The notes under the pieces: model-generated
The model's database searches: none
What the model was told of the DNA's origin: nothing
The model's input: the letters and a program-made list of their open reading frames with translations, nothing else
Origin: Eutreptiella sp. 'Long Island Sound 2002'
Taxonomy: Eukaryota > Protista > Euglenida
Reading direction: 5' to 3'
Assembly: GCA_964036045.1 (NCBI GenBank)
Contig: OZ038378.1
Location: 174,344,001 to 174,408,000 of the forward strand
Length of the DNA: 64,000 bases
Position numbers and translations under genes: made by a program
Shown: piece after piece, positions 1-64,000 of the stretch
How positions within the stretch are numbered: position 1 is the first letter of the stretch
How the letters are laid out: every line of letters begins with the position of its first letter

Positions 1-805
1 GCGTGAAGTGGATGGGAAAGGTGGTCGGGGGAGACCGGGGAGGAGTGCAGAATGCCGCAGCACTGCAGGCACACCTCGTCTGCTGTTGGCTTAGACTAGC
101 CACCACCGGATATTCGGACAAAGGGCTGAGGCGCATGCTCGGGAAACTACAGTGCGCACTGCGGCTGGGGAGGGGGACACAGCCTTTCCTGGCTGACGCG
201 TACCGTTGGCTCAACCAGGGACCCAGTACTGCGAAGTGTACACCACCCAAGGTCTTGCGGGGCCGGCTGGAAGGCATTGCTTGAGCTTTGGTCCCATGGG
301 TGCCCCACGGCACCCTGGGATCAACTGATACGTTTTACTGCGACGCGGTCGACAGGGCCAGAATTATTATGTTGGCATTTGGGGGGATTCACTGGGTATG
401 CGTAAAAAGAGGCTGCCTGATTGGGTGGCTACACAGCAAGCAGCGGAGCTGGCTGGTATTGTCGAGACAGTGCGCACGGGGGCATACAGACGGGTGCAGT
501 TCCTGCGGATCTATAGTGACAACATGTCATCATTGTTTTCTGCCATGAAGGGCAGAGCAGCCACGGCCTGTGATGCACAAAACAGGCTGCTGCGCCAGCT
601 GCAGCACACTCTGCGTTGGTCAGGGGCGGTGGTTGAACTGCTGTGGGTTAAGGGAGTGTTGAACCCAGCGGATGTTCCATCCCGCTGGAGATCTTATGAA
701 TCTCCTGACGACATGCTTGTCGCAGCACTATGCACACAGACACGCTTGGACCAGGAATGCGTGCACACACCCCTGCATGTAGGGACAGTGCAATACAGAG
801 GCTGA
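1..805 (+). mobile_element. Degenerate RT-connection/RNase H region of a DIRS-like (tyrosine-recombinase-class) retroelement, cut by the window start
   Basis: Broken frames give ...LRRMLGKLQ... and FYCDA (first RNase H Asp), then ORF 398-805 with QQAAELAG, IYSDNMS and WVKGVLNPADVPSR. These match the DIRS1-type RNase HI motif pattern. A stop at 282-284 and a frameshift indicate decay; poly-G follows the final stop. Confidence 0.65.
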
Positions 806-985
806 GGGGGGGGGGGGGGGGGCACAGGCGCAGGGAGAGCCACACAGCAGCCGCAAGGGCAACACGTGGGAGCCACCCGGTTTTCGAGGTAAGCCAGCGC
901 CACCCTGCCCTACCCCCCCCGTGCCCTCTCCCCTGTCTTTTCTAGAGACAGAGGGGGGGGGGGGGAGCCGCACAGCGTTTTCATC

Positions 986-1478
986 GGGTAGGGGCATGGA
1001 CCTGAACCCCGAGTTGTTGTCAGCAAGTGAATGGCTGTGTGTTGGACTTGTGGTGCAGTGCATGTTTCAGTGCAGGGTGCATAACTTAAACCTTAGTTTA
1101 TGGATATAAACTATAGTTTAGGACCCCGACTGTGTTGCATAGTGTGTTCTTTGCACTGATGGTTGGGTCCCCCACCCACCCACCCTTACTGGCCCCAGAT
1201 CTGCTCCCCCACCCACCACACCGGCCAGTGCCTTGCCCCCACCCACCCACCCCCCCTCCGGATCGCGGAATGCACCATGCGCCTGTACCACAGTACAGAC
1301 AGCCCGGCCACATCTGCCTTGCATTCACTGTCTATTGGAAGCAGCCTGCCTGGCTGCACATGCCCTGCCCCCGGGTAGGGGCATGGACCTGAACCCCGAG
1401 TTGTTGTCAGCAAGTGACAGGCTGTGTGTTGGACTTGTGGTGCAGTGCATGTTTCAGTGCAAGGTGCATAACCTAAAC
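986..1478. repeat. Pair of ~106-bp direct repeats (986-1091 and 1373-1478) around a 281-bp spacer
   Basis: gggtaggggcatggacctgaaccccgagttgttgtcagcaagtga...ggtgcataac(t/c)taaac occurs twice with few substitutions. Confidence 0.9.
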
Positions 1479-1517
1479 TGTGAGTCCATGTCTAATTCAC
1501 TTGTGGGTGCGTGTGAT

Positions 1518-2063
1518 AAAATCACCTGGAAGAGAGGTTGTTAGATCAAGCGCAGGCGTGAGCGTCGTATACCTCCCCCTCTTTGTGGTCGTTCGCGTAG
1601 CATACGCCAATGTATGGTTTCTAACGTTTAATCCTTTGTAAAATCATCACTTTAGGACCAAAAATGATCCCCCAATGATTTTTTTTGGATTTTGACCCCC
1701 GTAACCCCCCCCCCCCCCCGCACCTGGGTACCCCTTTTTCGGGGGGTGGTCAAAACTTCTTTGCGTATTGTGGCCGCTGTGTATTTATTTGGACCTTGGT
1801 CCTGGAGAACGTTTTTCTTGTATATGGACCCCCTAACCGATGGCTCCCGGGTCCCAACTCCAGGAAACCCCAGTCGGCCCCACCCGGGGATGCGTTTATT
1901 GGACAAAATAATGATTTTACAAAAGGGTAAACTAACAATTCAAACCCTTGGGGTAGGGTACGCAAATAGCCCCAAAAAGGCCCAAAATGGGGGTTTATGT
2001 GGCTCTTTCCCGTATATATGGGCCTACCTAGCTTTGATCTAACAACCTTTGCGAGGTGATTTT
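1518..2063. mobile_element. Non-autonomous element with imperfect terminal inverted repeats, related to the ends of the tandem-repeat-carrying element family
   Basis: Left end aaaatcacct..aggttgttagatcaa; right end ttgatctaacaacct..aggtgatttt. The same terminal module recurs at ~6715-6940, 7820-7967, 30265-30520 and 58200-58345. Confidence 0.7.
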
Positions 2064-2169
2064 GAGTTTTCCGGGGGGCCCATGGCTCGGGCTAGATGGG
2101 CCCAGTGGCCACTATATGGGTCCCCATGAGTGCTCAAGTACCCGTACTGCCACCAAATGATCACCCAAA

Positions 2170-4916
2170 TGTAAGCGACAGGATTATCCCACAGCCTCAA
2201 CGCGCATAAAGAACTGCACAATCCCATCTCTTGTAACTCAGATTGTTATACCCTTTGTCCGGGTCATGTCATATCTACACAAGAATGATATCAATGATAA
2301 AACACATACAAACATGTACAAATACACATGAATCTCATCATTCGAAATCTCGGTTTAATCTTTATCCGCACTCACGCGCGACCTACATTCTGCAACTATC
2401 GCGACTGCAAGCGCTGCAACTCATTTCCATTACACTCCCCTCCTAAGACCTGACATACACCTATGGAGGGGTCTGAAAATCATCAAATCTTATGGGGATG
2501 AGTTGCTGTGCCATATATAATCTGTTGGGTGCCTCAATGCAATCTGCAATTGGTTCAAATACACCATGGGGTTAGTCACCATGACCCTACACACTCCCCT
2601 ACCAAGCTTCAGGACCCCTGCCCCTAGCTGTCTAAGGCGGGCCTACTATGCCTCAGGGCCTAGCTGTTCAAACTGCTCTATAACATGCTTCAGTCACCTT
2701 AGCTTTCTATAGACTAGTGTGCAATGCCTCAACCCCTAGCTGTCTAGGCCTGAGTGTGTATCATACAATATTTTGATAAATTAGATTGAGAATTGGTGTT
2801 GAATTGTACAAAAAACTGGCAACCCATATGGCACAATAAAATAAATTACAACATCAGTGGGGGCTTTTTATTGTTTCCAGTGGCTTGGCTTTTCCTGCTG
2901 CACCTGCACAAAATATTTTGCTCCAAAAACCCACTGCTGGATTTTTTCCAAACAGTTTTCACAAAAAAGAGCCATCAGTGGTATGGCTACTCATGCAAAA
3001 ACAATGGTCCTCTGGGCGCACACCAGAGACCAAAACTGTTTTCAGAGGTTCAATAAAAACAGTTGTCATGCCCCACGCGAAAAGGGCAGAGTGGCCCGGG
3101 CTCCAACCAGCGCCACTGTAACCAGCTCCCTGCAATCCCTGCAAGGACCAAACACAAAGAAAAAAAAGAGCAAACTGCTTCCACACAAGCAGTGCAGAAT
3201 TCCAAAGCTGGGCAAACACGCCAGCGCAAGGACTCATCAGAGTCCACTGAGTGTCTCTCCAAAAGAAGGCACCCCACAAAATTAGGTGCAAAGCCAAAAA
3301 ACAGGCCTGAACTCAGGAGGGTCAGCGCCAAAGGCAACTGCAGTGGCAGCGCCATCGCTGATATATATAAGCCACTGAAAAAACTCGAACCCCAAAACAA
3401 CCCAGATGCCACAAAGGCACACCAGGGCACTGTCGCAAAAAAATAAGGCAAACCTGATAATATGTATGCACCAACCAGTGCAAAACACGTGTTGGCTGAG
3501 GCTGCCGGCGCCTCAGCGACATACCTGTTTTTCTCATCCTGCTCATTTGCATGCACAACATGCAACAGTAAGTGCCAAACAAACGGCGCTACCCAACGAC
3601 TGACAAACGAGGGAATAAACACCACCAAAATTCAGTGAGCAGGGCACACAGGACGCGCAAGCACATCCACTACACACCCACACCTCTGGTGTCACTGTTT
3701 CGCACAAACACACCCAAGAGCGGACGCGCACACACATCAACACTCGTGAATGCATAAGCTGTGAAACCTCCCACAAATGTAATTACACGTCAAGCGCCTC
3801 TGATGAACTCGTCGTTTGTGTCGCTCGTCGCTTGCGACACCGCGTCCTCTTGCTCCTTGTCTTCGGCTGTTCACACGCCGACTGCAACTCTGCCTCTGCC
3901 GCATCTAGCGCCGCCACGAAAGACTCCCAAAATTCTTTCGTTCCCGTGGGCTGAAGACTGGGCTCCGGCGCCCTCTCTTTGGGCTTTCGCAAAACCTAAG
4001 GCTCGCCGTTGTTGCTCAGAGCGCCTCCACACTTGTCATTGTCGCTCCAGTACAGCGCGGCTCTCTGCTCCGTTCGCCTACCTGTGTGTCTCTCTGATTC
4101 GTTCGCCTTTGGAGGATGACTGTCTTGCTGTAGTTCCCATTGCGCTTGTGTGACGAACTCTGCAGCGTTCGGCGCCTCGCTCGCCAAGTTGGTGAGCGCG
4201 TTTGGCGCCTCCTTTGCTCGTGAAAAATTTTCTTGGAAGCAATCACTCATGTGTTCCTCTTGTTTTTGCACCCACAAGGCTTGTTCAATGCCGCCGGCTC
4301 CGCACTCCCAAAGGTCTCCTCTCCTCTCTTCTCTACCCTTGCGATACCTCTCGGCTCTAGCGTTTCTCAGCTGCGCAGCAAAATCGGCGGCTGCTTCCTT
4401 GAGTCCCAGTCCCCTGTTTACGGCGTGTATGGCACAAGCTCTCACTGCTCTCTCTTGCGCTATTTCTCGTACCGATCCCTCTGTGCGACTCATGATCCCT
4501 CTCACCAGCAGCTCATCGCAGCACTCGACGATCTTGTTGTCATCCAACATGTTGAGCAAGCGCTACCGAAAAAGGTCTTCAGGGACTCCTTGGCAGCATC
4601 GGCAACGGAACCCCACCTGCCTGTCAGAACCCGGAACTTAGGTAACAATCTTGTAAGCGACAGGATTATCCCACGGCCTCAACGCGCATAAAGAACTGCA
4701 CAATCCCATCTCTTGTAACTCAGATTGTTATACCCTCTGTCCGGGTCATGTCATATCTACACAAGAATGATATCAATAATAAAACACATACAAACATGTA
4801 CAAATACACATGAATCTCATCATTCGTAATCTCGGTTTAATCTTTATCCGCACTCACGCGCGACCTACATTCTGCAACTATCGCGACTGCAAGCGCTGCA
4901 ACTCATTTCCATTACA
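2170..4916 (-). mobile_element. Non-autonomous LTR retroelement (265-bp LTRs, 2.2-kb internal region)
   Basis: LTRs 2170-2434 and 4652-4916 (TGTAA...TTACA, 4 substitutions seen). 5-bp TSD CCAAA at 2165-2169 and 4917-4921. PPT on the minus strand at 2435-2447 (cttaggaggggag). No RT or integrase ORF inside. Confidence 0.93.
3996..4559 (-). pseudogene. Helical/charged ORF remnant just downstream of the PBS, possibly gag-like
   Basis: 187-aa ORF in the position where gag is expected in the LTR element 2170-4916. No diagnostic motif recognised; the call is positional. Confidence 0.3.
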
Positions 4917-5030
4917 CCAAACACATCCAAGGGGCAACAGAAGGGTTTCAGGAAAAGTCAAAATGTGAAAAACTTTCAAGAGTCACTAAACAGCCTACGC
5001 AACAGCAATTTTGAGGCTTTCAGAGGGCCC

Positions 5031-6322
5031 ATTCCAATGAGTTTTTGGTCCGGACCCCCCCAGACCGCCTGCACTTGAAACCCACTTTTTTCAGGTTTTG
5101 AGGGAGGTGGGTGGGGGTGGGGTGGGGTGGGGTGGGGTGGGGTGGCCGGTGGGGGCAGAAATGTCGAAAGAATGACACCCCTCCTCTTTTTTTTGGTTGA
5201 AAATCAGGAATCTTTTGGTTTTTTTCAATTTTGAGCCAAAAAATTCTTTCCGGGTCCCGACTCCATGGGGTTTGTATGGGGCGGAGGGGGACGAGTGCTG
5301 ATGCAGTTAATGCATTTTTCAGCCATTTTTGCTATGTTTGTGGTTTTGGCGACATCGGTGACCCCGTGGTACCCACTCTGAGGGGTGTGAGTGGGGATGT
5401 TGTGACAGCATATGCCTACTAGGATACGGAAGGACGTTTTTTTGCAGTCTCTAGCCTTGCTGAGAGCCGGTAACAAGCCGTGCCAGAGACGCCAAATGAC
5501 TGTTTCTACCAATAATGGCCCAGTGAATGGGCCGGTACACAACCTGCTAATGCAGCTTTTCACACCGGGCAGCTCAAAAATCGAAGTTTTCGAAACTTAT
5601 TTTTATGATACTGTGATCACCTAAAATGGCCATCCAAGGTGTTAAAGCATATTTTAGGCCATATTTACATGTTTTCCCCCCCATTTGGGTATTAGGTCCG
5701 AGGGGGGTATGGGGGGCTCACGAGGGATTGGTAGAGAACCTGCTAATTCACCTTTCCACCCTGGGCAGCCCAAAAATCGAAGTTTTCGAAACTTTTTTCT
5801 ATGATACCGTGAATCACCTAAAATGCTTTGTAAAGCATGTTTTAGGCCGTATTTACATGTTTTTTACCCTATTTGGGTATTGGGCGCACTGAGGGGGGGG
5901 GTTTTCCCAAGGGATTGGTACACAGCCTGCTCATGCAGTTTTTCACCCTAGGATGCTCGAGAAATGGAAGTTTTCGAAACTTCTTTTTCTCATACCGTGA
6001 TCACTTAAAATGACCGTCCAAGGTATGTAAAGCATGTCTTAGGCCGTATTGGCGTGTTTTCGCCTTTGGGCGCGCCGCGGGGGGGGGGTTCTCCGGGGGG
6101 GGGGGGGTCTCCCAAGGGATTGGTACACAACCTACTCATGCAGTTTTTCACCCTGGACAGCTCAAAAATTGAAGTTTTCCAAACTTGTTTTTTTGATACC
6201 AAGATCACCTGAACTGACCATCCAAGCTATGTAAAGCATGTTATATCGTGTTTTCCCTATTTTCTGTGTGTGTTGCTTGGAGTAGATTGTCTGCGAGGCG
6301 GATTTACCCAAGGCAATAGAAT
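5031..6322 (+). mobile_element. Copy 1 of a dispersed non-autonomous element with internal ~195-bp tandem repeats
   Basis: Unique 5' body (ccaatgagtttttggtccggaccc...gggtcccgactccatggggtttgtatgggg...), then about 4 units containing gctcaaaaatcgaagttttcgaaactt...gtgatcacctaaaatgaccatccaag...ttttaggccgtattt, then a terminal block ...tctgcgagg...aaggcaatagaatt. Confidence 0.8.
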
Positions 6323-6714
6323 TTGCTGTTTGTAGGTGGTTCAATTGCATTTGGTGTGTGAACCAACCAATTTTCCACCCTCTACAGGTCATAAATGGAA
6401 AATTATGCAAAAGACTTTTTTGATATTGAGACCACTTACAAGGATGATGTGTGCTACGTAAAGCATGTTTATGTTCATGTTTATGTTTCTGTAGCTTTCC
6501 AACCTTGGCAGCTCAAAAATGGAAATTTCTGAAACTAGCTTTTTTGATACTTTGACCATCGAAAATGATCAAATATCCTATGTAAAGCATGTTCTAGCCC
6601 TCCTTTTTATGTATTTTTCACCTACTCTCTTCAGGTCTTGGGGGGGGGGGGCGCCCAAGGGGTCTAGGGCACATCCTGCTTATGCAATGTTCCCGCCTCG
6701 GCAGCTCAGAACTA

Positions 6715-9700
6715 GAAATCACGTCGCAGAGGTTGTTGGATCAAAGCCATGCAGGCGCATATAGGACATACCCATTTAGGCCTTTTTGAGGCTATTCGCA
6801 TACCCTACCTCAAGGGGTGTAATCGTTAGCCTAACCCTTTATGAAATTATCATTCTGTCCAATAAACGCATCCCCCCGTGAGTTTCTGGTCCAAACCCTC
6901 CCACATCACGCCTACTTGAAACCCACTTCAGAAATCAATCCGAAATCAGAATCAGAAAAATAAGTTTCGAAAACTTCGATTTGTGAGTTGCACATAGTGA
7001 AAAACTACATAAGCAGGTTGCGTACCAATTCCTTGGGACCCCCCCCCCCCCCCGGACCTGTCACCCAAATATTGTGAAAAACATGTAAATATGGCCCAAA
7101 ACATGCTTTACATACCTTGGATGGTCATTTTAGGCGATCACAATATCATAAAAAGAAGCTTCGAAAACTTCGATTGTTGAGCTGCCCAGGGTGAAAAAAA
7201 CTGCATAAGCAGGTTATGTACCCATCGCTTGCGAGACCCCCCCCCCCGACCGGACTTAATACCCAAATAGGGTGAAAAGCGCGTAAATACAGCCTAAAAC
7301 ATGCCTTACATAGCTTGGATCGTCATATCGTGTGGTCACCGTATCATAAAAATAAGTTTCGGAAACTTCGATTTTGGAGTTGCCCGGTGTGAAAAGCTGC
7401 ATAAGCAGGTTGTGTACCGGCCCATTCACTAGGCCATTGTTGTCGGAAAAAGTCATTTCACGTTTTTGGCACGGCTTGTGACCGGCTCTCAGCAAGGCTA
7501 AAGACTGCAAAAAAATGTCCTTCCGTATCCTAGTAGGCATGTACTGTCACAACATCCCCACTCACACCCCTCAGAGTGGGTACAATGCGGTCACTGGTGT
7601 CGCCAAAACCAGAAACGTAGCAAAAATGGCTGAAAAGTGCATTAACTGCATCAGCGCTCGTCCCACTCCGCCCCATATAAACCCCATGGAGTCGGGACCC
7701 GGAAACACTTTTTCGGCTCAAAATCGAAAAAAAACCAAAAGATTCCTGATTTTGAACCCAAAAAGGGGGGGGGGTTCGTTTTTTGACCCCCCCCCCCCAC
7801 CACTCCCCCACCGCCCTCAAGACTTGAAAAAAGTGGGTTTCAAGTAGGGGTGGTGTGGGGGGGTTTGGACCAAAAGCTCATGGGGGGATGCTTTTATGGG
7901 ACAAAATACTTATTTCACAGGAGGTTTGACGAGCAATTCAACCCCTTCAGGTAGGGTACGCAAATAGTGAAGCAGAATCGGTAACGATCCCCGCGTTTGC
8001 ATTTTTGTAGCAGAGCTTAGCGTCGCGAAGGCTTCTCGCGCATAGCGCGAAGTCACGCAAATGACGCAATTTTACGTCAAGAGATTGACTGAAGGCAGCC
8101 AAAAGCTGCCGTTACGTGTTTTTATTTGGCATTTATTTTTTATATAGTTAAATTCTGTAGCTTAATATATGCGATTTGCGTGGTGTATGTTAATTCTGTT
8201 TGTTACGGAATCTGTTTGTCGTTGACGTTCAGGTTTGTGTCATATGGGAGGACCGTCAAAGGTTCTCAGAATTATTTGTAGGCCGGCACTGGCCTGAACG
8301 CCGCATCCCTCGTCCTGGGGCAGCATGCCAGGGCATCGTGGACGCAGAGTACGCCCTCGTTGAGGGCCAAAGGTGTGGAATACGCCGGTGGCGCTTAGCA
8401 TCGTGGCAAGAGCGCCCTCGTTGAGGGCCTACGGCTACTGGCCTATGGCGCTCAGCATCGTGGAAGCTGAAAACTGGAAGGTCTCAGCCTATGATGGATT
8501 CACTGAAAGAAACCCTCGATACAGGTTAGACCTCCTGTGGATTTGGTGCGCTGCGTTTGCTATTGGGTGCCAGCAAGGCTTGGACGATCCAAGGGTTTGT
8601 ATCTTTGCATGAGCAGCAGGATATTTTATTATCAAAATCAATCTGTGGTTCAAAAAAGCTCGCAAGGAGTTCAGCTTTTCTCACGTGAAAGCAAGGCAGG
8701 ACCAAGCGTGCGGCGGCAAAGTATGCAGGAATACCAAGGGATCAGCATCTTGTTTTTCTCACGTCAAAGCAAAACAAGGGATCAGCATCTTGTTTTTCTC
8801 AAGTCAAAGCAAAGCAAGTGTGGCCAAGACAAGCTGGATAGCAAAATGGTAGACAAATCAGTGGATCAAGAAAGGGAAAATCAGTGCAAGGCAGAGATTT
8901 TCAAGATCAAAGAAACAAGTTCAGCGCAGTGTCCCGTGGGTCTCAAGGGTCGAAGGCCTCACGCTCCGCGAGGCCCCACGGTACCGCTTCAAAATAATTC
9001 TGAAGGAGCGTCTAGCCGCCTTAGACGCGTCCGATCATGTGTTGCAAGCAGCCGCGTGTGGAGTGGACAACAAAACTGAAGATTCCCGAATCCTTCGAGG
9101 GGTACACGTTCCGTGCCAGCGTGTACAAAGTATGGGTGCTCCCGACCATGGTCCACAGTTACAGCGGGTGGTGAAGAAAGGTGCACAAGACCAGCATCGG
9201 TGCTGCACGGAAGCCATGATGCGTCGGAGGAGACAACGTCGAAGCAGGCCTTCGTTCAACCTTCGAGGTCTCAGCGAGAGTCGCCAAGTAACGTTGGAGA
9301 AGCCCGTCTTCGCGGCCGGCAACCTGGCTAAGCTCTTAGGAGGGGCATGAAGCGGAATCGGTAACGATCCCCGCGTTTGCATTTTTGTAGCAGAGCTTAG
9401 CGTCGCGAAGGCTTCTGGCGCATAGCGCGAAGTCACGCAAATGACGCAATTTTACGTCAAGAGATTGACTGAAGGCAGCCAAAAGCTGCCGTTACGTGTT
9501 TTTATTTGGCATTTATTTTTTATATAGTTAAATTCTGTAGCTTAATATATGCGATTTGCGTCGTGTATGTTAATTCTGTTTGTTACGGAATCTGTTTGTC
9601 GTTGACGTTCAGGTTTGTGTCATATGGGAGGACCGTCAAAGGTTCTCAGAATTATTTGTAGGCCGGCACTGGCCTGAACGCCGCATCCCTCGTCCTGGGG

Positions 9701-10390
9701 CAGCATGCCAGGGCATCGTGGACGCAGAGTACGCCCTCGTTGAGGGCCAAAGGTGTGGAATACGCCGGTGGCGCTTAGCATCGTGGCAAGAGCGCCCTCG
9801 TTGAGGGCCTACGGCTACTGGCCTATGGCGCTCAGCATCGTGGAAGCTGAAAACTGGAAGGTCTCAGCCTATGATGGCTTCACTGAAAGAAACCCTCGAT
9901 ACAGGTTAGACCTCCTGTGGATTTGGTGCGCTGCGTTTGCTATTGGGTGCCAGCAAGGCTTGGACGATCCAAGGGTTTGTATCTTTGCATGAGCAGCAGG
10001 ATATTTTATTATCAAAATCAATCTGTGGTTCAAAAAAGCTCGCAAGGAGTTCAGCTTTTCTCACGTGAAAGCAAGGCAGGACCAAGCGTGCGGCGGCAAA
10101 GTATGCAGGAATACCAAGGGATCAGCATCTTGTTTTTCTCACGTCAAAGCAAAACAAGGGATCAGCATCTTGTTTTTCTCAAGTCAAAGCAAAGCAAGTG
10201 TGGCCAAGACAAGCTGGATAGCAAAATGGTAGACAAATCAGTGGATCAAGAAAGGGAAAATCAGTGCAAGGTAGAGATTTTCAAGATCAAAGAAACAAGT
10301 TCAGCGCAGTGTCCCGTGGGTCTCAAGGGTCGAAGGCCTCACGCTCCGCGAGGCCCCACGGTACCGCTTCAATAGCCCCGAAAAGCCCTT
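6715..10390 (-). mobile_element. Inverted copy of the same element family (terminal modules at both ends), interrupted by the LTR element 7968-10371
   Basis: 6950-7900 is the reverse complement of the body and tandem units of 5031-6240. The terminal module gtagggtacgcaaatag|ccccgaaaagccc is split by the LTR insertion. Confidence 0.7.
7968..10371 (+). mobile_element. Young non-autonomous LTR retroelement (two 1024-bp LTRs, 356-bp internal region; TRIM/LARD-like)
   Basis: LTRs 7968-8991 and 9348-10371 (TGAAGC...GCTTCA, about 5 substitutions seen). TSD ATAG at 7964-7967 and 10372-10375. PPT cttaggagggg(ca) at 9335-9347. No coding capacity for RT or IN. Confidence 0.93.
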
Positions 10391-11756
10391 TGGTAGTAGC
10401 AAAAAATTGATTGTTTATTTGTTGTGCTCTTGTTTGTCTGTTTACTTATCTATTCTATGGATAAGTATAAGATGACATTATGTAAGCTAGTATGTTGGGT
10501 GAAGGCATGACGAGGGTCCCTATGATTATTATGAAGATGACTAAAATGACAATTATTATGAGAATTCAAGGTTTTTCTATGCTTGCTTTGTGTGCCCCAT
10601 CGATGTGCTGTGAAAGGAAGTAGACACCATGGGATCAAATAGGAATCAAGCAAGGATTTCAAAGAAAGTTCACATTTGGATTGCCCGTTTTCTTGCTCAA
10701 CCCACCAATGGTTATTGGACTATTGAGAAAAGACCTTACATGAGACCAACAATCATTCCGGCCAAAGAAATTTAATTTACAATGCCGCATTGAAAGACGC
10801 CGTGGGAATTGCCGCAGACCGATCGGGTGACACTCAGCATGATTATTTTCAGCACAGTGCTGTGGCGAATCTTTCAAAAAGATTGCAGTTCTGTTGTTTC
10901 TTTTATTTTAGACATGCGTGTGGCCAAAAGGAAGGCGCGGCGCTCGGTGCACCATGTTGTGAAAGGCACAAAGAGGTGTAGTGTGGCATTTCAAAAAAGT
11001 AGCTACAGCGCGGGATGGAAGGCCAAAATACAATCACAAACACGGAAAATTTCCGAAGGACTATAGAATAGCGGTTGCCCAATGGACGTTGCTGCTGTAC
11101 GGCCTCTTTTCTTTTTTCCCAATCCACATGCGTGTCCGTTTGCTATTTGGGCACCAAAAATGTGAAATGCTCATATTCGCAGAAGTTTTGTAGCTGAACG
11201 GCCTATTGCATTGGATTGGTAATTTAAGATTGGAACTAACATTGCAAAACTTGAAAGAAAGATGCGACTAGCTTGCGCAACTTTTGCGGTCAATGACGCT
11301 TTGTCCCAAGATCTCAGGCCAGCTGTGGCAGCTGAGATCATTCAGTCAACAATTCCATGTTGGCTTGTTGCAGAGATAAAAAAACACTTTCCTCATTTAG
11401 TGCCCCGAGGGGGATCAAGCTTTCTAATTAGTTTCAATTTGATGATGATACTCTCCAACGCACCCGCAACGCAACATATGCGCCCAATCATGAACGGGTG
11501 TTTGTGCACAAATGGGCACTTTCTGAGGTGTTCCGTCAACAAAATCCCCCATTTCACTACTGAAGCATTGGGGGGTGGCTCCCTCCAAGATTCCCTTGGC
11601 AAGCAAAAACCCAACCCACTGAAAATAAAAAAAATTCTTCTTGAAATTGGGCTCCAAGTCCAATCAGTTTGGGTAGCACAAATGATTCTGTGATCCTTGC
11701 CTTGGCCATGACACAATTTGGCGTCCTAGGCAAAGAGATGAAGGTATATGTAGACA

Positions 11757-12327
11757 TGTAATATGTATATGTATCACCGCTAAACTATGAAATAGCTTAG
11801 AAAAAAGCACGATGCGTGGGTAATAGCGTTGCCGCCATCAGAAAAACTGACGGCTATGAGTCGTCGCCTTCAGGATCTCTACTGAGATCCTGCCCAAACA
11901 GGGCAAAGCAGTCATTTTTGGGCGAAAAACAGTGAAATATAGTGATTTTTGAGTCAACGACACTCATTTCCCGTGTCTCCCCTCAACGCGTCGTGTAGCC
12001 GACACGACGCGTCCCCGCCCCATATCATATTATATACGAAGAGGGCCACTGTTGGGCCCTGCCATGGGCACCTGATTGATTTTTGAAATCGACTCAGGAT
12101 TATTTAAAAAACTCGTGAACGTGACCAATTTCGACAAAAATTGACCCTTGCGGAACGCCGCAAAAATGGTCACGGCTTATTTCTATATTTCTGAAAATAA
12201 TGTATGAATAATAAAATTCATTAAAAACCTCAGAAATTGAGAAATAAATCTCTGATTTGGGGCTGCGGGCGCAGGCGACGAAGGTCGGCGCCGAGCCCAA
12301 AAATGACGATTTCTGGGGTATTTTACA
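11757..12327. mobile_element. Possible solo LTR
   Basis: TGTAATAT...ATTTTACA termini and CpG-rich, LTR-like composition. Flanks agaca/agaac are not a clean TSD. Confidence 0.3.
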
Positions 12328-13963
12328 AGAACTCCCCAAGAAAGCAGTGAGATCTCAATAAGAGATGCTGAAATTCAGCATCCCCAAGCACCACTGCCAC
12401 TGTGGCGCCAGCGGGTAGGGTGGAGGCCACCCTACCACATCAAACTACATGCTAAAATATCTTGGCACACGTTTTGTTGTGCTCAGCACAAATTGCATGC
12501 AGTATGGGCTCGTCGTCCACTTGTGTATAGCAGCACATTGTGAAATGCAGGTGCACCTGTGTGCAACCATAGAGGATGCTCGGTGCTTCGTTGTCGCAAA
12601 TTAGTGGGGTCAATTTGGTTTCGCTAAGACTGCCAAAAAGTATGAGCCTCTTCACTACATTCATGTGTCGCTGATGCTTCGAAGCACTAAGACCTTCAGA
12701 ATTCCAACCGTAAAACAGTGACACAGTGGTTTCCAAAAAAAAAGATTGCCCTTAACAGCCCGAAAAAGTTCTTCGAAAACTAGGATCCCAAATATGTAAA
12801 ATACACATACCCACTTCTTGCTCTAGCTACACCACCCGCCCGTATCCCTAACGTTGAGATGTCTCCACAACAGTTCCAGCGGCCAAAAGAATAGTCGCGC
12901 CATCAGCATGAATACGAAAAGCGACATATGGAACATGAAATTTAGAGGTCTGAAACTTTTGAGCCTTTCGATAAAACAACCAAAGAGGATGTAGAGGATG
13001 AGGCTACGGCTGCAGCCAAAAACAAAAGCCTAATTGGCCGTCAGGAAGCAGCAAAATCCAACCGTAAAAAGAGGTTTGTAGGCAGGGCCAAACCTCCATC
13101 TATTTCTATGGATAAGCAGCCATCATGGAGAAAAAGTGCAAAGCCTGCCCCACCAAATGATGCCCCAACCCCATCCCAGTGTGCGCAACTTTTTGGAAAA
13201 ACCAAAATTGTACAGCACACAACCTACCTGCAAACAACAAATCTTGCGAAGCAACCAGGCAAACACATTGCAAAACATTCAGTGCCCATGAATGGCAACT
13301 TTGGTGCTTTCCACGGGTCCATAACCCTTATTACATACACTTATCAATCATGATGCGAACCCGCAAAAATGCTCCAATCGTTGTGTTGTCACCAAATGAT
13401 GACACATAACGCATCCCAAAAGATTTCAAAAGCTGTTTGCAAATAGCAATTTTTTGGCAATATTCCAAAACCGCGGAAATGCGTAGTCACTAAATGTGGG
13501 GGGTCAGATTTTCAGCTTCTGAACCCCCCACCCACCCACCCACCCTCTAGGAATAACTGCATGCGATCCTACTGGCCCTGGTAGACGGATGCACTCAACA
13601 CAATGCAGGCTACAATTGCAAACACTAGGACATGGGAAATATGATGTGTTACAGGATATAGCTTCACAAGTATTCACTACTTCAGAACTTTTTCAAACTC
13701 TCCGTGCGCCATGTCATACCCTTGAAACCAGAAATAAATGGGCCAGAAGAGATTTGGCCCGCAACCTACAGATTGCGACTTTGGGTGTTTATCTTTGTTC
13801 AATTTTGAAAATTGTGCGGAAAAAAATGCTATTTTTTTTATGCACGGCATCGCTTTTCTTCCTTGTGAATTGGATACCCCCCGTAAGGAGCATCCATTCC
13901 AACAGCAGCAGGAGCAAATACATCGGATTGCCTCCCGACTCCAGCCATGTCCCCAGCCATGCA

Positions 13964-14303
13964 CATCATGCACAACAACACGAGGAAATCCAACACCTAT
14001 TCTTCCAACTGTACAAGATGTGACGACTCGTGATCGTTGAATTGTGTGCATCATGCACAACAACACGAGGAAATCCAACGCCTATTCTTCCAACTGCACA
14101 AGATGTGACAACTTGTGATCGTTGAATTGTGTGCATCATGCACAACAACACGAGGAAATCCAACGCCTATTCTTCCAACTGCACAAGATGTGACGACTTG
14201 TGATCGTTGAATTGTGTGCATCATGCACAACAACACGAGGAAATCCAACGCCTATTCTTCCGACTGTACAAGATGTGACGACTTGTGATCGTTGAATTGT
14301 GTG
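13964..14303. repeat. Minisatellite, 4 copies of an 85-bp unit
   Basis: catcatgcacaacaacacgaggaaatccaacgcctattcttccaactgcacaagatgtgacgacttgtgatcgttgaattgtgtg starts at 13964, 14049, 14134 and 14219. Confidence 0.95.
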
Positions 14304-15019
14304 TGGCCCAACTGCCTAACAGCAGAAATAAAAGAAAGGTTAGAAAGTGGAAAACAAGTAAAAACTATACCTTTACTCAGAGTTTTACTCAGCATCATTA
14401 GAGAGTCGCAAAAATTTGGAATCAATCTGTAGTAAGGGGAACAAGGGTAGAAATCTGTAAATCCGTGGGTCAAACTTAAATTTCATGGGAAAAAATCCAT
14501 GGAAAAACTATCTGAAAATGCTCCCTGACTCTTCCAATGCTGCATCATGCAGTCTCTCGAAGCGAGCTGGCAGCTATGTGCGCAGCAATACAATTGTGAA
14601 TTCTGGCTGCGGCTATCATGGCTGTCACTATTCAAACACTACCCACTCACACCAATGCACTGCAAAACAGGTCAGGTGCCAACTACAGTCTGCAAACACC
14701 AGTCGCCAGTCAGTCTGCAACAAAAGAAAGGGAATGAGACACAACATTGGAATCAATACTTTCCACGTACCAATGAGACACAGGCCTACTCAAGAAGTGA
14801 AGAGACGGGTTCGAAATAAACAGGGATCGCTTGGTCCGATGCAGGACCAACACCCCATGTTACATGGTTCACAGTCACCTTTGTTTGAAGCACTGGTTGT
14901 ACGAGGGTCACGGGTGTCATCTCCCCGCGATGCGCATTTAAGTTTGAGGAGGCGTTGGGGGGGGGGGGGGGGGGCGGAGACCTAATTCAGGCGGGGGGGG
15001 GGGGGCAGCCCATTTGGAG

Positions 15020-15160
15020 CTTAGCGCTGTGTTGTTGCTGTGTTTTGTGTTACGCTACGTTGTGTTGCGTTGTGTTTGCGGTGTTGTGTTTTGTCGTGTT
15101 GATATTTTGCACTGTCTTGCAATGTGGAGTTTTTGCGTTGTACTGTACTGTGACAACACA
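15020..15160. repeat. Degenerate (TGTGT/TGTTG)n microsatellite
   Basis: Low-complexity tgtgt-type pentamers. Confidence 0.8.
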
Positions 15161-15163
15161 ACA

Positions 15164-15355
15164 TGGTCATGGGCATAAAACCACCCCCAAATTGGGGATA
15201 AAACAACCCTTAAAACCACCCCGGGTGGTTTTATGCCCCCTTTTAGGGGGGATAAAACCACCCCTTTTGGGGGGATAAAACCACCCCCCTTGTTAAAACC
15301 ACCGCCTTTGGGGGGATAAAACCACCCTGGGGTGGTTTTATGCCACCAGGACCAC
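15164..15355. mobile_element. Small foldback/MITE-like element built of iterated ggataaaaccacccc motifs
   Basis: About 8 direct and 2 inverted copies of (g)gataaaaccacccc. Ends tggtcatgggcataaaaccacccc / ggggtggttttatgccaccaggacca are inverted repeats. Confidence 0.7.
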
Positions 15356-16129
15356 AAAGGACACAACAAAGCAATCAAAAGCAGTCTGAACAATGCACTC
15401 TGCGCAACGTCAGATAATGAGGGGGGGACCCATGACCCTGCTTGAGTTCAGAGGTGAAGCCATTGATGAGCCATTGGGAACAATGTTCAATTGTTCTGCC
15501 TCCTGCGGGCGTGGTCAGCACCATGGCTTTTTTGTGATACGGAGAGGGGGGGGGGACAACTCACAGGTTGAAAAACTCACAGATAAAAAGTAGGGCATAC
15601 AGACAGATAGCATGCAGACACTGGTGTGTCTGCTACTTCAGCTTCTGCTAACTTCTATTCCTCTGAAAATTTTCCCAGGTTGTTAAACTGGTTGTTGATC
15701 GGAGGTTCGGGGAAGGGGTCGAGAGCAGGGGGTGGGGGGGGGATGTAAAGGGGTATGTTGGCCTGTGACTAATTGATGAAACACACAAAGTGGGTCCCCC
15801 CCAATAACCCCAATTGCATGACGCCCACCACCCGTGGCAAACCCCATCCCACACTCCGTTGCCAAAGAGGGAAAGAGGGAAGAGGGAAGAGGCAGCGAGC
15901 TTTTTTGTCGGGGCTTTTGATGGAGGAGCCTCCTTGTCCTCTTCTCTGAGAGGGCCGTCTGTGCTCAGACGTGGGCCAGCCCTTTGCTGATGCCAGAGGG
16001 TTGGGCCCCTCGGACTTCTGCACAAAGGGTCCGCTTAGGGAAGCAAAGGGGGCTCCCACCCTGCGGCATTGGCTCCTCGTATGCATGTCCATCGCAGGCC
16101 AGCTACAAGTCTGCAGCCGTGCTCTCTCA

Positions 16130-19100
16130 TTAAGTGTCATCCGAGACCTTGTCCACCAGATGCTGCTCCATTTTTATCATCTCGGTGTCTCCGACACCAT
16201 CGGCCGTCTCAGAGTGCGTTTGCGTTTTGGCTTCCTCCTTGGGAGCAAACGTGTACAGGGTGAAGCCCAAGGAGGAGGCCAGTACGCCGGCGGTCTGCAT
16301 TACGGTACAGTGCGAGTCAACGAACAGCAGCCCCGCCACAAACACTAGAATGACCTGGGAAAAGCGGCAGTTGACCAGGGAGGTTGGACTTTCTACTCAT
16401 CAGGGGCAGGTCATGACTCCACCCCACCAGTCAAGGACTACCACACGCAAGTAGGGGTTACTCCTTGATGGTTCCTAGGGGGTTTTCGCCTACCTCATTG
16501 TCAAGCAGCAAAAGATATACGCACCCAAGTGGGCTCCTGGGTGTGGGGCAAAGAGGTCTTGGGGTTTTTTGGGTTACCCTAATCCTTTACCTCAAGTTCC
16601 ATAAATTTCACGTCACTTTTCAACCGAATCTTGACACAATGCCTGTTCTGTTGCCATCACCCATGTCCTTCGTTTTTTCACGGCGGTGGCACAGCAAAAT
16701 TTTCAAAAATGTTTCACTCTCAAGAGGGGCTGTAATTATCTGGAGTCTAGAAACAGGCCACAACCACTTGTTTGAGCATCCCATCCCAAGTGGGCTCGGA
16801 ACAACTTTGGAAACACCCAATCTTTGACCATTTAATGGCCTCTTTGACCTCGAGTAATTCTACCTGAGCACATGCCCGGTGCACTACTCCTTGGTGCCAA
16901 TGGGGCATTCAAGGGTGTTGAAGGTGTGGAAATAGCCTGCAAGTGTTCCCATTCATCAGTCAGAGTCAAGCGAAGCAAGGTGGGACTTGGAAAGGTGGGC
17001 ATAAGAGGTCGGCAGGGTTTTCCCACCATCACCGTCTACAACTCTCCTGCTTGGTTGCCAAGTAGCCTCGTCTCCCATGTCCAACAACGGGCATTGTGCT
17101 TGGCCAACGCCTCAAAGCACCATCCACCAGGGTGCTCAACATGAAACAAGCCTATGGGGCCGCTTTTAGGGGAGTTAGAGAACAACAAGAAATGTTGGGA
17201 GAAAAGCATCCCAAAGCTTTTGGGCCAGAACAAGGGAGAAGAACAGAGAGGAGGAACAGAAGACCAATGGAGAACAACAAAGAACAATGGAATTCAGTAG
17301 TATTCAGTAGCAACGAGCACAGCACGACGAAAAGTTCGCATTTTCCGCCTCTCTCACCAATGGAACCAGCTGCCCATTTGCAGTCACATGGTTGGGGTTT
17401 CCCTGCTCGGCACCGTTGGTCAAGCAGCAATGGGGGAACTTTTCAAGGCTGAGTTTGGCCATTTCTGACCCCAAACAAGGGTCGTTGAGGCCGCTAATTG
17501 GGTGCGACAGCTACCACACAGTGCCCCAAGGTTTTCTTCATCATCTAGGTTGGTTCCAATGCAAATGCTCCACCACCACATACATCCTATGTGCCATAAG
17601 CCGCCAAATAACGGCATTTTTTTGGAACTCGCTATCTGCACTTACATACGGCACGCGTCCTCAGCCGCCACTGTTGAGTTGCTTGCTCAAATTTTGTAGG
17701 ATTGTGCGTCATACTCATAACCATCACTCACCAAACCTTTGGCTGAATCTGAACCACCAGGAAGGAGCACTGATGACTTTTGTTCCATTTCATACCTTGC
17801 TGCTTGCTGCTGCTGCTAGAAAGGGTAGCTATGCCCCAGACCTTGAAGAGGATCGTAAAACCTTACTAGTTTCACCAGCTTGGCGAAGAAAGTGATAAAA
17901 CCTTACCCATGGGCACACAAAAACTTTTTCCACCTCCTGGGCAACATGGACCCCCTGATCGCTATCTGTCAAAACCCGGAGGGGCTGTGGGGTGTCGCAA
18001 ACAATGAACACCCCCGAGGGAACACGACATTAAGCATGACAAACAACAATCAAAACATAACCTTCAGCAACCCCACAACTTGGAATACCAGCGGCGATGC
18101 GGCATTGACGATCCCAACCATCGAGAAGGCGACGAAGTAGAAGACGAAGCAGGATGCAAGCAGATGCACTACTTGCTCGAGCGACCAGTCATAGTTGAGA
18201 AGCTCGGGGACGGGATCCATGCAAAGGGCAAAACCCAGCAACCATGGGGCGCAGACGCTGCAGTACACCTGCATGGTCTGCATGTTGGTCAGTTGGTACG
18301 TGTCCGCTACACGCTTCTGTGTCTGCTGGTGGACACTGGTGAGCACTGTAGCGAGGGTGCCAAAAATAAGGCCTCGCCCCCGCATACTGATCTCATCGAC
18401 GGTGACCAAGCCTGTGTATGAAAAAGGGGCTGTGCAGTGTCAGATCTGGCACCATCGGCGGCTGACGGCGGTCGGAGCCTGCCTGACGCGGATGGCATTT
18501 AATCAGAAGCGGGTAGAAACCAAGATTAAGGGCTGCAGCATGGCGAAGTGGACGGACGATGATAATCCACAAACATCCCCGAAGTCAACCGCCCCTGTAC
18601 CCCTGCGATGGAGCCCATGGGGGAGTGTGCTGCTCTCAGAGCGCTCACTAGACGAGCCTGCTTCAGACGTGACTTAATAAAGAAATGAGGAGGAGACCCA
18701 GGGGCCCAAGTGTTTGTGGTCAATCGACATCCAGTGTCATGCGGGTTCTGTCATGGTCAAATAAGGCTTGCAACAATGAATGGAGTTGTGAAGGAACATC
18801 ATCACCCACTATCTGGACAGCCTCCTCAATGATATGCACTGTGGTAACTCACATCAGCAGCGCAAAAGATATCTGCGTCCACCTTGGCTCAAAACCAGGA
18901 ATCCTCTGGAATCGTGGTCATGAACTCTGACGCTGGTAGCCCCCCCCCAACCCCCCCATTACGGAGCCTTTCTTCCGAATTCGTCACTTGCATTTGGCAC
19001 AAAGAGCCGGAGCAGCACAAAAGGCCCAGCTTCGCCTGCGACCAGGGGCTTTGGGCTGGTGCTGTTGGATGCAGGCATGCGTTTTGCATCAACGAATGGG

Positions 19101-20612
19101 TGTAGGATCACATACGACTGACGCAAAAGACTCTGGCCTTTCAAGCTGCTTTTCTGATCCCCCGCCCCCTTCTTGCTTTTCAGGGGCTTGAAGGCCAGGA
19201 CCGACGATGGTCGCCCCGCATCCCTTGGATTACAGGGGATGCAGGTGGTCCTTGTGCCTGTACTTCACGATGGGATGGGGCGGCTGAGGCAAAAAATGAG
19301 ACGGTAGTCGTCAATACTCCTGGCCGTAGTCCGTGTTGTGATGCGATTTTCTGTGGGACATCAGCCACCTCCGAAAGCTGTGATGAGGGAATTGCACTTG
19401 GAAAACATTCCAGCCCTTAGTTCAGTACTTTTTTTATGGGGAGGGGGTACTACCGGGGCGTCACGGGAACGGCACGTCACGGGAACACCGTCGTACCCAC
19501 CCCTTTGTCATGCCGGCATGCGTCCGGCATACAAGGTCAGGTAGCGGTCCCCCGCCGCCCCCAGGGAACGGTCACCAAGCGACAGTCCGCGCTAGCCCCC
19601 GGGGAATGGCCCCACCGAACACAAACATTTCTTGGTCCTGCACCACTGGGCACAGGAATGTTTTGGGCGGCACCCTTGGGTGGGGGTCGGGCCCTTTTGG
19701 CAGGAGGTTTAGCAGAAACAAGGGCCAGCAAACCCTTGGGCATCCACTTGTCTGCAGGAATGTCCCTTGTAAAATACAATTTATTCCCCAAACTGTGCCC
19801 CAAACCCCACAGACCTCGGGCAGTCTTTGCCTACACAATCTCTGTGTCAGAATTCAAATGACTATCGTGCCACAGCACGCACCCTCATTGAGCAGATGCA
19901 AATCCTGGCCTCATGATAATAAAGGGGGGGGGTGGGGGATAAGGGCGAGTGGATTCAGGGTCAAGCCAGGAACCATCATGATCTACGTGGCTGGAACGCA
20001 GCATGCACACACCTACGCCCACCTTCACTCCCGTAAAAGCGGTACAACAACAATCAGGCGATGCCAGAGAGGCCTCAATGCACCAAAGGACCCCACCCCC
20101 CCCCGGAACAATTGAATAGCGACACCTTTTTGCGTCCGGGGCTGGATTGGGCCCTACCAGACCGGCCTGCATCGATGCCTGGTCTCTGACCCCTGGGGTC
20201 ATGCCACACCTGTGCCGGCCACCATCAACAGCAATGCCAAGATCTGTGGCATCGTGAACCTCTTCCCAACATAGAAGTAGTCGATGGTAGCGATGCAGGG
20301 AACCGTGAGCAGTTTGAACGTTTGGAAGGTGCCCACGCTGTTATACCACAAACTGAGGTTGAGCAGGAAGAGGGAGAAGGCGGAGAGGCAGCCTCCCATG
20401 ATCGCAAACGCCGTGAACTTGGGACGTTCTGTGTAGCCGAGAGTACTGGCACTCCACGTGACGACAGCCACGGAGCCCTGGTGCACAAAAATAAGGCACG
20501 TGGGCCACTTGAAGCCGTAGAGGTGATACAGGCGCTTGGTGACGACAACGATCGCCGAGGCCGAGACGATGCTCGTCACGATGTACATGATCAGTTGTAC
20601 GCTGTACTTCAT
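16130..20612 (-). CDS. Nucleotide-sugar transporter / triose-phosphate-translocator (DMT) family protein, 325 aa; exons 20612-20210, 18411-18062, 16354-16130
   Basis: Three hydrophobic ORF segments join in frame through GT-AG introns (ACAG|gtgtgg...cacag|GC; AAG|gttatg...ttttcccag|GTC), 978 nt in total. Motifs NLSLWYNSVGTFQTFKLLTVP, GTGLVTVDE and SPLVFQVVGLLK are typical of UXT/SLC35E-like NSTs. Substrate not assignable. Confidence 0.9.
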
Positions 20613-21639
20613 GGTGTCAAGCGCCTGTAATGATGATGGAATGATGTAGTGATTTGGTGATGTAAGTAGTGATGTAGTGATGTAGTGATGCATGAAGTTG
20701 GTGGCTTTCTTGGGGGTCCCAGTGGACCTGCACCAGGGAGACTGGACAATGATACACTCACATGCCAAGGGCGCCCGTGCATGCCATGCTGCCTGCATCC
20801 AAGCAGTCGCATGGCTCTCACAGCCGGATGGCTCTCACAGTATCCAATGCGACAGCTATGCGTTGCATGCTCTTGTCTATTTGAGTGCCAAGCTCACGCC
20901 ACCCTCCACCCATCATGAGCACCACTGCACTATGCACATGCTTCCTTTCCCTCACTTCCTCCTCTTGCTGCCCTACCCACCCCCCTCCCTGTGTCCCTGT
21001 GGGGGTTAACAAATGCTCCACCAGCCTTTCACAGAAATGGTCCACAGAAAGGCCCATGCCCTAAATGCTCGGCCAAGAATTCACGGAGGCATACACCATC
21101 CATGCTCTGCTGAGCATCATGCTGCGCCTGTCATATTTCATGGGAAACCATTGGGCATGGCTGGCGGCAGCCCTGGGCTTAGGCTTGGGGTGAGGAGATG
21201 ATTCAGCTTGAGCCTCTGGCAACTTGAAATTGCTTCTTGCAAAATTAGTTTGCCTCAGTCATCCCTGGTCACATACAACTTCCCGTCAAAAAGGTTTGCC
21301 AAAGGTCAAATTGCACAGCCAACCTGTACCAGATAACATCCTGTTCAACAGGTGCAAATAAAGAATGTACCATGCAACAGTCAAATGCTGGGCACAAGGA
21401 GGATGTTGTAAATGCTGGACACAAGGAGGGTGTTGTTTCTCCGAGCAAAATGAATAATTGCCAAATCGCATACATACAACCACTGTAACCGACAAACCTC
21501 TTTCCTAATATTTGAAGATCGGGACGAAAGCAAATTAGGTTCCAAATTAACACAGTACATTCGCTGTCCGACAAGCCGCATCTTGGCCATAAGACCGCGA
21601 TGGTCGCAACCCTCCGGAATCACTCTACGAAACTCTCAC

Positions 21640-21935
21640 AGGGGCAACCGGGCTTTCAATTAAGGGGGGGGGGCAGGGGGTCATAGAGCCCCCTGGCTAG
21701 ACCCCCCCCTCCCCCAAAAAGGGCTCAATTGACGGAACCCCCAAAATCCTACCGAGACTGACCCCCAGGCCTCGGAGGTGACCCGGACCCAAAAATCGGC
21801 AAAAAACGAAAATGGGATTTTTGGAACCAGCGCGTCGAGGGGGTTCAGAAAAGTCATCATTTGCAATATATTTGGTGAAAAAAATTGACCATTTTTAATG
21901 GTCAAAAAAATTTTCGGCGCCTTCAGCGCCAGAGT
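21640..21935 (-). repeat. Dispersed repeat, second copy at ~29836-30075 in the opposite orientation
   Basis: gggctcaattgacggaaccccc aaaatcctaccgagactgacccccaggcc...gttcagaaaagtcatcatttgc is the reverse complement of 29850-30000. It ends in the hairpin ggcgccttcagcgcc. Confidence 0.8.
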
Positions 21936-23958
21936 TCATAATGACTGATTGATGGTCCTGCCAATTGAGCCCTTTTCCCAAACCTCCCCCCCCACCGTTT
22001 TAGGGGGCTCTATCTCCAATCGAATATCGCTGATTTCAGCCTACACATCTGCCCGCCATCGAGAAGGCCAAACAAACCCCAAACCCATCCTTACAATATG
22101 GAAATATAAGCACCATAACCAACACATCTACTACTGCCTCATGCCAGGTGTTCTTGTTCAGGACATGCAGCGAAAGCATGCCGCCAATTCAACGAACAGT
22201 CCTCTTCAGGTCCCAGTCACTGTAAACAGCATGACATTATGCATACCTACACCCAGACCCAGGTGGGTTGGGCAACCATACTGCTTCCGACGCTTCATTT
22301 TATGTTTCACTTGTCGGGCGATGGGGGAGCAATCGCATATGGATTGGCACTGCACTGTGACAAATCTTCAGGGGTTACAGGAGCAAGACTGATGGTGATT
22401 GCAAGACAAGTTTGAAAAGGGACTTGACAGCGGACAGACTTTAGGTCACCGGGCGAGAGAGTCTTTTGACAGAATCCTGCCGCTCACTGCCTTGTGCAGA
22501 CACATGCAAAGTGAGAGAAAAAAATGTAGCATGGGGTAGTTGCGCTTAAACAAGGTTGCGCCTGTGCACGAGCTGTGATACAACAATGAAGGGATACACC
22601 AAAAACCCACCCATACCTTGCGCAGGCAAAAACTAGCATATTCTTGATGCCTTGGGAGAATGTTTGCCCGGGGCGCACCCTGTGCGCTACTTTTGTATTA
22701 ACTATCCCGACTTTAACCCCACATTTACCCTCACATGGAGAAGCCCCAAGTAGACCAGAGTGGAGTGCAACCCTTCCCTACAAAGCACGCTGCAAGAGGC
22801 GAAATGGCTGAATTCAACCTCAACGCATGTCACTTCCCATGTGCCTAACAAGCAGTATTATCTCCACAAGTGTGGGTGTCAATACATTCAGCACAATAAT
22901 GCTCCTTGCACTTACCACAAACTGTAATGGTGGAGCGCTTTTGACAATACAAAGCACACAAGTCTGCCTTTGCCTCATCCTCTCTCTCATATTGTGCAGC
23001 GGCTGAGTTGCTCTTATCAGCTCAAACATGAGGGAGGTGGGCGGGGGGGGGGGGGTCAAAAAATGACCCCCCCCTTTTTTGGGTCGAAAATCAGGAATCT
23101 TTTGGGTTTTTTTTTTATTTTTAGCCGAAAAAGTGTTTCCGGGTCCCGACTCCATGGGGTTTGTATGGGGTGGAGTGGGACGAGCGCTTATTGGGTTTAT
23201 GCATTTTTTAGCCATTTATGCTATGTTGGCAGTTTTGGCAACCTCGGTGACCCCGTGGTACCCACTCTAAGGGGTGTGAGTGGGGATGTTGTGACAATAT
23301 ATGCCTTTTAGGATACGAAAGGACGTTTTTTTGCAGTCTCTAGCCCTGCCGGGGGCCGGTCAAAACCCGTGCCAAAGACGCGAAATGATTTTGTCCACCA
23401 ATAATGGCCCAGTGAATGGGCCGGTGCATAACCTGCTTATGTAGTTTTTCACCCTGGGCAGCTCAAAAATCGAAGTTTTCGAAACTTCTTTTTATGATAT
23501 TGTGATCACCTAAAATGACCATCCAAAGTATGTAAAGCATGTGTTAGGCCGTAGTTACATGTTATTCACCCTATTTGGGTATTGGGCGGCGGGGGGGGGG
23601 GGGTCTCCCAAGGGATTGGTACACAACCTGCTTATGCAGTTTTTCACCCTGGTCAGCTCAAAAATCGAAGTTTTCGAAACTTTTTTTTTGATATTGTGAT
23701 CACCTAAAATGACCATCCAAGCTATGTAAAGCATGTTTTAGGCCGTATTCATGTGTTTTTCACCCTATTTGTGTATTGGGCGCATGGGGGGGGGGGGGTC
23801 TCCCAAGGGATTGGTACAGAACCTGCTAATTCAATTTTTCACCCTAGGCAGCTCAAAAATCAAAGTTTTCGAAACTTATTTTTCTGATACCATGATCACT
23901 TAAAATGACCATCCAAGCTATGTAAAGCATATTTTAGGCCGTATGTACGTGTTTTTCA

Positions 23959-24011
23959 GGCCTCTTGTTGTGTACTTGCACGTGGTGAGGCTGCCTAGTT
24001 GAGCCACAACA
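23959..24011 (+). ncRNA. Putative (possibly degenerate) HDV-like ribozyme at the 5' end of LINE A
   Basis: P1 GGCCTC/GAGGCT (23959-64/23987-92, with G1-U wobble), P2 TGTTGTG/CACAACA (23966-72/24005-11), P3 TAC/GTG around L3 TTGCAC, in HDV nested order. P4 and the catalytic C of J4/2 are not clearly assignable. Confidence 0.5.
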
Positions 24012-27000
24012 TCCTTGCATTTTCTTTTGACACATCCGCGTCTTCCCTCGCCTTCGCCCTCGCGCCCTGCGCACGATGGTTGACCAAGCAGGAGTAGCCA
24101 CCCAGCTCACTGCCCTCCTATAGCGCCCCGCGGTCCTTACGGCCATAGGCGCGGCGCTGGCTCCTTTTCTCGCGGGTGCACCACCCGCGACCATCGATGA
24201 AGGGGCGGCGCGCAGCCGCTCCCGTTCCAGGGGGCACAAGGGGGGCGGTGGATATGCCCAGCCCCCCCCCCCCACCCACTGCGGAGCAGGCGATGATCGC
24301 CTCGCTCCAGCGCCAGATTGCGTCCCTCGAGGGCGTGATCAACACCCTCCGCCGCGAGCTAGCGGAGTCGCGGGGCGAGCCAGCCCCCACGCGGCCCGGG
24401 GCAGCCGCAGCGGCCCCGGCCGCATCGACGACCGCAGCGGCAAAGGCCAAGGCCACGACGACCCCCGCGACAGCAGCAGCCAGCAAGGCGGCGGCCTCCA
24501 CATCCAAGGCGGCCACCACCTGGCAGCTAGCGGGGCAAAGCCACAGCCGGCGTTCCAAGAACGCCCAAGTCAAGCAAGCGGCAGCGCCGCCCCGGGGCTC
24601 CCCCCCCCCCCGCACCCCAGTCCCCGTGTGTGTGGACTGGTACCGGCTCGGGCCGGCGGAGCCTGGAACATCATAACGGGTGCCTCTGCCGGTCGGGGCA
24701 TCTTCCCGTCCACCCCTTCGCCTCCTCCCAGCCCTCCTGGGCGCAGGAGGACATCAAGACAGCCCGGGGCAACATCACCCTGTGGGGAGTGGGAGGCGTC
24801 ACGGAGGGTCCCACTCCCCCGCCCCCCCCAACAGGCCGGCCCCGGTCGCGCGACCTATGCCTTGGCGACGCGGTCCGCTACGCAGGGGTCCCGGCCGGGC
24901 GCGGTGCGGGTGGTGGCGGCCGCCGGCCGCACCAAGGCGGCGCTCCTGCCGATACAGCCCACGGCAGCGGCCCTCTGGGCCCTGCTCCCCTCGACGACGG
25001 CGGTGCAGCCGCTCCGCCTCTACCAAGGCGAGTCCTGGGACACGATCCAGGAATGGGGCATTGCCCAAATCACGCCGGGAAGACACCCGGCAGAGCGGAA
25101 ACAGCCCTCCCAAGAGGGGGCCCTACGATGCGTGGCCTTGGTGGGTTGCACGGTCCACGAGGCCCCCCTCGCGGCTGCGGCCGCCCTCACAGCGCACGAC
25201 AACGTCCAGCGAGTCACGGCGCTGGTGCACGTCCAGGGGGGCAGCAAGGCGGCCCCCACGGTGCTGCAGACTCTCCGCCGATCGAAGACCAGCCTGGCGG
25301 TACCAGGCACGGCCCTGCAGGGCGTGGTGCGGACCGAGCGCCAGCCCTGGGAGACGGCCGACCCGGAAGTGGTGGACCCCGCACCGCCGCGGGCAAGATC
25401 CGGGCCACGCACCGGGCGGAGGACAAAGACCGCCTCCACGAGTGGCGCTCCTGGCTGGAGGAGGCCTGGTCCTATGACCAGGGGGCGGTATACCGGTGGC
25501 TGAAGGATGAGTCCTACGCCCCGCCGGTCATCTTCCTCTCCACGCCGGATGGCACTGCCACGGCCAACCTGGCGGAGATGGATGGCCTCTTGCAGGACGC
25601 CTGGCGCCCAATAAATCGCAAATATGCGAAGGACCCCGAGCCGAACCCAGCGGCCTTCCTCCGCCGATATGGGCACCATGTACGGCGGGTCCCCATGATT
25701 GCCTCACGGCTAGACGGCCCCCGCCTACGCAAGGGGCTCTACCGCATGAAGCCCTCGGCGTTGGGGCTGGTTGGGTGGAGCCTAGCCGACCTCCGCTCCC
25801 TCCCTGACAGGCTGCGGGGCTGGCTAGCGGACCTCCTGCGAGAGGTAGAGCGCCTTGGCAAGTGGCCGGCCCGCCTGGCCGAGGGCTACACGGCCCTCAT
25901 CCCCAAGGAGGGCCCGCCGGGGCCCCTGAACACCCGCCCGCTCACGGTCCTGTCCATGGTCTACCGGCTGTGGGCAGGAGTGCGCCTGGTGGACGCCATG
26001 GCGTGGCAGGAGTCCTAGGTCCACCCGGCGGCCTTTGGTTTTCGCCCCGCTAGGAGCGCCCTGGACGGGGCGGCGGTGACGCAGTTCCTGCTGGAGTTGT
26101 GTCGCCTCTGAGGATGGGCCGTCGTGGGGACGAGCATCGACTACGTCAAGTGTTTCGATCTCATCCCCCAGGCGGTCGTGTTGGCCTTGGCGTTGGAGTT
26201 GGGCATGGACCCGGGCACGAGCCGTGCCCTCGGGGCCATGTACAAGCAGCTCCGCCGGGCCTTCAAGATTGCCGGGGCCCTTGGCCTGTGGTGGCAGGCC
26301 ACCAACAGCATCCTCCAGGGGTGCCCCCTGTTGGTGATCCTGGTGAATGTGCTCACCACGATGTGGAAATGGGAGGTGGACTCCCTACGCCGGCAGGTGT
26401 GCGCGCGGACGGCCGCCCTCCACCCCGTTCTGGGCGAGGACGCGGCGGACGACCTGGAGCCGGGAGCCCCGCCCCCCCTCAAGGATGCCGGCCCCGGCTA
26501 CGCGGCGCTTGGGCTGTCGGGCTATGCGGATGGCCCTGGGCGCGGCCTCCCTCCAAGGGAGGGTCCCCGCGACGGAGGAGTGGCTACAGGTCACGGGACA
26601 CAACGTCCGCGTGGACAAGCCCTGATCCTGGGTCCAGGGGGAACGGGGCGCCCCGGTGGTCCTGCTCCGGGGAGTCCCGGTCCCGCTGGCGGCAACTTTC
26701 CGCCAGCTCGGCGTCGACATTGCCATTGGGGCCTTCAAGATCACGAGGCCGGTTCTGTCCCGGCGCCTCGAAGCAGGGCAGAGTGCCCTTAGCCGCCTCC
26801 CCCACCTCTCAACCTATGACCGGCGGGAGCGGGCCATCAGCACGCTAGTCACCCCGCTGGCGCTGCATGGGGTGGCGGTAGCGTCGGTGACGGAGCCCGA
26901 CCTGCGGGGGCTGGAAACTGTGGTCGTGCGGGCCCTGTGGGGAGCCACGCGCCTGTCCCGGGCCAAGGAGGTCATCTTTACCGTCCTTTCCAAGGGGCAC

Positions 27001-29550
27001 CGCGTCTCCCTGGTCATGCACACTCGGTACGAGCGGCTCCTCTGGCTGGCCCGCGTGGCCCGGCGGCCGAGGGTCACCCAGGTCTTCGCCCAGGCTATCT
27101 GGGAATCGGGGGGCCGCCCTTCCGGAACGGGCCCGGTGGGGCGCGCGCTCCGCACAGCGGCCACCCTGACTGGAGCCCGCGCGAGGGTTTATTGGTGTTG
27201 GGACGTCCCGGGGCAAGAGCACCCCCTGCACTTCGTGCAAGAGCCCCTCCGCCAACTCCAACACCGGGGCCGAGACAGCCTTCGTTGCCACTCCTCGCGC
27301 CAGCTTGAGGCGCGGCGCCCGGTCACCTTGGGGGGACAGGGCGACGGGGCGGACGGCCCGGCCTGCCGCGCGGCGCTGCGGGCGGCCTCCACCGAGTTGG
27401 AGAAGTCGCTGCTGCGCGGCCTTATGGCCCGGGCCATGTGGGCGGCGGCCAGGGTGTCGGGCCACGGCACGCGGACCAATTCCGCGTGCCCCCACTGCGG
27501 CGCGGCGCACGAGGACGAAGTCCACAGCCTGTGGAACTGCCCGGAGTGGAACAATGCCAGGGGGACATGGCGCCCTTGGCTTAGCAACGCAGCACAGGCA
27601 ATCCCCCACCTGGGACCACCGGACCAGTGGGCATCCTGCCTACGGAAAGCAGGCCTCTTCCCCCTCCGACTGGCGCAGGGGGTGGACCGGGGACTCCGCG
27701 ACGAGTTCATGTACTGCCTTTACGGCATGTACCCGGCGGTCCTCGCTACCTGCATGGCAGCCAGCCAGGGAGACCAGCCGGGCCACGGGGACTCTCTCTT
27801 CCCGAACCGGCCGCGTCCGCGGCCCCGCAACCCCTATCCTTGGGACGACTTCGTCAGCCCCCTGCCGGGGGACACAATCCGCCACCAGCCGCGGCTCCGG
27901 CCGGGGACTCCGCCGGACTGGCGGTGGCCCCAGGACTTCATCCACGACTTGGTCCGGTGGCCCTGGGCGCTTGCTTGGGTGCCAGGGCTGGCGGAGGTGT
28001 CCTGGGCTAAGCTGGCCCTGGATTATGAGGCGTTTGTCAGGCGGGCGCTCCCCGCCTCCCCGGACCAACGGTTGCGGGCTACGTGCCCGCTGCTGCGGGA
28101 ACGAGCCCAAATTCTGCGCAAGGCAGTCGGCTTGGCGGAACGCCACCTAGCGGCGGGCGCGCTGGTGAGCGGGGCCCTGCTAGGGCGCTTCCGCTCGCTC
28201 CTCCCCCTAGGGGGCCGCGTGTGCGCGGGACTTTCGGCCCGCCTGTTCTTCGCGGCACGCCGCGAGGTGATAATGCAGCTCATGCGCCTAGCGACGCACT
28301 ACCGGGACTCGTGGGTCTGGCTCTTACGAGCGCCTGCCCGCATGCGGCCACCACTAGGCGACCGCTTCTTAATGGACTATTTCCAACGTCCCCTCGAGGG
28401 GGGGGAGGCTCTGCTCCCGTATGCCCGGAGGCCCCGGCGGGCGCCGCCCCAAAGCGTCCCGCTCACAGCCCCGCAGCGCAGCCGCCCGCTAGGGGCGGGC
28501 GGCGGCACACAGGGCGCGCTGTGCTTGGAGCATGGGGCGCCGTCTTGCGCCAGGTGCAAAAGCACGGGCTGGGGCATCAGCCGCTGCTGCCGGGCAGGCC
28601 ACGACGGCCACACCGGCCCCTCGGCGGGCCCACGTTGTCCAAGAGTTCCGCCCCGGGTCGCGCCAGGATGCCAGGTACTCGTCCCTGAGGACCGACGCAC
28701 AGGAGTGGCCGCCTTGTCCTCCTGGCTGGGGCGGGCCCGCCCGGCTTCCCAGGCCCTCCCGAGCCCAGGCCCCCCGGCGGCACGCCGGTGCACGGCGCCG
28801 CCCAGGACGCTGGGCACTCGCCACTCTTCGACATTGAGGCCACACGACCCCAGGCCCACAAAGCGCCACGCGCCTAAACTCCTCCTGGCTAACCGGGAGG
28901 GCTCAAGAAATGTGGAGCCACCGCGAACGGGCGAGGGGGTTGCTGATCCTTTCTCCCCCCCACTTGCAGGGAGGGACGACGGCCCCGGGCCGGTTGCCGC
29001 GGCCGCCTCCGCCTCCACCGGATCCACGGGGGCACTGCCCGCACCGCGGGACCCACCCCCACCACCCCCCCCAGCAGAGCCCCCCCCCCCCCCCCCCACC
29101 GCCGGCGGCAGAGCCACTGGCGTCGCTCCCTGACGTTTTCAGCCGCATCTCGGCGGCCTTGAGTAGCCGCGCGTTGCCGCGGCGACGATCCCCTCCGCGG
29201 GGTCGGTGGCGGCTTCAACCGAAGGCCACCGGGTCAGTGGCGGACATGCTCCGCGCATGCCCCCCCCCCTCCCCACACGCAGCGGCCAACGCCGCCGGGG
29301 GGAGCTCCTCTGACCCAATGGCGGACGCGCCCTCAGCGCCTCCCCCATCCCAGTCCACACTGCCGCCGCGGCGGCAGCACGGCAGGGCCAGCACGGAAGA
29401 GACCTAGTCCCCTCTGGCTCGTCCCTCCTGGCCGCCGTGCGGGCACTGGCGGGGGGCTTGTAGGGGAGGCCATGGGCGCCTGAACTCGATTTGGCCCACC
29501 TCCCCGCCCCTCTGCCTCTGTACATGGGCCAGCAGTCGTTAAAAGACGAT
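23959..29550 (+). mobile_element. LINE A: non-LTR retrotransposon with coiled-coil ORF1, decayed RT, CCHC knuckle and long C-terminal extension
   Basis: ORF1 IASLQRQIASLEGVINTLRREL. RT motifs PLNTRPLTVLSMVYRLW, IDYVKCFDLIPQ, LQGCP, GYAD, FRQLGVDI. Knuckle CPHCGAAHEDEVHSLWNC. Stops at 26016 and 26109 plus frameshifts. ~21-bp TSD gccgtat(g/t)tacgtgttttt(c/g)a at 23938-23958 and 29551-29571. Confidence 0.92.
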
Positions 29551-31755
29551 GCCGTATTTACGTGTTTTTGACCCTATTTGGGCACTGGGCGCCCGGGGGG
29601 GGGGGGGGGGCAAACGGGATTGGTACACAACTTGCTTATGCAGTTCTTCAGCCTATACAACTCGAAAATCGAAGTTTTCGAAGCTTTTTTTTTGACATTG
29701 TGATCACCTAAAATGACCATCCAAGATTCGTAAAGCATGTTTTAGCCCGTATTTATGTAGTTTTTGCCCTATTTTGTGTGTGCATTGTTTGGGGTAGATT
29801 CTCTGCGAGGTGTACTTGCCGAAGGCAATAGAATTTTTTTTCAAAAAAATTTGGCAAATGATGACTTTTCTGAACCTACTGGACACACTAATTGCAAAAG
29901 TCCATTTTCATTTTTTGCCAATTTTGGGTGTGGATCACCTCCAAGGCCTGGGGGTCAGTCTCGGTAGGATTTTAGGGGTCCCGTCAATTGAGCCATTTTT
30001 CAGGTAGGAGGGGGAGTCTAGCCAGGGGGCTCTATCGACACACCCTCCCAATTGAAAGCCCGTCCGCCCCTGTCCCACTTTCAATTGTTGGGCGACATGT
30101 GTCTATATTGGATTTTTTGACCTAGCTTAGCACAATGGGATTTGGGCACTTTTTTTCATTTCTCAAGAAAGCAAGCAAAGATTCCAGGAAAGGTTAGTAT
30201 TGGCGCATCACCCCCCCCCCACTCACCACTTCTTCCAATCATGCATGAATGACTTCTGCTTGAGAAATAACCGCGCACAGGGTGTTAGATTAAAGCCAGG
30301 TAGGCGCATACCGGGGAAAACGCCACATAGCCCCCCATTTTGGGCCTTTTTGGGCCTATTCGCGTACCCTACCCCAAGGGGTTGAATGGTTAGTTCAACC
30401 CCTTGTAAAATCATTATTTTGTCCAAGAAACGCACCCCCCAATGAGTTTTTGGTCCGGACCCTCCAGACCCCCCCCACTTGAAACCCATTTTTTGAGGTT
30501 TTGAGGGAGGTGGGTGGGGGTTCAAAAATGTCGAAAAAATGACCCCCCCTTTTTTTGGGTCGAAAATCAGGAATCTTTTGATTATTTTTTTTTGCTTTCC
30601 GATTTTTAGCCGAAAAAGTGTTTCCAGGTCCCGACTCCATGGGGTTTGTATGGGGTGGAGTGGGACGAGCGCTTATGCGGTTTATGCATTTTTTAGCCAT
30701 TTATGCTATGTTGGCAGTTTTGGCAACCTCGGTGACCCCATGGTACCCACTCTAAGGGGTGTGAGTGGGGATGTTGTGACAGCATATGCCTTTTAGGATA
30801 CGAAAGGACGTTTTTTGCAGTCTCTAGCCTTGCTGAGGGCCGGTCACAACCCGTGCCAAAGACGCAAAATGACTGTTTCCGCCGGTAATGGCTCATATGA
30901 GTGAATGGGCCACTGCACACCTTGGTTATGCAGTTTTTCACCCTGGTCAGCTCAAAAATCGAGCATTCCAAAACGTATTTTTTTCATATTGTGACCACAA
31001 AACATGACCATCCAAGGTATGTAAAGCATGGTTCAGACTGTATTCATGTGTTTTTCACCTTATTTGGGTATTGGGTGCATTGGGGGAGGTCTCCCAAGAG
31101 ATTGGTACACAACCTGCTTTTGCAATTTTTAACCCTGGGCAGCTCAAAAATCAAACTTTTCGAAAATTATTCTTCTGAACCCGTGACCACCTAAATGACC
31201 ATTCAAGGTATGTAAGGCATGTCTTAGGCCGTATTTACGTGTTTTTCACCTTTGGGCACGGGGCCATGAGGCAACGGATACTGGGCTCGCATACACCCCC
31301 GTGTCACAGGCGCATGGTCATCACCACATAGTTCAGTGTTTTTCCTTGCTGCACTGCAGCGCAGACCAGTTATGTACCACTCCAGGTGGCTGCTGATTGT
31401 GCTTTGGCCTCGGCCATATGTACATTGGGGTCAGCTCGCACCCACCACCCTCCTACAGTGCCGGTTAGTCTCTAACCCTTGCTCTGCGGGTCTGCCGCGA
31501 CCTCTTGCTTTCTGGCACGTAAAGACGTGTCATGTCCGAACTCTGGGGGCGCAAAGGCGTCCCGATGTTTCACCATCAAACTATTCAGCTCAATGCTTCA
31601 ATAGGTGCCTTGCTGTACTGCAGCGCTGACCTGTTCAATACCACTCCAGGCGGTTTGCGTTTGTGCGTTGGCTGCCTACATATCCAGGTCAGCTCGCACC
31701 CACCACCCTCCCACAGTGCCGGTTAGTCCCTAACTCTCGCTCTGCGGGTCCCCCC

Positions 31756-31869
<114 letters not shown>

Positions 31870-31940
31870 CCCTCCTCCCACTGTGACCCACACTCTCTCT
31901 CTTGCATAAAGGGGTTTTCGGGTTGTTCGGTGGGTCTCTA

Positions 31941-32010
31941 TCCCCCCCGGGGTTCGAACCCTCCTCCACGGGACAGAAGAGGTGTGTTATACCCACTGAG
32001 CTACGAAGAG
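31941..32010 (-). pseudogene. tRNA-derived sequence (pseudo-tRNA / SINE head)
   Basis: Minus strand CTCTTCG TAGCTCAGTGG GTATAACACACCTCTTCTGTCCCGTGGAGGA GGGTTCGAACCC CGGGGGG: A-box and B-box, G-U-rich acceptor stem. D and anticodon stems are broken, so identity (Asp GTC or Arg TCT register) is unresolved. Confidence 0.7.
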
Positions 32011-32793
32011 TTGTTGCCAGCACTGTTGTTCTGACCTTTCCTGCTCTCCCCCTGCATGTTGTCCCCTGTCAGGCATATTGCCGTTCGCACAGCAGTGTGC
32101 ACAGCGTCTCCGGATACCGGGTCCGCTTGCCTGAAGAGCGTTCTCTGGAACAGCCTTAAGAGGTTAGCTCGGCCCGTCAACCACACATGCATGCAGTCTC
32201 CATTTCTGCTCACACAGGAGGGCACCGCTCTGTGTCCCTCTGCCGTCGGACAGTGGAGGATCGCCTCCCACTAGAACGGGTGCCACTTGCCTGCACTTTT
32301 GGGTCGCCACTGGACCTGCATGTTCGTCAGAGCCTGAGTCTTCAGGGTCGAGTTGATTTGGACCATCACCGAGTAGAGTTCTTGGTTGCTCATGAGCAAT
32401 GGCTCTCCATGATTGTCCATAATTTCACAGTGCATCCTGGTGCTGTGTGGTTGGTCCAGTCGGAGCCAGATCTGCTGATTGCGGGCCCAGGCCATAGTGG
32501 TCAGCTCGGCATTGACTGCCCTCAACCCTTCGTTCGCAATGGCGTCCAGCTGGCTTAGTGCTTGCACCTTGAAACGCTGGCGTTCTTGCTTGGGCTTGAC
32601 CTTCTTCGGGGCTGGCTGAATTTGTGTGTAGGGGCCATGTCGATGTTGATGTGGTCCCTGCTTCTTCCATGGCCTTCCCGGCAGCATCACGCCAAGGAGC
32701 TCTTCCGCGACAGGACGCGGGGTTTGTGCCTGAGTTCAGCCGTTGCCGTTGCCACACCTTTGTGGTACGTCGCAACAGGACGCGGGTCTCGTG

Positions 32794-33762
32794 TCAAAAT
32801 GCTCCTATGTCAAAACGCAGGTTTCGGGCATGCAGGCATTTGTGGGCTTGAAACCCGTGGAAATTCCGCATCGGAATGCAGGGGTCACGGGCTCTGCTGC
32901 TAACAACCTTGTCCAGGGTTCCTGCTTTTCCTGAGCTTTCGCCTCTTTCGCTGTCGCCTGGTGTCACTCCCCTCAACCCTACCGTGGACTCCGACCCGGA
33001 TGATGATTGTTGTGTGACTTGTTGGGACCACAGCGGGCTCGAGCACATGCCTTCCGTCGCCAATCCATTCGCCACCTCATTCCCCTGCACGTTGACATGT
33101 GCTGGGACGTGCTCCCACCTGACTTCTCTTCCCGGCTTTGCCATTTCCTGGAGCAGCATTTCCCACACGGGCACGTGGACCTGCAGCTTGCCGGATGTGG
33201 TTATCCATCCCTTTGACCTCCAGTGCTGTGCCCTGCCGGTCGCTCCTAGTTGCAGGTACTGTGAGTCGGTGAGGATTGCCAATTTTGGCACCCAGAACCC
33301 CTGTAGGGCTTCCCGCGCTGCCCAAAGCTCCGCACCGTTGTTTGTTTGCTTGTGGCGTGTCGGTACATAGCCGCAGAAACGCACTTCAGGCCCTTGCTCA
33401 TCTTCCGCTGCGACTACGCCAAAGCCACTTGCCCTGCGCATGTCCTTGTGGCTCAGTCTTTTTGATGACCCGTCTGTGTATACAATCCTGTCCCCTTTCG
33501 CTACCAGCTCCGCAATCAGGTCTTGTACTCCTTGAAGCACTCCCGGGCCTGCCTGCCTCGGGCGCTTTGGGCGTGATTCTGCTTCCCTGTGCCAATTGTG
33601 TGTGCCGGCGTTGCGTTCTTGCGTGAAGCACTCCGTGTGCGTTTGCCACCACGCACTCAATCCCCCATTTACATGCACTTCCCCTTGTCGTGGCTGTACT
33701 CCCGTATCACAAAGCTGCACCAGCGATTGCTTGAAGCCTCTCCATTGTTCCCTGCGTTCTTT
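32794..33762 (-). CDS. Ribonuclease HI domain (retroelement-borne, N-terminally truncated by the insertion boundary)
   Basis: D-E-D catalytic residues are present (YTDG, AEL, TDS), with the conserved His (HVPAH); the fourth Asp is replaced by Asn (EVANGLA). The listed ORF start at 33840 lies in the host repeat and is not part of the element. Confidence 0.85.
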   Translation of the reverse strand, partial: KERREQWRGFKQSLVQLCDTGVQPRQGEVHVNGGLSAWWQTHTECFTQERNAGTHNWHREAESRPKRPRQAGPGVLQGVQDLIAELVAKGDRIVYTDGSSKRLSHKDMRRASGFGVVAAEDEQGPEVRFCGYVPTRHKQTNNGAELWAAREALQGFWVPKLAILTDSQYLQLGATGRAQHWRSKGWITTSGKLQVHVPVWEMLLQEMAKPGREVRWEHVPAHVNVQGNEVANGLATEGMCSSPLWSQQVTQQSSSGSESTVGLRGVTPGDSERGESSGKAGTLDKVVSSRARDPCIPMRNFHGFQAHKCLHARNLRFDIGAF

Positions 33763-34221
33763 CTTTGGGCACGGGGGGGGGGGGGCTGCGGGGGGGTCTC
33801 CCAAGGGATTGCTACACAACCTGCTTATGTAGTTTTTCAACCTAGGCAGCTCAAAAATCGAAGTTTTCGAAACTTATTCCTCTGTCCCCTTGATCACCTA
33901 AAATGACCATCCAAGGTATGTAAGGCATGTTTCAGGCCGAATTTACGTGGTTTTCACCCTTGGACACGGGGGGGGGGGGGGGGCTCCGGGGGGGTCTCCC
34001 AAGGGATTGGTACACAACCCGCTCATGTGGTTTTTCACCCTAGATAGCTCAAAAATGGAACTTTTCGAAACTTGCTTTTTTTGATGTTGTGATCACCTAA
34101 TATGACCATCCAAGGTATGTAAAGCATGTTTTAGGCCATATTAACGTGTTTTTCACCCTATTTGGGTACTGGGCGCCGGGGGGGGGGGGGGGGGGCAAAC
34201 GGGATTGGTACACAACTTGCT

Positions 34222-37200
34222 CCTCACCACGATCTGGAAGTGGGAGGTGGATGCCCTGCGGGAGCAGGTCTGCGTGGCCACAGTGGCGCTGCCGCCGGCG
34301 CTAGTGGCGGCAGAGGCCGACAGTGAGTCGGACCAAGCCAGCCAACACAGCGACTCCGCGGAGGAGTCGGAGCTGCATCTGCAGCTGCATGCGCAAGGCC
34401 CAGGGCTGGCGGCCTTGGGAGCGTCAGGCTATGCCGACGACACACAGGCAGTGGCGCCAGGGACGGCAGCCCTCCAGCGGACCGCCCCCACGACGGAGGC
34501 GTGGCTCACCTTGACGGGGCAGGATGTCCGCGTGGACAAGTCCTGCTCCTGGTCGCAGGGGGAGGGGGGGACGCAGGCAGTGCTTTTGCGCGGCCTCCCC
34601 ATACCGGCAGCAGACTGTTTCCGCCAGCTGGGGGTGGACTTCGCCGTGGGCGGCGCCCGCAGCACGGGGCCGGTGCTCCCACGACGCTTGGAAGCCGGCC
34701 GCAGCGTGCTGCGGCGCCTCCCGCATCTACCCACTTTTCAGCGGCGGGTGCAGGCGGTCAGCACCCTCGTGACGCCGCTGTCGGTACATGGGCTGGCCGT
34801 CGCCCCAGTGACGGACCAGGACCTGAAGGGCCTAGAGACCATGGTCCTGCGGGCGGTATGGGGGGCGACCAGGCTCTCCCGCGCCAAGGAAGTGGTCTTC
34901 GTGGTCCTGACGCAGGGCCACCGCATCTCCCCGGTGATGCACACCCGCTACGAGCGGGTGCTATGGATGACCCGGATTGCGCGCACCCCGGGACCCGTGC
35001 AAGTCCTGGTGCAGGTCATCTGGGAGAGCGGCCTCCGACCCCCGACGACAGGGCCCTTCGGGCGCGCCCTGCACGTGGTCTGCCTGCTGGGCTGGCAACC
35101 ACTGGAGGGCTGGTGGTCATGGGTAGTGCCGGGCCAGACAGAGCCGCTGCACCTGGTGCAAGAGCCCATGCGGCAAATCCCGCACAGGGTGCGGGACAGT
35201 CTGCGCTGTCATGCCATGCGCGGGCTGGAGGCCCGCCGCCCGGCGACCTATGGCGGGCTGGGGGACGGGGTAGATGGGGAGGCCTGTCGCGCGGCACTCC
35301 GGGTAGCATCCACAGAGCTGGAGGCCGCCCTCCTGCGGGGCTTGTTGGCGGGGGCGCTGTGGACGGCGGCCCGCGTGCGCGGGCACAACATGCGGGCCAC
35401 GTCCAGCTGCCCCGGCTGCGGCTCACAGCACGAGGATGAGGCGCATGTACTCTGGGACTGCCCGTCGTGGGAGACGGCCAGAGCAGGGTGGCACGCATGG
35501 GTCTTGCAGGCGGCGGAGCACCTGCAGCTGGGCCCACCGACGGGCTGGCCGGCATGCCTGCGGCGCGCGGGCCTGCTACCCTTGGCACTGTTCGCGGGGG
35601 CGGACCGCCGGTAGGTGGACGAGTTCCTGTAAAGGCTGTACGGGATGTACCTCGCGGTGCTCGCGGCCAGATACGCCCACACCCGCTCGGGAGAGCAGGG
35701 GCAGGGCGAGGCCCTCTTCCCGCGGCGCCCGGCGCCGGGCGGCAAGGGGGGATACCCATGGCAGGACCTGAGCAGTCCCCTGCCGCAGCTGCCGGCGCCA
35801 CCGGCAATGCGACTCCGCCCAGGCGTCCCGCCGGGGTGGCCGTGGGAGCCGGCGTTCGCTCAGGACCTGGTCCGCTGGGCAGCGGCCCTCTGATGGCAGG
35901 ACGGCCCAGGGGACGTCACCTGGGCAGAGCTGGCCCTGGACTGCGAGGCGTTCCTGGGCCGGGCCCTGCCGGCGTCCCCCCACCATCAGTTGCGGGGGAT
36001 GCGCCACCCGCTCGGCGCGCGCGCAAGTCCTGCGGCAGGCCGCGCGGCTGTTACAGCGCCACGTGGCGGCAGGGCGCTTCCTGCAGGGGGCTCCCAGTGA
36101 CCGCTGCAGGGCAAACGTTCCGCTCGGGGGCCGCCTGTGTGCGGGGCTGCGGGCGCGGCCGTTCTTCGCGGCTAGGGCGGACATGGCACTGCAGCTGCAA
36201 GGTCTGGCCCTGCATCTGCAGGAAGCGTGGCTGCACCGCCTGCGCACGCCAGCCCGCATCCGGCCGGGGGGGGCGACACGCTTCCTCATGACCTATTTCC
36301 CCCGCCCCCCGGGAGGGGGGCCAGCACTGCTCCCCTACGCTCGCCGGCCGCGGCGGGAGCACGTCCCAGGGGTCGCCCGGGTGGAAGAGCAGCGCCCGCG
36401 GCGGTAGGGCGAGGGCAGAGGGTCGGTGGGGGCCCGGTGCGCGCAACATGGCTCGCCCTCGTGCCGCCGCTGCCTGCAGCTGGGCTGGGGTATCAGCCGG
36501 TGCTGTAGCGCGGGGCACGAGGGACACACGGCGCCGGGACAGGCGCCCCCCCAGCAACGGCGGGCACCAGGCCGGCAGGTGCTGGCACCGGCGGCCCGCC
36601 AGGCGGGGGCAAGCGCGCTCTCAGCATGGCTGGGGCGGGCTAGACCGGCATCCGCAGCGCTGCCGGCGCCAGAGAGGCCCTCGCAGCGCGCCCGGAGGCT
36701 GGAACCGCGGCGGCTGGCCCGGCAGGCGCCCTCGCCCGACCGCGACGTGGTGCCCGCGTCCCGACGTGCGCGCAGATCGAGCCCGCCGCGCCCGGCAGCG
36801 ACAGATGACCCCCCCCCCCCCTTCCCCACAAGGGACAGCCGCACTGGGGCTGCAGGATGTTTTCTGCAGCATTTCGGCCGCCCTGCTGGCACAGGGGGGC
36901 AGGCGGCCCCGCCCCTATTGCGGTCCCGAACCCCCCCCCCTCCCCACAGGGCAGACAGGGCAGGCAGGTCAGGCAGGGCCGGGTGCAGGGGCACAGGGAA
37001 CAGCGAACAGTGCACAGCACCAGGGTGCACCACCAGCACAGTGTGCAGCGCACAGCGCACAGCACCACGACAGTGCACATGCACTGCCAGCACAGAGCAC
37101 GGCACACAATACGCCACAGGATGCAGCACACAGTGCACCACAGGGTGCAGCACACAGTGCACCACAGGGTGCAGCACACACTGCACCACAGGATGCAGCA

Positions 37201-37791
37201 CACAGTGCACCACAGGATGCAGCACACAGCGCAGCACACAGTGCGGCACACAGCACAGCACACAGTGCAGCACACAACACAGCGGATGCAGCACACAGTG
37301 CACCACAGGATGCAACACACAACACAGCACACAGTGCAAGCGCAGCACACAGTACAGCACACGGCGCAGCACACAGTGCAGCGCACAGCGCAGCACACAG
37401 TGCAGCACACAGCACAGCACACAGTGCAGCACACAGTGCAGCACGCGCGGCACGCCGGGCGCAGGGCCCAGGACGACCGGGGCCCCTGCGCCAGGCCACA
37501 CTGTTTTCCATGGGGCTGCCAGTGCGGCAGCCCCTTTCGACGCATCGCCCCCCTGGGGCGCCCGACGCCGTAGCGCCGGCGTCCCCTGGGGGAGTATCCA
37601 TGCCTAACCTGGCGCACGGGAGGGCGAGCTCGGAAGAGACATAGTCTTGACCGACTCGTCCCTCTGTTCCGCCGTGCACCAGAGGCGGGGGGCAATTAGC
37701 CCGGGGGGAAGGCGCAGAACTCCGAGATCGGCCCTTTCCCCCTAGCCCCTCGACCTCTGTACATAGGCTCATGGACAGTAAAAGCGCATTA
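34222..37791 (+). mobile_element. LINE B: 5'-truncated, diverged relative of LINE A
   Basis: Begins inside RT (LTTIWKWEVD, GYADDTQAV, FRQLGVD). Knuckle CPGCGSQHEDEAHVLWDC; same C-terminal motifs as LINE A; shared 3' end cctctgtacat(g/a)ggc..taaaag. Flanking duplication 34136-34221 / 37792-37873. Confidence 0.92.
36975..37445 (+). repeat. Degenerate gcagcacacagt/gcaccacagg (12/24-nt) repeat expansion inside LINE B
   Basis: Visible tandem units, absent from the homologous part of LINE A. They generate several long low-complexity ORFs. Confidence 0.9.
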
Positions 37792-40700
37792 CCATATTAC
37801 CGTGTTTTTCACCCTATTTGGGTACTGGGTGCCGGGGGGGGGGGGGGCAAACGGGATTGGTACACAACTTGCTTATGCAGTTTTTCACCCTAGGCAGCTT
37901 AAAAATCGAAGTTTTCGAAACTTTTTTTTTGATATTGTGATCACCTAAAATGACCATGCAAGATACGTAAAGCATGTTTTAGCCAGTATTTACGTAGTGT
38001 TTACCCTATTTTGTGTGTGCATTGCTTGGGGTAGATTCTCTGCGAGGTGGACTTGCCGAAGGCCATAGAATTGTGAAAAGAGCACTCCACGCTCGGTATG
38101 ACAGAGGTGAAGCATTGGGATAGATCGCCGGAACATTGTTTAGATGCCGGGCGTGCTGGGCAAACATTCTCTCACTGTAATAGCCCAAGTCTCGGATCAA
38201 GGAAGCAACACCTACGTGTCATATCCGCAACCACAGTGAGCTCTAGGACAATCTTAGCACTGCACTGCTTTGATTCTTAGCTTTCTCAAGTATTGTCTAC
38301 TAAGAGAGTTTTCCTAGCTCACCTAGGTCCCAGGCAAAAGAAAACTGTCCAATCAAGGGAGCAACACAAAGAAGGGATCGAGCTTTTTTGACTAGTGGCC
38401 GGTTTGCTACCCACATAATAGACGTGGCTGTCAATGAGTAATCGTTCTTTGATGCTATAGTTGACGTAGTGAAGAAAATAAAAGGCAAAACAATGTGTTG
38501 GCACATTACATACTCTATGGCTTGGTTTTGCGAGAACAAAGTGGTTATGCACATGTATGCTACCAAATCATAGGGAACACCGTCCACACAGTGCAAAGTT
38601 TTGCGTGTTGGAAAACCACACCAACCCTATCTTTAATTGATTTGTACAAGTTATTGTGGATTTCAAGGTGTATAATGCATACTTTTGGTAAATTGTATTA
38701 TGTTGTTGAAATTTGTCTGAAGCGGAGTATAGAAACATTGTCACGTCACAGTTGAGGGCCTTTGGAGGTGCAGTTTTCGCGTGGTGCAAATACAAGGGAA
38801 CCTCTAAGATCAATGCACTCCAAAGTCAAAACCAAGTCTGCAAAGAGTCACGCCATCAGTGAAATAGAGAAAATGCTTTTCGACAAGCTGATGCATGTAT
38901 ATAAACATTGAAGATCAAATTAGTCATCATCTACAGGGACCAAGATGAAACACGGAGACCGGTGAAATATGGTAAAAGGTTTCCTCACTGCGCAAGGCCT
39001 CACAAAACGAGGCACAACCGAAAAATATTGAAAACACAATAACACAAAAAGCGACCGGGGTTAATGGCTACATCACATGAATCTTTCGTTTAATATTATT
39101 GCATTTTTGCTTGCATCTCCTACTAGGATCCCTGCGCGGCTTAAATTGGATCTCTTACAGTGGCAGTATAGCGCATTACAACTACAATCAAGAGATGTCT
39201 AGTTGTCACGTCTCCACTTTGCGCCGCCAACCCAATAATATGGAAGCAATGTTTTCATGTAGGAACACAGACGTGAAAACGGAAATGGCTGCTGGTGCGA
39301 CAAGCGGTTATGCTAGAGGTTGAAGTCCACGCGGCACAAGATAGCGGCGCATGCAGACAGAAATCACCGAAATAGTAAAAGCATTATAGTTGTGAAAATG
39401 CATTTGTGAAGAGAAAGTGCAAGTTTTTTTATTTTTGCTCTTTGTCGTAGATTTCGCGGTAGAATGACACAACGATGCCGTTGCAGAAAATCAAAGCCCT
39501 AGGGGAGCTGCATGGAACAATGCATGCAGAGACATGGAATTTGTACATAATGATGCGCCAAAGAACTACATTGCAAGCACCAAAATCTGAAAAGCATCAA
39601 TGGAAACGGTCTCGGGTGCAACGAAAACGGAAAGTGAGGCTCAGACATGGTGGAGCAGCCGCCACACCCATTGCACAATAGGCAGCTCAAATAACCGGTG
39701 AGCCTAGCAACCATTGCAACGAAACGACCCTATAAGGGACACTTACCAAGGGTAGACAACTTGTTTTACCTAAAGAACATCACTCACACAGCGAGAAGCC
39801 CCAAAATGCAACCACTATGGCTATCATTCAACTGAAACGAAGAGCCATGTAATGGCATCGAAAACCGGCTATTGCCAACCTTGCGGAACATGGGTGGGTA
39901 TCTTCGCCATGTACCGTTGGTACATGGCGTATGGTGTGCTTACCAAATTTGTATTACAAACGCGTTTCGAGTGTTGTAGCCGCCAGTCATGTTCCTACGT
40001 AAAGGGCTTTTGCGACCGAGAACAACCATCTTGTCCTACTCCAAACTGCTTGCAATGGAAAAGAACATGATCGCTATCTTGTTATCCGCTCTCAAAGTGT
40101 TGCAATCCTTCCGGAGAATGGCAGAGGCCGCGCATGTAATCAAGCACCGTGTCAATGCCCGTGCAAACAGGGCAACCATAGCCACAACAATGCTACATAT
40201 GCTATTTGAGTGGTGCCCGGGCCAATCTTGGAAAGTCGGAGATAGAATCTGAGACCCCGTTCATTGATGAAGGTGCCCATAGGAAGGAAAAAGGGGAATG
40301 GAACTTGGATCCCAAACGGTGCATAGCGGTGGCTATCAGCCAGCCAAATTTTACGCAAAATGCTACAAACAGGCCAAAAATCGCGATTTCAGATGCCCAC
40401 TATCAAGCCCCACTAGTGAGGACCTGGCTCTTCGCAGATTGCCATGGGTTGGATGAAAAATGGTGAGTTCAAATTAAATTACTTTGACACCCGGAGACCC
40501 TGGCGCCATTTTCAAGTCATCATTCAGTAACAAAAAGGAAATGTATAAACTCATGTAGAGCCGAATAGATGATGCTTTGTGACATGCTTATTGGCCCCCA
40601 AAAGTGGCTTTTCGGGCATGTTTTGCACTACGGTGGAGGAAATTTTGACGGCCATAGCCAGTGCCCTTAGCGAAATGCACATGCAACTCTTTGGGCATCT

Positions 40701-41649
40701 AGCCCGCTTGTTGGCCACTTCTGAATTTCTTCCCCACTCCGAAGCATTAGGGAACCCAGACGGCAGGTTTTTTTTTAATACCAAATCAGTCTGAGACTGT
40801 TTTATCATACAACACTAGTAGCGGATGCACTGTTCTATCTCTCCACTCTACACCAAGACGGCAGGGTTTATGTAGATGGCAAGGGTTATGAAGCCAATCT
40901 GCCCGCTGGTGGGTCATTTCTTATTTTGGTCCCCATTCGGACGCGTTGGGGACCTCATGGCTGGTAGGCCCGCGTATCCCGGCCCATTGGCCCTCGAATG
41001 CCCCAAATGGTTGTTGTTTAGTGGCACCCAAAAAAATCCCAAATGTTCTTTTTTCCAGGTACCTAAGGTTTGGAACCTGCTATTTTTGAAAATAACCGGG
41101 TTTTAACAATTATTTTTACAAACAAACAACCGGTTTTGCCGATTAATGGTTTTTTTTAAATAGCCGGTTTTCCCGATGAATTACCTTTCACCAACCAAAT
41201 TTTTGCGATTGTTCAAAAGAGAGCCCATACAAGTCGGAGCGCAGTGGTCAAAACTACCTCGGAAGTTGTATTTCACCACCACCATCGTTTGTTTTCACCA
41301 AAGCCTCGTTTTGGTGCAAAAATTGGACACAATGTATTGCTGAAAAGAACCCCAAAAATTGCAACCCTTCCGATTAATTGGTTTAAATTAGCTTTCAAAA
41401 TAACCGGCCGTGCCGATTGTTTTGAAAATAAACTCGCCGAAAACCGAATTTTCCGATGAATTGGTAAAGCCGGTCCCGAACCCTACGAGCACCCACCTCG
41501 TGGCCCGTAGGCCCATGAAGCCTGGCCCATGGGACCCCCGAAAATCCTGCAGTTGTTGTTGTTTTAGGCATTTAGTGGACATAAAAAGCCTTGAAATTTC
41601 AATTTTTTTCCCACAACCCTTCTATCTCCTTTGAGATGGGTTTGTGAGA

Positions 41650-42260
41650 TCATGTGGTGACAACGAGGGTATTTCAGCACCCATGGCCACCCACATGGTG
41701 GTTGCTAGGCCCACTAGCTTTAACCATGCCCTCCAAAAAAGCTTCAAACTTGCCGTTGTTTAGGCGGTTTACTGGCACCTGAAAGTTTTTGATAATATGA
41801 TTGATTTCCAACATCCTAGTTGTACCCAGTCTTCGTCGTTGTTTTATTGGAACCTTGAGGTTCTGTTCCACCACAAGTTCTCGTCTTCTTCACATAGAGG
41901 GTTAGACGTGTGGGTGTAGGGCATGCATGTGGATACTTGGACATTGGGATTGTTCAGTACCCTTTGCACCACCCGTTATCAGTCTGGAGGCGTATGTTCA
42001 TCCTCATCCGCATGGATTTCTTTGGGTGACTCGTAGGGTTCGAACCATTGGTCGACCAACATTTTCACCACTTGTAGAACATGCGGAGAAAATGGGCCGA
42101 TAATATGTGCCAAAAGATGAAAATAGGTGACATTTGGTGAAATTGGGCGAAAATTCAAATCCACCATATTTGAATGCAAAAGAAGTTCCAAACACTTATT
42201 GTCAAACAACAATAATGTTCCTAGTATTACCAAGTATGGGTTTCCGATGCGGCAGATTGG
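41650..42260 (-). pseudogene. Decayed retroviral-type (rve, DDE) integrase core, probably from an LTR retrotransposon
   Basis: Across shifted frames: LVDQWFEPYESPKEIHADED, TDNGW, VLNNPNVQVSTCMPYTHTSNPLCE, VVEQNL. This resembles the P-x-x-I-x-x-D...PY-x-x-x-x-N-x-x-x-E integrase pattern. Confidence 0.6.
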
Positions 42261-42960
42261 CCACATAAGCCCTCCTGTTTGTGGGTGTCCTTGACACTTT
42301 GTAGCGGAGGAGACAGTCAAAAATGGCCCACAAATGGCTAAAAATGATAAATAAAATGGAGCCGCAAGAAATTGGCCAAATGGCCAATAATAATAAAAAT
42401 GCAGCCGCCCAAAAATGGCCGAGACGGCCGAAAAGAAAAGAAATGCACCTGCCCGCAAAAGGCCAAAATAGCACAAAGAAATAAAAATGCAGCCACCTGA
42501 AAATGGCCAAAACGGCTGAAGGTGCAAAAAAAAAAAAATGTAGCCACTCTAAAACGGCAGAACACAATAAAAATGCAACCGCCCGAATATGGCCAAAATG
42601 GCCGAAAAAAGAAAATAAAAATGCGGCCGCCCGAAAATGTCCTGCTGACCAAAAGGTCCCCAGCGCTTCACATTGGGGCACAAAGTCAGCAGTGGCCCAT
42701 AAGTGGGCAGATTGGCTACATAACCCCTGCCGTTTGGGGGGGGGGGGGGGTCCCCAACACTTCACAGCGGGGAAGACAGTCAGAAGTGGCCCACAAGTGG
42801 GCCTGGTAGTTACATAACCCCTGCCGTCTAGGGCGTCCCCAACTCTTCAGAGCGGGGGAGAAAATCAGCGGTGGCCCACAGTTGGGCAGATTGGCTATAT
42901 AACCCCTGCCGTCTGGGGTCCCCAATGCTTCAGAGCAGGTTCAAAATCAGCAGTGACCCA
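42245..42960. repeat. Two adjacent degenerate minisatellites (~37-bp aaaatggccgaaa...aaaatgcagccgccc units; ~100-bp-scale gtggcccacaagtgggcagattggctacataacccctgccgt units)
   Basis: Repeated motifs visible at 42320-42640 and at 42245-42330 / 42685-42960. Confidence 0.8.
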
Positions 42961-45271
42961 CAACGCTTTGTACCAAGTAATTTACTTTACTTCACTGAAA
43001 AAAAAAGATTTTCCACTAGGCAGTTTACTCAGTAGAAAAAATTCCGTACTACATAAATTACTTCGTAAAAATTTTAGTAACAAGTTGTTTTGTTACTAAG
43101 TTTTGAAACCTAGGGGGGAAATTTTTCAAAAAAATCTACTAAGTTTTGCCACAGACCCCTCTGTATAGTGTTGTATGGTTTCCTGTAGCATTCATGTGTG
43201 CATTTCCTTGAGCTCCTGCAAGTGGTGTCTCCTGTGTGCATCTCAATGCACACAGATTTTTACTGAAGAAGTGGGGTAAAAAGCTCAGACAAGAGGGAAG
43301 GTTGGGTGGCCAGTAGATGGACCTCCTCTGCAGCACTGGCAGGGTGTTCATTAAGTTGGAAAAACTGTATCAGCCCCCAGCGCTTTAATTCCAAACCACT
43401 GGCTCCACTGGTGCTTTAACACCAGCCACTGTCGGCTAACTGCCAAGCGCCGTGAGTCGACCACTGACTGATGTGTGACCGCCAGCTGGGCATCAGCAAC
43501 CTCAACTCATCGGAAACACAATCAGCTAATTGTCAAATGCCACTCGCTACTTGCCATGGGGGCGTTCTTTAAGGGGTGTTTCAGCAGGAAGCAAAAGAAA
43601 CCGACTCCTAACAGAACCTGCTGGGCACTGGGCACATAGCACAGGGACAAGAATGGATACTGTCCTTCAGGACATAATTTAACACCACAGTAAGTGTTAG
43701 TTTGGGGTGTATCTGTGTCGCTACTAAACCGCTGCATCAGCACACTGTGCACTGTCTGTTGCATGCCACAGGGCACGCCAAGTGGGATACCAGGACAAAT
43801 GGCTCCATTGCCCTCGAAACCCATCCCTCTTGCCCAGAAAAATGAACACAGATGAGGGAGGGGCGAATTGAAAGCGCTGCTGTGCAGCAGTACATGTAAA
43901 TCGGTGAAGCACCAACGGTACTGGTACCACTACTGGTACCAATGAAATTGTCTGCCCAGTCCCCCGGTTCCCAAACCATGGGGGTAGGGCAGAACCCTCA
44001 CGAAGCAACGGGCTGGTGATGAAAGCTCCCAGGTCCGACACAAAAATGGGATGTATGTGGACCGCATCTTGAGGATGGCACCAGCCTTTTGCTTAGAGGT
44101 GGCACGGTTGTGGTTCTATCCAGTGCCACGCACCCTTGTTGTTGTTGTTGCGGGGTGCATGGTGCTAGGGTTGCTTCCCTCTTGCAGATCAACACAGGAC
44201 AAATGGCACAGACTCACTGGAGTGCAAATCGCGATTGTGAAATTTTGAAGGGTCAAATTCAGGTGATAGAAAGCAGCTCAGCTCAGAGTCCTCAGCCCCC
44301 GTGTCCATTTAAAATCAATGATGCATTGACAGCTGATGTCAGCAAAATATGGTGCGATACAACACCACGGAATGGTGTGCAATGGGAACCAGACTACTGA
44401 CCACAAAAAGTTACAGCCAAGCTCCAGAGTTTTGCATACAGGGACATTAACATGGCTGGACATGGAGGTGAGGTAAACCAGTTGTATATCAGAGGATACC
44501 AGATGCCCTGAATTGGGGTTGGGCACAGTCCACAGCGCAAGCATAATTCGCAAGGATGATTCTTCTCGCTACGGACCGCAAACAAAAGAATAGGGCGGCG
44601 GCAGCAGTAGGCGAAGTATAAATACGGGTGACGGTCACTTGGCAAATTAGTCTGGGCACGGCATGAGCAGCACGTAAACACAGTCATGTGTGGCATGGAG
44701 ATGGCTGCAAAAGATGGAATGGAGACAGTTGGAACTCCACTCCAAAAGTGCCATTAAATGAGCTGAAAAATTGCATTGTTGGCACAATACAGGAAGGAAC
44801 ATTTGTTGGGAAAACTCTTCTAAACGGGCGACCACTGAAAATCACAACTAATGGGGTCTCAGCAACGTCTCAGCAATGGTGAATATTTTGAGACTTTGGG
44901 CATCACACGCAGAAATGAGAGAGAAGCTTGGCACCACACAAAAGAAGCTGAACAGGCCACTTTTTTGAGAAATTGTCAAAAGTATCATTGCTGACCAAAT
45001 CAGCACGCCTGTTAACCAACCAGCCATGCTATCACCAGACTGCAGTTACAAGAGTATGGGGGCTTCAGCACTCAGGCACCCACCGACCCACCCACCAACC
45101 GAATCTTGACCTAAAACTCGGCTTTGGGAAAAATCAATTTTGAAGCAGCACCCCCTCGTGGGACCCATCACCCAGACTCCTTGGCCCCTGAAAAGGTCTT
45201 GTAAGCGTAGCCTGACCATGCCCGATAAGGGAGGTCTAGGGGGCAAGAGATGTCATTAACCCCTCAACCCA

Positions 45272-45431
45272 CCCCTGCGCAAGCACTGCCTTGTCCAAGC
45301 ACGAGAGCGCGTCTGACCGTTGTTTTCCTGACCCCTCCTTCAGGTTTCCTCTTGTGGGCACTGCCTTGTCTAAGCATGGGACCCCGTCTGACCATCGTTT
45401 TCCTGACTTTCAGCATGCTTGTGCAAGGGGG
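45272..45431. mobile_element. Short MITE, same family as 61148-61474
   Basis: Ends cccctgcgcaagcac / atgcttgtgcaagggg; two internal copies of gcac(t/c)gccttgtc(c/t)aagca...gtctgacc(g/a)t. Confidence 0.65.
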
Positions 45432-48400
45432 CGGGAGGTTTACACTGGCTTTGTACCAGGGTCGTTGGGAATGGCTGTTGTGCATACCTTGGCCCAGCAA
45501 ATTGCAGCTTGTTGAGCGGTTGAGATCGGGCAGCAGAATTGAGTTTGTATACCCCCAGCACACAATTGACACAGCTGTCACCTCCCATTTACACCTCCCA
45601 TTCAGTGCCTGCACAATGCCCTCAGAAACCGCTGTGCAACCACAACCACCACACAACTCGTGCACCCATGCAGAGCCATGCTGGTTATCCAATCATCTCA
45701 GCTATCCACAACATAGGTGGAATCCTTGCACAGCGCACTCACTGCGCACTACTTTTGAAACCTAATTCCCCAAATCAGCCTCCAATACCCCCCTTCCAAA
45801 TGCTGCCCCGAACCAGCCTTTGAAGAACCTGGTTGTGCCTTTACTTTGAGAAGTCCACAAAGGCTTGAAAGAACAGGTTAGGAAGCATTGAAGAGGTGCC
45901 AACAGGTTTGTTGGCTTGCTGGGACTAAGCTCAGTATGGGATTAGCCTTGTTTGCCGGTGGGACTGTACATGGGGGAAGTGTTGGGGTAGTGTGCAAGTC
46001 GGGGGGGGGGCGATATATTTCTACCTTCTATGAGATGGCTTGTGCAGTGGCCATCAAACACCATGACACATGCATGAAGAGAGGAACACAGTGACGATTA
46101 AACACTACTCTGCAGATGGCAAGAAAAAAGGAAGAAAGAAAGAAATCCCGACAGCCAAGCACACCCTCCAGAGGATTTGTCTGTACTACAATCATGGATG
46201 TAGATGGGATGGGGTGTGGACTTGAACCTTGATGAATGAACACATGAGATTTTGCTCTGCTCAGCGGGAAAAGGGACAAACCTAAACTTGGGGCCATCAT
46301 CAAAGGGGGATAATCATGTGGATACTGAGTACAGTGCAGATGCCATACATTAGTACCACTCTACAAATGCCCCATCCAATCAGGTTGGTCAAGCTTGGTT
46401 ACCACCCCCTTGCAGTCCGTGTTGGGACACCACACAATCTGTATCACCCTGCGGAAGGTGCTCCCAATCAACTTGTCTGCCCCCCCGCTGTGTTCCCTTC
46501 CCGCTGAGCTTTTGGGACACATAATGGTGCCCCCTCCACCCTGGGGGACTTTGCCACTGTGGTGGGAGGTGGGGGTACAACACAACATTGTAACCATTCT
46601 TGACTGGTACTGGAAGAACGCATTACTATCTTGCCCCACAAGGGACACAAACTACATGTGCTAAATCTGCATTGGCAGACAAATAGTTGCAATGCACGCA
46701 CACAGCACTTCAACGGTGGCATTGGCAGGAGCAACAAAGGTCATGCGACTGCACGGCACCCCTTTATACACTGCGATTTGTCCGTCTATATGCACAAACA
46801 CAAACCCGCACACAGCACACTATCCATAATATCCCGAGCCAGACATGTAAAACAGGGAATACTGCAATAGAATAGCCATACCAGGCCTTTTGAAAGGAAC
46901 CACTGCCTCAGAATATTAGGACTGACGTACTGAGTCCTCCAAATTTGCTGGGTACAAATTTGCTGGGGAAGCCCAAGGTGCACACAAGCCAAAGGCCCGA
47001 ATTGCTGGTTTACAAAGAGATAGAGGTGGAGTTTAGGATGCACCCTGGAATTTTTCATGCCCATGCTCTGAGGGACCTGCAAGAAGAGACGACGTCTGTT
47101 CGCGAAAGGCACAAAATCACTCGACCAACCATGCGCACGCTGCATCATCCCGTCCTACAGCAACAGCGGGCAGGAGTCGGGCTGTTGTGTTCTCGACAGG
47201 CACAGGCCGCCCTTTTCCCCACGGAGGCCCAACCCTCGGCCCACCATGGCGACATGGAAAGCAGATGGGTTGGATGCTGCTGAATGCTGCATGGACTGGT
47301 AGCTATCCAGCCACTGGCATGTCGAGGTAAGCTCGCCTTGAGACCCCAAAATACAAACCTGCTTGATCAGCCACAGGTCACAAACAAAAATTGGCACAGC
47401 ATTGCGTGTCTTGATGTTGCTGCACATGCTTACCCTGTGCTAAGCAGAGCTCCACAGAGGAATTTGAAAGGGCAGTGTCATCAGGCGGGATGCAACAAAA
47501 TGGAGCACCTGTGGCAGACGGTGGGAGGGAGGGAGGGAGGGTGGCAGGGAGGGAGGGAGGGAGGGAGGGAGGGAGGTTGTGCAGGTTTCATCCGAGGAAA
47601 TCACATCTATTGCCTGTCTTTTGATCGCAGTGCGTTATACACTGTTTCCCCAGCCGTCTGCCCATGTTTCTGCCCCCTTTGTTGTCTGGGAGACTCTGCA
47701 GGGTGTATAACACACCAGGAGGCAGCTACAGGGGGCTCGCTGCTCATGTTCAGGAGGGCTGCCTCAGGACTAGGTAACCCGCCCACCCACCCAAGCTGAC
47801 CCACCCACCCAACCACCCAGACCCCCCCCCTACCCCCTAGTAAGGGGGGGGGGGTTCTCTCCTCCCGCATCCCATGTCCATTGCATACTGGAAAAAATCG
47901 AACGTCAGGCTGCACGCAGTACTTGATCCCAGATTGGCAGTGACGCAGATGGTCCAGTGGTATGCACCCTGGACTCTGGATAATTGGTCCATGGTTCAAT
48001 TCGTGGATGGGGAAATTTTTTACATCACAACTGTCACTTTCCCTGTCAACCATGATTATCCCTGCCGCATGGTGTCCAGTTTCTGTGAACCCAACCACCC
48101 ATCCACCCAGACCCTAACCCCCCCCCCCCGGGGGGGGAATAGGCACTTTGGGCCAAATTGCCCAAAACCAAACTCACCCACCCACCCACAGGCCACTGAC
48201 CCCCCCCCCCCCCCAGTGGGGTGGGACCACCCTTAAGCAAAAGTCTCTCCCCGTTGCGACGCTGCCTGGAGGCGACGGTAAGGGGACGGTAGGACGCAGG
48301 TCTCTAGCCCGCCCATAACGGGCGCCGTAGGGGGGCGCCAACCTTTGAGGGTCCAGGACGCGATCTGAGAAGGAGAGGGCTGAGAACGTTACGGAGTGGC

Positions 48401-49275
48401 CGCCGCCTACCACCCCATCTCCCCACACTGGTCCCTAGATGTACATTGCGCCAGAGGCACCTCATGTTAAGGAGGGCACAGCCCTTTGTCCAAGTCGCTG
48501 TTGCGAAATTTCAGGAAGGCGGATGGCTGGCGTGGTCCAAGACGATGCAAAAGAGTAAGCTCAGGGAGGGATTCAGTGTGAGTTGACAAGGAAGAGGCTC
48601 TACGAGGGAGTCGCGCTTGTCTGAGGCACAACAGCGGGGGCTGGTGGTCCTTGACCTACTCCCCACGCCCTGGCCGTGGCTAGGTACAACACAGCGGACA
48701 CAAGGGTGACCGAACGGACACTGGCCGCGTGTCAGTGCTTGAGGACGATGGGCCAGACGGAGCCCCGTGGGTGCCCAAATGGCCTGTGCAACAGTGCACG
48801 AAGACCTGCTCCACATCGCATGGAGAGGGGTACGCCAGGAGGCAGAGCGACTGGCCTCCGGAAATTCTGGAATAATTTAGCAAGGAGCTTGTGCAAGGAC
48901 ACTGCAGGGGACATGCCCTTGAATGCCGCATGTTCCTGCTTTGAGAAAAATTGTCACAGTGTCCACAAACACACAACAGCATAACAAAATATGCCATTTC
49001 TATTTCTGAACCTACTGGCCCTTCACATTGAACGCCATTAGAATTGAAACTCGGGCCTCTGATTTGAAAGCCGGCATTGGAGCATCAGAGGAGCAGATGG
49101 TGCAAGCTGGGCGGACTATCCACCTGCTCCACTTCGTTCTTACTCGCTGCATGTGTCTTTGGCAGGGAGAGTCACACTTTTGCTGTGGACTGCCGTTCCA
49201 GGCTCCTGAGCTATTTCCATGGTACATTCGCGGAACAGTTGAAGAACAATGGTGTGGGTGAGGGGAATTGATGTA

Positions 49276-49911
49276 CAGGGGGGGGGGGGGGGGTTTCGCA
49301 CCGGGAATTTTTCGCTCGAGAAAATTTCGCACCAGGTTTATTTCGCACAGTGGCCTGAAAATCCCGCGGGAAATTTCGCACCCTTCCAGGATTGTACTGT
49401 TTTCTGCTGGGCAGTTCCTGCGTTGCACTGCCAAATTCCAGTGGGTTCCAGGATTGTTTTGCGAATTTCCAGGAGCTTCCAGGATTGCATTCTTTACTTT
49501 CCTGCATGACCTGGTTCTCAATCCCATGCCCCAAGGTCCAAGGCAATCCAGCCCCTTTATCTGCTTTGGGGCACAACAAACACCAATTCCCTTATTATCT
49601 GGGATTCCTTGATCCCTGACCCTGATCCTTGAGTCCCCGGAGCCTTTCCCCCTCCCTGGGACGTCCGCGTGGACACCCTCCAGCTGGGGAGGGAGTCCGG
49701 ATTCCGGGGCCACCTCCATCCTCTTCCCACACTGAGAAGCTCAAAAGCGAGAGAACAAAGAGGTAGTGAAAATGCGCCCCAGTGGCTAAATTTTGCACCG
49801 GGTTTATTTCGCACAGTGGCCTGAAAATTGAGCGGGAAATTTCGCATACATTTGCAATACGAAATTTCCCACAACGAAATATTCCCCCCGCAAAATATCC
49901 CCCCCCCCCTG
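49276..49911. mobile_element. Tc1/mariner-type MITE
   Basis: TA|CAGGGGGG...CCCCCCTG|TA (TA TSD at 49274-75 and 49912-13). Internal direct repeat tttatttcgcacagtggcctgaaaat at ~49337 and ~49803. Confidence 0.7.
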
Positions 49912-50586
49912 TATGGGGCTAGCAAGCGTCTACAGCGAGGCCAATGGAGGAAAACGGGGATAATGGCGGGTCAATGGTTAGTCTGGGGAGGAAGCAACAA
50001 CAAGAGCAAGGGACCGGGGGGGTTGCGACAAAGCCCTGAGATGTTGCTGCTCTCACGGCAATTGGCAGCGTCAATGGACTTCTCGCCACTCACGAAGATC
50101 CACCAAGCCGCTGTGTTGGCCCATTGTTTCTATTTCTCCATGGTGGCGCGGCGTGGCACCAGCACATTAAGGATCCACACGGCCACAGGAGGAAGCGGGG
50201 GGCGTATGGTGTAAAACCAAAACTTAAAAACAATGCGAAACTTCTCATTATCCTGCGTCACCCTTGGGGTGGGCCTGTGCCAAATGCTCCCCGCTTTCAG
50301 TTTTTCCAGAGTTTTGTACGCTGGAAACAAATTTCGGTGCCTTCAATGCCCCGAAACCCGATTCACCCTTTTGCCTCTTGAAGCATCTGTGGGGGAAAAA
50401 AAAGCGGGAAACCCAGGAAAATGCACATCGAATGTCACTAAGGAAACACAGTCGCCCGATCAGGGGTACGGCAGCGTGCGGCCTGAAGGGGAGGGTGGGC
50501 TGCATTGCGGCTGGGCTGGAGGTATGTGACCACCCGAAAAGGCAGTGCTGTGGTGCACCAACCACCAGAATCTACAGGTTTGGGTG

Positions 50587-52848
50587 CTAGCACTCGGTCG
50601 GCATGCTGCCATAGAAAGACGCCATGCCATTGCAAAGATCCCACACGGTGAACGGCGTCCTGCAGAGAGGGCACTCTGGATGCTGCTCGGCCACATTGAG
50701 GGTGCAGATCTCACACATGGTGCAATGGCCACAAGGCAGCCGCGCCTCCCGAGGGGTGTCCAGGCAGACCATGCAGCTTTTGGGCTTCACTTTCTTCCCT
50801 TTCACGATCTGTTGCATGCGCTCGCATAGCTCCTCTGCCGTGGGCTGTGACAACTGTCCCTTCATGCACTGCTCCGCCAGCTCAAAAAGTTCCTGCCGAA
50901 CGTCCTCTGGCCATTCGACTTCGTTCGGAAGGTCATCCAATTGGGCCAATGCCAGAGGCGCCCCGGAACGCAGCGTCTGCGCTGCCAGAGAACCCAGCAG
51001 CTGCAGGAGCAGCAGTCCCCAATAGTACAGATCGATGGAGATGCTGAAGTCCGCCTCGTTGGGGTAATACGTCTGCGGGGGCGGGGGTGCTTCAAGCAGC
51101 CGGGAAGGAAGGGGCTGCAGGGAGTTCCCAGGTGGCGCCATGCGTTTCTGGGACGACCGAAGGCTCAGCCGCTGAAATATGCTGCAGCATGAGAATCCGG
51201 CTCCCGGGGAGGCGGGGAGATCTGGGATGTCGTGCTCAGCACCTGCGAAGGCATCGGCGCATCCATTGGAGAGCCTGGCTGCCCTCCGCTGTTCTGGACT
51301 GTGTTCTGGGCCCGGTCCTTCTGGGACTGGGGTCGCACCAGCAAGGGCTCCAGCAGAAGCTGCTGGAGGATCTGAAGCACAAGCGTCTGGTGCATGGGAA
51401 TCTGGTTGGGCCGATGCCAACTGGGCTGAGACTAGGGCTGATCCCGATTGAACTGAGGCTCGGGCTGATGGATATGGGGGTGGTAGGATTGGTGGTGGTG
51501 GTGGTGGTGGTGGTGGTGGTGGTGTTGCTCTCAAGGGGGATGCCTGGGACAAAGGGCTTGCTAGTGACCCAGGAGTAACTGGCGTGTAATTGCCGGCGCC
51601 CGTCAACGGAGTCCCAGGGAGCGTCAGATCAACGTTGCATTCGGGGGCAGTCTCTTGGGACACGTTGGAGACGTTGGCTGCAATTCCTGGACCACGATTC
51701 TGACGCCCCTGAGTCATGATGGTCAAATTGTGCACAAAATGTGACAGCGATTCACGTCTCTCATCGCGTGGGCCGTCTGCACCCTCTTGACTGGCTCTAG
51801 ATTGTGTGGAATCGGAAGGGCGCGGGTGGGACATCGAGAAGTCAGAAAAGCAACCGCCAGGACGCTGCCGCTGCCCTGTGGAGCCTGGGGTGTCCCTGAG
51901 GGTCAGCTGCGCCAGGCCCACGTTGCCCCACTGCGCATTGCCATATTGGTCCAGCAGAACATTCGAAATGCAGACCGCGCCATGAGCGATCGCCGGACGC
52001 GCCTTGTGCAGCGCGGCCAACCCCTCCGCCAGGTCCTTGGCCACTGCCAGACGGTACTTCCAACCGAAAGCTGGCGACGTCACGTGGTCCGCCAAGGTGT
52101 CCCTCATCCACGGGTACACTAGTGCGAGCCTTGAGCCCTGGCGCGCGAACCCCAGTAGCGGAGCCACTGCGGCATGTTGCAGCTTCGCAACGGTGTTCAT
52201 GTCCACGAGGAACTTCTTGTGGCGTCTGTGGTCGATGCCCTCCAACACCTGGACACATGCCACACGGTCGTCCCCCAAATTCACCTTCCACACGCAGACA
52301 TGCCCAATCTCCTGCACGACCTTCCCTTTGGACAGCCATTCCTCAATGACCTTGAACTTGTGGCGCTTCACGCACGGCTTGTGTGTGTCGAGTGCGAGGG
52401 ATTCTGTGATGCGGCGGTGCGGCCCCGGCGCAGCAGCCGGGGTCGACACGGAACTGCGCCGCCCCTGATAATCCACTTCAGGATCGGGCTCGCGGCCAAA
52501 ATCCATGGCATTGAGCGTTAGGTGCAGCGTGCCAGCGCCCACTGGAACCTGCACACGTACATCCTTGCCCTGCACAATCGTGTCCATGCGCATGCCGACA
52601 GGTTTCCCCAAAGTTCTAGTCATGCCCAAGCGGCCTTTTGTCTTGACGCAGACCATGAGAAACGCGGTAGCAGGGCCAGGGACGTTGAAAACATGTTCCT
52701 CATTCCACACTGGTGACGCCCCACGGAGAGACTTAGTTTTGAACCTGTCCTTGTTGAGCTTGAGCGTGCAGTACAAATTGCACTGGGGTTTGGTTGAGAG
52801 CCGTGAGCCAGTCAAAACAGTGACACGCAACCGCTTTGATGGTGCCAT
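50587..52848 (-). CDS. C2 domain + protein-kinase-like (predicted pseudokinase) + C-terminal C3HC4 RING protein, 753 aa, intronless
   Basis: Uninterrupted ORF; ATG at 52848 (residue 13 of the listed ORF). C2: LRVTVLTG...YCTLKL...FKTK...PVWNEEHVF. Kinase fold: KLQHAAVAPLLGF, WKYRLAVAKDLAEGLAALH, AHGAVCISNVLLD, IDLYYWGLLLLQLLG. RING: CMVC-x10-CGH-x3-CEIC-x10-CPLC. Confidence 0.88.
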   Translation of the reverse strand: MAPSKRLRVTVLTGSRLSTKPQCNLYCTLKLNKDRFKTKSLRGASPVWNEEHVFNVPGPATAFLMVCVKTKGRLGMTRTLGKPVGMRMDTIVQGKDVRVQVPVGAGTLHLTLNAMDFGREPDPEVDYQGRRSSVSTPAAAPGPHRRITESLALDTHKPCVKRHKFKVIEEWLSKGKVVQEIGHVCVWKVNLGDDRVACVQVLEGIDHRRHKKFLVDMNTVAKLQHAAVAPLLGFARQGSRLALVYPWMRDTLADHVTSPAFGWKYRLAVAKDLAEGLAALHKARPAIAHGAVCISNVLLDQYGNAQWGNVGLAQLTLRDTPGSTGQRQRPGGCFSDFSMSHPRPSDSTQSRASQEGADGPRDERRESLSHFVHNLTIMTQGRQNRGPGIAANVSNVSQETAPECNVDLTLPGTPLTGAGNYTPVTPGSLASPLSQASPLRATPPPPPPPPPPPILPPPYPSARASVQSGSALVSAQLASAQPDSHAPDACASDPPAASAGALAGATPVPEGPGPEHSPEQRRAARLSNGCADAFAGAEHDIPDLPASPGAGFSCCSIFQRLSLRSSQKRMAPPGNSLQPLPSRLLEAPPPPQTYYPNEADFSISIDLYYWGLLLLQLLGSLAAQTLRSGAPLALAQLDDLPNEVEWPEDVRQELFELAEQCMKGQLSQPTAEELCERMQQIVKGKKVKPKSCMVCLDTPREARLPCGHCTMCEICTLNVAEQHPECPLCRTPFTVWDLCNGMASFYGSMPTEC

Positions 52849-55800
52849 GGGCTGCTGAAACACATGTGCGTGACTTGTCAACACGCGCTATCTTGCACAT
52901 GACCCCTTAGCACATGGTCACACAAGCCCCCCAATGCGCAACGACCAGCAACACTAGACAAGTCTATAGACGTTTGTGCACACAATGCACAGCAAACGAG
53001 CAGGGGCTCAACAGTGTCAAAAGAACATCAAAATCTGTGTGACAGTAATAATGGGTGCAAGAGACAGGTGCAGATATGTCACTCGATTTTCGCCACATGC
53101 TCTTATCAATGGTGTGCACGTTGGATGGTTTCTACCCTGTGGTTTGATGACCCACCCTGTCTTGCCCATGTGCGTCCTTGCGCGTACCACTCCCGGACCC
53201 TGTGTAGGGGTATGACGCCCAACAGGTTTCGTGATTTAATTCCAAAGCAGGGGAATTTTCTTGTTTCTTTGTTTTCCAAGAATTTTGTTGGCGTCCCATT
53301 TTGCTCGTGGGAATAAATTCTTTCTACCATTTGTAACCACTGCCAAGGTAGTTGGTGCGGTATTTGTCGAGAATTTGTGTTACCACAATCTCATGGGCTG
53401 TTTTTGAAACAAAGGGGGTGTATGCGGGTGCTCACAAGTGTTCACTCTCACACACATGATACTACATGTGTATCACAAGGATGGTAGAAGTGCAGCATTC
53501 AGAGTATGCATATAAAGGGATCATAGAATCAAATCATGGGGCTGCGGCATCTAGGCCGCCTTGGTGTGCAATAGTGGCAGCAACGTCAGCCCGCGTCTGT
53601 TCCGCAAGCTGTCAAGTTGGTGCCCTTGAAGAAAAACTGCTCACATGCTAAATCAGTGTGGGGCATGAGACGCCCTAGGTATGCACAGTGCTCTAGGTGA
53701 CTTATAAGTAGTTCACGAAGCACCTAGTTCAGAGGTGCACACACAACTCTTCAGTCAAAAGCTCATGATAGGGTCCATTGAGCACCAACTCCCCTGGCAT
53801 ACGTCCCTGGCTTTGACGGTTTCATGGCCCAGTCAACTAACATACGGCACACCGTTCTATTTAGTTTCAAGCAAACTATATGTGCAGCACATGTGTTCAC
53901 ATTTGCCCCATGTCCGTTCAAAGTGCATGTGGCCCCGGGAGCTCAACACCCCACTTGTTGAGGCAGTGTATGAGTTTGGGTCGCAACTCATCCTACCTGT
54001 ACACCCTGTATAGCGCCGTGCCGGGCATCCCCGGAACACTATGGAAAAAGGTACCATTCTTTGGGTCTTGTAAAAGGCCTTTCGCTGGTGAGTCTGCAGT
54101 CGGGGGGGGGGGATTACCGGAAACATTCATCTGTGTCGCTGCGTTTCTCTTTGACGTGTAAAGGAGTTAGGATTTGAGCGAAGGCGCCAAGCTGGGCAAA
54201 TGGCTCTGATGGATTCCACCTAGTTGGGCGAATGCATGTTTCACTTTGGTGTCTATGCTCCCCTCTATCTTTCTCAAATCCGTTTGGTATGCAGGCTCGG
54301 TGGATGATATGACAACCAATTTTCGATATGGGGGCTGGGTTGGCATTCGTATCCGCAGCAATGGTGGTTGCCCTGTTTAGAACGCTTTCTACGGTGATAC
54401 CGTTTGCTGACAGTGATTTCCTTGGGATCCATCGCCACGTGGGTTAGGGAGGGCAAACGAGCCACAGCAGTCAGTGGCTTGGGAGTGATTTGATTCCCAA
54501 GATGTATGGCCACGATGTGCAGTTTGTGAAAGTATCAAGTGATGCCTCACAATGTTTCTATGTGACGCACTCAGGTCGCACACATGATTAAGTTTTTCGT
54601 TTGCCGGACATGTGACTTATGGGTGTGGTGTGAAACGAAAGGCACGTCTAGTGGCAATTCGGTGCATTGGTGGAATAACACATGAGCGTCATGCGAGCAT
54701 TGTGCGTGGGCCTCACCTGTCATCATTGTGTGTCTCTGTCCTCAACTCCTCCCTGAATACATGTGAGGTGGTGGGGCCATCAACGCCCAAGTGGCGACCA
54801 GAAAGTTCTCCGCACGGATACATTCGTTGGGTTTTTGTGCCGAAGAATTTTTTTGCATGAATTTTTTTCTTGCCAATTTTTTTTTCGAAGATAGAAATTT
54901 TGTTTATCCTCTTCTAGTTCTCCCCACACTCTAGCATAGTGTATTGGGCCTAGGGTTTTGCCTCTCTACCTTTGCTCTCAAGATCTCATGATGGTGATGG
55001 AGGTATTGGTGACACTTCCTCATCTTGCACCAACCTTTGCGACCAGGAGCACTCCCACCAGGAGACTCACACCTCCGTGGGCTCCCACTTCAGGGGCACC
55101 CCATAAATACAGTCCAAGGACTGTTTGGCCGCATGGCGCACATGTGGGAAAAGGGTAGCATGTACATTCATGAAAATGATGTAGATATTATCGCGAAACT
55201 ACGAAAACAGAAACCCTGCGTTGGGATACCGGGGTCTGTCGCAGCGTCGCCCACTTTAAATGATGTTTTGAAGCATTCATCTTGGTGTACGCCTTTACAA
55301 TTCGTTTGGCGAAATAACCACTTGGGATGTACAAATGGAAGCATGGCAAATGCTACTCTCAAATGGTTGGCACGGCAAAGCGAGGCAACACGGAGACTTA
55401 TCAAAGTAACATTCTTAGAAAAAATATAATATATATAAATATAATATAATATAAGATAAAATCCTTAGATGCACGCCACAGACCAACACACCTTCGTTCA
55501 AAACCGGCTAGTTTGTGGCCAAGGAGACGGAGCCACAGCGAACAATGCGCGCAGCTTTTACTCTTGTTCAACTCTACACAGAATGCAACATTTCGGCAAC
55601 CATGCCCAATTATGCCGAACGCAGCAGAAAAAAGTTCCAGAATGAAAACTATGTATATTTCAATCATAATGATATAAGAACCTCATTCATACCGTTCCGA
55701 AACAAAGCAATAAATGTCTGCTTGGCCACACGACACCTAACTTGAGTGCGGGCCGCGACCCCCCCCCCCCCTGTGCTGAAGCGTTCAAATCGCCCAAATG

Positions 55801-58199
55801 TGCCCCCCCAAGGGGGTTGACATGATGTGAAATTAGACCAGTGAGACGCATGTGCAATATGGGCATTTCTTAATTCGCATTAGTGGCATTTGGGTGTGCA
55901 GAAGAAAGGTAATATCAGGTACAGGTGAACATAGTGGTATGCGCCTGCAGGCGCACAAGTCACTATCTGGGGCCAGCACAGGTTCACGGTTGCTGCACGA
56001 TTGCAAGATGCCAGGGCAGACTATTGGGTAGATAGAAGAAAAATGTCACATTTCTGTTTGAGTGTGACCTGTCAACATGAGAAGCACATGGTAAAGGGTA
56101 GATCTATCACATCAATTTCGACTTCCATGGAAGTTGTAGATTTGGTATACATGAAGAAGTGGTGGTTGAAAAATAGTGCTGGAAGCTGCGACATTTGCAG
56201 GTGCTCGTGCAAGTGCAATTTCTGCTTGTTCCACTTCAGCTCTGAGAAGTGCCAAGTTTGAATCAACAATCAACTTCATTGTTCAACCAAGAAGCAGCCA
56301 AGAAGGTCACGGTGGCAAATATGGGAGAAGATGGAATGCACGATTCGCCCTTGTTCTTTCCATGGTGATGGCCGGCCGAATATGCTTTGTGAGATGACGA
56401 GTACTATGTACACTTGAGGCTGTTTACCTTGGATGTTTACCCTGTATGGTGATTTACAATTTAGCTTGTTCACAATATATGATGCAAGTGTACTTTCTCT
56501 TCTGCTGCTCCGTGTTTATACGTTTCTTGATGAATGTTACAGTTTGTCACGTACGATCCACAATCAAATTTGCAATTCAAGGCTTGCAGATTTGTGCCTC
56601 GCACTCTACTATGGTTCACTTGGATCATGGTTGTATTGTGCGCAGGGAGTTCTTCTCCCATATGAGTCTTTGAGTGTAATCTTGGATCCTCCTCCCTTGA
56701 AGCACTTAGAAGTTTGCGAAGAAGAATATCTTCATATGTTGCTGCGCCCCCATTTCATCGTGTTTGATCCATTACGGAAGTCTGAGAAAATGCGGTGCCA
56801 TGTCCGAAGTGTAAGGGGGTCGTCAGCTACGGCGCATTTTCAACTTTCAACCCACACAACGTCCCCCAACACATGGCGTGGATGGTGCCGATTTGCCAAA
56901 TTCTCCCCTTGCACCTGAGCAATAATCTTCTACAAGCTCCTGCAATCTCCCCCCAACCACACAAATTGAACCTCCTGCTGCTCCTCTCCACCGACCACAC
57001 AGAGCGAAGGTAATGATGAAACCCCTCCCCCCCCATCCTACTATGCCTAATTCTCCCTGTGGCTTCCTCCCAGGCAACGACCATTCAGGAACCAACTCCT
57101 AACCCTACACCTGCAACGGTTCAATGGTTCTAGTTCCATCCCCCTTACCCCCATCAACAGTTCCATCTCCTTTGTCGTCATTTACAACGTCTTGCACATC
57201 ATAATATACAGATTAGGTATCAACAGGCTCGGATGGAAGCCATTACGCATCGGAGGCCACAAATCATCCAACAAGAAATGTGTGCCCATATACAATTCTA
57301 TGATGGTTTGCCTTTACACCACCGGTTGAACTATTGGGATCAGCACTACAAGCACCACCATTGCGGTTGGGATTTGCCCCGGTAATGGGTCCTGCACAAA
57401 CGTCTTGTTGCAATGTGCCGTGCGAGGGAGGCTTCCAGGGTAAGCATACTTCAGCTACCACCTTCACCATTGGGCGGAGGACCCCTTGGGGGGTTTAGGG
57501 TTTCCAACCCTAGGGGTCAAGGGTACCACCCCCTAGGGGTCTCAAGGAGGTCAGGACCCCCGCTATGTGTACACCACCTATGTTTTTTGACCGATTTTTA
57601 ATTATTTCTCATAGAAAATGACTACAACAGAAGAATGCTCCTTTTGACCTCCCTTTGGATGAGGCACAAGCGCGCCGTATAGTTAGGGAGGTGCAACACC
57701 TCGAAGGTAAGGATTGCACGCACAAAGCCCAACATTCATCGTAAGCATAGCATTGCTGCCATGGAGCGGCAAAGTTTTTGAGGTGACCATAATTTCAATG
57801 CCTCGAAGCAAGGAATGTCCAAGGAACGTCGGTGGCAAGTGGTGTTACTATCATGCTCCTCAAGCTTTTGTTCTCATGGTCCATTGCTCGCGCCGTGTAA
57901 TGTGAGGGCTTACTTTCAGGCGACACTATGGTTGTGGTGAAATATCAAGCGCAATAAAAGGAACAAAAGAGGACCAAAGGGTGGTTGAGCAGGTTGAAGG
58001 GCGCGTCGTGCTGCGTCGCTCATGGAATGTATCTAAATTACAGTTCTCTACACATTGGTCGTTAGTTTGTCAAAGGAGGACGAAGTTATGAATTTGAGGA
58101 AGGTACGTTCGTGTTTGCGGAGAAGGGCAGAGCCCAACCGGTGGCCGGTGGTCGTGGGGGACCATGGGGGGGGCAGGCCTACAAAGGGGCCCCCTTTTG

Positions 58200-58345
58200 G
58201 GGGTCATTCGCGTAGCATACCCCAAGGCATGATATTTGATGTCCAACCCCTTGTAAAATCATTATTTTGCCCAATAAGACAATCCCCCAATGGATTTTTT
58301 GATTTTGAGGCCTCTATCTCCTGAAATTGGATAACACTTTTTTGA
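58200..58345 (+). repeat. Isolated terminal module of the tandem-repeat-carrying/TIR element family
   Basis: cattcgcgtagcatacccc...aaccccttgtaaaatcattattttg.ccaata...cccccaatg matches 1590-1690 and 30355-30445. Confidence 0.75.
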
Positions 58346-59184
58346 GGGGGGGGCTCACGGACGCGGGTGGGCGCAGGCAGGCGCAAGCGCTTGAGATGCC
58401 CTTTTTTTTGTTAGCCAAAGGCCCTCTTTTGAGGGTCCACGCAAGTGTACTATGGGTTGTGACCCCTCTACATACATATTTCCTTGTGCTCTTTGCCATG
58501 AAAGTAGTTTTGACAATGTTTTTATTTTAACCGAAACCGTTTTTTTTTTGGCATGGTGGTCCCCAAAACTGGTTAACGGGTTTCTCTACCTTGTCTACAG
58601 TCTCTGATGCATTATTGATGAGTGTTTTGCTGCTTCGCTAAGCCCCCTTTCTCTTGAACAACCTGAAACTGTTGCATTCTATTTGCGTCGGTTCCAAAAG
58701 TATGAGCTTGTGGGTCCTTGGAGTCATGACCCTGATGTTAAGAAGAAAGGAAAGGCACCTAAGCCCTCCGCTTCTACCTCCAACGTGCAACAGGCAGGTG
58801 GGGGGGGGGTTATGGGGTAGGTGATCCAGATCATTTTTGATCCAAATACCAGGCCTTGGGGGGGGGGTCGAGAGTGGTGATCCAAAAGTGATCCACGGAT
58901 CATTCTTGGACCATTTTGCCCACTTTACTTGTGTACTTGTGGATCATTTTTTGGAAGCTGAATGGTTGGAACAAGTGAAGTTACATTTTTGGATCATTTT
59001 TTTTTAACACAAATTGGTAGATCAATGTGTTGCTTTGTGCCTTTGGATCATTTTTCTTGATGATGAATTGGTGGATCATTTCTTTGCTTTGTGCCTCTTT
59101 GCCCTTGTGCACCCCACTTTTTCTAATAGTGCACTAGTTTTTGTGATGTTAGAGTCCGCCGAATTGCAATTGCGCTAGCAATGG

Positions 59185-59990
59185 TTGCTTGTTGCCGATG
59201 AGGCTTGGTGCGTTTGGGCCGCTGCCGGTAAGCTATCCGTTATCCCCAAGGTTGGGTTCAACCCAACGGTGTGCGAGGCTGTGTATTTGAAGTACATGGA
59301 CCACGTATCTGGTCTCAGCCGTGATGCCCTTTGGTTAGTTTTGTCATATTTCAAGCACCGTCCAAGGCAAGGTGCCTATGATGACATTTCACCAAGGCAT
59401 CGCAAGTACGGTGATAGGTGGGCTCGGCTTTTGATTCATCGTGGTGTGGCCAAGGTTCCATGCCTCCAACCACTTGTGCTTACAAGGAGCCAGCGAGTGA
59501 CAATTGCGATATGCCGTTCCGTCATTTTTTCAGCGCATTGCACAGTTGTAGGGAGGGAGGGACTGCGCGTGGCGAGAGGTATGTGCTATGCCATTGCTGG
59601 ACGCGGCGTGTACAAAAATTATCTCCATGGTCGCAAGTGGTCGCAGGCGGGAGCACCCCTAAGGGGGAACCTTGGATGAAGTTCCTACACCCCATGGACC
59701 CCATCCACGCACCTAGCTTGGCCCCGTTGGTGCACATCGTGAATTGAAGAGTAGCGCCCCTGTCAGGTGCTCTTTTCGAGCTCCAATTTGCATCTAGCTT
59801 TGCATCGAGCAACTCAGCACCATGGGGTGCATTGGACGCACCCCCACCCCCCACCCCATGGGGTTGCCATGGAGCGAACATTCTCGTTCTTTTGTACATA
59901 GCAAAGATTGCACTTGCCTGCCCACACCTAGCCCTCTCACTTGCCCCCTTCCTGCTGGTATTTGCAAGCCCTGTAGCTGGGTACTACCTG
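59185..59990 (+). pseudogene. Possible decayed PIF/Harbinger-ISL2EU-type transposase remnant
   Basis: SRDALWLVLSYFKHRP resembles the N-terminal helix of IS5-like eukaryotic transposases. No intact DDE triad could be read. Confidence 0.25.
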
Positions 59991-60407
59991 GTGGCAAGAG
60001 TCACCACAATGTCTAACAAACCTAAGGTATTGACTTTACAATTTTGGGTTTTCAAAGTGTGATGTGTGATTTCATGAGTTGCTTTGGTTGAGTGAAACAA
60101 TTTGTGCACATTGCACATTCTCTGTTTCTCTGTACAAAACTGTAGCTCAGAGTACCTGGCTCTTTTGCATATGCTTTCTTTGCTTTGCGACTGAGTTGGT
60201 GGGAATTGGAGCCTCCGTTGACGCAGAGACAGATTTGAGATTACCCAAGACGGTTTGGTGCATGACTCTCCATTTTCAATGATAGGACACTTTTCGGTGC
60301 ATAGCTAACTAAGATATTCGCAAGCGTGCCACATACACGCGCTTAACCAAGTGATGATGCCCAACTCCTGTCATCGCCACCGCCTTGTTTCACATGAGAC
60401 ATCCAAA

Positions 60408-62572
60408 ATGTCGAAACATGTGTTGGAGATGCGAACTGTTGTGAATGAGACGGACTTGAGCCGACTAGCCGGCAAATGGTTTGCATTCATGCGGGATCTG
60501 GAAAAGAAGACGGTTGCGGAAGTGTATGTTGCTGCATATCTGCACGCTTACCGTTGCGCCAACTTGTGGTTTGTGCTTCATTGATCAATGGCATCGTGGT
60601 GTGGCTCGTCCGTAATTCTCTCCCTCACCTTCTCCGTTAGTGAGCTGCTTTCACAAGGAGGTGCTTCCGGCTTTCGTGGAGCTTTTCGCTTGCAACATGT
60701 TTGCACCAACTCGATGAGGCTTTTCTCTTCGCACACATGTGTCTGTTAGTGAGACGAGCTACGAGGAGATGATTAACGAAATTGATCTATTTGAGTTCAA
60801 CCTCTCACAAAATGGGATACGGGTCCAAACCGCGGAACATGACGTGCACAAATTGAAGGAGCAAGAGTCCGTTTTGGGTATAATGTTTTCGCATACCTTC
60901 ATGTCGATGTTGCTTCGTTTGCGTGCTTGCCATGTTTGCGACGCCAAGTATTCTTCACTCGCACGTAGCAAACAATTTCAATCGACGGCAGGTGGTTCCT
61001 TTGTGCGGGTTGGGAAAGTGATTGGGAGGAACACCCTATGTTGGAGCGGGGTGTATTTGGATCCTCGGCGCCCACGTTAGGTTTTTTAACGCGCTCTTCC
61101 AACCTTCCCCCTCCCCTCAGATACCGAGGCCTTGTGCCAAACCCCCCCCCCCTGCGCAAGCACCGCCTTGTCCAAGCACCAGGACCCGGTCTGACCGTCA
61201 CTTTTGCCTAGTTTTCTGACCACAGCTTTTACGGTCACAAAGTAGGAAAAGCATGATTGTGTGCCGATTGTAGAGGGAAAGATGGGCTGTTTCATGCGTG
61301 TGATGAGTCCTCCTGCTCATAACAACATTGTGCTTGGTACTGCACCCCACTGCGCTTTGTTTTAGTGTGATTTCTTTTGGTACCCTGCGTCGCGCGGTTG
61401 CACCGCCTTGTCTAAGCACCAGGACCTGGTCTGACCGTCACTTTCCTGACCGGGCTGGTGCTTGCGCAAGGGGGGGGGTGGGGTACTAGAGTGTCGGCTT
61501 CCTTTTCGGATCGTACAGGAAAGGAAATCGCACAAGGTGGTGGCAAAATCGTTGCGTTAAAAGACTCATTAGTCCAAGAGAGACAAGAACGGAAGCATCA
61601 AGAGGAATATGATGCCATAGCAGCAACGATCCTTCAACATCATGTATGTTGAGGTGAAGCTTGGATTGCGTTTTATCGGACGTTGCAATGAGCGCAAAAC
61701 GATAATTCCCTTGTGTTTCTGAAAGCGTTTGTTATCTTCATCAGGATCGTGCTACGCTCGCCAAGGAGGTTGATTCGTTGCAAAAGGACATTGGTGTGCA
61801 CTCATCTTTCAACGCTCCCCGCAGTGTAGTGAGATAACACGGAAAGTGATTGGTGTCTAAATTGGATGTTTGTTGATGTAAATGACATGATGCTGTTTGA
61901 TGAAGTCGGGCGGACAAGGACGACGGAGGGAGGGGGGCGATCACGTAGTAGCGGCTTACCGACACCTAAGAGCACCCCATGGGCGTCAACTACAAGCTCC
62001 ATCAAAGTTCAATGCCTTGCTTGCATGGTGCATTTCCCAAGGATCACCACATGATCACATGATCACGACAATCCATGAGGTATACAGGGTTTGGAATTGG
62101 GCAAAGATGCACCCCCTGAAGATTGTGGGTGCATTGCGTTACTCCTTTGCAATCCGGCTAATCCCCCTGTGAGTAAGGAAACCCCTATCCGCACTTCGCA
62201 CTGCGTGATCGGAATTTCATGATTTATGATTTCGAGCATGAAGATGCCCCCCCTCCAAACTGTTGGGAACTAGTTTCGTGGCCTCACCGCTCCCGTATGG
62301 CCAACAAACCGTATGTCATCTCGCTTTCAACGCAACAATGGCCGGGTTTGGGTCCATCAGAGCACCCCCATACCCGCCGTTTGCTAAATTAGGGTCCACC
62401 CTCGCAGCCTCTGTTGCTTCCATTATCAGCGCAAGAAGAGCAAGACAAATCCAGACAAGACCGGATGCTAGAAATGCGGAGCAAACAATTTCAATTACTA
62501 CTGACCACCATTGAAGACTTAGAAGAGGAACTTGTGGGCGAAAAGGATGACGCCGAGGATGGTTTGTCATAG
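60408..62572 (+). CDS. THOC7: THO complex subunit 7 (Mft1 family), 186 aa; exons 60408-60523, 60750-60877, 61519-61643, 61745-61793, 62430-62572
   Basis: Five exons join in frame through GT-AG introns (561 nt). The product contains ETSYEEMINEIDLFEFNL, RQERKHQEEYDAIAATILQHHDRATLAKEVDSL and LEMRSKQFQLLLTTIEDLE, recognisably matching THOC7 (RKNRQEYDALAKVIQHHPDR...LELRRKQFHVLLSTIHEL). Confidence 0.9.
61148..61474. mobile_element. MITE inside THOC7 intron 2
   Basis: TIRs cccc(c/t)tgcgcaagcacc / ggtgcttgcgcaagggg; subterminal duplicated gcaccgccttgtc(c/t)aagcaccaggacc.ggtctgaccgtcactt. Confidence 0.75.
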
Positions 62573-64000
62573 CTTTAATGAATAGTTTTTGGAGCCAATC
62601 CGCATGGTGTTTGGTTAATGACTATCGAACGCTACCATGCTCGTCATAGAGCCGTCCAGCTCGTGTTGTGTTGATACGCTTGACCACCGACTGCACGGAA
62701 GCCATGTACATTCCGCGATCGTGTTGCATTGTGCTGATTGTGTGTTTGTTTCCTTTCATTTGTCATAGATGCGATGCAAACGTGAAGCGGATTCCGAGCG
62801 GGACCCAGAGTTGCATGAAGTGCGCGTTATACGTTTGCCCAATCACCCGTCATAACAGCGAGGGCTCGGCATCCTTGCATTGGTTTTACGGTTTCGGGGA
62901 ACAAGGGAGGGTGAATCTTGTTTCGCTTTTGTTTCGACCTCCAACACTTCTTTGAATCCCAACATAATATATCATTAGATGTATCTTCGTTGGGTTTGCT
63001 TCGATCGTCGTTGGGTTTGGTTTGCCCATGGCTAGTGCGATCAACCATCCGCTGTGCGCTCCTTGGGATGTGTGCATCGTGGTCAGCATTTGTTGTTGTC
63101 GTGGCTGCTTGGGACATATGGGTTTGGAAGTAGCACGTGTGCGTTACGGCGTGAACTGTAAAACGACGACGGAATGAACAGTAGCTGACTAGGGCATTTT
63201 TTTTCGATGTGGTAGTTTCATTTCTAGGGATTGCGGGGACGGGTGTGGAAGGGCATGTTTGACAACAGAATTCTGCTTGGGCGTAGGCGTAGGTTTGTTT
63301 TTGGTTGCCAGCCCTGGATTGGGGGCCCTGACTACAAAATAATTCATTCCACTCTCGAAACAAGCTGAGTGACGCAGAGCGGTTCCGGCTTGGCCCCCTC
63401 GTGGTCTAAACAAAGCACAGTTCCAGTGGTCCGAAAAGGATCGAATCAGTTCTCACAATTGGAAACTTTGTTTTAGAGTTCTGATTGCGTTCTGAAATGT
63501 GGCGTGAATCCCAACGTTGGGAGAATTATTTCCGAGGACAAAGATGCAGTGTAATGTTAAGATTGCAGATTTGCAAACCAAATAGGGACGGAAGTTCCAA
63601 CCGACTCCCGCATGCTCACGCTTCTCGTAGAGTTTCGGGTTCTGATGCCTTGGGTTCCATGACGCCCATAGCCCTAAGGTGACGTCATTGTTGCTTCTCT
63701 GCATTGTGATTCTCCAAAGGCGTTACTCTAACGACCTAACCCTCTTTGTAGTCGGCTGCTAACGACATCTCTTGACAAAAGTGTTCACCCAGCCCTTCTG
63801 GTTGCTTGCTCTGGACGTGCCCTGAGTTACGAATGTCATTAGGCAGAGGGGCATGCCGTGGGGGTTCTGCAGTGCAGCGCGGTGCACTGCGCCGTGTGGT
63901 CGCCTCCCATCCGAACATGAGCCGTGTGCATCTTGTCACCCTGAGGCCCTTTGACACAACCCTGGCATTTCCTTTCAGTTCGTTTCGCGCTTCCCAAGAT

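Follow-up and report, generated by a model that had tools for sequence, protein, structure and literature searches.

Reverse transcription of a young, helper-dependent LTR retrotransposon in a euglenid genome is probably primed by the element's own RNA, in the manner of the yeast element Tf1. The element was found in a stretch of 64,000 nucleotides (here called the window), where it occupies positions 2170-4916 on the minus strand. It is complete and 2.7 kb long, with an interior of 2.2 kb. Both LTRs are 265 nt long and run from TGT to ACA (5' LTR, 4916-4652; 3' LTR, 2434-2170), and they differ at four positions (98.5% identity). Identical 5-mers (CCAAA on the plus strand) at 2165-2169 and 4917-4921 form the target-site duplication. 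A polypurine tract, AGGAGGGGAG, was read directly at 2435-2444 (minus strand, as the reverse complement) and abuts the 3' LTR. No reverse transcriptase, protease or integrase was detected in the element with Pfam, and it therefore cannot copy itself. With its LTR pair, target duplication, primer-binding site, polypurine tract, many copies and no reverse transcriptase, integrase or protease, it was classified as a non-autonomous LTR retrotransposon.

The LTR of the window element (family A) begins with TGTAATGG and gave at least 165 candidate matches in the 2.28-Gb assembly. Family A is young and multi-copy, because the 40 matches that were scored are 97-100% identical and pairs of its LTRs are spaced 2.3-3.2 kb apart in the genome. 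Six copies on different chromosomes (L003, L004, L006, L011, L018 and L019) have one common flank of 40 nt after the 3' LTR; either these elements lie inside another amplified repeat, or the flank is a preferred target. Within the window, a run of GGGGT repeats is located directly beside the element (5080-5150), and poly-G/poly-C tracts border many of the nearby repeat units.

The only conserved ORF of the element is located at 3996-4559 on the minus strand. A premature TAG shortens it to 187 aa in the window copy; other copies have 258 aa (L032:1501-2274). Its product begins with a helical N-terminal domain, continues with a P/Q/E-rich repeat region and ends in a basic C-terminal tail. Assignment to a Pfam family was not obtained, the Atlas entry was blank, and the AlphaFold model had a mean pLDDT of 50 with no confident fold; an Rfam search of the element returned nothing usable. 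Thirteen relatives were matched among 1.84 billion representative sequences, all of them probably from the same organism. By sequence comparison the ORF is restricted to this element lineage, within which its identity across families is 33-67%. A Gag-like, RNA-binding role would be a guess. At one locus (L061:2788-4420), two tandem units about 1,186 nt apart, each with internal sequence, a C-type leader and the ORF, follow one another with no LTR between them, and the homologue of the ORF has become fused into a longer open frame, about 840 aa in length (listed with 908 aa in the genome search).

The first nine nucleotides after the 5' LTR, AGATTGTTA (4651-4643, minus strand; H1b), form the candidate primer-binding site and contain no TGG. 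Their exact complement, TAACAATCT, lies inside the LTR at 4730-4722 (minus strand; H1a), where it constitutes the proposed self-primer and stops 70 nt short of the LTR end. Of 20,000 dinucleotide-shuffled LTRs, 2 had a 9-mer complement anchored at offset 0 (P = 1e-4); with offsets of 0-3 allowed, P was 1.3e-3. The predicted energy of the LTR-leader duplex was -26.2 kcal/mol as compared with -15.3 +/- 2.3 kcal/mol for shuffled sequences, none of which (0/300) reached so low a value (z = -4.8). An earlier note on this DNA had described a site lacking TGG and its perfect 9-bp complement, and direct reading of both segments agrees with it. The AT-rich tract that it placed about 45 nt upstream of the LTR segment was found at about 35-55 nt, and the comparison with shuffled controls that it had suggested was run on this element, with the anchored P value and the energy z-score just given. 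What it alternatively described as about 11 bp with a 2-nt bulge is better taken as nine base pairs, then a 3-nt bulge and a helix of 3 bp.

Five sister families from the same genome (B, C, E, F and G) were compared with family A. They were collected by a six-frame search with the ORF, which recovered relatives of about 40% identity, and by pattern searches with conserved leader motifs, which gave 18 and 34 matches as compared with 1 and 3 in the controls. In the ORF-found relatives, the LTR starts and the 3' interiors could still be aligned with the window element. Each sister family has a different 9-mer after its LTR, complemented by a 9-mer at the homologous position of that LTR. The LTR and leader strands are, respectively, TGTCGATCT and AGATCGACA in family B (L057, L059, L069 and L074), TGACGGTTT and AAACCGTCA in family C (L072), CGCCAATTT and AAATTGGCG in family E (L067), TGAACGTCT and AGACGTTCA in family F (L075 and L084), and TGAATTTCT and AGAAGTTCA in family G (L076), the last with one G.U pair; the corresponding strands in family A are TAACAATCT and AGATTGTTA of the window. 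The element of family G is 2.5 kb long and has a 5-bp target duplication.

When the sequences were aligned with pairing left out of account, the LTR strands of the families fell into the same columns, that of family E within one column. In alignment A2, for which representative copies had been picked for intact pairing, so that the covariation counts are to be read with this selection in mind, 100% of the cells pair and 7 of the 9 pairs have changed on both sides; none of 500 shuffles matched this, and sliding the partner by 1-3 columns lowered pairing to 26-49%. Between families, 3-6 of the nine bases are different, and the boxes on either side are almost invariant. Rapid change of exactly these bases between near-invariant boxes is what self-priming predicts. 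Within families, individual copies have single mismatches that are not compensated, often at CpG sites; such mismatches agree with decay after insertion, as is expected in dead copies. Since it covaries across six families, the complementarity between primer-binding site and LTR is supported by the sequence data as real and functional.

Pairing sets in directly behind the terminal ACA of the LTR in each of the six families and ends after exactly 9 bp, the tenth position being mismatched. For DNA synthesis to define that LTR boundary, the 3' end of a primer must sit at the first base after the LTR. Tf1-type self-priming is the best reading because all six duplexes start where this 3' end must sit, and the constant limit of 9 bp fits a primer of fixed length. 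As a further observation, the 9-mer of each of the six families opens with a pyrimidine and then a purine, which resembles an initiator, and the proposed cut is followed by a purine (window 4722-4730 and its counterparts in L069, L072, L067, L084 and L076).

The following course of events is proposed from the observed anatomy, complementarity, covariation and position. The LTR-derived RNA bases 4730-4722 would fold back onto 4651-4643, and the RNase H of a helper would cut the RNA after 4722, between 4722 and 4721. From the freed 3' end, synthesis would then run across the final 70 nt of the LTR and yield strong-stop DNA. In Tf1, plus-strand DNA copies the primer and thereby rewrites the primer-binding site. 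If the plus-strand DNA of the window element likewise copied its primer, the site would be rewritten to match, and the change of the two 9-mers in step between families would be explained by this rewriting. Two short helices (4736-4734 with 4642-4640, and 4746-4741 with 4634-4629) may stabilise or position the duplex.

Leaders of several copies are stacked (L057:2022-2146, L059:2030-2153, L067:1-267 and L075:1-220, all on the minus strand). In family B, the family's own LTR and a leader of 23 nt precede the final 8 nt of a C-type LTR, behind which come a primer-binding site and leader of C type. The leader of family E is succeeded by two remnants, the first of B type and the second of C type, and a C-type remnant lies behind that of family F (L075). 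New LTR modules seem to have been gained on the 5' side through template switches at the end of the cut RNA.

The two short helices were recovered together with the 9-bp helix in an independent RNAalifold run on a longer alignment. Of the 18 pairs in the complete structure, 11 are compensatory in the copies chosen for intact pairing, and 0 of 500 shuffles reached that number. The middle helix comprises 3 bp between AGG on the LTR strand (Ma, 4736-4734, minus strand), which is separated from H1a by the 3-nt bulge, and CCT in the leader (Mb, 4642-4640, minus strand); in family F, AGA is paired with TCT. The outer helix is formed by ACCCGG on the LTR strand (H2a, 4746-4741, minus strand) and CCGGGT in the leader (H2b, 4634-4629, minus strand). 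It measures 6-9 bp across families and has compensatory changes in C, E, F and G: ACCCGT/ACGGGT in C and G, ACCCAA/TTGGGT in F, and a longer form in E. Three duplexes are thus present, and both accessory ones use LTR bases upstream of the primer; the U5 part of the LTR is unalignable between families.

The position of the accessory strands (4746-4734, upstream of 4730) implies either that the RNA starts further upstream or that these helices form with the 3' LTR copy, since a start at 4730 would exclude them from the RNA 5' end. Outer helices on the U3 side would accordingly point to a bulged primer of about 26 nt, or to a contact between the 5' and 3' parts of the RNA that guides strand transfer. 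Under the former explanation, the RNA would start at or upstream of 4746, all three helices would form within one RNA 5' end, and the cut would again follow 4722. Covariation of the middle and outer helices, whose LTR strands lie 5' of the 9-mer, speaks for this, as do recombinant subfamilies that carry the LTR and the first 23-27 leader bases as a single module. Copying of 26 nt would, however, make the leader a perfect complement, whereas the bulge and an internal loop are kept in six of six families, and only the 9-bp helix changes quickly. Moreover, families A, B, C, E and G have in common a TAGATAT box (4753-4759 in the window, minus strand, where H1a follows 30 nt downstream), and in A, B, E and G the distance of 30-33 nt (41 nt in C) is that to the 9-mer, not to H2a. 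A long primer is a possibility of some substance, though a doubtful one.

The TAGATAT box is a possible TATA-like element, judged by its sequence; family F lacks it and has only an AT-rich stretch of another kind, located some 40 nt upstream of the 9-mer. The spacing of the box weakly favours an RNA start near 4730, the position put forward in the earlier note, with the accessory helices on the 3' LTR copy. In the second explanation, which is unlikely, the leader would pair with the 3' LTR copy of the same or a co-packaged RNA and guide first-strand transfer, in addition to or in place of a 5'-terminal primer of 9 nt. It takes account of the fact that the U3-side strands of the middle and outer helices are certain to be in the RNA only from the 3' LTR copy, in which the H2a and primer strands are intact (2264-2240; H2a box, 2264-2259; primer segment, 2248-2240). 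The start of the duplex exactly at the LTR boundary and its stop after 9 bp would nevertheless be left unexplained.

In a further explanation that was considered, the true primer would be a host RNA (a fragment of a tRNA, for instance, or some other small RNA), and the LTR-leader duplex would serve in regulation or packaging. Retroviral leaders, too, have U5-leader helices around the primer-binding site, and the comparison with tRNAs covered 18 sampled genes with 8 anticodons only, several of them plastid-like. These genes have at most 8 nt in common with any leader, in no case at the tRNA 3' end. Six different 9-mers in six families would demand a separate host RNA for each, which would also have to match the LTR of that family; TGG is absent from the site in all six, and no other candidate site adjoins the LTR. 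This explanation is therefore very improbable. A chance match in a decayed element, for which it can be said that one 9-mer alone is weak evidence, was rejected as practically negligible in view of the shuffle result (P = 1e-4), the covariation of the 9-mer and of the whole structure across six families, and the membership of the element in a young multi-copy family.

For Tf1-type self-priming, the arrangement described here may differ from the Tf1 pretzel: a fixed primer of 9 nt, a three-helix LTR-leader duplex with the outer helices on the U3 side, and a radiation of helper-dependent families. This more specific proposal is put forward tentatively and is rather unlikely to hold in all its parts.

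The tRNA search yielded matches with identical scores at C7:94070885-94092425 and on the small contig C2317, both of the bacterial or plastid type (Val-UAC, Ala-UGC); the pair looks like an insertion of plastid DNA or a misplaced organelle contig. A 23-nt sequence, which we take to be the Euglena spliced leader, had 5,596 matches in the genome as compared with 0 for the reversed control, spread over chromosomes (e.g. C1:29492-29514). This count is far above what would be expected from tandem SL-RNA gene arrays alone, and retroposed copies bearing the spliced leader may contribute to it.

The helper was searched for with several queries. A protein search with the ORF gave only short non-coding relatives, and no pol gene was present in the 10 kb downstream of the 5' LTRs of families F and G. 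A profile search for integrase (rve) returned 26,985 candidates, the best of which were on small contigs. The RT_RNaseH search returned 35,678 candidates; the best 150 were near-identical, and many had an open frame of 1,564 aa. Two loci were obtained in the chromodomain search, one of which is not a chromovirus and the other a chromodomain-bearing gypsy locus. Among the ORF, rve, RT_RNaseH and chromodomain results examined, no self-primed autonomous helper was found.

The RT_RNaseH candidates represent one very abundant gypsy family, the commonest autonomous Ty3/gypsy family sampled, of which one copy was analysed (C1:167339500-167355500; L091-L093). It is intact and 10.35 kb long, with LTRs of 300 nt (99% identical), a CTTG duplication, a Gag with CCHC motif and the order PR-RT-RH-IN. 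Its leader begins with AG followed by TGG (TGG at +3), the usual tRNA-type layout. An anchored LTR complement of at least 6 nt was absent from this copy, and its duplex energy was at the shuffle mean (z = -0.04). A matching primer tRNA was not present among the 18 sampled tRNA genes, and a pattern derived from the TGG-type site matched a non-tRNA repeat and so gave no tRNA candidate. From its sequence, the sampled element looks tRNA-primed. The earlier note had suggested that self-priming may be the dominant mode in this genome; with TGG at +3 and no LTR complement in an abundant autonomous element, this suggestion was not supported, and the sampled copy shows, for one copy of one family, that self-priming is not universal in the genome. 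Its LTR begins with TGTTATGG, close to the start of the window family (TGTAATGG), and this likeness is a weak hint that the abundant gypsy element could be the helper. If so, its RNase H must be capable of cutting RNA duplexes even though the element is not self-priming itself. Three more ORFs (206, 358 and 461 aa) follow pol in this copy, the 358-aa one without a Pfam match, and immediately upstream of the copy is the 3' part of another.

A second LTR element is present in the window at 7968-10371, with LTRs of 1024 nt and a 4-bp duplication (ATAG). It has a 12-nt anchored LTR complement after its LTR (P ~5e-5). DNA similarity between it and the element at 2170-4916 was not found, in keeping with the earlier view that the two are unrelated; the differences reported then in LTR sequence, LTR length (265 and 1024 nt) and target duplication (5 and 4 bp) were all seen again.

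Precedents for self-priming are Tf1 and Tj1, the Tf1/sushi group and, among plants, the Tcn1 and TAR lineages (PMC7175516, PMC4600332, PMC10085805, PMC6317226). As in Tf1 and Tf2 of Schizosaccharomyces pombe and in the Tf1/sushi group (Tj1, Tosmo, Maggy, sushi-ichi, Tcn1), the primer-binding site of the window element directly follows the 5' LTR, has no complement among the tRNAs sampled, and forms a perfect duplex with a short stretch of the LTR that lies some 50-75 nt before its end. The change of primer from family to family and the accessory helices around a central duplex are likewise common to both. The duplex of the window element has 9 bp, however, and theirs 11, and the host is a euglenid instead of a fungus, vertebrate or moss. 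The window element has no pol gene by which it could be placed in a phylogeny of reverse transcriptase or integrase. Tf1 requires a 'pretzel' of three duplexes, two of them accessory and using LTR sequence downstream of the primer, whereas the accessory helices of the window element lie upstream of it (PMC10085805).

For plant Tcn1 chromoviruses and TAR Ty1/copia elements, self-priming was likewise deduced from sequence geometry (Neumann et al. 2019, PMC6317226). Those elements are autonomous, and the argument made here also uses covariation among sister families. With LARD and TRIM elements, the window element has in common its LTRs, target duplication, primer-binding site and polypurine tract, the lack of reverse transcriptase, integrase and protease, many near-identical copies and mobilisation in trans. 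At 2.7 kb it lies between typical TRIM and LARD sizes, and it differs from both in keeping a lineage-specific ORF of about 258 aa and in being, as proposed, self-primed and not tRNA-primed. Long-range helices between U5/LTR and leader that flank the primer-binding site also resemble the U5-leader and U5-IR helices of retroviruses, whose primer-binding site binds a tRNA, while that of the window element pairs with the LTR.

The mechanism itself is already known; what is new is the host group and the form that the signal takes. In the literature searched, no paper linking Euglena with self-priming was found, and primer sites are not discussed in a 2026 preprint on methyltransferase-bearing LTR elements of Euglena. 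Self-priming has so far been known mainly from Tf1/sushi chromoviruses of fungi, vertebrates and mosses, together with predicted cases among plant TAR copia elements, and its occurrence in a euglenid would widen this range. It would then be either much older than thought or easily re-evolved. The euglenid case rests on covariation and not on a single match, and the six families form a natural set of compensatory mutants with which the mechanism becomes directly testable. The position of the accessory helices bears on the choice of primer and on the guidance of strand transfer. When Euglena genomes are annotated, such families would be missed or misjudged by LTR finders that depend on a primer site of the tRNA type.

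Follow-up and report, generated by a model that had tools for sequence, protein, structure and literature searches.

The 64,000-nt window analysed here, taken from the genome of the euglenid Eutreptiella sp. 'Long Island Sound 2002', carries a 2.4-kb LTR element at positions 7968-10371, whose features are listed in Table 1. The long LTRs and short core described in the original prediction were read in the sequence, as was an ATAG duplication on either side. Other copies of the flanking repeat run from ...ATAG into sequence resembling the downstream flank of the element, and this empty paralogous site confirms that 7968-10371 is an insertion. The two LTRs are 99.5% identical (~5 differences in 1024 positions), in agreement with the young age that had been proposed. 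When the longest ORFs were searched, no Pfam match was obtained for any ORF of the element, and together with the small size of the core this upholds its description as non-autonomous. Direct LTRs, target duplication and polypurine tract in the absence of gag/pol coding capacity confirm that the element is a non-autonomous LTR retrotransposon. The AT-rich TATA-like strings and the small stem-loop noted earlier are also present in the sequence. The latter (ggcctc at 8955-8960 and gaggcc at 8970-8975) forms the inner hairpin of the U5 end and is surrounded by a larger stem, in which cccgtggg at 8933-8940 pairs with cccacgg at 8976-8982.

Table 1. Positions of the element's features in the window
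Feature	Position	Strand	Remarks
Left target-site duplication ATAG	7964-7967	+	4 bp, read from the sequence
5′ LTR	7968-8991	+	1024 bp, TGAAGC...GCTTCA
AT-rich TATA-like strings	8141-8171	+	Present in the sequence; promoter role putative
Predicted self-primer TCAGAATTATTT	8266-8277	+	Exact reverse complement of 8992-9003; putative first 12 nt of the transcript
U5-end hairpin	8931-8985	+	Predicted folds; stops a few nt short of the LTR end
Primer-binding site AAATAATTCTGA	8992-9003	+	Abuts the terminal CA of the LTR; contains no TGG
Non-coding internal core	8992-9347	+	356 bp; no Pfam match
Polypurine tract AGGAGGGG	9338-9345	+	2 nt before the 3′ LTR
3′ LTR	9348-10371	+	1024 bp, TG...CA
Self-primer sequence, 3′ LTR copy	9646-9657	+	Read from the sequence
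Right target-site duplication ATAG	10372-10375	+	4 bp

Complementarity between the LTR and the primer-binding site

The primer site had been described as lacking TGG and as a perfect 12-nt reverse complement of the element's own LTR, and both statements held. No TGG occurs at or near 8992, which excludes pairing with a tRNA CCA end, and the complementary 12-mer was found at 8266-8277 and 9646-9657. No tRNA genes were detected by ARAGORN within the 64-kb window or at the other loci examined. All 12 of the 12 nucleotides are complementary at offset 0 from the LTR end, and the match is exactly 12 nt long, with a mismatched neighbouring base on either side. The two paired 12-mers are separated by 714 nt (8278-8991). 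A check of the whole core revealed no second 12-mer with a reverse complement in the LTR. In a computed folding of 8266-9015, the minimum-energy and centroid structures were both predicted to pair nucleotides 1-12 with the primer site.

When the LTR was dinucleotide-shuffled 20,000 times, matches of at least 12 nt at offset 0-3 arose at a rate of 5.5e-4. Because many elements had been scanned before this one was singled out, a P of ~5e-4 could reflect coincidence in a genome full of repeats. However, coincidence does not explain the compensatory variant described below, nor the independent pairs in three more families, one of which is present 6157 times, and we consider it extremely improbable.

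Alternatively, the LTR 12-mer could be incidental, and a small host RNA such as a tRNA or tRNA half could prime from 8992 onward; certain copia lineages are primed by tRNA halves (PMC6317226). A fixed host primer, however, can account neither for a compensating change in the LTR nor for primer sites that, in each of four families, have their own sequence and match the LTR of that family. The lack of TGG and the 83% A+T content of the site, atypical of nuclear tRNAs, also count against a host tRNA primer. Priming by a host RNA therefore appears very unlikely.

Covariation among family copies

In the genome, the family is represented by a minimum of 129 junctions between LTR and primer site and by 389 or more LTR candidates, with a core conserved at 97-100% across at least 40 copies. 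Solo LTRs, nested copies and tandem LTR-core arrays occur, and the 4-bp target duplications of other copies differ from one another (GTCC, CTAC, GTGC, GCCA, TTAT and others). The number of copies, their differing duplications, the solo LTRs and the nesting bear out the mobility attributed to the family.

A variant primer site, AAATAAGTCTGA, was present at two junctions of one tandem array (C4:53754528 and C4:53755908) and at C4:78564925, C3:159511838, C7:31939881 and C2:150651071. All six copies (6/6) carried the compensating TCAGACTTATTT at every readable LTR site, and this exact LTR change was absent from ~30 other elements compared. The LTR site closest to it, at C3:90684277, was a double variant, TCAGACATATTT; the G is missing from the primer sites of the array to which it belongs. 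Three compensated copies that were compared with each other represented no fewer than two U3 haplotypes and had no other diagnostic base in common. Linkage-block analysis resolved U3, mid-LTR, U5 and core into unlinked modules. The family is thus a recombinant mosaic, indicating that the coupling between LTR and primer site has outlasted reshuffling.

Another primer site, AAAAAATTCTGA, was found in ~14 copies, and in at least five of those the 5′ LTR site is unchanged, showing that strict complementarity is not universal. Either one central mismatch is tolerated, or these copies were produced by copying a variant primer. Covariation between primer site and LTR, which had been named as a check of the original prediction, was therefore observed as full compensation in the AAATAAGTCTGA copies and was replaced by one central mismatch in at least five AAAAAATTCTGA copies.

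The U3 linkage block ends somewhere within 8171-8321. The blocks are consistent with strand transfer near 8266, at a resolution too coarse to locate R, and give a weak hint that the transcript starts at the LTR 12-mer. The TATA-like strings precede this predicted start by ~100-125 nt; to our knowledge, euglenid promoters are poorly characterised. Both the distance of these strings and the interval in which the U3 block ends would also suit a self-priming RNA that begins upstream of 8266, for example ~30 nt past the TATA-like strings, with the primer cut from an internal position. However, the pairing stops exactly at 8266, and in Tf1 the primer is formed by the 5′-terminal 11 nt of the mRNA, which counts against an upstream start. 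We regard an upstream start as rather unlikely, and a start at or near 8266 is assumed in what follows.

Candidate helper and predicted primer pairs in other families

The search for an autonomous partner, which had been proposed with the original prediction, yielded a candidate helper with matching ends and an 11-nt self-primer pair. This ~17-kb chromodomain Ty3/gypsy element, with LTRs of 2944-3025 bp, was found as an insertion nested in the family copy at C6:115083361-115102954. Apart from this insertion, the copy at that locus is an ordinary family member. The pol region of the candidate helper (L061:5885-10000, minus strand) contains RVT_1, RT_RNaseH, rve and Chromo domains; among solved structures, Ty3 Gag-Pol is its best match (E 9e-66). 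The primer site AAAGCGTTTCA adjoins the LTR and is the exact 11-nt complement of a site in the same LTR, located 121-123 nt before the LTR end; genome-wide, this LTR/primer-site junction was counted 6157 times.

The element and the candidate helper have only cis-acting ends in common. The first 8 nt of the LTR (TGAAGCGG) are shared, U5 is identical at 15 of its final 18 nt, the outer U5 hairpin stem CCCGTGG/CCACGG can be aligned with the LTR end of the candidate helper, and the polypurine tract before the 3′ LTR of the latter is similar to AGGAGGGG. At one nested copy the candidate helper is flanked by a 4-bp target duplication, GTAA, which is the single duplication seen for that family. Sequence similarity around the predicted transcription starts of the two elements was not significant. 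Judged from these short ends and the single duplication, the ~17-kb Ty3/gypsy element is most likely the helper, which would supply enzymes, integrase and particle. That the pair carries one architecture with different primer sequences suggests that the enzyme may recognise structure rather than sequence. A second locus considered as the autonomous form, C15:40050713 (LTR plus 39 nt of core), was rejected: other nested elements occupy the downstream DNA, and no 3′ LTR was found over 20 kb.

Two additional families have LTR/primer-site pairs of different sequence. The element on the minus strand at window positions 2170-4917 has a 9-nt pair, with the polypurine motif as in AGGAGGGG before its 3′ LTR, and the family of L067:2385-7579 has a 15-nt pair. 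In 4/4 families the duplex ends exactly at the boundary between LTR and internal region. The self-priming reading is thus supported beyond geometry, by the compensatory double change and by the own-sequence pairs in three other families.

The long-range pairing might be real and yet serve RNA cyclisation, dimerisation, packaging or strand transfer, with something else as the primer, since covariation demonstrates pairing or templating and not priming itself, and the folds are computed. However, no alternative primer site is present, and the edge of the duplex coincides in all four families with the LTR/internal boundary. The 3′ end of the minus-strand primer must sit at that boundary, as it defines the end of U5, and the position of the edge therefore argues for priming. 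Pairing for another purpose is accordingly an improbable account, and we favour self-priming.

A related chromovirus, L066 (61% identical pol region), has a conventional TGG-type primer site, TGGTAGCAGAGG, and only a 6-nt chance match. The matches listed also include a contig (Logan, SRR13425446) that is probably the full-length transcript of a related chromovirus.

Proposed mechanism and relation to known self-priming elements

We propose that the element is probably a non-autonomous LTR retrotransposon that depends on a helper and initiates reverse transcription by Tf1-type self-priming. Its RNA would start in the LTR at or near 8266, and that of the candidate helper at the T of TGAAACGCTTT in its LTR. 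The 12-nt UCAGAAUUAUUU would fold back across ~714 nt, a stretch (8278-8991) that would constitute the R-U5 of one RNA, and pair with the primer site directly after U5. RT/RNase H encoded by the helper would then cleave after nucleotide 12, and the freed 3′ end would be extended through U5-R, giving minus-strand strong-stop DNA. Because plus-strand strong-stop DNA would copy the attached RNA primer, the primer site would be rewritten from the LTR in every cycle, which would keep the two 12-mers complementary. We infer the transcription start, the cleavage, the primer copying and the identity of the helper from the evidence given above. Joining of a spliced leader at the AG inside the 12-mer was considered and is not supported; the duplex would become shorter, not longer.

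The compensated C/G copies and the copies that combine an AAAAAA primer site with an unchanged LTR site fit a scheme in which the primer site derives from the 5′ LTR of the parent and the LTR sites from its 3′ LTR. If this is true, both kinds of copy are footprints of primer templating across ~714 nt. If the primer site is copied anew from an LTR-derived primer in each cycle, every family, parasite and helper included, could drift to a private primer. More tentatively, and with somewhat less than even confidence, we suggest that reverse transcription may start mainly by self-priming throughout a large radiation of euglenid chromoviruses and the elements that parasitise them, whose private primers drift while the enzyme reads only the fold.

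Self-priming has been documented or predicted for Tf1/sushi, Tcn1 and TAR elements (PMC6317226, PMC6934838), with predicted cases including the Tcn1 clade of mosses and club mosses and the Ty1/copia TAR lineage (Houba, Osr-1) (PMC6317226). Since the mechanism is already known from these elements, the present one is new by host lineage and not by mechanism. Most demonstrated or predicted cases of self-priming come from Tf1/sushi elements of fungi and vertebrates and from some plant lineages; a euglenid helper/parasite pair would extend this architecture to a distant eukaryotic supergroup. A literature search found no paper describing self-priming elements in euglenids. LTR elements are reportedly abundant in the host genome (PMC11252322). 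Annotation tools that seek tRNA-type primer sites would mis-score such abundant elements, one junction of which occurs 6157 times. The self-priming model also makes testable predictions for RNA 5′ ends.

Like Tf1/Tf2 of Schizosaccharomyces pombe and other Tf1/sushi elements, the element has no tRNA-type (CCA-pairing) primer site, and an 11-12-nt site complementary to sequence within the LTR abuts the 5′ LTR. The predicted U5 hairpin adjoins the primer site, a position resembling that of the Tf1 U5-IR. The candidate helper also resembles Tf1/sushi elements, as a chromodomain Ty3/gypsy element with an 11-nt pair and ~120 nt from the paired site to the LTR end. Unlike Tf1/sushi elements, the window element resides in a euglenid, encodes nothing and has paired segments ~714 nt apart, a loop several times longer than that in Tf1. 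Its RNA start and primer cleavage are predicted ones. As in Tcn1 and TAR, self-priming is predicted from complementarity between LTR and primer site; in contrast to these, the host belongs to a different supergroup, and the prediction is backed by compensatory change within the family and by a helper/parasite pair with different primers.

The element also resembles TRIMs and LARDs, having LTRs, primer site, polypurine tract and target duplication without gag/pol, sharing only cis-acting ends with an autonomous family, and occurring as solo LTRs and tandem LTR-core arrays. Typical TRIMs and LARDs, in contrast, have tRNA-type primer sites, and at 2.4 kb with 1-kb LTRs the element is a poor fit to either name.

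The small element and its 12-nt LTR complement

The window contains a complete LTR element at positions 7968-10371, as read directly from the sequence. Its two LTRs are 99.5% identical to each other, and ATAG is duplicated at both flanks as a 4-bp target site. In contigs from public runs, further copies of the repeat around the element continue past ...ATAG into sequence resembling that which follows the element, providing a paralogous empty site. The core of 356 bp opens with AAATAATTCTGA, which abuts the terminal CA of the LTR. No ORF of the small element had a Pfam match. Sequence reading and LTR comparison thus confirmed the original prediction of an LTR element with ~99.5% LTR identity and a 356-bp core, and the lack of Pfam matches supports its non-autonomy.

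Coordinates of LTR elements and of family copies with the compensated LTR site
Feature	Location	Strand	Details
5′ LTR, small element	7968-8991	+	runs TGAAGC...GCTTCA
3′ LTR, small element	9348-10371	+	runs TGAAGC...GCTTCA
Polypurine tract, small element			AGGAGGGG; closes core, 2 nt upstream of 3′ LTR
Second LTR element	window 2170-4917	minus	266-bp LTRs; 5-bp duplication CCAAA; internal ORF
Non-coding LTR element	L067:2385-7579		751-bp LTRs; 5-bp duplication CCGCT; public assembly, apparently same organism
Related chromovirus	L066:5577-16305		1318-bp LTRs not running TG..CA; protein cluster 4545 member sequences
Big element	L061:1447-10000; L025; L064:2181-19449	minus (L061)	~17 kb; LTRs ~3 kb
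Compensated array	C4:53753800-53756592		tandem; three LTRs, two junctions; LTR sites TCAGACTTATTT
Compensated copy	C4:78564220/78565587		LTR sites TCAGACTTATTT
Compensated copy	C3:159511179/159512536		LTR sites TCAGACTTATTT
Compensated copy	C7:31939192/31940533		LTR sites TCAGACTTATTT
Compensated copy	C2:150651723		LTR site TCAGACTTATTT

The predicted complementarity between the primer site and the element's own LTR was also found: bases 1-12 of the core are the exact reverse complement of LTR positions 8266-8277, and the adjoining bases mismatch on both sides. When the LTR was dinucleotide-shuffled 20,000 times, a match of at least 12 nt at offset 0-3 arose at a rate of 5.5e-4, and no other 12-mer of the core had a reverse complement in the LTR. 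When the RNA was modeled as 8266-9015, the primer site was base-paired to nt 1-12 in the minimum-energy fold as well as in the centroid fold. This pairing is expected by construction; the model shows that a competing structure does not win over it. TATA-like strings in the LTR lie 100-125 nt upstream of the predicted start.

Self-priming has been reported for Tf1/sushi; for Tcn1 and the copia TAR lineage it is a prediction, as it is for 12% of the plant elements in one survey (PMC6317226, PMC6934838). A literature search for self-priming elements in euglenids found no report. Judged from its sequence, the small element is a predicted case of a known mechanism in a new host lineage, here in a non-coding parasite with ~714 nt between its two paired segments.

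Covariation between primer site and LTR site

LTR candidates of the family numbered at least 389 in the genome, and LTR-primer-site junctions at least 129; the copies scored were 97-100% identical. Some copies were full-length, with 4-bp duplications that differed between them; others were solo LTRs, formed tandem LTR-core-LTR arrays or carried nested insertions. In an LTR alignment of 65 copies (haplotype blocks at window-equivalent 8054-8111, 8321-8350 and 8610-8858), the U3, mid-LTR, U5 and core blocks were mutually unlinked. This mosaic indicates frequent recombination between copies, probably by template switching between co-packaged RNAs. Head-to-tail LTR-core-LTR-core arrays occur at G000:C3:115730694-115736532, C8:68198921-68204087 and C6:12675007-12679138. 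They reach 5 units, repeat every ~1283 to 1380 bp, and may be products either of unequal recombination or of reverse transcription.

Among the junctions listed, six carried a T-to-G change in the primer site (AAATAAGTCTGA); one of the six, at C2:150651071, has an extra change besides it (AAGTAAGTCTGA). Every readable LTR site in the elements of these six junctions showed the compensating A-to-C change, and this exact change was absent from all ~30 other elements compared. A tandem-array LTR site at C3:90684277 has the double variant TCAGACATATTT, with adjoining primer sites that lack the G. The three compensated copies compared did not form one clade in a tree with the three 12-mers masked; they had two different U3 haplotypes and no other diagnostic base in common. 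Because the family is a mosaic of unlinked blocks, the C/G pair either remained linked despite the reshuffling or originated at least twice. Such coupling is what self-priming predicts, whereas a fixed host primer (tRNA) would leave the covariation unexplained. In the Tf1 model, the RNA primer is copied into plus-strand strong-stop DNA; if the same step, taken here from that model, applies to the small element, a change in the LTR site would enter the primer site one generation later.

The covariation proposed as a check of the original prediction held for the G/C variant, but a second primer-site variant, AAAAAATTCTGA (~14 copies), was mostly unmatched. The complementary LTR variant, TCAGAATTTTTT, was found in ~10 LTRs, mostly in other copies; the only array with both was C5:101045879-101048629, and they coincided in part at C6:77651451. 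The unchanged 5′ LTR site was retained in at least five AAAAAATTCTGA copies, and the TCAGAATTTTTT LTRs of assignable position were mostly 3′ LTRs, only one being the 5′-most LTR of an array. Such AAAAAATTCTGA copies with an unchanged LTR site can be read as following an inheritance rule in which the primer site derives from the 5′ LTR of the parent and the LTR sites from its 3′ LTR; alternatively, a single mismatch may simply be tolerated.

A candidate helper

The search for an autonomous partner yielded one candidate, a chromodomain Ty3/gypsy element, which interrupts a small-family copy on contig C6 as a nested insertion. This big element has LTRs of 2944 bp (5′ and 3′ LTRs 100% identical over 1200 nt of the 5′ LTR) that run TGAAGCGG...GCGTCA, a 4-bp target duplication, GTAA, and the polypurine tract AAGGAGGGGGG. 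Its pol ORF of at least 1372 aa (L061:5885-10000, minus strand) encodes RT, RNase H, integrase and a chromodomain, and the closest solved structure is Ty3. Common to the big and the small element are the initial 8 nt of the LTR, 15 of the final 18 nt of U5, the polypurine region and a hairpin stem, CCCGTGG/CCACGG, shortly before the LTR end; no likeness beyond these was found. Based on these shared segments, the big element is probably the helper of the small one.

A public ENA assembly supplied another copy (L064; protein P0002, 97% identical), whose 5′ junction reads GCGTCA followed by AAAGCGTTTCA, an 11-mer exactly complementary to TGAAACGCTTT, which lies 121-123 nt before the LTR end. The predicted 11-nt Tf1-like signal of the probable helper is thus different in sequence from that of the parasite. 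The LTR-primer-site junction of the big element occurred 6157 times in the genome (≤2 mismatches) compared with 0 for the reversed control, so this family may form a sizeable share of the genome.

A chimeric junction found once in the genome (L030:1469-1530; G000:C4:111672845-111672880) joins the big-element LTR end and exactly its 11-nt primer site to a small-family LTR, which begins here at roughly base 4. Plus-strand strong-stop DNA may have produced this junction by template switching, and that would be a hint of joint reverse transcription of the small and big RNAs.

Other LTR families

The related chromovirus, L066, has a pol region ~61% identical to that of the candidate helper, a conventional TGG primer site (TGGTAGCAGAGG), and an own-LTR match of only 6 nt, at chance level. 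Comparison of this site with the self-complementary families indicates that the signal is family-specific and not general to the LTR elements of this genome, and two priming modes appear, from these sequences, to coexist among related elements. In the second element of the window (polypurine tract TTAGGAGGGGAG), the pair spans 9 nt at offset 0, and its LTR partner lies 79 nt before the LTR end. In the non-coding L067 element, the 15-nt primer site ATCTTATACTTATCT at offset 0 has a perfect complement 290 nt before the end of its own LTR, a pair matched in 0 of 2000 shuffles. A 99-nt fragment of the L067 LTR family lies just past the small element (window 10388-10486). A gag-pol frame with three in-frame stops (L062:3-4166, minus strand) contains an aspartyl protease and, after it, a weak match to a Dam-like methyltransferase; in this it resembles the DAM-LTR elements that a 2026 preprint describes from Euglena (10.64898/2026.05.21.726589).

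Follow-up and report, generated by a model that had tools for sequence, protein, structure and literature searches.

Two copies of a non-coding mobile element, here called the host, lie side by side in the 64,000-nucleotide stretch of Eutreptiella sp. 'Long Island Sound 2002' DNA that was analysed (the window), and each of them is interrupted by a LINE (Table 1). The host has sharp ends and is built of a head, a run of 195-bp units and a tail; the central tandem repeats make up about half of it. Host element 1 spans 23029-29836. Its 5' part is a 5'-truncated head with 2.7 units of ~195 bp, and its 3' part comprises the downstream copy of a target-site duplication (TSD), the rest of the last full unit and a terminal partial unit, ending in a 12-bp subterminal inverted repeat, a hairpin and the 3' terminus ...GCAATAGAATTT. 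Host element 2 spans 30264-38072; its 5' end (gaaat/aaccgcgcacagg...) is of full length, and its head measures ~660 bp. The insertion in one of its units is flanked on both sides by CTTTGGGCACGGG(G) and is no part of the LINE system. Genome-wide, the 22-mer at the host 3' end occurs in 4,211 copies and that at the 5' end in 4,522.

Table 1. Host copies, LINEs and associated features in the window.
Feature	Position	Strand	Evidence and remarks
Host copy without LINE	5034-6324	+	Self-BLAST; holds uninterrupted (empty) target sites
Further host copy	6951-7967	-	Self-BLAST; head cut by LTR element at 7968-10372
Host element 1, 5' part	23029-23958	+	TRF period 195, self-BLAST, sequence, TSD alignment
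LINE A	23959-29551	+	tblastn with intact L042 ORF1/ORF2, three-frame translation, zf-RVT match
Candidate HDV-like ribozyme fold of LINE A	23959-24011	+	Two-sided pair changes, A versus Y lineage
Host element 1, 3' part	29552-29836	+	Sequence, TSD alignment
Host element 2, 5' end and first units	30264-31264	+	5' ends of six aligned copies, self-BLAST
Unrelated ~2.5-kb insertion in unit of host element 2	31265-33756		
Host element 2, middle part (units)	33757-34221	+	Sequence, TSD alignment
LINE B	34222-37791	+	TRF, self-BLAST, three-frame translation, tblastn
Host element 2, 3' part	37792-38072	+	Sequence, TSD alignment

LINE A has both termini complete and its interior deleted. It begins immediately 3' of ...GTGTTTTTCA and ends in ...GACGATG, followed by CCGTATTTACGTG; the two copies of its TSD (23939-23958 and 29552-29571) are identical at 18 of 20 bases. 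The 5' UTR, ORF1 amino acids 9-462 and ORF2 from about amino acid 601 (RT, CCHC and C-terminal extension) are retained, in reading frames with stops and frameshifts. Compared by tblastn with the intact copy L042, LINE A lacks ORF1 amino acids 463-838 and ORF2 amino acids 1-600, the whole APE domain included, and thus owes its want of an APE to the internal deletion. LINE B is a 5'-truncated copy of 3,570 bp that starts inside the RT (motif B/C region); it too contains stops and frameshifts, and its APE was lost through truncation. A 12/24-nt coding tandem repeat occupies its positions 37102-37444. The 3' end of LINE B (...GCGCATTA, then CCATATTACCGTG) matches the young Y lineage, and LINE B does not belong to the lineage of LINE A. 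Its TSD (34136-34221 and 37792-37873) measures 82-86 bp, the copies differing by two substitutions and by 4 nt in the length of a G-run.

Both LINEs join the host at one base of the ~195-bp unit, TTTTAG(G/C)^CC, where an earlier note on this DNA had placed them to within 1 nt. Each lies in the last full unit of its host, a variant containing gcaaacggg, at 285 bp (LINE A) or 281 bp (LINE B) from the 3' terminus. The earlier observation that both occupy this variant, in two different host copies, stands, but it does not amount to a general rule, as other LINE copies are placed at distances of 90, ~285, ~490, ~680, ~690 and ~1130 bp from the end of the host, and both host subtypes are occupied. 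Every unit of the array, not the last-unit variant alone, is a target, and this holds for two host subtypes.

Site specificity was assessed by pattern searches over 2.28 Gb and by a flank survey of 35 LINE 3' junctions picked by similarity to queries, with 48 loci read. The host site was present at 34 of the 35 distinct junctions. A related copy (L047) has an unrelated flank. A search with the 3' end of LINE A gave 30 loci, and nearly all the 3' ends there have host flank. A 17-nt LINE end followed, after a gap of 16-24 nt, by CACCCTATT gave 455 matches genome-wide and none for the control. Contigs C1 and C2 contain 55 LINE ends that match a 35-mer exactly; 39 of them (71%) carried the exact host 9-mer and ~29% lacked it. 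In the junction sample the same exact criterion detects 80% of the true sites. Unrelated 3' flanks at most genomic copies, which the earlier note had named as fatal to its proposal, were thus not found. Exact matches to the empty site number 8,619 in 2.28 Gb, which is very few of all genome positions, and chance is excluded because so rare a site receives almost every sampled 3' end.

The family inserts in a single orientation and comprises several lineages about 30% apart in ORF2, all at the same host site, with at least 2,693 candidate RT matches in the genome. A young lineage has full-length copies of 9.15 kb with intact ORFs that are 98.6-99.7% identical; it is apparently a master lineage, and the family would accordingly seem to be still active. 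LINE A and LINE B are very probably dead copies from two diverged lineages of this one large APE-type, L1-like family, which is sequence-specific for one site in the central repeat of the host. No prior description of the family was found in the literature searched, and to that extent the earlier characterization as 'probably undescribed' is borne out.

TSDs could be read at ten insertions. In eight of these (LINE A, L004, L021, two copies of L026, L042, L043 and L045) they measure 19-20 bp, and LINE B and L012 have long ones. Full-length copies begin with GG right after ...GTGTTTTTCA, 20 bp downstream of the 3' junction site, and a typical insertion thus duplicates 20 bp; some 5'-truncated copies, including LINE B, join further downstream, which results in duplications of 80-130 bp. 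These positions fit integration by target-primed reverse transcription in which the bottom strand is nicked at the first position and the top strand 20 nt from it. The APE domain is the likely source of target choice, perhaps with help from a conserved domain at the C terminus that weakly resembles a winged helix. A promoter may be lacking in the LINE itself, which would then be transcribed from the host element, and in that case an HDV-like ribozyme at its first nucleotide would release the LINE RNA from the host transcript. The host repeat, for its part, may provide a harmless landing site that is always renewed.

It is conceivable, though rather unlikely, that targeting depends mainly on base pairing, with the host-derived 3' sequence of a read-through transcript annealing to the nicked target and the nuclease being only loosely specific. 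Read-through 3' sequence aids the precise insertion of R1 and R2. Neither a poly(A) nor a simple-repeat tail is present on the LINE, its 3' end directly abuts the target, and copies inside the host would naturally yield read-through RNA. However, the top-strand nick is also fixed (TSD of 19-20 bp at eight of ten readable insertions), which pairing at the 3' end leaves unexplained, and each of the two lineages uses both host subtypes, whose first 10 nt past the nick are not alike.

A single insertion followed by copying of the host-LINE composite, through segmental duplication or host transposition, would also yield a shared junction, simply by inheritance. The host elements are indeed mobile and often in tandem, and LINE A and LINE B occupy the same unit variant with 3' flanks that are 91.5% identical. 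The LINE bodies, however, are much more diverged than these flanks, as the earlier note had argued: the ORF2 regions are 66.6% identical by blastn over 2.1 kb (73.4% of aligned bases) and the 3' UTRs 82.7%, and the TSDs measure 20 and ~84 bp. In the young lineage the comparison of the LINE with its host flank gives the opposite result. There the LINEs are 98-100% identical to the last base (98.3-100% over the last 300 nt), whereas the next 110 bp of host are only 68-86% identical, and the break in identity falls exactly on the LINE/host junction. Further, site variants of their own are found in most of the TSDs of 19-20 bp and are duplicated on both sides of the LINE (L004, L021, one L026 copy, L042, L043 and L045), and TSD lengths and 5' truncation points vary among copies, which occupy two host subtypes and several unit positions. 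The identity break together with the site variants repeated in the TSDs refutes composite copying, which we regard as extremely improbable; the copies do not go back to one composite, and on these sequence comparisons the independence of the LINE A and LINE B insertions holds. No more credible is the idea that the sequence after the junction, the same ~40 bp after almost every LINE 3' end, belongs to the LINE as its terminal part or as DNA transduced at the 3' side, and that the 195-bp units arose from LINE tails. This is refuted by the 8,619 exact uninterrupted sites without a LINE and by the TSDs: the 20 bp also stand, as true TSDs, before the 5' ends of full-length copies, and removal of the LINE with one TSD copy restores an intact unit. 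Host and LINE bodies are without homology by BLAST.

With APE and RT domains, a single site and orientation and independent TSD-flanked insertions, the family is a target-specific APE-type LINE. A Pfam search of the intact L042 ORF2 identified Exo_endo_phos at amino acids 194-401 (E 1.7e-5, above the cut-off), RVT_1 from amino acid 787 (E 3.4e-8) and zf-RVT at amino acids 1311-1351, the last containing a CCHC knuckle (CPGCGSQHEDEAHALWDC at amino acid 1333) after the RT. Such a knuckle is common to the L1 group at large and is thus not diagnostic of the Tx1 clade. L044 aligns across the APE with 65% identity. ORF2 is ~2,080 amino acids long, with a 2A-like motif before the APE and a C-terminal extension of ~730 amino acids, in which no restriction-like endonuclease (RLE) was found by PDB or Pfam match; the winged-helix match of the C-terminal domain is weak (Z 4.6 or less). 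Given the N-terminal APE and the missing RLE match, an R2-like (RLE) LINE was ruled out. Among solved structures, the RT is closest to human L1 ORF2p (E 3e-10), with R2 weaker (2e-4). Atlas clusters for the LINE proteins are generic (APE, RT and zf-RVT only), and the database relatives are without names. ORF1 proteins of the L1/Tx1 type have RRM and/or CCHC knuckles. The 838-amino-acid ORF1 of this family lacks a CCHC pattern and gave no Pfam match at an E-value of 0.1 or less; it is very divergent, and the missing Pfam match therefore decides nothing.

A candidate HDV-like self-cleaving ribozyme can be folded from nucleotide 1 of the LINE (P1 1-6/29-34, P3 16-18/26-28, P1.1 20-21/35-36 and P2 8-14/47-53). 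Between the A and Y lineages, three of six P1 pairs and one of three P3 pairs are changed on both sides with pairing kept, a comparison of two distinct sequences only. In this fold 77% of cells are paired, against 29-63% with the partners slid, and P2 is in register in one of the two sequences only. An Rfam search gave no match.

The host had been described in the earlier note as another transposon. It is a mobile element with an internal tandem repeat, but its features are rolling-circle-like and do not support a cut-and-paste DNA transposon. True terminal inverted repeats are absent from the host, the inverted repeat being subterminal at the 3' end, and the sole full-length copy with both flanks (30264-38072) has no TSD; in these respects the host is unlike a cut-and-paste element of the piggyBac or mariner type. 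The 5' end carries the inverted repeat CACCTCGCAGAG, whose complement lies 22 bp from the 3' end, and a hairpin (TTGCC-GAA-GGCAA, with a compensating TTGCT/AGCAA variant in L029) ends 7 nt from the terminus. Host junctions read GAAAT^TT, and since GAAAT is strongly conserved before the 5' end, the 5' boundary is uncertain by ~5 nt. At least ten precise tail-to-head junctions are present on C1, and host copies are also nested within host units and within a LINE (L006).

Non-autonomous Helentron-type elements (HINEs) insert at T^T and form no TSD; they have inverted repeats of 12-15 bp in subterminal position and a palindrome at the 3' end, and they may contain central tandem repeats (PMC4067079). 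The host shares with these DINE-1-like elements an inverted repeat of 12 bp that is terminal on the 5' side and subterminal on the 3' side (PMC4067079), a short hairpin within a few bases of the 3' terminus, T^T junctions without TSD, head-to-tail arrays and central tandem repeats, of which an oyster example has been reported (PMC7492417). In the host, 22 bp separate the 3' inverted repeat from the end, compared with 38-60 bp in mite families (PMC4067079). The host is known here without an identified autonomous partner of the same termini; Rep genes are abundant in the genome, with at least 863 candidate matches to Helitron_like_N, many in ORFs of 1,400-2,600 amino acids. Judged by its structure, we assign the host with moderate confidence to the HINE type.

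More tentatively, and with some doubt, these observations may be drawn together as a long-lived, multi-lineage and active euglenid LINE clade that arose independently of animal Tx1 and specialised on the central satellite-like repeat of a Helentron-type transposon, its site read by the APE and a novel C-terminal winged-helix-like domain and its RNA freed from host-element transcripts by a minimal 53-nt HDV-like ribozyme. If true, this would be the first pairing of a LINE with a Helitron-type element and a protist source of a compact, naturally programmable site-specific integration system. Precise, orientation-specific LINEs such as R2 are current models for programmable gene insertion; the present family offers a mapped 40-bp target in which the two nick positions are defined, natural copies that are intact, and a conserved but so far unexplored domain at the C terminus. 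Part of the 2.3-Gb genome appears to be layered, with rolling-circle-like elements giving satellite-like arrays that have collected LINEs, and in annotation the host-LINE composites should not be taken for single elements.

Tx1L inserts in an internal tandem repeat of Tx1D, and the target here likewise lies in the internal tandem repeat of a mobile element. In both systems an APE-type LINE occupies one site of another, non-autonomous transposon, with a fixed junction, a specific orientation and many composite copies. The analogy with Tx1L/Tx1D of Xenopus laevis (Christensen et al., 2000, as cited in PMC4494074), drawn in the earlier note, is apt as to the way of working, clade placement aside; crocodilian Tx1-Mar families similarly insert into Mariner-N4_AMi (PMC4494074). 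The Tx1 clade has been described from animals, whereas this family comes from a euglenid protist and its RT is only distantly L1-like. It further differs in its ~2,080-amino-acid ORF2 with the ~730-amino-acid extension and 2A-like motif, in its 20-bp TSD and in a host that looks like a Helentron/HINE and not like a piggyBac or mariner derivative. The habit of targeting the repeat of a second transposon, recorded until now in animal Tx1 elements, has on this evidence also evolved in a distant protist.

With R2 and R1 the family shares nucleotide-precise, orientation-specific insertion in a multicopy target, the want of a poly(A) tail and, probably, co-transcription with the target; R2 is processed by an HDV-like ribozyme, of which the candidate at nucleotide 1 would be the counterpart. 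R2, however, has a C-terminal restriction-like endonuclease and N-terminal zinc-finger/Myb domains where this family has an N-terminal APE, and the R2/R1 target is rDNA rather than a transposon repeat. Within the Euglenozoa, SLACS, CZAR and CRE1 of trypanosomatids are site-specific non-LTR elements with a multicopy target, namely restriction-like-endonuclease elements in spliced-leader RNA genes. The family described here belongs to the same phylum and also uses a multicopy target, but it is APE-type and resides in the repeat of a transposon.

The window spans C1:174344001-174408000 of a genome of 2.28 Gb. Its region 23029-38072 carries a non-coding repeat element twice, referred to here as the host, and a LINE of 70% GC breaks each of the two copies. 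LINE A ends ...GACGATG, after which the host picks up as CCGTATTTACGTGTTTTTGA CCCTATTT, and its target-site duplication (TSD) measures 20 bp, with 18 of 20 bases identical. LINE B is flanked on both sides by a duplicated stretch of 82-86 bp. The earlier note had claimed that the two LINEs were inserted independently at one position of the host tandem repeat, in the manner of Tx1L in Tx1D, and the common site is borne out by the sequence read in the window, both 3' junctions lying at TTTTAGG^CC of the unit. A preference for the last host unit, as a rule, is unsupported.

Features of the LINE and host region, with their window coordinates
Feature	Position	Remarks
Host element 1	23029-29836	holds LINE A
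LINE A	23959-29551	upstream host ends ...TTTTAGG CCGTATGTACGTGTTTTTCA
Candidate HDV-like fold	23959-24011	first ~53 nt of LINE A
Host element 2	30264-38072	holds LINE B
Non-host insertion, ~2.5 kb	31265-33756	in a unit of host element 2; CTTTGGGCACGGG(G) on either side
Direct repeat, 150 bp	31344-31492 / 31608-31750	within the ~2.5-kb insertion
(CT)51 tract	31766-31867	within the ~2.5-kb insertion
LINE B	34222-37791	first base inside RT (motif B/C region); 3' end ...GCGCATTA, then CCATATTACCGTG
12/24-nt tandem repeat	37102-37444	in the C-terminal part of LINE B ORF2

The 174-nt 3' end of LINE A, as a query, returned 954 candidates genome-wide, and nearly all 3' ends in the 30 loci that were read continue (TG|TA)CC(G/C)T...GTGTTTTTCACCCTATTTGGG. 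Across all 48 sampled loci, the host site accounts for 34 of 35 distinct junctions; in two of the 34, the site is deleted or another LINE follows in tandem. The sole sampled junction with another flank is at locus L047 (G000:C18:11905303-11915302), where the 3' end of a LINE 73% identical to LINE A, with an ORF of 1,656 aa, lies on the minus strand at about 3415. This LINE ends ...GTAATCGACGAATG, and next to it stands an unrelated repeat (TCCCCAAATTGCCGTTATTTAGGCC...) that also trails a host 3' end in locus L021; the flank may represent a further target site or a stray insertion.

A 35-nt LINE-end pattern has 420 exact matches in the genome, and the last 17 LINE nucleotides, followed after a gap of 16-24 nt by the host 9-mer CACCCTATT, gave 455 matches, with 0 for the controls. 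On contigs C1 and C2, the exact 9-mer stands beside 39 of 55 exact LINE ends (two lists compared by hand), leaving roughly 29% unexplained by it, and the same criterion recovers 20 of 25 true sites among the sampled junctions. Thus, the real share of LINE ends at the host site is probably near 85-90%. The empty site, CATGTTTTAGSCC-N8-GTGTTTTTCACCC, occurs 8,619 times, arrayed at about 195-bp spacing. Both host subtypes, AGG|CCGTATTTAC and AGC|CCCTCTTTAT, are used by each of the two LINE branches. In a raw hand count of the 100 matches listed out of 455, the AGC subtype holds 31 of 35 insertions of the Y (young) branch and 39 of 65 of the A branch, which hints at sub-specialisation of the branches by host subtype. 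In locus L024 (G000:C11:3120981-3124151), two LINEs stand in tandem, the 20-bp TSD of the first abutting another LINE, which is 5'-truncated; renewed targeting of the duplicated site would give this arrangement.

Full-length copies of the Y lineage begin with GG right after ...TTTTTCA (one copy has an additional A) and terminate ...GCGCAATA before CC. Three of them (L042, L043 and L045) carry their own 20-bp variant on both sides (CCCTCTTCATG..., CCCTTGTTATG... and CCCTCTTTTACG..., respectively). Truncated copies in L004, L021 and L026 (two copies) have TSDs of 19-20 bp, with own variants on both sides in three, while in L012 about 130 bp are duplicated, much as in LINE B. Descent from a single composite of host plus LINE is excluded by two opposite patterns of divergence taken together. 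In the window the greater divergence lies in the LINEs: BLAST puts the ORF2 regions of A and B at 66.6% identity (73.4% over aligned bases), and their 3' UTRs are 82.7% identical, whereas the host 3' flanks are 91.5% identical. In the Y lineage it is the flanks that are more diverged. The copies are 98.6-99.7% identical across up to 9.15 kb and 98.3-100% over the last 300 nt, whereas the adjoining 110 bp of host are just 68-86% and the 5' flanks 72-78% identical.

The 70% GC content leaves every reading frame of these LINEs open, and the coding frames were settled by three-frame reading and by comparison with intact relatives. The N-terminal RT piece of LINE A, used as a genome query, yielded at least 2,693 candidates, of which some lie in ~2,000-aa open frames, and the anatomy of intact elements was read from eight 10-kb loci. 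Y elements are 9.14-9.16 kb long, with an ORF1 of 838 aa and an ORF2 of about 2,080 aa comprising an APE endonuclease (aa 194-401), an RT from aa 787, a CCHC/zf-RVT knuckle (aa 1311-1351) and then about 730 residues. The closest solved structure to the RT is human L1 ORF2p (E 3e-10), R2 being weaker. Protein relatives found by a word-index search were unnamed ENA proteins, with nameless cluster members and generic Atlas clusters. LINE A is complete at its 5' and 3' ends and lacks the APE because of an internal deletion, in which ORF1 aa 463-838 and ORF2 aa 1-600 were lost; L044, a closer relative of LINE A, retains the APE. Judged by its 3' end and C-terminal region, LINE B belongs with the Y-like branch. 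The 12/24-nt tandem repeat in the C-terminal part of its ORF2 (aa ~1870-2015 in L042) encodes long (AAHS/TAHS/QHTV)-like runs and is found in the B and Y lineages and not in A.

Directly upstream of the APE is a 2A-like motif, GDV(H/E)PHPGP. It reads CGDVHPHPGP at L042:3600-3630 (ORF2 aa ~174-183) and CGDVEPHPGP in L044 (ORF aa ~453-462), with H at the canonical N position of NPGP. Such 'ribosome-skipping' peptides are known from trypanosome L1Tc and some animal LINEs.

The C-terminal extension of ORF2 had no sequence match in PDB and no Foldseek match, and a VIA search gave only weak winged-helix rows. The domain is kept in related families down to 27-41% identity. Folded alone, its predicted structure has a pLDDT of 82.5 and a pTM of 0.79, and winged-helix domains make up nearly all of its best-scoring structural neighbours, with Z no higher than 4.6, a likeness that is a lead only.

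Both nick positions, the orientation, the 20-bp stagger, the APE-RT protein and the lack of a poly(A) or simple-repeat tail are established. The mapped nicks would fall on the bottom strand opposite TTTTAG(G/C)^CC and on the top strand after GTGTTTTTCA. By analogy with Tx1L and R1, the site would be chosen by the APE, and the conserved C-terminal domain may help in this choice. The first ~53 LINE nucleotides can be folded as an HDV-like double pseudoknot from nucleotide 1, both in LINE A and in L042 (318-375). P1, P3 and P1.1 are in one register in the A and Y 5' ends, which are elsewhere diverged (two sequences only), and four pairs of P1/P3 are changed on both sides with the helices kept. 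A ribozyme at this position could possibly cut the LINE RNA out of host transcripts. An Rfam search of 22000-39000, with E up to 1, detected neither an HDV family at the start of the LINE nor any match for the host unit (no snRNA, tRNA, 5S or SL RNA).

The host opens with a ~660-bp head, continues as an array of ~195-bp units and then a partial unit, and closes with a tail that ends ...CTCTGCGAGGTGGACTTGCCGAAGGCAATAGAAT(TT), sharply in 19 sampled copies. Full-length 5' ends read GAAAT|CACCTCGCAGAGG; the complement of the 5' CACCTCGCAGAG is present 22 bp short of the 3' end. Between this 3' repeat and the host end lies a hairpin, TTGCC-GAA-GGCAA, with a compensating variant (TTGCT/AGCAA) in L029. 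Where one host is nested in another, the unit is split ...GGAAAT^TTCCGAAAC without duplication; host element 2, the sole full-length copy with both outer flanks (split by the 2.5-kb insertion and LINE B), has no TSD. That the tail AATAGAAT is itself a TSD was ruled out, the tail being conserved whatever the flank. A 5'-truncating retroposon or SINE was considered since three window copies are 5'-truncated. Exact copies in the genome number 4,211 for a 3' 22-mer and 4,522 for a 5' 22-mer, near-equal counts that show no 5'-truncation bias. On these counts, the inverted repeat, the hairpin and precise tail-to-head junctions (at least 10 pairs on C1, with a 27-nt offset between 22-mers), such an origin was rejected. 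Same-strand host arrays on C1 (e.g. 1766-1778 kb, 66.68-66.69 Mb and 80.14-80.18 Mb; spacing 1.3-3 kb) have junctions ...AATAGAAT|CACCTCGCAGAGG and a macro-satellite-like organisation.

HINE/DINE-1 non-autonomous Helentrons have subterminal inverted repeats of 12-15 bp, a short 3' palindrome, TT insertion and central tandem repeats making up to about half of the element (Thomas et al., PMC4067079), and the host has the same traits. The genome holds at least 863 Helitron_like_N (Rep) candidates, many in open frames of 1,400-2,600 aa. Rolling-circle transposons appear to be abundant and intact in it. Some matches are clustered, e.g. at C11:29.05-29.24 Mb and C2:71.50-71.56 Mb. On these traits and candidates we therefore lean, by a narrow balance, towards the host being a Helentron-type non-autonomous element; no partner sharing its ends was identified.

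Other insertions were observed in the sampled loci. In L006 (G000:C24:6666419-6669591), a reverse-orientation host (…AAATTCTATTGCCTTCGGCAAG) lies inside a LINE copy, upstream of its 3' end by about 520 bp; the host must thus have been mobile even after the arrival of that LINE, and nesting goes both ways. In L015 and L022, one AT-rich element, ending ...CATATTGACTTTAATTTGG and followed each time by GCCACTAGGG, breaks one LINE copy in each locus, not at the same position (about 1.5 kb and 1.1 kb, respectively, upstream of the 3' end), and may be another insertion-prone element.

A literature search turned up no publication describing such elements in Euglena. A LINE that targets another transposon is of a kind already known, from Tx1L in Tx1D and the crocodilian Tx1 families in Mariner-N4_AMi (PMC4494074). 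What is new here is the two-lineage evidence, the identity break at the junctions, the Helentron-like anatomy of the host and the deletion that explains LINE A. The likeness to both Tx1 systems is one of mode of targeting; element size, the extra domain, host class and phylum all differ.
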